A DNA stretch of 26,973 nt, from assembly GCA_031367385.1 (NCBI GenBank), contig JANLPS010000084.1:1-26973 (forward strand), in the 5' to 3' direction. Made by a program: the position numbers and the translations under genes. Shown here piece by piece: positions 1-26,973 of this stretch. This DNA comes from Archangium sp. (GTDB taxonomy: Bacteria; Myxococcota; Myxococcia; Myxococcales; Myxococcaceae). Within the stretch, counting starts at the first letter, position 1. The number at the start of each line of letters is the position of its first letter. The notes under the pieces were generated by a model. It worked only from the letters and a program-made list of their open reading frames with translations, was not told the DNA's origin and did not search any database.

Positions 1-393
1 CCCTGGCTGCGCGCCAACCGCCGCTTGTTTGCTTCGTTTTTCGGTGAGCCGCCGTACGAGCCGATACGCGAGAGTGAAGCGGCGGGCATGGTCTTCGACG
101 ACCCGAACGAGGCTCGGCCGTTCGTTCAGAACGTGCTCGACATCGCGTGCCGGGCGGCCAAGAGCAGCGGCTTCGACTACAAGGTGACCGGCATCAACCG
201 CGAGATGCGCGCGCTGTTCATCAAGAACGCGTTGATGTTGCGAAAGATTCGGCCGCCCAAAGAAGCGCTCCAGTTTTTTCGCGGAGTCGCCGGCATGAGC
301 CAGAACCTCGAGAACATCGGTGCGCGAGGCGATTTTCAGAGCGTCTTCAAAGAGGTGCATGAGGCCTCGAAACGGCTCGGCAGGGCGTTGTGA
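1..393 (+). CDS. C-terminal part of a protein truncated by the window edge, possibly an ABC1/AarF/UbiB-family atypical kinase
   Basis: Frame 1 is open from base 1 (PWLRANRRLFASFF...) to TGA at 391-393. The helical tail 'IRPPKEALQFFRGVAGMSQNLENIGARGDF' resembles ABC1-kinase C-termini, but the catalytic motifs lie outside the window. Confidence 0.35.
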   Translation, partial: PWLRANRRLFASFFGEPPYEPIRESEAAGMVFDDPNEARPFVQNVLDIACRAAKSSGFDYKVTGINREMRALFIKNALMLRKIRPPKEALQFFRGVAGMSQNLENIGARGDFQSVFKEVHEASKRLGRAL

Positions 394-414
394 GTGGGGT
401 AGATCATCGCTCCC

Positions 415-1317
415 ATGGCTGAAGATGTGAGCTCCGCAGTCGACGAAATCACCGAGCGCGTTCGCAGGCGTTTGCAGGCGTTGCAGGTCGGCACCGAGCA
501 ACCGTGCACGCCGTCTGCGGCGACCAAAGCGAGTGACGATGCCGCCGAGTGCGCACCGTCGTGCTTCAGCTGCGTGAACCACGATACCTGCGGCACCGTG
601 AACGCCGTGAAATCGGGGGCGGCGCGCATCTCGCCTGACCGGCTTCGCACCAGCCAAGACATCGCTCCGTTCATTGATCACACCTTGCTCAAAGCCGAGG
701 CGACCAACGCCGAGGTGCTCAAGCTGTGCGACGAGGCTCGCAAGTACGGCTTCGCGACGGTGTGTGTGAATGCAGTGAACGTGGGTACCGCCGCGCGGGC
801 CTTGGCGGGCTCGAGCGTGCTGCCGATCGCGGTGGTGGGTTTTCCTCTCGGGGCGTCGATGCCTTCGGCCAAGGCCTTCGAGACCCGCGAGGCCGTGCGC
901 TGCGGAGCGAAAGAGGTCGATATGGTCATCAACCTGGGGGCGCTCAAGTCGCGCGACTACGCGTTGGTGCTCAGCGACATTCAAGGGGTCGTGCAGGCGG
1001 CGAGGCCAGTGCCGGTAAAGGTCATTCTCGAGACCGCGCAGTTGACGGCTGACGAGAAGATCATCGGCTCAGCGCTCTCGAAGGCGGCGGGTGCGGCGTT
1101 CGTGAAGACCTCGACCGGGTTCAACGGTGGTGGCGCGACCGCTGAAGACGTGGCGCTGATGCGAAAGATCGTCGGTGATGATGTCGGCGTGAAGGCCTCG
1201 GGCGGCGTGCGGTCGACCGAAGATGCGATGAAGATGTTCGAGGCCGGCGCGAACCGAATTGGCGCGTCGGCGTCGATTGCGATCATCACGGGGCAGAAGT
1301 CGACGTCGAAGTACTGA
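415..1317 (+). CDS. deoC: Deoxyribose-phosphate aldolase (DERA) with ~80-aa N-terminal extension
   Basis: Motifs [39 protein letters not shown] (Schiff-base Lys), [16 protein letters not shown]. Confidence 0.96.
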
Positions 1318-1339
1318 GCCCTCGTTGGTTGCGAGGGTT
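1317..1339 (+). other. Stem-loop immediately after deoC stop, without U-tract (weak terminator or mRNA-stabilising hairpin)
   Basis: AGCCCTCGT-TGGTT-GCGAGGGTT forms a 9-bp stem including two G-U pairs. Confidence 0.35.
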
Positions 1340-1444
1340 GAGGGTCTCAAAGCGCACGAAACGCTTTTCCTCTCGATGAGATGGGCATACGCCCTGCGTC
1401 GATCTGGTTCGCATTGCGCCAATTCACTCTTCAAGAGAGGCTCC

Positions 1445-3160
1445 ATGAACGCTCCCACCGTTGAAACCCAAGCCAAGACCTGGGCCCAGCATGACCCCGA
1501 CGCGAAGACCGCCGCCGAGGTGCTCGCGCTGCTCGAGAAAAACGACACCAAAGAGCTGGGCGACCGCTTCGGCAGCTCGCTCGAGTTCGGTACCGCGGGC
1601 CTGCGCGGGGTCATCGGTGGCGGCCCGAATCGCATGAACCGCGCGGTCATTCGCCGCACCACGTTGGGGCTCGCCCGCTACCTCAAGGCCACGGTGCCCG
1701 ACGTGCTCACCCGCGGAGTCGTCATCGGCCGTGATGGCCGCCACATGAGCCTCGAGTTCGCCAACGACACCGCCTCGGTGCTCGCGGCAGAGGGCATCCC
1801 CGCGCATGTGTTCACGACGCTGGCGCCCACGCCCTTGACCGCGTTTGGCGTCACCGCCCTCAAGGCCGCCGCCGGCGTGATGGTTACCGCCAGCCACAAC
1901 CCGCCCGAGTACAACGGCTACAAAGTGTATTGGAGCAACGGCGCGCAGATCATCCCTCCGCACGATGCAGGCATCGCCAAGGCAATCGACGGAGTCGGCG
2001 CGGCGAACGAAGTGGCATTGATGAGCGAAGCCGATGCTCGGGCCAAGGGTCTGTGGGTCGATGTACCCGCCGCCGTCGAGCGCGCGTACCTCGACGCGAT
2101 TCTCGGGTTGCGCCCGACCAAGCTCACCGCTGACCTGCGCATCGTCTACACCGCGATGCACGGCGTTGGCGGCCGGCTGGCGATGCAGGTGCTCTGGGAA
2201 GCCGGGTTCAAGAACGTGACCGCGGTGGCCGAGCAGCAAGAGCCCGACGGCGCTTTTCCCACCGTGCGTTTTCCCAACCCAGAAGAGCCCGGCGCGATGG
2301 ACTTGTCGACCGCGCTCGCCGCGAAGACCAACGCCGACATCGCGCTGGCGAATGACCCCGACGCCGACCGCCTCGCGGTGATGGCACGCGACTCGGCCGG
2401 AGCGCTGCGCATCATGACCGGCAACGAGGTCGGCGTGCTGCTCGGGCACTTCATGCTCACGCAGCAAAAGACCAAGAACCCGATCGTGATGACGACCATC
2501 GTCTCATCGGCGCAGCTCAAGTCGATCGCTTCGTCGCTCGGGGCGAAGTACGCCGAGACCCTCACCGGCTTCAAGTGGATCGCCAATCGCGCGATGCAGG
2601 CCGAGACCGAGGGTCAGCGCTTCGTGATGGGGTACGAAGAAGCGCTGGGCTACACGGTCGGTGATGTCGTTCGAGACAAAGACGGCATCGGCACCGCGCT
2701 GGTCATCGCCGACATGGCTGCGTGGTGCAAAAGCAAGGGCACCACCTTGCTCGGCTACCTCGAAGACGTTCAGCGCGCGCACGGCCTCTTCGTCGCCAAG
2801 CAGTACAACGCCACGCTGCCTGGAGCCACCGGCGCAGCGGCGATCAAATCGGTGATGGAGCAGTTTCGGGCCCGGCCGCCGAGTCGCATCGGTGACCTGG
2901 CGGTGGAGACTCCCATTGACTACCTGGGCGAGACGCCGCTGCCCAAGTCGAACGTGATTGCCTATGAGCTGGCGGGTGGTGGGCGCGTCACGCTGCGGCC
3001 CTCGGGCACCGAGCCCAAGATCAAGTTCTACTTCGAGCTGCGTGAAGTGCTCAGCGCGGGCGAAGCGATGCCGGCCGCCAAGGCGCGCGCGACCGCCAAG
3101 CTCGAGGCGTTCGAAAAGGCCTTTTTGACGCTCGCCCATGAGCGAGGTCTGCCGAAATGA
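1445..3160 (+). CDS. Alpha-D-phosphohexomutase family phospho-sugar mutase (PGM/PMM, PGM2-like); possibly acts as phosphopentomutase
   Basis: Motifs FGTAGLRG, TASHNP (phospho-Ser), DPDADR (metal loop), GYEEALG, RPSGTEPKIK. The start is set at ATG 1445 after AAGAGAGG; the ORF-track start at 1259 overlaps deoC. Confidence 0.92.
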   Translation: MNAPTVETQAKTWAQHDPDAKTAAEVLALLEKNDTKELGDRFGSSLEFGTAGLRGVIGGGPNRMNRAVIRRTTLGLARYLKATVPDVLTRGVVIGRDGRHMSLEFANDTASVLAAEGIPAHVFTTLAPTPLTAFGVTALKAAAGVMVTASHNPPEYNGYKVYWSNGAQIIPPHDAGIAKAIDGVGAANEVALMSEADARAKGLWVDVPAAVERAYLDAILGLRPTKLTADLRIVYTAMHGVGGRLAMQVLWEAGFKNVTAVAEQQEPDGAFPTVRFPNPEEPGAMDLSTALAAKTNADIALANDPDADRLAVMARDSAGALRIMTGNEVGVLLGHFMLTQQKTKNPIVMTTIVSSAQLKSIASSLGAKYAETLTGFKWIANRAMQAETEGQRFVMGYEEALGYTVGDVVRDKDGIGTALVIADMAAWCKSKGTTLLGYLEDVQRAHGLFVAKQYNATLPGATGAAAIKSVMEQFRARPPSRIGDLAVETPIDYLGETPLPKSNVIAYELAGGGRVTLRPSGTEPKIKFYFELREVLSAGEAMPAAKARATAKLEAFEKAFLTLAHERGLPK

Positions 3161-3822
3161 TCTCAGCGCTTTTAGGCGTGCTGATCAGTGCGGCCGTGGT
3201 GAGCGATGAGCCGGCTGCCGTGCTCGAACAAGGTCAGGCGTGGTCGGTCGTCGGAGGTCGAACCGTCGGCGAGCGGCGCGGCGCCTTCGAGTTCGGCGTT
3301 GGTTTTCCCTCGGTATCGGTCGGGTATCTGCGAGGCGTCGCGCCGCGCTTCGATGTCGGTGGGCGGGTCTCGTTCGTCTATGCGCAAGAGGGCATGGTGC
3401 GTTCGGTCGTGCCGGGCCTGAAGCTCCAAGGCCTGCTGAAATTTCAGCTGATCAATTCAGGCGCGCTCTCGGTCGCCGCCACCTTCGAGCCGGGGCCGTT
3501 CTTCAACGTGTTTCCCTACGGGCTGTATCTGTATGGGTCGACCGCGGTCTGGGGGTTCGCGCTGCCGCTGGGTGTGCGCGTCGGCGTGGCTGCTTCGAGC
3601 GCGTTGACGCTGGGCATTACATTCGACGTGCCGATTTGGGTTCAGTTCGGCTCGCTGGGCGGAGTGAACGTGCCGGTGCTGCCCGGCGTCGGCGTCGAAT
3701 ATTTCGTGAAGAGCGATCTGCTGCTCTTCGCCAAAGTGCGCATGGGCCCGACGATTCGGCCCTACCCCTTCACGGCGGAGTTCACGCTCGACGCGAGCAT
3801 CGGGCTCGGTTTGCGGTTGTGA
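3157..3822 (+). CDS. Hypothetical exported protein, probable small outer-membrane beta-barrel
   Basis: ATGA overlap with the mutase stop; hydrophobic N-terminal signal; many alternating Gly/aromatic beta-strands (FDVGGRVSFVY, GVGVEYFV); C-terminal strand ASIGLGLRL. Confidence 0.6.
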   Translation: MISALLGVLISAAVVSDEPAAVLEQGQAWSVVGGRTVGERRGAFEFGVGFPSVSVGYLRGVAPRFDVGGRVSFVYAQEGMVRSVVPGLKLQGLLKFQLINSGALSVAATFEPGPFFNVFPYGLYLYGSTAVWGFALPLGVRVGVAASSALTLGITFDVPIWVQFGSLGGVNVPVLPGVGVEYFVKSDLLLFAKVRMGPTIRPYPFTAEFTLDASIGLGLRL

Positions 3823-3848
3823 CGCAACTGCAATGCGGGGGTAATCCC

Positions 3849-4217
3849 ATGGCCGTCGCCGCCGCAGCTCCCGCCTGTGTTCGTCCTCCTCCGCGCCCTG
3901 CCGCCAACCCCTTGTCGAACTATGCCCCGGCGACGTTGACCCGCATCGGCGCCGGCAACTACATCATGACCGGCGAAGTCGACCGCTCGACCTTCGCCAC
4001 CATTCGGTTGAACAAGGGTCAGTTTACCATCGAGCTGCGCGCCTTCAGAACCGGCGGCGCAGACCCGGTGTTGCCGCCTCCGCGAGCGATGACCAAGAGC
4101 GAGATGAGTGGCCTGCGCCAGGGGCTCGACAAGCTCATCAAGAATACGCCGGGCCGTCAGGCAATGTACGTGTCACTGCGCGACCAGTTGGCCAAGCAAG
4201 TCAAGTCGGCGAGCTGA
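3849..4217 (+). CDS. Small hypothetical protein (122 aa) with Ala/Pro-rich N-terminus
   Basis: ATG at 3849 after a G-rich stretch; GC3-rich codons; fills the gap up to the convergent permease stop at 4223. Confidence 0.6.
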   Translation: MAVAAAAPACVRPPPRPAANPLSNYAPATLTRIGAGNYIMTGEVDRSTFATIRLNKGQFTIELRAFRTGGADPVLPPPRAMTKSEMSGLRQGLDKLIKNTPGRQAMYVSLRDQLAKQVKSAS

Positions 4218-4222
4218 AGCGT

Positions 4223-5116
4223 TCAACGCAGCTCAGGGTCGTACGGGGTACCCAGCGCGGCCGGAGCAGCGACCGCGCGCTTGCCTTGAACGGCGAGCAC
4301 GACCAGCGTGAGCGCGTAGGGGAGCGCCAGGAGCGCACCCTGCGGGACCACCTCGAGCAAACCAGGGGCTGAGGAGGCGAGCCCGATTCTCAACGCGTTC
4401 CCGAAGGCGAAGAAGGTCGCTGCGGCGGCGGCTCCCAGTGGGGTCCACCGGCCGAAGACCATCGCAGCGACCGCCATGAACCCCAACCCCGAGGGCATGT
4501 GGTGCTCGAAGTGATCGAGGGTCGAGGTCGATAACGCCGCTCCGCCGAGGCCCGCGAAGGCGCCGCTGAGCGTGACCGCCCCCAGTCGCAGACGTGACAC
4601 GCGAACGCCCATCGCCGCCACCGCGCTGGGTTTTTCACCGACCGCGCGAAGCCGTAGCCCCCACGGGGTTCGGGTGATTGCGACGTGCACCACGAAGGGC
4701 AGCACCATCGCGAGGTACGTGTACGGTGAATGGCCGAGCCACAGCGGCAATTGGGTGATGCTCGGCGTGCGCGACTGCGATGAGAAGACCGCCTCGAGCA
4801 AGAAGGTACCGAGCGCGAGCAGCACGAGGTTGATTGCCATGCCCGAGACGACCTGATCAGCGCGCCACCGAATGCACAGCCAGCCGTGCAGGGCACCGAC
4901 CAGCGCGCCCACGGCGACGCCGACCAAGACGCCCAATGGCGTTGGCATGATCAATGCGGCGGCCGCGGCGGCGAAGGCCCCAGCGCGCATCATGCCTTCG
5001 ACTCCGACGTTCACGACGCCGGCGCGCTCTGAGAGCGTGGCCCCGAGCGCGGCGAAGACCAGGGCCGGTGCGGCGTCGAGCACCGAGGTGAGCAAACCGG
5101 CGAGCAGAGAGATCAT
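4223..5116 (-). CDS. Nucleoside/sugar ABC transporter permease II (NupC/YufQ-like, BPD_transp_2)
   Basis: Motifs SERAGVVNVGVEGMM, GLRLRAVGE, GFMAVAAMVFGRW, LPY, APAALGTPY. ATG 5116 forms an ATGA overlap with the upstream permease stop. Confidence 0.9.
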   Translation of the reverse strand: MISLLAGLLTSVLDAAPALVFAALGATLSERAGVVNVGVEGMMRAGAFAAAAAALIMPTPLGVLVGVAVGALVGALHGWLCIRWRADQVVSGMAINLVLLALGTFLLEAVFSSQSRTPSITQLPLWLGHSPYTYLAMVLPFVVHVAITRTPWGLRLRAVGEKPSAVAAMGVRVSRLRLGAVTLSGAFAGLGGAALSTSTLDHFEHHMPSGLGFMAVAAMVFGRWTPLGAAAAATFFAFGNALRIGLASSAPGLLEVVPQGALLALPYALTLVVLAVQGKRAVAAPAALGTPYDPELR

Positions 5117-6201
5117 GGCTTGGCCCGGCGGGTCAGGAGCTGAGACCAGAACAGCTTCGCCGCCACCAACAGCAGCGCGAGCCCTTGAATCAGCTCGGGG
5201 AAGCTCTTGTGAACGCCGAAGAGCTGCATGCGGGTGCCTCCGGCGCGGAGGGCTCCGAAGAAGAGTGCGGTGAGCATCACGCCCAGCGGGTTGCCTTGGC
5301 CGATCAGCGCCATCGCGATGCCGTCGAAGCCGTAGGGGGCGGCGAGGGTGGCGGGGTACTTCTGCTCGGTGCCGAGCACCAGCACCGCGCCGGCGAGACC
5401 GGCGAAGGCGCCTGACAGCACCATGGCTTGGAGCATCGTGCGTTCGACGTTGATGCCGGCGCTGCGTGCGGCGTCGAGGCTGAGCCCCACCGCGCGCCAT
5501 TCGTAGCCGCGCTGAGAGCGGGTCAGAAAAAGCCAGGTGCCCACGGCTGCGACCAGCGCGAGCACGATGCCCAGGTTGAGCCGCGAGAGATCGGCGAGCA
5601 GGCGCGGGAGCTCAGCGGTCGGTTGAATTTGCGCGGTGCCGGAGATGGAGTTGTCGCCGCTGGCTCGCGCGCGCAACGGGCCGACGATGAGCCAATTTTC
5701 GATCAGTGAGACCGCGACCCAGTTGAGCATGATGGTGCTGATGACTTCGTGCACTCCGCGACGGAGCTTGAGCCAGGCGGGGCCGAGTGCGTAGAGACCA
5801 CCACCGAGCGAGGCGGCGAGCAGGCAGGTGAGCAGGTGGAGTGGGGCGGGCAGCTCGAAAGCGGCGCCGGCGACCGCGGCTGCGAGTGCGCCGACCATCA
5901 GCTGACCTTGCGCGCCGATGTTGAAGAGGCCGACGCGAAAGGCGACGGCGACGGAGAGGCCGGTGAAGAGCAGGATCGTGGCCTTGGTCGCTGATTCACC
6001 GAACGGCCGGAGGACAGAGCCGGGGTCGCCGGTGGAGATGAGCTTGGGCCAGTCGCCGATGCCGCCCCAGATCATCGAAGCGTAGGCGTCGAAGGCGATG
6101 CCGAGGCCGCCGCGGGTCAGTGCGGTGGCGATGAAGCAGATGATAATCGCGGCGATGATCGACAGCGTCGAGGGCAGGGCACGGCGCAGCGTTTCACGCA
6201 T
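5113..6201 (-). CDS. Nucleoside/sugar ABC transporter permease I (NupB/YufP-like)
   Basis: Motifs GLFNIGAQGQ, HEVISTIMLN, GYEWRAVG, GFDGIAMALIG. ATG 6201 overlaps the ATPase stop. Confidence 0.9.
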   Translation of the reverse strand: MRETLRRALPSTLSIIAAIIICFIATALTRGGLGIAFDAYASMIWGGIGDWPKLISTGDPGSVLRPFGESATKATILLFTGLSVAVAFRVGLFNIGAQGQLMVGALAAAVAGAAFELPAPLHLLTCLLAASLGGGLYALGPAWLKLRRGVHEVISTIMLNWVAVSLIENWLIVGPLRARASGDNSISGTAQIQPTAELPRLLADLSRLNLGIVLALVAAVGTWLFLTRSQRGYEWRAVGLSLDAARSAGINVERTMLQAMVLSGAFAGLAGAVLVLGTEQKYPATLAAPYGFDGIAMALIGQGNPLGVMLTALFFGALRAGGTRMQLFGVHKSFPELIQGLALLLVAAKLFWSQLLTRRAKP

Positions 6202-7693
6202 GGTCGACGTGCACCCCGAGCATCGCGCGGCCGATTCGCTTCTCGTCGTATGCACCCCGGCTCAATTCGTCGGTCACGCGCCCCTCGAACATCACGAGCA
6301 TGCGGTCTGCCAACGCCAGCACTTCATCGAGGTCGAGGCTGACCAGCAACACCGCACAGCCCCGCGCGCGCTCTGCCAGGAGCTTCGTGCGCACTGCCTC
6401 GACGGCCGCGATGTCGAGCCCCCGCGTCGGCTGCACCACCACCAACACCTTGGGCGCCGAATCGAGCTCACGCCCGACCACGAGCTTCTGCTGATTGCCG
6501 CCCGACAACGCGCCGGCCCGCAGCAACGGGTCTCGCGGCCTGACGTCATTGGCCTCCATCAACGCCACCGTTCGATCGTGGCGACCCGCAAAGTCGATTC
6601 GAAACCCCCGCGCAAACGGCGCCTCACCGTGCCGGCCGAGCGCAACGTTCTCCTCAACGGTCATCTCGACGACCAGCGCTCGCCGATGCCGATCTTCTGG
6701 AATGTGCGCAAGCCCGGCGGCCCGCGCCAACTTCGGCGTCAGCGACCTGCGCTCGACCCCATCGAGGGTCACCGTGCCACTCCGCCAGGGCGCCAGCCCG
6801 GTCACCAGCTCAGCGAGCTCGCCCTGCCCATTGCCATCGACCCCGGCGATGCCAACGATCTCACCCGCGTGCACCGTGAGAGAAACACCATGCACCTTCG
6901 CGGCCTCGAGGTTGCGCAGCACCAGGCGTGCCTCACCGTGGGTCGGTCGTTCGGCCAGCAGCGGAGCCACCCCGACCACCGAATCTCCGACCATCAGCTG
7001 CGCGAGCGCCTCGGCCGAAGTCTCACCGGGCTTCACCTCGCCGACCTTCTGCCCTCGTCGCATCACCGCGATGCGAGACGCAAATCGCAGCACGTCGCGA
7101 AGCTTGTGGCTGATCAGCACCACCGTCAGCCCCTCCCGCGCCAGCCGCTCGGTGACCTCGAAGAGCTCATTCGCCTCTTGCGGCGTCAGCACTGCCGTCG
7201 GCTCATCGAGTATCAACGTCTTCACGCCGCGATGGAGCGCCTTGACGATCTCCACCTTCTGTTGCGAGCCCACGGTCAACGAATCGACCCGCGCCCTCAC
7301 GTCGAGCGAAAACCCGAAGCGCTGACAGGTCGCCTCGACCTCGCGAACCGCAGTGGGCAGGTCGAGCATGCCGAAGCGGGTCGGCTCTGCGCCCAACACC
7401 ACGTTCTCAGCCACTGTCAGGGTCGGCACCAGCGTGAAGTGCTGATGCACCATGCCGATGCCACGGGCGAGCGCGTCAGCCGGAGTGCGAAGTCGAACCG
7501 GCACACCGTCGAAGCGAAGCTCACCCGAGTCAGGCTGGTAGAGCCCGTACAGCACGTTCATCAGTGAGGTCTTGCCCGCGCCGTTTTCACCGATCAGCGC
7601 CACCCGCTCGCCCGGCGCCAACTCGAGAGACACGTCATCGAGCGCTACCAACCCTGCGAAGCGCTTCGAGATGTGGTGCAGAGAAATGATCAG
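6194..7693 (-). CDS. CUT2-type dual-NBD ABC ATPase (NupA/YufO-like); start uncertain (CTG 7693 or GTG 7729)
   Basis: Walker [28 protein letters not shown], degenerate second Walker [29 protein letters not shown]. Confidence 0.93.
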
Positions 7694-10600
7694 GCGCCTT
7701 CTCCCGAGGGCGAGGCCTGCGCGAGCCACAGCTGCTCGAAGCGAACCTGCGGCGGAGTCTGATGCAACCGCAGCCCCTGCACCGCGCTGCTGCCAATCGC
7801 GTGAAACCGCTCGTGGTACAGCGGTACCAGCACGCAGTCTTCGCGAACGATGATCTCGGCCTTGCGGTACAGCTGCTCACGCAACCCCGGGTCGATCGAC
7901 ACGCGCGCCTCATCGGTGAGCCGGTCGAACTCCGCGTTCTTGTACCCGACGCCGTAGTAGCCCTGCATCTTCGAGTGCAACAGCAGGTGCAAGAAGTTGT
8001 CGGGGTCGGCGACCTCGGCGATCCAGTTCGCGCGAAACACCGGGAGGCGGCCCTCGCGCACCTGGTCCCAGTAGCCGTCGCGAATTTCGACGTGGCTCAG
8101 CTCGACCAGGCCGGCCTCGATCAGCGGCCCGAACAGCCGAACGTCTTCGGCGCGAGTGTCGCGGTCAGGCGGGTAGTACAGCGTGATGTTCACTTTCGAG
8201 TGGCCGGCCTCGACCAACAATTTCTTCGCCAAAGCGATGTCGGTGCGCGGCTCGTACACGCGCTCGATGTCCATCAAGCTGGGGGGCGTGAGTGACCGTG
8301 CCACTCTCGCGCCCGGGTGAAAGGCATCGACCAACGCCCGAACGTCGAGGCCCGCGCGAATCGCCCGCCGCACCCGAACGTCGTCGAAGGGCGCGCTCGT
8401 CGCGTTGAAGCCGAGAAACCAGACCGACGGCGTGTTGACGGTGGCGGCTTTGGCCGGGTCGAGCCCGGCGGCCCGCAGGTTCTCGGCGTGCAGGTTCGAC
8501 ACCAGCTGCACCTCGCCTCGCCGATAGGCCGCCAGCGCGTCAGCGCGTGAGGGGTACGAGCGCACATCGACCCGCGCCAGCAGTGGCAGCCCCGGCCTGA
8601 AATAGGTCGGGTTTCGCTCGAGGGAGACCGACTTGTCAGACGCCTCGAGCAGCCGAAAAGGCCCGGTGCCGACCAGCTTGTTGCCGTCTTTTCGAGTCAC
8701 GCTCGCGGAGGGCAGGGCCAGGGTGCGCAAGAAGAACGCCCGCGGCTCTTCGAGGCGAATTTCGAGGGTATGGCTGTCGAGCACCTCGATGCCGCTGATG
8801 CTTCGCGCTTCCCCCGCGAGGTACTTCGACGCTCCGGCGATGTCTTTGAAGCGCGGGGCATCGGGCGCGGCCACGCTTGGGTTCATCAAACGCTCGAAGT
8901 GCGCCTTGACGTGCCCTGCGTTGAGCTGAATGCCGTCTGAGAAGCTGACACCGCGACGCAGGGTGAACCGGTAGCGGCGCGCGTTGGGGTCGGCCTCCCA
9001 TGACTCGGCGAGGTCTGGCACCAGCATGCCGTCTTCGAAGCGCACCAGCGTCGAGAACAATGCGCTCGAGACCTCAGAGATTTGCAAGTCAGCGGTGAAC
9101 AGCGGGTCGAGGTGGTGGGTCGCGTCGAGCGAAAAAAGCTGATGCAATGCCACCCGGAGCGTGCCGCCCGAGCGAGGTTGGGGCAGCTTGAAGCGAAAGA
9201 CCTCGGCGTCGAGGGTCTCGGCTTCTTGGGCCAGCTGATCAACGGTTCGCGAGAGCCCGTCGCCAATGCGAACCACGCGTTGCGCGTCTTCGCGCACCTC
9301 TGAGACTTCTTCGCTGATCGCCGTGTTGCCCTTGGCCAGCGTCATCTGCGCCGCGCGTATCTCGTCGACCGCTGCCGCCAATCGCAGCACCGAGTCGGAG
9401 AGCTCGCGACCCACCGCCGCCTGCCGAACCGCCTGCTGGGCCGCGTCATTGCCGACCCGCGACATGTCTTGCACGTGCTTGACCAGCTCGCGGCCGCTGC
9501 TGGCTTGCTCGTTGGCCTGATGCACCACCTCGACGACGCGCTGCGAGAGCTGATGACTGACCTCGACCAGCGCCGAGCCCTGCTCCTCGAGGCGCTGGGT
9601 CTCGGTTTGGGTCGACTCGACCGCGTTGAGCGCGCGCTGCGAGGTGTTGCGAATCTCGGTCAGGGCCTGTGAGGCCTTCTCACCGAGCTCGACGCCCGCG
9701 CTCGCTTCGTCGCGGCCGCGGGTGACCAGCTCGGCCGCACGGGCCATGCCTTCACGCACACCCTTGACCTGAATCGCGATTTCACGCGTCGAGCGCGCCG
9801 TCTTCTCAGAAAGCGTGCGCACCTCGGTCGCCACTACCGCGAAAGCCCGGCCGCTTTCTCCGGCTTGAGACGCGATGATCGCCGCGTTGAGCGCGAGCAG
9901 GTTCGTCTGATCAGCGATCTCCTGAATCACGTCGACGACTCGGCCGATCTCGTGACTGCTGGCCCCCAATGAATCGACCAGCTTCGCGGCCCGCTGCGAC
10001 CAGTCGTCGATGCGGTGAATGCCACGCAAGCTGTCGTTGACGAGCTGCGAGCCACGCGCGGCGGTGACCGTCACTTCACGCGCGAGCTCTCGGGTCTCAT
10101 CACTGCGGCGCCGAACCGCGTCGATGGCGCTCTCGGCTGCAGAGATGACCTCCTGCGCTTGGGTCGACAACCGCACCAGGGTCTCGCCTTTTTCAGCGAC
10201 CCCCGTGGCGCGCGAGCTGAGCATCTCGACGCGATCGACCGTGCGTTGTGCGGCGGCGTTCACGGTCGTAATCGACGTCGCGCCCTGCTCGATGCTCTCG
10301 GTGATCTGCGCCAACGCCGCAGTGGTGCCGCGCGCGAAAGTGTCGAGCTGGCCGACGCGCTTGGCGGTGCTGGTGAGGCTCTGACCCATGCTCTCGACCG
10401 CATGCTGCGAACGTTCGGCCGCCGAACCTTGGCGCCGCGCGGCTTCGAGCAGCGAGCGAGACTGACCTCCCACGTCATTGCTGGTGCGTCGCAGGCCGGC
10501 GGTGACCCGCTGCACCTGCCAGAGCGCCCGTCGCAGCGATAACGCGACCTGCTGCAGCTCGCCTTGATCAATCGAGGCGCTGGGCAGCTCGGCCAGGTCG

Positions 10601-10836
10601 CCTTGGGCGAGGCGGCTGAGCGCTGCCCGTCGAAGCTCGGCGCGACGCTGCGAGAGCCGGTAGAAGGTCACCCACCCCAGGGCCGTGAAGGTCGCCATGG
10701 TGATGATGAGCAAGGTCACCCACGCGCCGATGGTGGAGGGGTGGCCAGTGAATGCCAGGCACACCAGCCCGCTGACCACGCCCGCGCCCAGGCCCCCGAC
10801 CGGTCCAAACATGAGCAGCGACCAGCGGTTCTCCAT
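7690..10836 (-). CDS. Methyl-accepting chemotaxis protein (2 TM-HAMP-MA) fused to a C-terminal family-5 (DppA/OppA-like) solute-binding domain
   Basis: Two hydrophobic segments at aa ~7-30 and ~36-58; HAMP-like 'LSRLAQGDL...[10 protein letters not shown]'; hairpin tip [34 protein letters not shown]. From aa ~553, SBP_bac_5 motifs [56 protein letters not shown]. Confidence 0.9.
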
Positions 10837-10914
10837 GGAGCGCTGACCCTATAGCAAGGGGTGCTCGGGTTGAAATTGCTGACGCGTGCGCGAGGTGAAA
10901 AAGCTACAAACCCA

Positions 10915-11847
10915 ATGATGGCCTCCCCCAGCGCACCGCCCCGCGTGTTGATGGTCGGCGCTGGCGCCGTGGGCCAGGTCTTCGCCTGGTACCTCATGCG
11001 CGGGGGAGCGTCGGTCTCATTTCTGGTCAAGCCGAGCCACGCATTGCCGAGCGAGCTGCCGATGCTCGAGCAGGTTCGCACCCCAACCGTGTTGCACGGC
11101 TTCGGCCGCCTGACCTCGACCGACGAGGTCGCCAAGCAAGACTGGGATCAAGTGTGGCTCGCCGTGCCCTCGAACGCGCTGAGTGAAGCCTGGCTGCCGA
11201 AGCTGCTGCGGGTGACTGGCGATGCCACGGTGGTGACCCTCGCCGCGGAGGGCGTGGCGCACATTCCTCCGTTACGGCGGGTGGTTGGGTCGATACCGTT
11301 CATCGCGTGGCAAGACCCGCTGCCGGGGCACTCTGGGCCCCAGCGGCTGGCTTTCTGGGTGCCGCCGATGGCGCCGGTCACGGTGAGCGGCGACGACGGG
11401 GCGCGGGTGGCGGCGGTTCAACGGGCGCTGCGCAACGGCAAGCTGAATGCGCCGCGGGTCACCGACTCCGTCAAGGCGGGTATGCCGGTCACCGCGTTGC
11501 TGATCGCCTCGATCGCGGGGCTCGAGGCGGCAGGGTGGCGGCTGGCCGACTTTCGGGGGCAGTGGTCAGCGCTGGCGGGCAGAGCCGCGCGAGAGGTGAT
11601 GGCGGGCGAGGGCGTCAGCGCGGTGTGGCGGCTGGCTGCACGAGGCCCGCTGCTGCGATTCGTGCTCTGGCTCGGAGCCCGGGTGTTGCCGTTCGACCTC
11701 GAGGCGTACTTGAAATACCACTTCACCAAGGTCGGTGAGCAGACCCGGGTCTTCATGGGGTTGTGGGTCAAGCGGGGCCGCGAGCGAGGCGTGCCGGTCG
11801 AGGCGGTTGATCAATTGCTCAAGGCGATCGGGCCGCATCGCACATGA
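10915..11847 (+). CDS. Ketopantoate-reductase (PanE/ApbA)-like NAD(P)-dependent oxidoreductase with divergent C-terminal domain
   Basis: RVLMVGAGAVG Rossmann motif and WDQVWLAVPS. Start at ATG 10915 or 10918. Confidence 0.65.
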   Translation: MMASPSAPPRVLMVGAGAVGQVFAWYLMRGGASVSFLVKPSHALPSELPMLEQVRTPTVLHGFGRLTSTDEVAKQDWDQVWLAVPSNALSEAWLPKLLRVTGDATVVTLAAEGVAHIPPLRRVVGSIPFIAWQDPLPGHSGPQRLAFWVPPMAPVTVSGDDGARVAAVQRALRNGKLNAPRVTDSVKAGMPVTALLIASIAGLEAAGWRLADFRGQWSALAGRAAREVMAGEGVSAVWRLAARGPLLRFVLWLGARVLPFDLEAYLKYHFTKVGEQTRVFMGLWVKRGRERGVPVEAVDQLLKAIGPHRT

Positions 11848-12644
11848 TCGGGGCCTTGCTCGCGGGGCTGATCAGCGCGGCGCCCGTTGATCAGGGCCGC
11901 TACGTGATGAGCGTCGGCGGCGCTCCCGTGGGCGTCGTCTCTTTCTCGGTCGTCGGCGGGCAGTACACCTACCAGTCGACGCAGGTGTTTCGCTCGAAGA
12001 CCAGCGACGTCACGTCGAAACGCTCGCTCGCCGAGGCGATCAAGCCCGAGGTGTGGTGGCTCTCACGACGGCGTGCCCCGGGGTGCGTGACCGTCTTCGA
12101 AGAGCGCGCGAGTAAGAACGAAGAGGTTTGCACGACCGATGACGGCGGGGGCACCATCGCGGGTGCTCCGTTTCACGCCGATTACGATGGCATGGGCGCG
12201 CTGGTTCACCTCGAGGTCGCCAGCGTTCGCTTCGACGCCTCGAAGGCCTCGTTGCCCGGCCGTGCCGACCCCTTCGCCGAAGGGTTCATCGTCACCGGCC
12301 ACGGCGCGGGAGTGGAGATCGACCCGCCGTTCGACGCAGTGACCGAGGTGACGGTCTCGCCGCTGACCTCCCGACCCTCAGACGACGATGAAGGCACCTC
12401 GTGCCTCGAGCTCGCGCGCGCAGAGGTGGCGAAGTCGCCTGGCAGCATCGTGGTGCTCGGCGTGGTCGTCGACGGCGACCGCGCCTGGCCGCACGCTTGG
12501 GTGAAGCGCACCAACGGCACGTGGGTCGACCCCACCCTCACCAAGGCTCTGCCCACCCGCCACTATCTCGCGTTTTCTCGCGACGCCGGCCGCCTGTATC
12601 TCGAGCTGCTCGCCGGCCAGCGGCGGCTCGTTCGGGGCCGGTGA
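11844..12644 (+). CDS. Secreted protein with C-terminal transglutaminase-like (Cys-His-Asp) motif set
   Basis: ATGA overlap; signal MIGALLAGLISA-AP; motifs SCLELA, PHAWV, WVDPT. Confidence 0.6.
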   Translation: MIGALLAGLISAAPVDQGRYVMSVGGAPVGVVSFSVVGGQYTYQSTQVFRSKTSDVTSKRSLAEAIKPEVWWLSRRRAPGCVTVFEERASKNEEVCTTDDGGGTIAGAPFHADYDGMGALVHLEVASVRFDASKASLPGRADPFAEGFIVTGHGAGVEIDPPFDAVTEVTVSPLTSRPSDDDEGTSCLELARAEVAKSPGSIVVLGVVVDGDRAWPHAWVKRTNGTWVDPTLTKALPTRHYLAFSRDAGRLYLELLAGQRRLVRGR

Positions 12645-12693
12645 CCTTTTTTCCCGAGCAGGTCTGGCGCCGCCTCGTTACGGTGCCCTCGCG

Positions 12694-13356
12694 ATGATTC
12701 GATGTGCGTTTCTTGGAGCCCAGTTCGTCGGTCAGCTCAGCCTGCGGCGCCCCGATGGTTTCGAAGTGGCGTGGCTCGGTACCGACGCCGCCCGCTTCGA
12801 ACGTGAAGTGCCAGTTCTCAAGCCAGACGTGGTCGTTCTCGACATTAACCACCTCGACGACGCCGACGCGGCGGTTCGCCGGCTCATCGAGGCGTGCAGG
12901 GCTGAGCTGAGCATCGTGACGTACTCGTTTGCCCGCCGTGCGCTGCTCCGCGCCCTCCAAGACCTTCAGGTTCGGGTGCTTCAGTCGCCCATCACGCTCG
13001 ACATGCTGCAGGCCCACCTCGGCCCGCTCATCGTGCGCGACCTTCTCGAAGCCCCCAAGAAAGAAAGCTCGCCCATGGTCGCGAACGTGCTCACTCCCGC
13101 TGCCCCACGGTACACCCGCGAACAACTTGGCCGGCTCCTCGAGGTGAGCAGCAGCATCGAGTGTGAGTGCCCGAACCACCTGGCGAAGCTCGTAGAGCAA
13201 CTGCAATCGTTCGAGGCCTACTCGAAAGACTGTCAGAGCAAGAACGACGCTGACCGCGCCATTCACACCAAACTCTATCAGGTCAGTGGTTCAGCACGCG
13301 CCGAGCTTGAGCAAGCGCTCGCAGACCTGATCGTGCACGAGAAGATTCAGCTCTAA
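12694..13356 (+). CDS. Hypothetical regulatory protein: receiver-like alpha/beta domain plus C-terminal helical domain with CECPxH motif
   Basis: KPDVVVLD, IVTYSFA, VLQSPIT resemble receiver-fold elements; C-terminal IECECPNHLAKLVEQLQSFEAYSKDC...IH. Confidence 0.6.
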   Translation: MIRCAFLGAQFVGQLSLRRPDGFEVAWLGTDAARFEREVPVLKPDVVVLDINHLDDADAAVRRLIEACRAELSIVTYSFARRALLRALQDLQVRVLQSPITLDMLQAHLGPLIVRDLLEAPKKESSPMVANVLTPAAPRYTREQLGRLLEVSSSIECECPNHLAKLVEQLQSFEAYSKDCQSKNDADRAIHTKLYQVSGSARAELEQALADLIVHEKIQL

Positions 13357-13365
13357 ATCGCCGAA

Positions 13366-14367
13366 TCACGTTTCAGCGAGCAACACCAACTTGCCTTCGA
13401 TGTTGCCCGCCTCGAGCCGCTCATTGGCGCGCCGTGCGTCGAGCAGGGGCAGGCGTTCGGCGATTCTGGGTCGAATCTTCGATTCGGCGAGCAAGGCGAA
13501 CAGCTTCGGGAGATCTTGCCGCAGCGGCCTGGGGTCTTTTCGATACAGCAGAGTGATGCCATAAAACGCGCCGGTCTTGCCGGTCAGTCGAGCCCACAAG
13601 AAAGTGTTCACCGCGCTTCGCAGCATCGACAGCAGCGAACCCGCGCCCATGAACCCGTACCAGACCAGGGTGCCGCCACGCTTGAGCGAGCGCAACGCTT
13701 GCCCGGTCTGCTCGCCCCCGATCGCATCGAACGCAGCATCAACGCCCTCTGGCAACAGCTGACGTACCGACTCGTCCAACGGGGTGAGCCGGCCTTCGAT
13801 GGGCGTCGCACCGTAGCTGTGCACCACGTCATGACGCTTGGCAGACGCCGCGCCGATCGCGTGAACGCCATGCGCACGCAACAGATCGAGCAACGCTTGC
13901 CCGACGCCGCCGTTGGCACCGTTCACCAGCGCCCATTGCCCCGGCTGCAGCGCCGCGGTGCGGTGAATCATCTGGTACGCAGTGATGTAATTCAGAATCA
14001 AGGCCACGGCTTCGGCGTCATCGAGGCCTACGGGCACCTTCACCCAATGCTCCGCGCCTCTGACCACGTAGGTCGCGTACCCGCCGTGCACCAAAAGGGC
14101 CGCGACGCGGTCTCCCACGCAAAAGCCAGTGACACCCGCCCCGATTGCATCGACCGAACCCACGGTTTCGTACCCTGGCACGAAGGGCATCGCCGGCGCG
14201 TACGGGTACGAGCCACGACGCATTGTCACGTCGGTCGAGCCCACCCCGGTGGCGCGCACCTTCACTCGAAGCTCGCCGGGGCCGGGCTCGGGCAGTGGCT
14301 GCTCAACGACCTCGAGCACCTCAGGGCCGCCCTTCTTCGTCAACATCACTGCTTGCATGGTCGTCAT
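13366..14367 (-). CDS. Medium-chain dehydrogenase/reductase, zinc-free quinone-oxidoreductase-like
   Basis: GGPEVL, PFVPGYE, NYITAYQM, LVNGANGGVG, GKLVL; no Zn-ligand cysteines. Confidence 0.9.
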   Translation of the reverse strand: MTTMQAVMLTKKGGPEVLEVVEQPLPEPGPGELRVKVRATGVGSTDVTMRRGSYPYAPAMPFVPGYETVGSVDAIGAGVTGFCVGDRVAALLVHGGYATYVVRGAEHWVKVPVGLDDAEAVALILNYITAYQMIHRTAALQPGQWALVNGANGGVGQALLDLLRAHGVHAIGAASAKRHDVVHSYGATPIEGRLTPLDESVRQLLPEGVDAAFDAIGGEQTGQALRSLKRGGTLVWYGFMGAGSLLSMLRSAVNTFLWARLTGKTGAFYGITLLYRKDPRPLRQDLPKLFALLAESKIRPRIAERLPLLDARRANERLEAGNIEGKLVLLAET

Positions 14368-14378
14368 CTGCTGATGAA

Positions 14379-14439
14379 TGCAATCGTTGCGCGCTGACGT
14401 CTAGGTGCACACGCGCAACCCTGACGTGCAACAGTGCAC
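14379..14439. promoter_or_regulatory. Divergent MDR/LysR intergenic region with repeated TGCA dyads (probable LysR sites)
   Basis: GCAA-TCG-TTGC (14380-14390), TGCA-CACG-CGCA (14406-14417), GTGCA-ACAG-TGCAC (14426-14439); the last two dyads are 21 bp apart. Confidence 0.55.
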
Positions 14440-14441
14440 TC

Positions 14442-15302
14442 ATGCAGTGGAATGATCTCCAGACCTTGTTGGCAGTGGCGAACGGCGCCACGCTCGCCGC
14501 CGCCGGAGCCACGCTCGGCGTCGACCGCACCACCATCAGCCGCCGCATCGTCGCGCTCGAAGAGCGGCTCAACACCGCGCTCTTCGTACGAACCCGCGAT
14601 GGGCTGGTGATGACTCCAGCCGGCAAACGGGTTCTGGCGAGCGTCGAGCAGATGGCCGAGGCCGCGAAGTCTGTCGAGCGCGGTGCGCTCGCTGATCAAG
14701 CCCTCGCCGGAGTCGTTCGGGTGGCGTGCACCGAAGCCCTGGCGCCCTTGCTCATCGAACAGGGGTTGCTCGACATCGCCGAGCGCTACCCCTCGCTCCA
14801 CGTCGAGTTGCTGGCCGGCAATCGCCGGCTCGACCTCGAAAAAGAAGAAGCCGACCTCGCCGTTCGCCTCGACCCCTTCAGGGGCGCGTCGCTTCGCGTT
14901 CGATGTTTGGCGCGCATGCCACTGGGGGTGTTCGCGGCTCCCAGCTATCTACGCTCGCACCCGGTGGCTCGGGCGAACGATCTGAGCGGCCACTCGGTGC
15001 TGTTGCCATCAGCCGAGCTCTCGCGCCTGCCAGAAGCGAGGTTCTTGGCGTCGATCAAGAACGTGCGGGTGGCGTTCAGCTCGAACAGCCCCCTCGCCCT
15101 GCTGGCCGCCGCCAAGCAGGGCCTGGGTCTGGTGGCCCTCACCTTGCCGTGGGGCGAGCGCGAGCCCGGCCTCGAACGGGTGATGATTCTCAATAGATTG
15201 CCGGTGCGCGCGATCTGGCTCGTCACCACCCAGAGCGGAGCCAAACGGCCCGCGGTCGCCGCAGTCGCCGACCACCTGGCGAGCCGATTCACCACTTCGT
15301 GA
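14442..15302 (+). CDS. LysR-family transcriptional regulator
   Basis: MQWNDLQTLLAVA...LGVDRTTISRRIVALEERLNTALFVR...TPAG HTH; DLEKEEADLAVR effector domain; divergent from the MDR gene. Confidence 0.93.
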   Translation: MQWNDLQTLLAVANGATLAAAGATLGVDRTTISRRIVALEERLNTALFVRTRDGLVMTPAGKRVLASVEQMAEAAKSVERGALADQALAGVVRVACTEALAPLLIEQGLLDIAERYPSLHVELLAGNRRLDLEKEEADLAVRLDPFRGASLRVRCLARMPLGVFAAPSYLRSHPVARANDLSGHSVLLPSAELSRLPEARFLASIKNVRVAFSSNSPLALLAAAKQGLGLVALTLPWGEREPGLERVMILNRLPVRAIWLVTTQSGAKRPAVAAVADHLASRFTTS

Positions 15303-15486
15303 AGATCACGCGCAACCCGCCAAGATCGCGCCCTTTTTTCGCGACGCCCGACAGCGGTCTCGAGCGGCGTGGTGGGCCGGCGGCTGGTCATGTCTGGGGT
15401 CGCTGATCAGGCGCCCCCGACCTACATTGTCACCCGCTTCTCGCGCGTGCGCTGCGGAGCGGAAAAGGGCATTCTGCGGCCTCCCG

Positions 15487-16476
15487 ATGCTCCTCTCGCT
15501 GGTGCTCACCGTCACGCTTTCGCAAGCAGCGCCCTCGCTTGGGCAGGGCCGCACGTTGATCAAGCAGATGTACGAGCTGAAGGGCTCGAAGCTGTGGGCC
15601 GCGGGTGGGCAGGGTCTGAAGCAGCAGCTCGGCTCAGAGGCGAACCTCAAGGGCTTCATCACCAAGCTGCAGCGCGACTTCGGCACTGAAGTGCGGGTCA
15701 TCTCCGAAGGCCTCTCGTCGCAAGACGGCGAGCTCACCACCTACCGCCGGGTCGCCGCGTTCTCGAACTGGGCGCGCGGCGTCGAGATCGAGCTCACCTT
15801 GGGAGACGATGGCCAGCTGATGGGCGTCTCGGCTCGCCCCGCCTCGAAAGAGGCGCCGACGACCTACGGCACGCACAAGATTCGCACCCACCTGCGGTTG
15901 CCGTTCGAAGGGCAGTACTACGTGCTGTGGGGCGGGCGCTCGTGGCAGAACAACCGTCACAGCGCGGTGCCTGATCAGCGGTACGCGCTCGACCTGCTGC
16001 AACTGAGCCGGTCAGGCAAGACCTTCGAAGGCAATGGCAGCCGCAATGACCAGTTCATCGCGTGGGGCAAGCCAGTGCTCGCGGCAGGTGAAGGCGTGGT
16101 GGCGGTCGCTGAAGACGTGGTGCTCGACAATGAGCCGGGCAAACCCCGCGGCATTGGTCTGCTTTACGGCAACCACGTGGTCATCGACCACGGCAACGGT
16201 GAGTTCTCGCTGGTCGCGCACTTGATGCACGGGTCGCTGCAGGTCAAACCAGGAGACCGGGTCAGCTCGGGCCAGGTGCTCGCACGCACCGGCAACAGCG
16301 GCATGTCGAGCGAGCCTCACATTCATTTTCAGCTGATGGACAAAGCCGATTGGCGCCTCGCCAACGGGTTTCCCGCTGAGTTTCAGAACTTCGTGCTCGG
16401 AGATCGGGTGATCGAGCGCGGTGAGCCTCGCCGGGCTGACCTGATCTCTCCCGTCAAGCTCGAAGCGCGCCGCTGA
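15487..16476 (+). CDS. Secreted M23-family metallopeptidase with N-terminal accessory domain
   Basis: Signal MLLSLVLTVTLSQA; H...YALD, GNHVVIDH, AHL, GNSGMSSEPHIHF (HxH). Confidence 0.85.
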   Translation: MLLSLVLTVTLSQAAPSLGQGRTLIKQMYELKGSKLWAAGGQGLKQQLGSEANLKGFITKLQRDFGTEVRVISEGLSSQDGELTTYRRVAAFSNWARGVEIELTLGDDGQLMGVSARPASKEAPTTYGTHKIRTHLRLPFEGQYYVLWGGRSWQNNRHSAVPDQRYALDLLQLSRSGKTFEGNGSRNDQFIAWGKPVLAAGEGVVAVAEDVVLDNEPGKPRGIGLLYGNHVVIDHGNGEFSLVAHLMHGSLQVKPGDRVSSGQVLARTGNSGMSSEPHIHFQLMDKADWRLANGFPAEFQNFVLGDRVIERGEPRRADLISPVKLEARR

Positions 16477-16479
16477 GCG

Positions 16480-17520
16480 CTACCGCGGAGGCGTGTCTCC
16501 GAAGGGAATCACGCTCACCCGATCACCGGTCTTGAGCTTGAGCTGTTGCTTGGCGGCTTTGGGCAAGTAGGCGATTTGATCGTCGAAGCGCACCTGGGCC
16601 CGCGTCGCGCGAAAGCGATTCGGCCCGGTCTCACGCGACACCGCCACCAGACAGTCTTCGGCCTCGACCCCGAGATCTTCTTTGCCCAGCTTCGCCGTTC
16701 GAAATTTTCGAACCAGCGTGACCTCTGAGAGATCAGCCTCGTAATGCGGCCCGCCGTCGAAGGGGTCGATGTGGTTGTCGTAGCTGAAGCCGATGCGCTC
16801 GAGCATGCGCTGCACGCCTCGGGTCTCGGGCCCGACATCGCCGATGATCTTCTGCGCCCGTTCGGGAAACAGGGACACGTAGATGTCAGACGAGGGGAAG
16901 AGCTCTTTGATGAATTCTTTGTTCTGCCGCGAGAGCTTGTCGGCTTCGTAATATTCGAGGCCGGTGAACTTCTTGCCGCATGACTCCCAGAGCAGACTTC
17001 TGCCGTCGGTCATCAGCGGCGGTAACAGCTCGGCCAGCACCCGCTCGCGAAAGGCCTTGCGGTGCATCGCCATGAACAAGAAGCGCACGTAGCTCAATTG
17101 CTTGCCAGGCTTCTCGGGCCCGCTGCGGTGCGGCGGGTCGACCACCAGCCCGCCGATCTCCGTCGGGCCGTCGTAGTTGTACCCAATCGACAACACCGTG
17201 TGCTTGAAGTGCTTGTCGATGCTGACCGAGTAGTGCTCGGCGACGGTGACCTGAAAGTAGATGTGCGGGGCCTCGCGCGTACCGTGCTGCGCGATGATCA
17301 TCGAGGTGCCGACCAGGGCTTCGGTGCGCTGATCTTCGAGCACGAAGAGGTACTCGCGCTCGAACGGGTCTTCGATTTTGCCGGTGAAGCTCTTGACCGA
17401 TTTGTCGATCAGCGCCGCCAACACCTCTTCATTGTTCGGCAAATTGACGCTGTTCAGCACGGCGGCCAGCCGTTTGAGGCCGGGGAGGTCACTCTTTGCG
17501 GCGTCTCGCAGGAGGTACAT
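16480..17520 (-). CDS. astA: Arginine N-succinyltransferase
   Basis: NSVNLP, YLFVLED, GPTEIGGL, GKQLSYVRFLFM, VLAEL, ADKLS...KEFIKELFP, IDPFDGGP. Start taken at ATG 17520 (MYLLRDA). Confidence 0.88.
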   Translation of the reverse strand: MYLLRDAAKSDLPGLKRLAAVLNSVNLPNNEEVLAALIDKSVKSFTGKIEDPFEREYLFVLEDQRTEALVGTSMIIAQHGTREAPHIYFQVTVAEHYSVSIDKHFKHTVLSIGYNYDGPTEIGGLVVDPPHRSGPEKPGKQLSYVRFLFMAMHRKAFRERVLAELLPPLMTDGRSLLWESCGKKFTGLEYYEADKLSRQNKEFIKELFPSSDIYVSLFPERAQKIIGDVGPETRGVQRMLERIGFSYDNHIDPFDGGPHYEADLSEVTLVRKFRTAKLGKEDLGVEAEDCLVAVSRETGPNRFRATRAQVRFDDQIAYLPKAAKQQLKLKTGDRVSVIPFGDTPPR

Positions 17521-17608
17521 GACGAGAAGGGCCTTAGCCCGGTTGCGCTCAGACCCGGTCATGAAAACGCTGGGCGATGACGCGCGTTGTCACTGTACAA
17601 TTCGAAGA

Positions 17609-18754
17609 ATGACCAGTCGCGCGTCGCAATGGTTGGCAGGGCAGCTCCCATCGATTGACGAGGCGCTGCGAGGCCTGGTCGAGCTCAACTCGTTCAGTGG
17701 CAACCCCGCTGGTGGCCGCGCGGTGGGCGCGTTGTTGCTCGAGCAGTTCGCCATCGATGGCCTGAGGGCCGAGGTCGTGCCGAGCAGCCTGCACGCAGAT
17801 CACCTGGTCTTTCGCTCCGAGGGGCGGGCGGGGTCGGCACCGATTTCCTTGCTCGGCCACCTCGACACCGTGTTTCCTCCCGGGCTCTTCGAGGGCTACC
17901 GCGTCGATGGCCAGTGGCGCCGCGGGCCCGGGGTGTTCGACATGAAGGGGGGGCTGGTGGTGATGGCCTTCGCGCTCAAGGCCATCGCCGCGACCGAAGG
18001 GCTCTCGCGCATCCCTCCGGTTCGGGTGGTGATCGTCTCTGACGAAGAGATTGGCTCACCCGAGGGCGGCGGGGTGATTCGAAAGGCCGTCGCGGGCAGC
18101 CAAGCGTGCCTGGTCTTCGAGCCCGGCCGGGCCAACGACGCCATCGTCACCCAGCGCAAGGGCACCGGGTCGGTGCGGGTCATCGCCGAGGGCAAGGCCG
18201 CGCACTCTGGCAACGCCTACTGGGAGGGCGCCAACGCCATCTGGTCATTGGCCAGGTTCGTCGAGGCAGCGCAGGCGCTCTCATCGCGCGAGCGGGGAGT
18301 CACGGTGATCGTCGTCACCATCTCGGGAGGCACCTCGATGAACACCGTGCCCGCCCAGGCCGTGGCTGGAGTCGACCTCCGCTACCTGACGCCAGATGAT
18401 GGGGCGCGGTTGGTCAGCGATCTCCAGCGCCTGGCGGCGAGCACCGCAATGCCCGGCACGACGCTCACCGTCGAAGCGGGCCCGCAGCGGCCCCCGATGG
18501 GGCGGGTGACCGGCACGCAAGCGTTGGTCGAGGCCTATTCACACGCCGCCGCCACGTTCGGGCTGGGGGCGGGCGAAGCAGACATGCAGGGCGGCGGGAG
18601 CGACGGCAACACCACTGCCGCGATGGGCATCCCCACCATCGACGCCTTGGGGCCCCGGGGCAGCGGGCTCCACACCATCGACGAGGTCATCGACGCGAGC
18701 ACCCTCATCCCCCGGGCGTCGGCGCTGGTCGAGCTGCTGCTCGGGGCTTCATAG
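17609..18754 (+). CDS. M20-family metallopeptidase (carboxypeptidase G2/ArgE-like)
   Basis: LGHLDTVF, GPGVFDMKGG, SDEEIGS, FEPG, GKAAHSG, GGGSDGN, GLHT. Confidence 0.9.
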   Translation: MTSRASQWLAGQLPSIDEALRGLVELNSFSGNPAGGRAVGALLLEQFAIDGLRAEVVPSSLHADHLVFRSEGRAGSAPISLLGHLDTVFPPGLFEGYRVDGQWRRGPGVFDMKGGLVVMAFALKAIAATEGLSRIPPVRVVIVSDEEIGSPEGGGVIRKAVAGSQACLVFEPGRANDAIVTQRKGTGSVRVIAEGKAAHSGNAYWEGANAIWSLARFVEAAQALSSRERGVTVIVVTISGGTSMNTVPAQAVAGVDLRYLTPDDGARLVSDLQRLAASTAMPGTTLTVEAGPQRPPMGRVTGTQALVEAYSHAAATFGLGAGEADMQGGGSDGNTTAAMGIPTIDALGPRGSGLHTIDEVIDASTLIPRASALVELLLGAS

Positions 18755-18772
18755 TCTTGACTATGATAGTCA
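18750..18772. promoter_or_regulatory. AT-rich overlapping palindromes, probable operator
   Basis: TGACTAT-G-ATAGTCA (18758-18772) overlaps CATAGTC-TT-GACTATG (18750-18765). Confidence 0.55.
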
Positions 18773-18854
18773 TGAATACATTAACCATCGCGACCATCTG
18801 ACCGGGTATTTTCGCCCGCTATGCGGCGTCTGCCAGGCTGGTAAGAGGCTCGAC

Positions 18855-20807
18855 ATGTGTGGCGTCGCGGGTTTCTGGAACATCAAGGCGCTCAGCGAGC
18901 TCGACGCCCAGGGCCTGCTCGAGCGCATGAACACCGCGGTGCGCCATCGAGGGCCCGACGGCGCCGGCGCCTGGTTCGAGCCCGAGGCTCAGGTGGGTTT
19001 TGCCCACCGGCGCCTGGCCATACTCGACCTCTCGCCGACCGGTTTTCAGCCGATGCGCTCGGCCAGCGGCCGCTTCGTCATCACCTTCAACGGCGAGGTG
19101 TACAACTTTCGCGAAGTGCAGGCCGAGCTCGAGCGCGCCGGGCTCGCCCCGAAGTGGAAAGGCTCTTCAGACACCGAGGTGATGCTGGCGGCGATCGAAG
19201 CCTGGGGGCTCGAACCGGCACTGACCCGCTTCGTCGGCATGTTCGCCTTCGCCCTGTGGGACAAGACCGAGCAGCAGCTCCACCTGGTGCGCGACCGGTT
19301 GGGGGTCAAGCCGCTCTACTACGCGCAGACTCCCCAGGGCCTGTGCTTCGGCTCAGAGCTCAAGAGCCTCAGGCATTACCCAGGTCTCGAGACCCGCATC
19401 GACCCGACCGCGGTCGCCGGTTTCATGCGCGCCAATTGCGTGCCCGGCCACCGAACGATTTTTCAGGGTAGTCACAAGGTCGCGCCTGGCACGGTGGTGA
19501 CCCTGCGCAGGGCAGATGCGCCGCCGCACATCTCCCGCTGGTGGAACCCGGCGGAGGTCGCGCGTGAAGGTCTCGACCGGCCGTTCACCGGCGACGAGCA
19601 CGAAGCCACCGACGAGCTCGAGCGGCTGCTCCGTGAGGCGGTGCGCCTGCGCATGGTGAGCGATGTGCCACTGGGCGCGTTTCTTTCGGGTGGCATCGAC
19701 TCATCGACGGTCGTGGCGCTGATGCAGACCCTCAACGACCGCCCGGTTCACACCTTCTCGATCGGCAACGAGGCCGCCGCGTATGACGAAGGCGGAGCCG
19801 CCAAGGCCGTCGGCCGTCACCTCAACACCCACCACACCCCGCTCACCGTCACCTCGAAAGATGCGCTCGACGTCATCCCCTCGTTGCCGGCGATGTATGA
19901 CGAGCCCTTCGCCGACTCGTCGCAAATACCGACCTACCTGGTCTCGAAGCTCGCTCGGCGAGACGTGACGGTGGCGCTCTCGGGTGATGGCGGCGACGAG
20001 CTGTTCGGCGGCTATACCCGGCACGTCTGGAGCCCGATGCTCTGGCGCGGCATGCAGTATCTGCCCGAGCGTTCACGTCAGGTCGCGGCCGGCGCGGTGA
20101 GCAGTGTGACTCCCGCCCAATGGGAGCGCGTCTTCGAGACGGGTCGCTCGTTCTTGCCGAAGCTGCGGCTGCCCGCGCAGCGCATGCAGAAGTTGGCCTC
20201 GGTGCTCGCCGCGGCCAGCCCTGCGAGCATGTACGACGTGCTCTCATCACACTGGCTGCCAGGAGATCGCTTGCTCGAAGAGAGCGTCAGCATGCCGGTC
20301 GACACCGCGACGCCGGCCTGGCCGATGCCCCCCGGCCGAAGCGACCTGGTCGCGCAGTACATGATGTACCGCGATTTGACCGGCTACTTGCCCGACGACA
20401 TCTTGACCAAGGTCGATCGCGCGTCGATGTCGGTCAGCCTCGAGGTGCGCGAACCGCTGCTCGATCACCGCCTGGTCGCCTTCGCCTGGAGCCTCCCCCA
20501 ACGCCTCAAAGTGCGCGGCTCGACGGGCAAGTGGTTGCTGCGCCAGGTGCTCCACCGGCACGTGCCGAAGGAGCTCGTCTCGGGCCCGAAGATGGGCTTC
20601 GCGGTGCCGCTCGGCACCTGGCTGCAAGGGCCCCTGCGTGAGTGGGCCGACGGCCTGCTGGGTGAAAAGCGACTGCGTGAAGACGGCATCTTCAATGTCT
20701 CGTTGGTGCGTGAGCGGTGGCGTCAACACCTCGCCGGCACCCGCCAGTGGGAGCACCACCTGTGGGACGTGCTGATGTTCAACGCGTGGCGCGATGAAGT
20801 TCATTGA
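18855..20807 (+). CDS. asnB: Asparagine synthase (glutamine-hydrolysing)-family amidotransferase, polysaccharide-locus type
   Basis: MCG N-terminal nucleophile, HRGPD, HRRLAILDL, FNGEVYNF, SDTEV, RDRLGVKPLYY, LSGGIDSS, DEPFADSS, LSGDGGDELFGGY, KVDRASM. Confidence 0.93.
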   Translation: MCGVAGFWNIKALSELDAQGLLERMNTAVRHRGPDGAGAWFEPEAQVGFAHRRLAILDLSPTGFQPMRSASGRFVITFNGEVYNFREVQAELERAGLAPKWKGSSDTEVMLAAIEAWGLEPALTRFVGMFAFALWDKTEQQLHLVRDRLGVKPLYYAQTPQGLCFGSELKSLRHYPGLETRIDPTAVAGFMRANCVPGHRTIFQGSHKVAPGTVVTLRRADAPPHISRWWNPAEVAREGLDRPFTGDEHEATDELERLLREAVRLRMVSDVPLGAFLSGGIDSSTVVALMQTLNDRPVHTFSIGNEAAAYDEGGAAKAVGRHLNTHHTPLTVTSKDALDVIPSLPAMYDEPFADSSQIPTYLVSKLARRDVTVALSGDGGDELFGGYTRHVWSPMLWRGMQYLPERSRQVAAGAVSSVTPAQWERVFETGRSFLPKLRLPAQRMQKLASVLAAASPASMYDVLSSHWLPGDRLLEESVSMPVDTATPAWPMPPGRSDLVAQYMMYRDLTGYLPDDILTKVDRASMSVSLEVREPLLDHRLVAFAWSLPQRLKVRGSTGKWLLRQVLHRHVPKELVSGPKMGFAVPLGTWLQGPLREWADGLLGEKRLREDGIFNVSLVRERWRQHLAGTRQWEHHLWDVLMFNAWRDEVH

Positions 20808-20842
20808 CAGAATCGACCGCGCCGGGTTCTGAGGTCTGTGCT

Positions 20843-21889
20843 GTGCGTGTTCTGTTTTTCACCGACGGCGTGCTGAGCCCGGGCAGCCGGTTTCGCTGCC
20901 TGCAATTCTTCAAAGAGCTCGAGTCGCGCGGCATTCAGTGTACGGCGCGCTTCGCGTACGACGAGCGCTACAACGACATCTTTTCTCGAAGCTGGGCGCC
21001 CGCGTACAAGCTGGGCCGGCGCCTCAAGCGGGTCGGCCACCTTTGGGTCGAGCGCGAGACCGACCTGCTCTTCATTCACAAGACCTCGATGGCGCTCACC
21101 GCCTTGCCAGAGGTGGTGCGCGGCTTCGGTAAAACGCCCATCGTCTTCGACTACGACGACTCGATTTGGCTTGGCCCCGGAGGCGTCGCGAGCACGATGC
21201 GACGCCGCACCTTCGAGGCGATGGTGCGCACCGCTGATCAAATCATCGCGGGCAACCAGTACCTGGCCGACGCCGCCGACGCGCCCGAGAAGACGATGCT
21301 CATCCCCTCCGTGGTCGACACGGTGCTCTCGAAGCCCGGCGCGCCACGCGTCTCGGCCGAGCCCGTCATCGGGTGGATCGGGACTGCCTCGAATTTTCCA
21401 TACCTGCGCGCGGTGATGCCGCAGGTGCTCGCCGCCATCGAGCAGCTGCCGCGGGCGCGGCTGCGAATCGTCAGCAACGGCACGCTGCCAGAATATGAGC
21501 ATCACCCGCGCGTCGAGCAGTGGCGCTGGAGCGCGGCCGGAGAGCTGCGAGCGCTGCAGAGCTTCGACGTCGGGTTGATGCCGCTCGACGACTCCGCGCA
21601 GACCCGGGGCAAATGCGGGTTCAAGATGATTCAGTACATGTCGGTGGGAGTGCCAGTCGTCGCCAGCGCGGTCGGCGCGAATATCGACATCTTCACCGGG
21701 TCGAACGCGGGGTACCTGCTCGGCGCCAACGACAGCTGGGAGCACGCGGTGCGAGCCCTGATGACGACCTCCGCGGCGGAGCGCCAGGCGATGGGCGAAC
21801 GGGGGCGGAGCAGGGTGGTGGCGAGCTACTCCGTCGCGAGCGTGATCGACCGGTACGTGAAGCTGTTTCGCGAGCTCGCCGATGCGTAG
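20843..21889 (+). CDS. Glycosyltransferase family 4 (GT-B)
   Basis: SRFR, VFDYDDSIW, IGWIG, GKCGFKMIQYMSVGVPVVASAVG. GTG 20843 follows GAGG; alternative TTG 20804 overlaps the asnB stop. Confidence 0.88.
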   Translation: MRVLFFTDGVLSPGSRFRCLQFFKELESRGIQCTARFAYDERYNDIFSRSWAPAYKLGRRLKRVGHLWVERETDLLFIHKTSMALTALPEVVRGFGKTPIVFDYDDSIWLGPGGVASTMRRRTFEAMVRTADQIIAGNQYLADAADAPEKTMLIPSVVDTVLSKPGAPRVSAEPVIGWIGTASNFPYLRAVMPQVLAAIEQLPRARLRIVSNGTLPEYEHHPRVEQWRWSAAGELRALQSFDVGLMPLDDSAQTRGKCGFKMIQYMSVGVPVVASAVGANIDIFTGSNAGYLLGANDSWEHAVRALMTTSAAERQAMGERGRSRVVASYSVASVIDRYVKLFRELADA

Positions 21890-21960
21890 CCCGACGCCCG
21901 CCCGAGCCAAGCGCGGCTGGTTCGATTCACCTTTTGGCCTGAACGTGCTGAGTGTGACCC

Positions 21961-22455
21961 ATGGCTGACGACACCTGTCTTCAGATGGTGAACGCGAAGG
22001 CAATCGCCGCTCTCAAGAAGCAGCCGACTCTCATCGGCGAGCTCAACAGGCCGCGCAGCCAGGTCTATTCGACGTACTTCCCGGGCTCGATGAACGTGTT
22101 CATGGTCGGGTCTCCGTACCCGCGGCCGACGATTGCCAGGCCCCTCACCGCCGCGCTCTTCGGCCTCCATTTCGTCAAATCTGAATCATTCGAAGCCGGT
22201 CACTTCGGCATCGTGCCGGCGCGAAACGTGCGCGCGGTCTTGGCGAGCCTCGAGAAGCTCGACCTGAAGAAAGTCGCCGCCGCCGTTGCCAGCGCAGACG
22301 CCGCGAAGCTCGCTGACCGCGAGGTGTACGACTTCGAGATTTTGCTGACCGAAGAGCACCCCGCCAAGGCGCTGGTCGCCGACATTCGCCGGCTCACGGC
22401 TTTTTACCGGCGCGCCGCTGCCCGCACACTCGGTGTCGCGATGTTCACCGCCTGA
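21961..22455 (+). CDS. YfbM/DUF1877-like hypothetical protein
   Basis: Size and C-terminal pattern 'VRAVLASLEKLD...LTAFYRRAAARTLGVAM' fit this family. Confidence 0.55.
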   Translation: MADDTCLQMVNAKAIAALKKQPTLIGELNRPRSQVYSTYFPGSMNVFMVGSPYPRPTIARPLTAALFGLHFVKSESFEAGHFGIVPARNVRAVLASLEKLDLKKVAAAVASADAAKLADREVYDFEILLTEEHPAKALVADIRRLTAFYRRAAARTLGVAMFTA

Positions 22456-22467
22456 AGCGGCGCGCAC

Positions 22468-23718
22468 CTACTCGACCGCGAGAAACCAGAAATTCGCCGA
22501 GCCATGCGGCAGGTACGCGAACCCCTTGAGCCGCGGCAGATACAGCCACTTCGTATGAACGCCATTCACCGCACTGGGAGGCGCCGCCCCACTGGTCGCC
22601 AGCTCGGTGGCCTCGAAGGTCACCGCGTCGATGCGAATCACCCGGCCCGCGCTGCTCAGCTTGAGCAGATACGCATTCTCGCTTGGCAGGTACGCGAGCC
22701 CATTCTCAGCGCCGCTCACGTCACTCACGGCGGGCCCGCTGAAGGTCACGTCGGTCAGCACCTTGGTGTCGATGGCGTAGAGCAGCCCCTGGTGCTGCGC
22801 CACCTTGTACGCGTTGACCGTGTAGAGCACCCGCTGCCGAACCGGGTCGACTGCTGACGCCGAGCCGCCGACGATGTCGTCATTCGCGTAGCTGGGCCGG
22901 TCGGCGAGCTTCGACCAGGTTGCGTCGGCCGCGCTCCACTTGCGAAACGCGGCGGTGAAGAACGTGTAGAGGTCTTCGGTGTCGGGGTGCTGGGCGAACG
23001 GTCGGTTGATGACTCCGGTGTCGGCGCCGCCGTTGGGCGTGGCGGCCCAGGTGCCTGCGGGGTCCCAGTCGTTGGCGTCGAGGCTGAACGCGTCGACCAG
23101 GTTGTTGCTCTCGTTGCCGGTGCCCCAAATCGACCCCGAGCACATTTTGAAAATTCGGTTGCGCGCCCGCACGAACTGGAGCGCGTAATACAGGTGCGTC
23201 GAGCTCGGCCGGCCGTCAGCGTAGTAGTTGTGAAAAATACCCTGCGAGCCATTCGAGGCCAGCACGTCGGGTGCCATCGTCGAGCCGCGAAGCAGCTTCC
23301 ACCGGGGCAGGTCTTGCTGCAGGTCGATTTCATAGGCCTCGTTGCCGGCCCAGTCGGCGTGGCCTCCGGCGTTCGCCAGGTACACGCGGTTGGTGTCACG
23401 GTTCGCGGCGAGCCCATTCCACGCGTCGAGGCGGGCGGTGGGGGCGACCATCTGCCCTGAAAATGGGTCGGCCACGGTCACCGTGGTCATGCTGGTGCCA
23501 GGTATCTCGCGCCACGCCCACTTCGCGATGCCCTTGCGCCACACCGGAAAATCAGCGACCGCGCCGGCGTCACTCGCGCCAGCGTCGAGGCCGGTGCCCG
23601 CGTCGAGCGAGATCCGGGGCCCTCCGTCACTCGCCGAGGTGCCCCCATCGAGCTCTGCCGGAGTCCCCAGGCAGCCGCTCACGAACATCACCACCAGTGC
23701 CGCGCTCGAGAATCGCAT
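22468..23718 (-). CDS. Lipoprotein with low-complexity DAG/DGG linker and a probable beta-propeller-like domain
   Basis: Lipobox VSG-C at Cys16; linker ELDGGTSASDGG...LDAGTGLDAGASDAG; repeated Trp-ending beta motifs. Confidence 0.7.
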   Translation of the reverse strand: MRFSSAALVVMFVSGCLGTPAELDGGTSASDGGPRISLDAGTGLDAGASDAGAVADFPVWRKGIAKWAWREIPGTSMTTVTVADPFSGQMVAPTARLDAWNGLAANRDTNRVYLANAGGHADWAGNEAYEIDLQQDLPRWKLLRGSTMAPDVLASNGSQGIFHNYYADGRPSSTHLYYALQFVRARNRIFKMCSGSIWGTGNESNNLVDAFSLDANDWDPAGTWAATPNGGADTGVINRPFAQHPDTEDLYTFFTAAFRKWSAADATWSKLADRPSYANDDIVGGSASAVDPVRQRVLYTVNAYKVAQHQGLLYAIDTKVLTDVTFSGPAVSDVSGAENGLAYLPSENAYLLKLSSAGRVIRIDAVTFEATELATSGAAPPSAVNGVHTKWLYLPRLKGFAYLPHGSANFWFLAVE

Positions 23719-23752
23719 CGCCGCACCGTAGCAAACACGGCGCGCGCCGCAG

Positions 23753-24520
23753 TCACGGCTCGGTCGCGTAGCCCAGCACCCGGTACACCACCCGGCCCAC
23801 CAGCTCGCGAATCGCGCGGGTCGACTCGGCCAGATACTCGGCCCTGGGCAGCACCGCCGGGTCTCGCTTCGGGTCGCGCATGCGGTAGTCGACCGGCAAG
23901 GTATCGACGTGCAGCCCGGCGGCCCTGAAGCACCCGGCGGCCCGCTTCATGTGAAAGGCGCTGGTGACCATCAGCACCGACGCAAACTGGTGCTCGTGCA
24001 CCAACTTGGCCGACTGCACCGCGTTCTCGTGCGTGTTCTTCGACAGCGGTTCGATGACGATGCGTTCTTCGCCGATGCCCCAGGCGAGCAGCTGGCCCTT
24101 CAGAAACGCGGCCTCGGTCGGCAAAGCGTCGTTCAAGGGCCCGCCAGAGAGAATCACCACGTTCGCCTTGCCCGCGCGGAGCAGGTCGAACACCACGGTC
24201 AGCCGCTCGACGTTGTTGCCGTAGGCCGCCTGGTCATGGGTGCTCCCGGAGGTGTCGACCACGCCGCCCAGCAGCACCACCGCGTCGTAGGTGACCTCGG
24301 CTCGGTACGTGTTGGGCGCATCGGCCTCGAGTGACACCCACAGGTGGTCAACCACCACCGGCATCGCGAAGATGATCAGCACGGTCAGCCCGAGCACGCC
24401 GCTGGCCCACGACGCTCGTGGTCGCCGCCGATGCAGTGCCAGCCCCACTGCAATCGCCAGCAGCGCCCACCACAGCGGGTCGAGCGCCAGATCGAGCAGC
24501 TTCGAGAGAAAAAAGAACAC
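23753..24520 (-). CDS. YdcF/ElyC-family (DUF218) membrane protein
   Basis: GTG start giving MFFFLSKLL; VVLLGG, ILSGG, TEA, SKNTHENA, VTSAFHMKRA, IRELVG. Confidence 0.9.
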   Translation of the reverse strand: MFFFLSKLLDLALDPLWWALLAIAVGLALHRRRPRASWASGVLGLTVLIIFAMPVVVDHLWVSLEADAPNTYRAEVTYDAVVLLGGVVDTSGSTHDQAAYGNNVERLTVVFDLLRAGKANVVILSGGPLNDALPTEAAFLKGQLLAWGIGEERIVIEPLSKNTHENAVQSAKLVHEHQFASVLMVTSAFHMKRAAGCFRAAGLHVDTLPVDYRMRDPKRDPAVLPRAEYLAESTRAIRELVGRVVYRVLGYATEP

Positions 24521-24566
24521 CGCGGCCGCCTTTACCCCACTGCCTGGGCAAACGTGCTCACGGCGT

Positions 24567-24596
24567 TTGAACTGGCCCCCAAGCAGGTGGTACTGA
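24567..24596 (+). promoter_or_regulatory. Putative sigma70-type promoter for wzc
   Basis: TTGAAC (24567-24572), 18-nt spacer, TGG-TACTGA (-10 at 24591-24596), ending 6 nt before GTG 24603. Confidence 0.4.
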
Positions 24597-24602
24597 CGCC
24601 CC

Positions 24603-26771
24603 GTGGCCATCTCCAGCGCTGATGTGAACAGCACCGGCATCGACCCCCAGTACTATCTGCGGGTCATTCTTCAGCGCAAGTGGCTGATTCTGCTCGTTTT
24701 TCTGTCGGTGGTCGGCGCGGTCACCTTGTTCACGACCCGCCAGCCCAAGGTCTATTCGGCGCAGATCAGCCTGATCATCGACCCCAAAGAGCCGCGCTTT
24801 CTCGATTCGCAGATTCAAGACATCAACAACGACCCCTACGCGACCTTCTGGTCGAACAAAGAATACGTCGAGACCCAGTTCAAGATCATCACCAGCCGGG
24901 CGGTCTCGCAGCGGGTGGTCGACAAGCGGGGGCTCAACGCGAACCCTGACTTTCTGGGCCTGAGCCAGGTGCCCGAGGCGCAGCGCGAAGCGTTGATGAA
25001 GCGCGTCGATGCCGTCGCCATCTTGCAGGGCAAGATCAAGGTCGAGCCGCTCAAAGAGTCACGCGTCTCGCTGATCAAGATCGAAGACAGCGACCCCGAG
25101 CGCGCGTCGTACCTCGCCAATGAAGTGGCCCAGGCCTACATCGACGAGACGCTCGATCAGCGCCTCAAGATGACCGAGAACGCCTCGAAGTGGCTCGACG
25201 AGCGCCGCGACAGCCTCGACGAGAGCGCCAAGGCCAGCGAAATCGCGCTCTACACGTTTCGCAGGCAGCAAGACATGCTCAGCGCCAGCATCGACGACCG
25301 CGCGAGCATGGTCAGCACCAGGCTCCAAGCCACCAGCACCGCCCTGACCGCGGCCCAGCTGCGCATCGCCGACCTGAAGGCCCGCGTCGCCGCCATTCGC
25401 AGCGTGCAGTCGCGTCAGGGCGCCGATGATCAGCTCTGGGCCGAAGCCCTGCCCGCAGCGCGCGAGAACCAGAGCCTCGCCGAGTACAAGAAGCGCTTCA
25501 TCACCCTGCGCAACGAGTGCGCCGAGCTGCAATCGCGCTATCTCGAAGGGCACCCCAAGCTGCTCGAGTGCCGCGAGAAGCTGGGCGGCGCCGAGAAAGA
25601 ATTCGCCCGCGAGCTCTCGAACCTGGTCATTTCGTCTGAGGCCGAGCTCAAAGAGGCGACCGAGAAAGAGCACAACCTCTCGGCCCTCTTCGCCGAAGCC
25701 AAGACCGAGGCCTTCGAGGTCGAGAAGAAGAAGCTCGAGCTCGATCGGCTCAAATCAGAGTCAGACAGCAACAAGCGGCAATACGACTCGGTGTTCAAGC
25801 GCCTCAAAGACATCGAGCTGTCGGGTCTGCTGCGCACCTCGAACGTTCGAATTCTCGACGCGGCGCGCCCCCAGTTCGCTCCGATTCGACCCAACGTGCC
25901 TCAGGCCGTGTTGATCGGCGTGGTCGCGGGCCTGCTGCTCGGCCTGGGCCTGGCACTGGTGCTCGAGTTTCTCGACTCGTCGGTCACCTCGCAGCAAGAA
26001 ATCGAAGAGCGCCTGGGGCTCTCGTTCTTGGGCTTCGTGCCCACCATCCCCGATGCGGTGGGAGAGGTGAAAGACCTGTACATGCACCATGAGCCCAAGT
26101 CGCTCATCGCCGAGTGCACGCGCGTGATTCGCACCAACCTGCTGTTCATGTCGCCCGACAAGCCGTTCAAGCGCATGTTGATCACCTCGAGCGGCCCGCA
26201 AGAGGGCAAGTCGACCACGGTGATCAACCTGGGCATCGCGATGGCCCAGAGCGGCAACAAGGTGCTGGTCATCGACACCGACATGCGCCGCCCCCGCCTC
26301 CACAAGGCCTTCGGCGTGCCCAACGACGTGGGCGTCTCGTCGCTGCTGGTCGGTGATGTCACCATCGAGAGCGCGATCAAGACCACCGAAGTGCCCGGGC
26401 TGTTCTTGCTCTCGTGCGGCCCGGTGCCCCCGAACCCGGCTGAGCTGCTGCACACCAAGGCCTTCTCTGAACTGCTGACGCAGCTGGGCACCCGCTTCGA
26501 TCGCATCGTGCTCGACAGCCCTCCGGTCGGAGCCGTCTCTGATGCGGTGGTCTTGGCCACTCTGGTCGACGGCGTGGTGCTGGTGCTCAAAGCCGGTAAG
26601 ACCCAGAGCGACACCGCGCGTCGCACGGTTCGAATGCTGCGCGACGTGAAGGCGCCCTTGTTCGGAGCGGTGCTCAACGACGTCGACCTCGAGCGCACCA
26701 AGTACGGCGATTACTATTACGGGTACGCCTATCGGTACTACGGGTACGGCGACTCGAAAAACGAAGCGTGA
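24603..26771 (+). CDS. wzc: Polysaccharide co-polymerase/BY-kinase (Wzc/GumC family)
   Basis: Wzz-like N-terminus with TM, periplasmic coiled coil (YLEGHPKL), second TM, Walker A GPQEGKST, A' VIDTDMRRP, B IVLDSPP, C-terminal Tyr cluster YGDYYYGYAYRYYGYG. Confidence 0.93.
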   Translation: MAISSADVNSTGIDPQYYLRVILQRKWLILLVFLSVVGAVTLFTTRQPKVYSAQISLIIDPKEPRFLDSQIQDINNDPYATFWSNKEYVETQFKIITSRAVSQRVVDKRGLNANPDFLGLSQVPEAQREALMKRVDAVAILQGKIKVEPLKESRVSLIKIEDSDPERASYLANEVAQAYIDETLDQRLKMTENASKWLDERRDSLDESAKASEIALYTFRRQQDMLSASIDDRASMVSTRLQATSTALTAAQLRIADLKARVAAIRSVQSRQGADDQLWAEALPAARENQSLAEYKKRFITLRNECAELQSRYLEGHPKLLECREKLGGAEKEFARELSNLVISSEAELKEATEKEHNLSALFAEAKTEAFEVEKKKLELDRLKSESDSNKRQYDSVFKRLKDIELSGLLRTSNVRILDAARPQFAPIRPNVPQAVLIGVVAGLLLGLGLALVLEFLDSSVTSQQEIEERLGLSFLGFVPTIPDAVGEVKDLYMHHEPKSLIAECTRVIRTNLLFMSPDKPFKRMLITSSGPQEGKSTTVINLGIAMAQSGNKVLVIDTDMRRPRLHKAFGVPNDVGVSSLLVGDVTIESAIKTTEVPGLFLLSCGPVPPNPAELLHTKAFSELLTQLGTRFDRIVLDSPPVGAVSDAVVLATLVDGVVLVLKAGKTQSDTARRTVRMLRDVKAPLFGAVLNDVDLERTKYGDYYYGYAYRYYGYGDSKNEA

Positions 26772-26973
26772 GCCCTTCGCTGAGCCCCGACGCCGAGGTC
26801 GGCGGCTTTCGCATCAAGCGGCTGGTCGGCGTCGGCGCGACCGGCGAAATCTACCAGGCCGTCGATGAACGGCTGGGTCGCAAGGTCGCGCTCAAGCTGC
26901 TCAAGCCCGCCGTCGTCGACGAGAGATCGGTGCAGCGCTTCATCGACGAGGCCCGCACCACCGCGCGCTTGAG
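26768..26973 (+). CDS. Hanks-type Ser/Thr protein kinase, N-terminal fragment (runs off the window)
   Basis: Not in the ORF track. GTG 26768 reads MSPSLSPDAEVGGFRIKRLVGVGATGEIYQAVDERLGRKVALKLLK...RFIDEARTTARL (Gly loop, VALK Lys, alphaC Glu). Confidence 0.9.
   Translation, partial: MSPSLSPDAEVGGFRIKRLVGVGATGEIYQAVDERLGRKVALKLLKPAVVDERSVQRFIDEARTTARL

What the first reader, a model, noticed from the sequence alone, without database searches (positions are those of the whole stretch)
4223..10836. Candidate transport-coupled sensing operon: MCP-SBP5 fusion heads a Nup-type ABC transporter lacking its usual BMP lipoprotein
Seen: four - strand genes joined by stop/start overlaps (7690-7693, 6194-6201, 5113-5116): MCP-SBP5, ATPase, permease, permease. 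Established: NupABC/YufOPQ-type CUT2 importers normally partner a BMP/PnrA-family lipoprotein, while family-5 SBPs partner Opp/Dpp permeases, so the families are mismatched here. Inference: the transporter imports nucleosides using a BMP protein encoded elsewhere, and the co-expressed receptor senses the imported compound or a catabolite inside the cell, linking uptake to a chemosensory pathway.
Basis: partly seen in the sequence, partly recalled or inferred. Interest (0 to 1): 0.78.

Follow-up and report, generated by a model that had tools for sequence, protein, structure and literature searches.

The report
Known receptor McpK shuffled beside importer
The four overlapping genes are real, but they pair a known myxobacterial chemoreceptor (McpK) with an ordinary nucleoside-type importer whose binding protein lies elsewhere in the genome, and the pairing is seen in only one small lineage, so it is likely a gene rearrangement and not a transport-sensing system.

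Summary
In detail: MCP-SBP5, ATPase and two permeases overlap stop-to-start. The coupling interpretation is not supported. The receptor is the orthologue of Myxococcus xanthus orphan chemoreceptor McpK (ABF92748; both 1048 aa, 53% identical). Of 118 family genomes with both genes, only this one and its genus-mate place mcpK at nupA; one metagenome contig is a third case, and all three form one clade. The genome's single BMP lipoprotein is intact on another contig. In relatives bmp precedes nupA directly in at least 69 of 122 genomes, in two inspected cases with the same CTGA overlap. Nine genomes of one genus keep McpK with no nupA or bmp found. Best reading: a break between bmp and nupA put mcpK in bmp's slot; the importer likely uses the orphan BMP, and McpK signals independently. 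Side result: McpK's hairpin has 64H length, not the published 44H. It occurs with the receptor-less Che8 cluster (34 of 34) and in none of 12 Dif-only genomes, so Che8, not Dif, is its likely partner. Its cytoplasmic domain keeps the OppA-type R-x-x-W-x-x-D motif, which points to a peptide-like ligand.

The parts
7690..10836 (-). mcpK orthologue: two N-terminal hydrophobic helices (about residues 7-31 and 35-58), extra-long MCP coiled-coil hairpin (about 94-551, 64H length), C-terminal family-5 solute-binding domain (about 556-1040)
   Evidence: Pfam; 53% identity over 1042 aa to ABF92748; hydropathy; hairpin length; fold
6194..7693 (-). NupA-type fused double ABC ATPase (CUT2); likely CTG start overlapping the mcpK stop
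5113..6201 (-). NupB-type permease (BPD_transp_2), single copy in the genome
4223..5116 (-). NupC-type permease (BPD_transp_2), single copy in the genome
415..1317 (+). DeoC-family aldolase; long-standing neighbour of the nup genes, supports nucleoside catabolism
1445..3160 (+). PGM/PMM-family phosphomutase (phosphopentomutase role inferred from context); long-standing neighbour of the nup genes
3157..3822 (+). Unannotated protein conserved between the phosphomutase gene and nupC in relatives
   Evidence: no Pfam hit; conserved position
10861..11847 (+). ApbA/PanE-like gene, divergent from mcpK; the same insertion is in L167
11844..12644 (+). Unannotated gene that is the commonest conserved neighbour of mcpK (47 of 80 loci), marking the mcpK side of the rearrangement

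Best explanation
The locus joins an McpK chemoreceptor gene to a nupABC-type importer at a junction found in only one clade, likely through a single rearrangement that put mcpK where bmp normally sits, and the two likely work independently. Importer: the orphan BMP lipoprotein on contig C513 is predicted to bind nucleosides in the periplasm and deliver them to NupBC/NupA, feeding DeoC and the phosphomutase next door (inferred from family knowledge and synteny). The nup genes are likely read from the mcpK promoter here, with the CTG start of nupA coupled to the mcpK stop as it is to the bmp stop in some relatives (inferred). Receptor: McpK is anchored by two helices with almost no periplasmic loop, so its SBP5 domain is inferred to be cytoplasmic. 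It likely closes on a small peptide-like ligand and passes the change into a 64H-length hairpin, which likely signals to the receptor-less Che8 kinase cluster (inferred from length class and co-occurrence; no binding or signalling was tested).
For: Orthology: ABF92748 is in the M. xanthus cluster, is McpK in PMC3945109 Table 1, is 53% identical over 1042 aa and has this gene as best hit in the genome. Linkage: 118 of 151 family genomes have both genes; only G000 has them within 20 kb on one contig, and in 26 other genomes with both on one contig they are at least 784 kb apart. G001 has the junction split over two contigs. 0 of 80 McpK loci carry nup genes, 70 of them with at least 1 kb downstream. 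The three linked copies form one clade (SH-like support 100). BMP: one copy, with a lipoprotein-like signal, 56-78% identical to BMPs of relatives and closest to PnrA/TmpC/Bmp structures. A bmp gene lies within 250 nt upstream of nupA in 69 of 122 genomes and within 15 kb in 89 of 122. The same CTGA overlap joins bmp to nupA in L063 and L069 (2 of 5 junctions inspected). Thymidine phosphorylase remains about 8.5 kb from bmp on C513. Genus g15 has McpK in 9 of 9 genomes and NupA and BMP in 0 of 9. Hairpin: tip-to-end distance is 236 residues in McpK and the McpJ-like MCP, 166 in DifA-like, 151-152 in 40H-type MCPs; the alignment to the McpJ-like MCP has no gaps over 458 aa. Che8 is in 34 of 34 McpK genomes; McpK is in 0 of 12 Dif+/Che8- genomes. 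In G050 the only MCPs found are McpK and McpJ-like and the only CheA found is Che8-type.
Against: The junction has lasted while the McpK copies diverged to 77-86% identity, so some benefit from co-expression is not excluded. Family-5 domains bind varied ligands, including sugars and metals (PMC8050422 tables), so the motif does not fix the ligand; the window's own copy has Glu where 64 of 70 orthologues have Asp. Dif is also present in 33 of 34 McpK genomes, so the Che8 assignment leans on length class, 12 Dif-only genomes and one 93%-complete genome (G050). The 60 genomes were hand-picked and are related. PMC3945109 assigns McpK to 44H and Dif. Most relatives are fragmented assemblies, where 'different contig' does not prove distance.
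Confidence: 0.82

Rival explanations
1. Transport-coupled sensing: in this lineage McpK senses the imported nucleoside or a catabolite and the operon is selected for that link.
For: Tight stop/start overlap; the junction is kept in three related records; the SBP5 domain is likely cytoplasmic; deoC and the phosphomutase are next door.
Against: Adjacent in 2 of 118 genomes; one origin only; McpK kept where nup and bmp were not found; best structural matches are peptide binders. Other, unrelated genes lie upstream of nupA in neighbouring clades. NupB and NupC are each split across reading frames in the G001 assembly, which may be decay or assembly error.
Confidence: 0.08
2. McpK's SBP5 domain replaces BMP as the transporter's substrate-binding protein.
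For: It occupies bmp's position in the operon.
Against: No hydrophobic segment lies between the MCP domain and the SBP5 domain, so it is inferred to face the cytoplasm; an intact BMP is retained, one per NupB/NupC; the fold class differs from Bmp.
Confidence: 0.02
3. The juxtaposition is incidental, but McpK signals to the Dif (exopolysaccharide) pathway, as proposed in PMC3945109, and not to Che8.
For: Published 44H classification and tree grouping with DifA; Dif is present in 33 of 34 McpK genomes.
Against: The C-arm is 70 residues longer than in the DifA-like MCP and equal to the McpJ-like MCP; 0 of 12 Dif+/Che8- genomes have McpK; G050 has McpK and no DifE was found. The same paper also groups McpK with McpJ and Mcp7.
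Confidence: 0.08

Closest known systems
Myxococcus xanthus McpK (MXAN_6456, ABF92748; PMC3945109)
   Same: Same length (1048 aa), same architecture, 53% identity end to end, best hit in this genome.
   Different: Orphan in M. xanthus (next to astA in L145); here it heads nupABC. Published as 44H and Dif-linked; measured here as 64H length and tracking Che8.
NupABC + BmpA/PnrA nucleoside ABC importers (Treponema PnrA, Borrelia BmpA-D with BB0677-0679; PMC7093131)
   Same: Double ATPase plus two BPD_transp_2 permeases; a Bmp-family lipoprotein in the genome; Borrelia also encodes its BMPs (BB0382-0385) apart from the transporter.
   Different: A chemoreceptor gene holds the first position. Substrate untested; the best NCBIfam models are the related 'putative B6' ABC transporter ones, all below cut-off.
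64H-class MCPs and the MCP-less Che8 / Geobacter beta-group clusters (PMC6943060, PMC8235581, PMC2577667, PMC6194562)
   Same: Hairpin 12 heptads per arm longer than 40H-type MCPs; this genome has a CheA-CheW-CheW-HEAT-CheR-CheB cluster with no MCP on the contig.
   Different: The sensor is a C-terminal SBP5 domain and not a periplasmic domain. MiST class HMMs were not available. A 64H-to-F10 link in Wuichet and Zhulin 2010 is recalled only; the paper was not held.
OppA/DppA family-5 peptide-binding proteins
   Same: Fold (TM-score 0.81-0.84 to 8upi and OppA 1ola); R935 and W938 invariant and D941 in 64 of 70 orthologues, aligned to OppA RAGWCAD (the role of these residues in peptide binding is recalled).
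   Different: No signal peptide; fused behind an MCP. Its nearest non-McpK relatives are other MCP-SBP5 fusions and kinase-AAA_16-(SBP5)x2 proteins.

Membership tests
McpK orthologue group | TM-MCP-SBP5 architecture of about 1048 aa | tested here: met
McpK orthologue group | Full-length similarity to ABF92748 and best hit of it in this genome | tested here: met
   53% over 1042 aa; 931 bits against 127 for the next hit
Nup/BMP-dependent CUT2 importer | Fused double ATPase plus two BPD_transp_2 permeases | tested here: met
Nup/BMP-dependent CUT2 importer | Cognate Bmp-family lipoprotein in the genome | tested here: met
   single PF02608 match, E 1.5e-61; similar to the nupA-linked BMPs of relatives
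Nup/BMP-dependent CUT2 importer | Nucleoside transport activity | not testable with these tools
   inferred from deoC, phosphomutase, thymidine phosphorylase and cytidine deaminase neighbours
Conserved transport-sensing operon | Receptor-transporter linkage conserved across lineages | tested here: not met
   2 of 118 genomes, 0 of 80 loci, one clade
Conserved transport-sensing operon | Co-transcription | not testable with these tools
   only the overlap geometry; no transcript data were examined
44H (DifA-class) MCP | Hairpin length equal to DifA | tested here: not met
   236 against 166 residues from tip motif to terminal Phe; gapped alignment to the DifA-like MCP
64H MCP | Hairpin 24 heptads longer than 40H | tested here: met
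   236 against 151-152 residues on the C-arm, i.e. +12 heptads per arm; the 40H labels of the calibrators rest on PMC3945109 and on my naming of them by context
64H MCP | Match to the MiST 64H profile HMM | not testable with these tools
   profile not in the available libraries
Che8-associated receptor | Occurs only with a Che8-type CheA | tested here: met
   34 of 34 McpK genomes in a hand-picked set of 60; kin are not independent
Che8-associated receptor | Physical binding to CheW8/CheA8 | not tested
   no complex prediction was run
OppA-type peptide-binding SBP5 | Fold and R-x-x-W-x-x-D motif | tested here: met
   (Glu in place of Asp in this copy)
OppA-type peptide-binding SBP5 | Peptide binding | not testable with these tools
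   needs a ligand screen

The most novel reading that the evidence does not exclude
McpK is the missing input of the receptor-less Che8 pathway: a 64H chemoreceptor that carries an OppA-like domain on its cytoplasmic C-terminus, drawn from the same pool as the SBP5 sensors of kinase-AAA_16 proteins, and that reports intracellular peptides. With McpJ it forms the minimal chemosensory set kept by the 2.2 Mb genome G050. This would replace the published McpK-Dif assignment and give Che8 a testable signal.
Probability: 0.4. Interest if true: 0.55.

Novelty: new member of a known kind. Interest (0 to 1): 0.27.

Why it matters
The flagged operon matters little: it shows how a one-off rearrangement can mimic a functional operon, down to an overlap geometry that is also seen at bmp-nupA junctions. 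The useful by-product concerns McpK, which is present in 138 of 151 family genomes yet barely studied. The length class and co-occurrence point to Che8, a cluster with no receptor of its own and, in the papers read, no known function. That gives two direct tests in M. xanthus: McpK binding to CheW8, and a ligand screen on the isolated domain.

Tried and rejected
Sequencing runs: no RNA holder was listed, so expression and co-transcription were not examined. Promoter/terminator scan: 0 promoter-like sites and 4 terminator-like sites against 4.2 expected, uninformative. Full-length monomer model: pTM 0.64, hairpin turn not formed, not used. Complex prediction of receptor with ATPase/permeases was not run, because neighbourhood alone was the only reason and that neighbourhood is not conserved. 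Literature: no paper held 'MXAN_6456' or 'Myxococcus + chemoreceptor + SBP_bac_5'; 'McpK + Myxococcus' gave 4 papers, one relevant; searches on 64H and Che8 gave no statement on McpK as 64H in the listings or passages seen. Two likely relevant papers (Wuichet and Zhulin 2010; a 2018 myxobacterial chemosensory survey) were not held, so the 64H/Che8 link may already be in print. Earlier findings of this scan: none. Rejected: assembly chimera (three independent records share the junction); SBP5 as the importer's binding protein (topology); astA or the 11844-12644 gene as proven functional partners (conserved neighbours only).

Full report
Observation. The four minus-strand genes and the three overlaps are as described. 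The first protein has MCPsignal (250-425) and SBP_bac_5 (605-956); the others are a double ABC ATPase and two BPD_transp_2 permeases. The best NCBIfam models are the 'putative B6' CUT2 ones, all below cut-off. The ATPase most likely starts at CTG 7693, since homologues align from its first residues. On the other strand lie deoC and a phosphomutase, which also flank the nup genes in several relatives, where thymidine phosphorylase and cytidine deaminase genes are also near (the last two named from their sequence by recall). A nucleoside substrate is therefore inferred, not shown.

The receptor is known. The M. xanthus homologue cluster contains ABF92748, listed as McpK (MXAN_6456, 1048 aa, solute-binding domain, orphan) in Table 1 of PMC3945109. 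Identity is 53% over 1042 residues, and this gene is its best hit in the genome by 931 to 127 bits. I read sections 6, 7 and 9 and passages of that paper. The mcpK mutant is named neither among the S-motility mutants nor among those without defects, which implies a developmental phenotype; Figure S2 was not seen. McpK-GFP was not among the ten fusions detected.

The BMP is elsewhere. The genome has one PF02608 match, G000:C513:12922-14076, with a lipoprotein-like N-terminus, and one NupB and one NupC. Its closest solved relatives are Bmp/PnrA/TmpC proteins. It lies about 8.5 kb from thymidine phosphorylase on C513, a gene that sits near bmp or nupA in relatives. Borrelia offers a precedent for BMPs encoded apart from their transporter (PMC7093131, passages).

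The linkage is not conserved. In 151 family genomes of at least 85% completeness, 138 have the McpK domain, 122 NupA and 127 a BMP. These counts include one genome flagged unpublished, G063, and no claim depends on it alone. Of 118 with both McpK and NupA, only G000 has them within 20 kb; in the 26 others that have both on one contig they are at least 784 kb apart. G001, the only other genome of the genus, has the junction split over two contigs, so the count is 2 of 118. For fragmented genomes a different contig does not prove distance, but 0 of 80 McpK loci from the genome collection carry any nup gene, and 70 of those have at least 1 kb downstream. Of the 11 best metagenome loci examined (of 63), one, L167 with 86% identity, has the same order. 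The three linked copies form one clade with support 100 in a FastTree of 29 rows. A bmp gene lies within 250 nt upstream of nupA in 69 of 122 genomes, within 5 kb in 17 more and within 15 kb in 3 more. The other 33 include some whose BMP match was not listed or was cut by a contig end, such as G058 and G017. In 2 of 5 bmp-nupA junctions inspected, the bmp stop overlaps nupA in the same CTGA. Where bmp has moved away, other genes or a divergent promoter region precede nupA. Twenty genomes have McpK with no NupA found, including all 9 of genus g15, where no BMP was found either. Against my reading, the junction has survived divergence to 77-86% identity, so it is at least tolerated. In the G001 assembly NupB and NupC are each split across frames, which may be decay or error.

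How McpK likely works. Hydropathy shows only two N-terminal hydrophobic segments with a loop of a few residues, so the SBP5 domain is inferred to be cytoplasmic and could not feed the permeases. The domain model (pLDDT 90.8) matches peptide-binding proteins best (8upi, OppA, DppA; TM-score 0.81-0.84). R935 and W938 are invariant and position 941 is Asp in 64 of 70 orthologues, Glu in this copy; they align with OppA RAGWCAD, whose role in peptide binding I recall. Family-5 proteins also bind sugars and metals (PMC8050422, passages), so the ligand is open. Outside McpK the nearest relatives are other MCP-SBP5 fusions and kinase-AAA_16 proteins with two SBP5 domains (37 of the 150 listed hits were scanned), so use of this domain as a fused sensor is widespread.

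Which pathway. From the tip motif to the terminal aromatic residue, the FrzCD-like and Mcp5-like MCPs of this genome measure 152 and 151 residues, the DifA-like one 166, and McpK (here and in M. xanthus) and the McpJ-like one 236 (paralogue names are mine, from size and context). The steps of 14 and 84 residues equal 2 and 12 heptads per arm, i.e. 44H and 64H if the first two are 40H. McpK aligns to the McpJ-like MCP without a gap over 458 residues. 64H is an established class (PMC6943060 and PMC8235581, passages). Che8 and the Geobacter beta-group clusters lack an MCP gene (PMC6194562, one passage; PMC2577667, section 12); that the two are the same cluster type is my inference. I searched 60 hand-picked genomes (26 without and 34 with McpK) for the Che8 and Dif kinases. 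Che8 was scored at E 1e-130 or better, plus G041, whose divergent CheA-CheW-CheW-HEAT cluster I checked by hand. Result: Che8+Dif+ 33 with and 7 without McpK; Dif only 0 with and 12 without; Che8 only 1 with and 1 without; neither 0 with and 6 without. G050 (2.2 Mb, 93% complete) shows just McpK, an McpJ-like MCP and a Che8-type CheA; G124 shows one McpJ-like MCP and two Che8-type CheAs. Absence of McpK was scored at strict thresholds, so divergent copies may be missed, and kin are not independent. This conflicts with the 44H/Dif proposal of PMC3945109. The searches showed no paper stating the 64H/Che8 reading, but two likely sources were not held.

Verdict. The arrangement is real but is best explained as a single lineage-specific rearrangement of two known parts (0.82). 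Functional coupling remains possible at about 0.08. Novelty: new member of known kinds. Interest 0.27, most of it from the McpK-Che8 lead.

Noticed in passing
window 11844-12644 (+): Unannotated gene (no Pfam hit) found beside mcpK, usually divergent, in 47 of 80 loci; it has a Cys...His-Ala-Trp pattern that recalls transglutaminase-like proteins (recalled, untested).
   Followed up: partly
window 16480-17562 (-) and 17378-18754 (+): astA (arginine N-succinyltransferase) and an M20 peptidase; astA is within 6 kb of mcpK in 37 of 80 loci, on either side, so it may be a better lead to McpK's ligand than the nup genes.
   Followed up: partly
window 3157-3822 (+): Unannotated protein conserved between the phosphomutase gene and nupC in several genera; possibly an outer-membrane protein of the nucleoside cluster.
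   Followed up: partly
P0145, P0147, P0154, P0161, P0175: A large family of about 1900-aa kinase-AAA_16 proteins ending in two SBP5 domains, close in sequence to the McpK sensor domain; one adds a SIR2-like domain, and P0138 has BTAD-AAA_16 with four SBP5 domains.
   Followed up: no
G050:C115, C22, C130 (L248, L250, L247): A 2.2 Mb genome of the family in which only McpK, an McpJ-like MCP and one Che8-type CheA were found: a minimal chemosensory set.
   Followed up: partly
genus g16 (e.g. G139, G158, G164): Many genomes of this genus carry two McpK paralogues.
   Followed up: no
L057 (G001:C521) 8599-10588: NupB and NupC are each split across reading frames in the genus-mate; decay or assembly error.
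   Followed up: no
G000:C513:14101-21958: A minor-pilin and large adhesin-like gene cluster lies between bmp and thymidine phosphorylase (names from sequence by recall).
   Followed up: no
window 18855-26771: Polysaccharide-type cluster: asparagine synthase-like amidotransferase, glycosyltransferase, DUF218 protein and Wzz/tyrosine kinase.
   Followed up: no

Follow-up and report, generated by a model that had tools for sequence, protein, structure and literature searches.

Chemoreceptors (MCPs) with cytoplasmic sensors at the C-terminus include DcrH (hemerythrin) and TlpD (CZB), and regulators of the SgrR type use an SBP_bac_5-like fold in the cytoplasm. In Escherichia coli, the chemoreceptor Tap works with periplasmic DppA, a family-5 solute-binding protein (SBP) (PMC8050422). 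The combination of MCP and SBP domains in one protein was tabulated for Myxococcus xanthus McpK (MXAN_6456) by Moine et al. in 2014 (PMC3945109), who assigned it to the 44H class and the Dif system with 3 transmembrane (TM) segments; the available portion of that paper does not discuss the location or ligand of the SBP. The architecture is thus not new, contrary to what an earlier note on this DNA had implied. A literature search with the locus tag MXAN_6456 returned no paper, and of the papers matching McpK and Myxococcus only PMC3945109 concerns McpK. The search returned no study of an MCP-SBP_bac_5 fusion or of a link between the 64H class and a pathway, though such architectures or the pairing of class and pathway may be listed in Wuichet and Zhulin 2010 and Ortega 2017. 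Such fusions go unmentioned in the available portions of PMC8050422 and PMC10443332, and those of PMC6194562 and PMC8396549 contain nothing relevant.

The window analyzed here (26,973 nucleotides, contig JANLPS010000084.1 of Archangium sp.) contains an open reading frame at 7690..10836 on the minus strand, as are all features of the gene given below, which encodes 1048 aa without internal stops in the order two TM segments, HAMP-like segment, MCP hairpin of 64H length, and SBP_bac_5 domain. Full-length collinear similarity to M. xanthus McpK (ABF92748; 53% identity over 1042 aa with 4 gap positions), a single copy of the fusion in the genome, and a shared neighbouring gene identify it as the mcpK orthologue. 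Pfam recovered the signalling domain (MCPsignal, residues 250-425, E 2e-30; PF00015 score 106 bits against a cut-off of 34.6, matched by 40 of 40 members) and the SBP (PF00496, residues 605-956, E 4e-66, 224 bits); HAMP has no Pfam match in this protein. The MCP-SBP fusion is one real, conserved polypeptide and not an assembly artefact. Among the best 120 database matches, 118 are 1036-1050 aa long and carry both domains; the fusion is full-length in 50 of 53 genomes of the same family (a count that takes in one unpublished genome), and it occurs at 25 of the 80 loci of a GTDB scan, all 25 of them in Acidobacteriota. One contig of sequencing run X2, which may be the source sample, covers positions 7433-11000 with no differences. 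Neither this contig nor the orthologues showed the MCP and SBP as separate genes, in line with the single gene originally described.

The membrane portion of the receptor is minimal. TM1 (residues 5-29; 10750..10824), preceded by basic residues, and TM2 (36-59; 10660..10731) are predicted from hydrophobicity and, for TM1, also from the AlphaFold model, in which helices 5-29 and 36-77 are joined by a 6-residue loop (30-35; 10732..10749) that is predicted to be periplasmic and is too short for a sensor domain, as had been proposed. A mean of 4.5 K/R in the 14 residues after TM2 fits the positive-inside pattern. Hydrophobic windows start only at residues 6-13 and 34-41, and no 19-residue window with a Kyte-Doolittle value of at least 1.6 occurs in the junction (520-600) of any of 120 aligned sequences. 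Additionally, TM segments are missing altogether from 7 of 26 distant fusions, which retain the SBP. Because the junction is non-hydrophobic and these TM-less homologues exist, a cytoplasmic position of the SBP, near the membrane-proximal end of the hairpin, is a well-supported prediction, in agreement with the earlier note. No signal peptide or lipoprotein anchor was found on the McpK SBP, and a signal-like N-terminus is present in none of 59 close SBP homologues compared to 51 of 61 distant stand-alone SBPs. The idea of an internal start or of a signal peptide close to 9180 was rejected, as the region has no hydrophobic stretch; with this, none of the three observations named beforehand as contradicting the proposal (separate genes, an internal signal peptide, a periplasmic SBP) was made. 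It is highly improbable that the SBP reaches the periplasm through a third TM segment or that two genes have been artefactually joined: the 3 TMs given by TMHMM in Table 1 of PMC3945109 and an acidobacterial locus with the fusion split across two frames would favor this, against which stand the only two hydrophobic windows of M. xanthus McpK itself, none of them at the junction, the TM-less homologues, the spanning contig, and 52 full-length genome matches without stops.

The segment following TM2 (60-113; 10498..10659) is consistent with a divergent HAMP, having an xLAxGDL...ELxxL pattern and a helix-connector-helix model. PF00672 is matched by 4 of 40 homologues (best 1.7e-5), and a HAMP profile search of the genome gave only weak matches, the best non-self match (E 0.21) being the HAMP region of another MCP. 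HAMP is the weakest-supported element of the McpK architecture.

An unlikely alternative is that the SBP serves as a protein-interaction or structural module and that the receptor in fact takes its input from the TM hairpin or from a partner protein, which is the proposal made for DifA-like receptors. Short-loop receptors with two TMs are thought to sense through partner proteins (in the portion available of PMC2577667), residues G11/G15 of TM1, P33, and W39 are conserved, and a divergent gene without a Pfam family (11844..12644, plus strand) lies upstream of mcpK as a conserved neighbour across Myxococcaceae, its cluster being present at 15 of 20 mcpK loci, where it serves as a synteny marker only. 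Conversely, the distant fusions that lose their TMs keep the SBP, the pocket residues are invariant, and conservation is lowest in region 1-60 (0.55, compared to 0.76 in the second half of the SBP and a maximum of 0.89 in the hairpin tip region).

The coiled-coil hairpin (114-549; 9190..10497; tip E327 at 9856-9858, tip motif IIASQAG) is much longer than usual, which the earlier note had missed. The distance from the tip to the terminal Phe is 222 residues in 120 of 120 McpK homologues and in the McpJ-like receptor of the same genome, whereas it is 152 in the DifA-like receptor; the McpK C-arm is thereby 70 residues (10 heptads) longer than that of the 44H DifA-like receptor, and its N-arm falls short of McpJ's by about one heptad. 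The hairpin thus has the length of the 64H class, a class present in MiST3 (PMC6943060) and defined by 32 heptads per arm, as in McpJ, and not that of the 44H class of DifA, in which the tip is expected ~152 residues before the terminal Phe. The closest paralogue in the genome is the McpJ-like receptor, collinear over 496 aa. McpK and McpJ have in common an IIAxQAG tip that differs from the DifA motif, and tree support for grouping the two is only 81/82. A scan with a consensus for methylation sites ([ASTG]2-xx-[EQ]2-xx-[ASTG]2), beside which non-consensus sites may exist, found no site in 90 of the 108 McpK sequences from Myxococcota and 1-3 in each of 24 acidobacterial fusions, which suggests that methylation control of McpK may be weak in the Myxococcaceae.

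Hairpin length, tip motif, and the operon context of same-length receptors were used to infer the partner pathway, and since receptors of 64H length sit in Che8-like operons, McpK likely signals to Che8 rather than Dif. Four che operons among the 80 GTDB-scan loci contain seven same-length receptors, and their CheA proteins are 43-46% identical to the Che8-like CheA of the window genome (488-551 bits) compared to 33-38% for DifE (203-219 bits); no Dif-type operon was detected at the 80 loci. The Che8-like cluster of the window genome shows no MCP gene within its 7.4-kb contig. All five distant fusion-bearing genomes compared have a CheA that scored better to the Che8-like protein than to DifE. 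For two genomes of Blastocatellia, the best CheA is encoded in a Che7-like operon that includes a long receptor of its own, which keeps Che7 as a candidate partner. Neither cheA nor cheW adjoins the fusion at any of 25 fusion loci. The 2014 proposal that McpK signals to the Dif system along with DifA now appears improbable. It draws on the placement of McpK in 44H and in one phylogenetic group with DifA (the available part of PMC3945109), on the two close TMs without a sensor domain common to both receptors, and on the DifA-, DifE-, and DifG-like genes of the window genome, but the longer C-arm, the different tip motif, and the Che8-like operons that hold same-length receptors argue against it, as do three acidobacterial genomes that have the fusion and no CheA more than 37% identical to DifE.

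The SBP domain (557-1038; 7723..9168) is a complete family-5 domain of the OppA/DppA fold by Pfam, alignment, model, and Foldseek search (E 2.6e-37, TM-score 0.83 by target), the top fold matches being peptide-binding proteins. The motif R935-x-x-W938-x-x-E941 (8014..8034) aligns to OppA R413/W416/D419, residues that contact the peptide ends according to docking and simulation (in the part available of PMC6305025); R935 and W938 are present in 120 of 120 homologues and an acidic residue at 941 in 117. Because this motif is kept, the ligand is likely a short peptide or a peptide-like molecule bearing a free amino group. Less probable, though not negligible, is the same topology and pathway with a non-peptide cytoplasmic metabolite as ligand (glutathione, a metal chelate, haem, or a modified amino acid or sugar). 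Such a ligand would suit the SBP_bac_5 proteins, which are without clear ligand preference and of which only about half bind peptides (as given in the available portion of PMC10443332), the aminoserine bound in the best solved relative (27% identical), the family-specific invariant residues H565, Q585, H1008, and H1025, and the replacement of the motif Arg in most acidobacterial fusions, the Arg not being kept outside Myxococcota; the intact motif in Myxococcaceae, the peptide binders leading both sequence and fold rankings, and the unconserved ABC neighbours weigh against it. These downstream neighbours are nucleoside-type ABC genes with BPD_transp_2 permeases (Pfam), and a Bmp-family protein is encoded elsewhere in the genome. 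A nucleoside ligand derived from synteny was rejected, and with it the earlier hint of a nucleoside or sugar phosphate: an ABC ATPase adjoins mcpK only at the window's own locus among 20 loci, and of 12 same-family relatives only the one of the same genus has the ABC genes contiguous with mcpK. A scan for promoters (0 sites) and terminators (4 compared to 3.4 expected) was uninformative. The SBP lacks the marks expected of an ABC-transporter subunit, having neither a signal nor cognate Opp/Dpp permease neighbours, and as OppC_N has no match in the window genome (98% complete), the search there yielded no canonical peptide importer.

Taken together, McpK is best read, at roughly even odds (about 0.5), as a long-hairpin receptor whose predicted cytoplasmic SBP binds a short peptide and signals through the membrane-proximal hairpin end to a Che8-type CheA/CheW complex. 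The two N-terminal TMs would act as an anchor, and the fixed-length linker (550-556; 9169..9189), at the site that in exported SBPs forms the junction of signal peptide and mature protein, would tether the SBP to the C-terminal helix, so that lobe closure may shift that helix where it lies level with the second HAMP helix. The F549-G557 spacing is 8 residues in 120 of 120 sequences. The suggestion that the SBP takes the place of a pentapeptide is not supported, as most unfused receptors of the same length class stop two residues past the same terminal Phe and have no tail to replace. Relative conservation of the SBP-adjacent arm is 1.14 of mean identity in McpK compared to 0.96 in McpJ, an elevation absent from acidobacterial fusions (0.77, similar to 0.72 when unfused). 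A complex prediction of the SBP (553-1040) with two copies each of 60-185 and 468-551 scored 0.00 and was uninformative. More tentatively, a distinct family-5 lineage may have become a dedicated peptide sensor inside the cell that recurs on the tails of 64H receptors, whether soluble or anchored in the membrane, and as tandem copies on kinase-AAA signalling proteins, with McpK of Myxococcaceae as input to a receptor-less Che8, reporting the cytoplasmic peptide pool during feeding and starvation through a hairpin controlled from its membrane-proximal end largely without methylation.

Beyond the 2014 paper and the earlier note, this analysis adds the 64H length, and through it Che8 as the likely partner, together with an SBP that keeps the OppA R/W/D motif and groups with the SBPs of kinase-AAA proteins. 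Should this reading be correct, a Venus-flytrap domain would feed a signal into a chemoreceptor at its C-terminal end, the published pathway assignment of McpK would be corrected from Dif to Che8, and M. xanthus Che8 would gain a candidate input. The reading is directly testable, as an mcpK deletion and GFP constructs exist and the SBP forms a soluble domain that can be separated, and the kinase-AAA proteins with two SBPs suggest that the sensor module matters beyond chemotaxis.

Like the window protein, M. xanthus McpK is 1048 aa long with the same domain pair and is encoded by an orphan gene; the Archangium protein, from a different genus, has E and not D at 941, and its gene is followed by the nucleoside-type ABC genes. 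Where the available part of PMC3945109 places McpK in 44H and Dif and lists 3 TMs, the present analysis points to 64H length, a Che8-like partner, and 2 TMs. McpJ and other receptors of 64H length share the tip motif and the 222-residue C-arm; those of the McpJ type differ in having ~130-270 aa of periplasmic domain and a C-terminus two residues beyond the terminal Phe, and in keeping consensus methylation sites more often (9 of 50 lack any, compared to the 90 of 108 above). In Tap/DppA the SBP is separate, periplasmic, and bound to the outer domain of the receptor, while that of McpK is fused, C-terminal, and predicted to be cytoplasmic. SgrR-type regulators differ in their DNA-binding output, and the corresponding NCBIfam model PRK13626 gave the window protein a weak, partial match far under the cut-off (E 1.8e-4). 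DcrH and TlpD place the sensor after the signalling hairpin, as McpK does, but with small metal-binding domains in place of a two-lobed SBP of 490 aa.

The mcpK orthologue (7690..10836, minus strand) is a single frame of 1048 codons whose product carries the Pfam domains MCPsignal (residues 250-425) and SBP_bac_5 (residues 605-956). The AlphaFold model of the protein (input alignment of 120 rows, mean pLDDT 80.2) contains two N-terminal helices with a six-residue connection, a HAMP-like helix-connector-helix, a long hairpin that turns at residue 325 and, from 559 onwards, a complete alpha/beta domain. Positions 7433-11000 are covered with 0 differences by one contig of sequencing run X2, which may be the source sample. 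Among the best 120 of 838 database matches, 118 are 1036-1050 aa long with both domains, and a full-length, stop-free match occurs in 50/53 genomes of the same family and 2/147 outside it (200 further genomes sampled from the phylum, the unpublished genome G196 among them). The mcpK-type fusion is a conserved gene, and this, with the single frame and both Pfam domains, confirms the fusion that the earlier note had observed. A GTDB genome scan using an alignment of 27 divergent members, covering 11 of 64 parts, returned 80 loci, of which 25 are fusions, all labelled Acidobacteriota and one split over two frames.

Judged by its sequence, the window protein is McpK, with 53% identity to the Myxococcus xanthus protein across 1042 residues; ABF92748.1 belongs to the 90% cluster of database match P0114. 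ABF92748.1 is entered as McpK (MXAN_6456, 1048 aa; solute-binding domain, 3 TMs) in Table 1 of Moine et al. 2014 (PMC3945109), who made an mcpK deletion and GFP constructs. In the portions of that paper covered here, McpK is unnamed among the defect-free mutants, the S-motility-defect mutants and the ten localised fusions, so that by elimination it probably combines a developmental defect with low expression.

The earlier note proposed an inverted receptor with a cytoplasmic C-terminal sensor for an intracellular ligand, which is largely right on topology, while the architecture itself was already tabulated in 2014. Hydropathy and flanking basic residues were used to read the topology. Only two segments stand out, TM1 reaching 1.6 in 116/120 sequences and TM2 in 77/120, with basic residues on the inside flank of the pair, and none of the 120 reaches 1.6 across the junction (520-600). 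M. xanthus McpK likewise has two hydrophobic windows, in contrast to the three TMs of the published table. When the best 120 matches to the SBP alone were compared, 59/59 at >=38% identity begin mid-protein without a hydrophobic N-terminus, whereas 51/61 distant matches have one, several with a GGTL motif after the signal region; the MCP thus occupies the former place of the signal peptide. Furthermore, 7/26 distant fusion loci examined (Pyrinomonadaceae, Blastocatellia) keep hairpin and SBP with no hydrophobic N-terminal segment. Together these observations make it very likely that the SBP is cytoplasmic. The seven membrane-free fusions, of 64H length (L033, L061, L066, L073, L085, L106 and L107), start with a basic stretch that looks disordered, and their tip is altered, reading NARILAAQAG in five.

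The C-terminal end of the hairpin is at the height of the second HAMP helix (327 - 222 = 105), and the linker to the SBP has a fixed length. In ungapped comparisons (108, 24 and 24 rows), the last 69 arm residues are conserved above average in myxococcotal McpK (1.14; mid-arms 0.78 and 0.80), near average in McpJ (0.96; mid-arms 1.00 and 0.99) and not raised in the acidobacterial fusions (0.77). A strict methylation consensus is absent from 90/108 McpK sequences versus 9/50 unfused receptors. The simplest model would be that closure of the SBP lobes shifts the C-terminal helix of the hairpin, acting where methylation normally would.

The best Foldseek match of the SBP domain is 8UPI (E 2.6e-37, 27% identity), followed by OppA, both peptide-binding proteins. 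R935 and W938 are invariant in the 120 homologues, and position 941 holds D (112 sequences), E (5) or N (3); these align with OppA R413, W416 and D419, which in a docking and simulation study touch the two terminal residues of a tripeptide (PMC6305025). About half of SBP_bac_5 ligands are reported to be peptides (PMC10443332). Most acidobacterial fusions lack the arginine, and the ABC genes downstream of mcpK, linked to it only in the window's genus, are of BPD_transp_2 type. On balance, a peptide-like ligand is modestly favoured. No OppC_N match was found in the 98%-complete genome, so any peptide ligand may derive from internal turnover or another importer.

The region at 415-7729 encodes a DeoC-like aldolase, a phosphomutase and the ABC set, is nucleoside-salvage-like and lacks a binding-protein gene, and the start of its ATPase gene overlaps the stop codon of mcpK. 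A gene for a Bmp-family binding protein lies elsewhere in the genome (contig C513). A divergent gene at 11844-12644 (plus strand), whose product belongs to no Pfam family and begins with a signal-like segment, stands beside mcpK in 15/20 loci. The genes at 16480-26771 (AstA, M20 peptidase, asparagine-synthase-like amidotransferase, glycosyltransferase, DUF218, Wzc-like) represent ordinary arginine and polysaccharide functions. The window's genome contains another unusual SBP fusion (L123, C228:5277-7724), a protein of ~780 aa with C-terminal SBP_bac_5 and an N-terminal half that, by eye, we take to be ligand-gated-ion-channel-like.

When 1.84 billion representatives were searched with a profile, the 150 matches listed included 47 proteins with MCP and one SBP and 44 with a kinase motif and at least two SBP matches, the types being assigned by motif counts. 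Pfam scans of 35 found Pkinase-AAA_16-2xSBP_bac_5 in five and BTAD-AAA_16-4xSBP in one. The kinase type (P0292, P0294, P0296, P0305, P0331 and others; about 1850-1950 aa) has two tandem SBP_bac_5 domains and no N-terminal TMs, and P0270 (2843 aa), in which four SBP_bac_5 domains follow BTAD-AAA_16-TPR, appears to have arisen independently by fusion of exported SBPs. About 11 soluble MCP-SBP proteins of 800-840 aa (P0355, P0368, P0375, P0379, P0380, P0384, P0396, P0397, P0399, P0403, P0404; one cluster labelled Tissierellales) have a shorter hairpin, with the SBP beginning about 155 residues past the tip, and their SBPs form a separate group. In unrooted trees (99 rows, FastTree; a 42-row subset, IQ-TREE), McpK-type and kinase-type SBPs are together separated by a branch of support 99 from the short-MCP, BTAD-type and exported SBPs (the last set being nearest matches only), which suggests a common lineage for the McpK and kinase types.

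The span from tip glutamate to terminal phenylalanine is 222 residues in 120/120 homologues and in the McpJ-like receptor of the same genome, versus 152 in its DifA-like receptor (labels assigned from length and architecture). With DifA taken as class 44H (PMC3945109), 70 more residues per arm give McpK a 64H length, a class listed by MiST3 (PMC6943060), which contradicts the 44H/Dif assignment of 2014 (PMC3945109). Signalling through Dif, for which that assignment speaks, is highly improbable: the span differs, the closest paralogue and the tip are McpJ-like, and receptors of similar length accompany a CheA nearer to that of a Che8-like cluster. The latter receptors come from the 4/55 unfused GTDB-scan loci with a CheA-encoding che operon; the seven receptors there extend 224-234 residues past the tip, and the CheA proteins of these operons are 43-46% identical to the Che8-like CheA of the window's genome versus 33-38% to DifE. 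The Che8-like label derives from gene content (CheA, two CheW, HEAT, CheR, no MCP on the contig) and from an orthologous frame in genome G118 of 861 aa against 862 aa for CheA8. In 5/5 distant fusion-bearing genomes tested, CheA also scores higher to the Che8-like protein than to DifE, with that of G201 present as frameshifted pieces only. Against Che8, two of these five have an operon in Che7-like order with its own long receptor, and no fusion gene adjoins cheA among the GTDB-scan fusion loci. The former observation would fit Che7 as partner, which we consider unlikely, and we favour Che8 at about 70%. In the Che8-like cluster, cheW is separated from the HEAT gene by an Imm11-family gene and a 113-aa ORF (L001, 3358-4244). 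The dif cluster seems to be split in the window's genome, with the DifA-like receptor gene on C536 (L004) and difE/difG-like genes on C385 (L005), each among unrelated neighbours.

Literature searches, with most subscription journals outside their reach, found no study of an MCP-SBP_bac_5 fusion; the assignment of the hairpin to its length class, the probable connection to Che8 and the common SBP lineage are new here. Of the paralogues in the genome, the McpJ-like protein scores best against the mcpK product (199 bits across 496 aa versus 115 for the DifA-like protein), the two pair with modest tree support (81/82), and they have the IIAxQAG tip in common.
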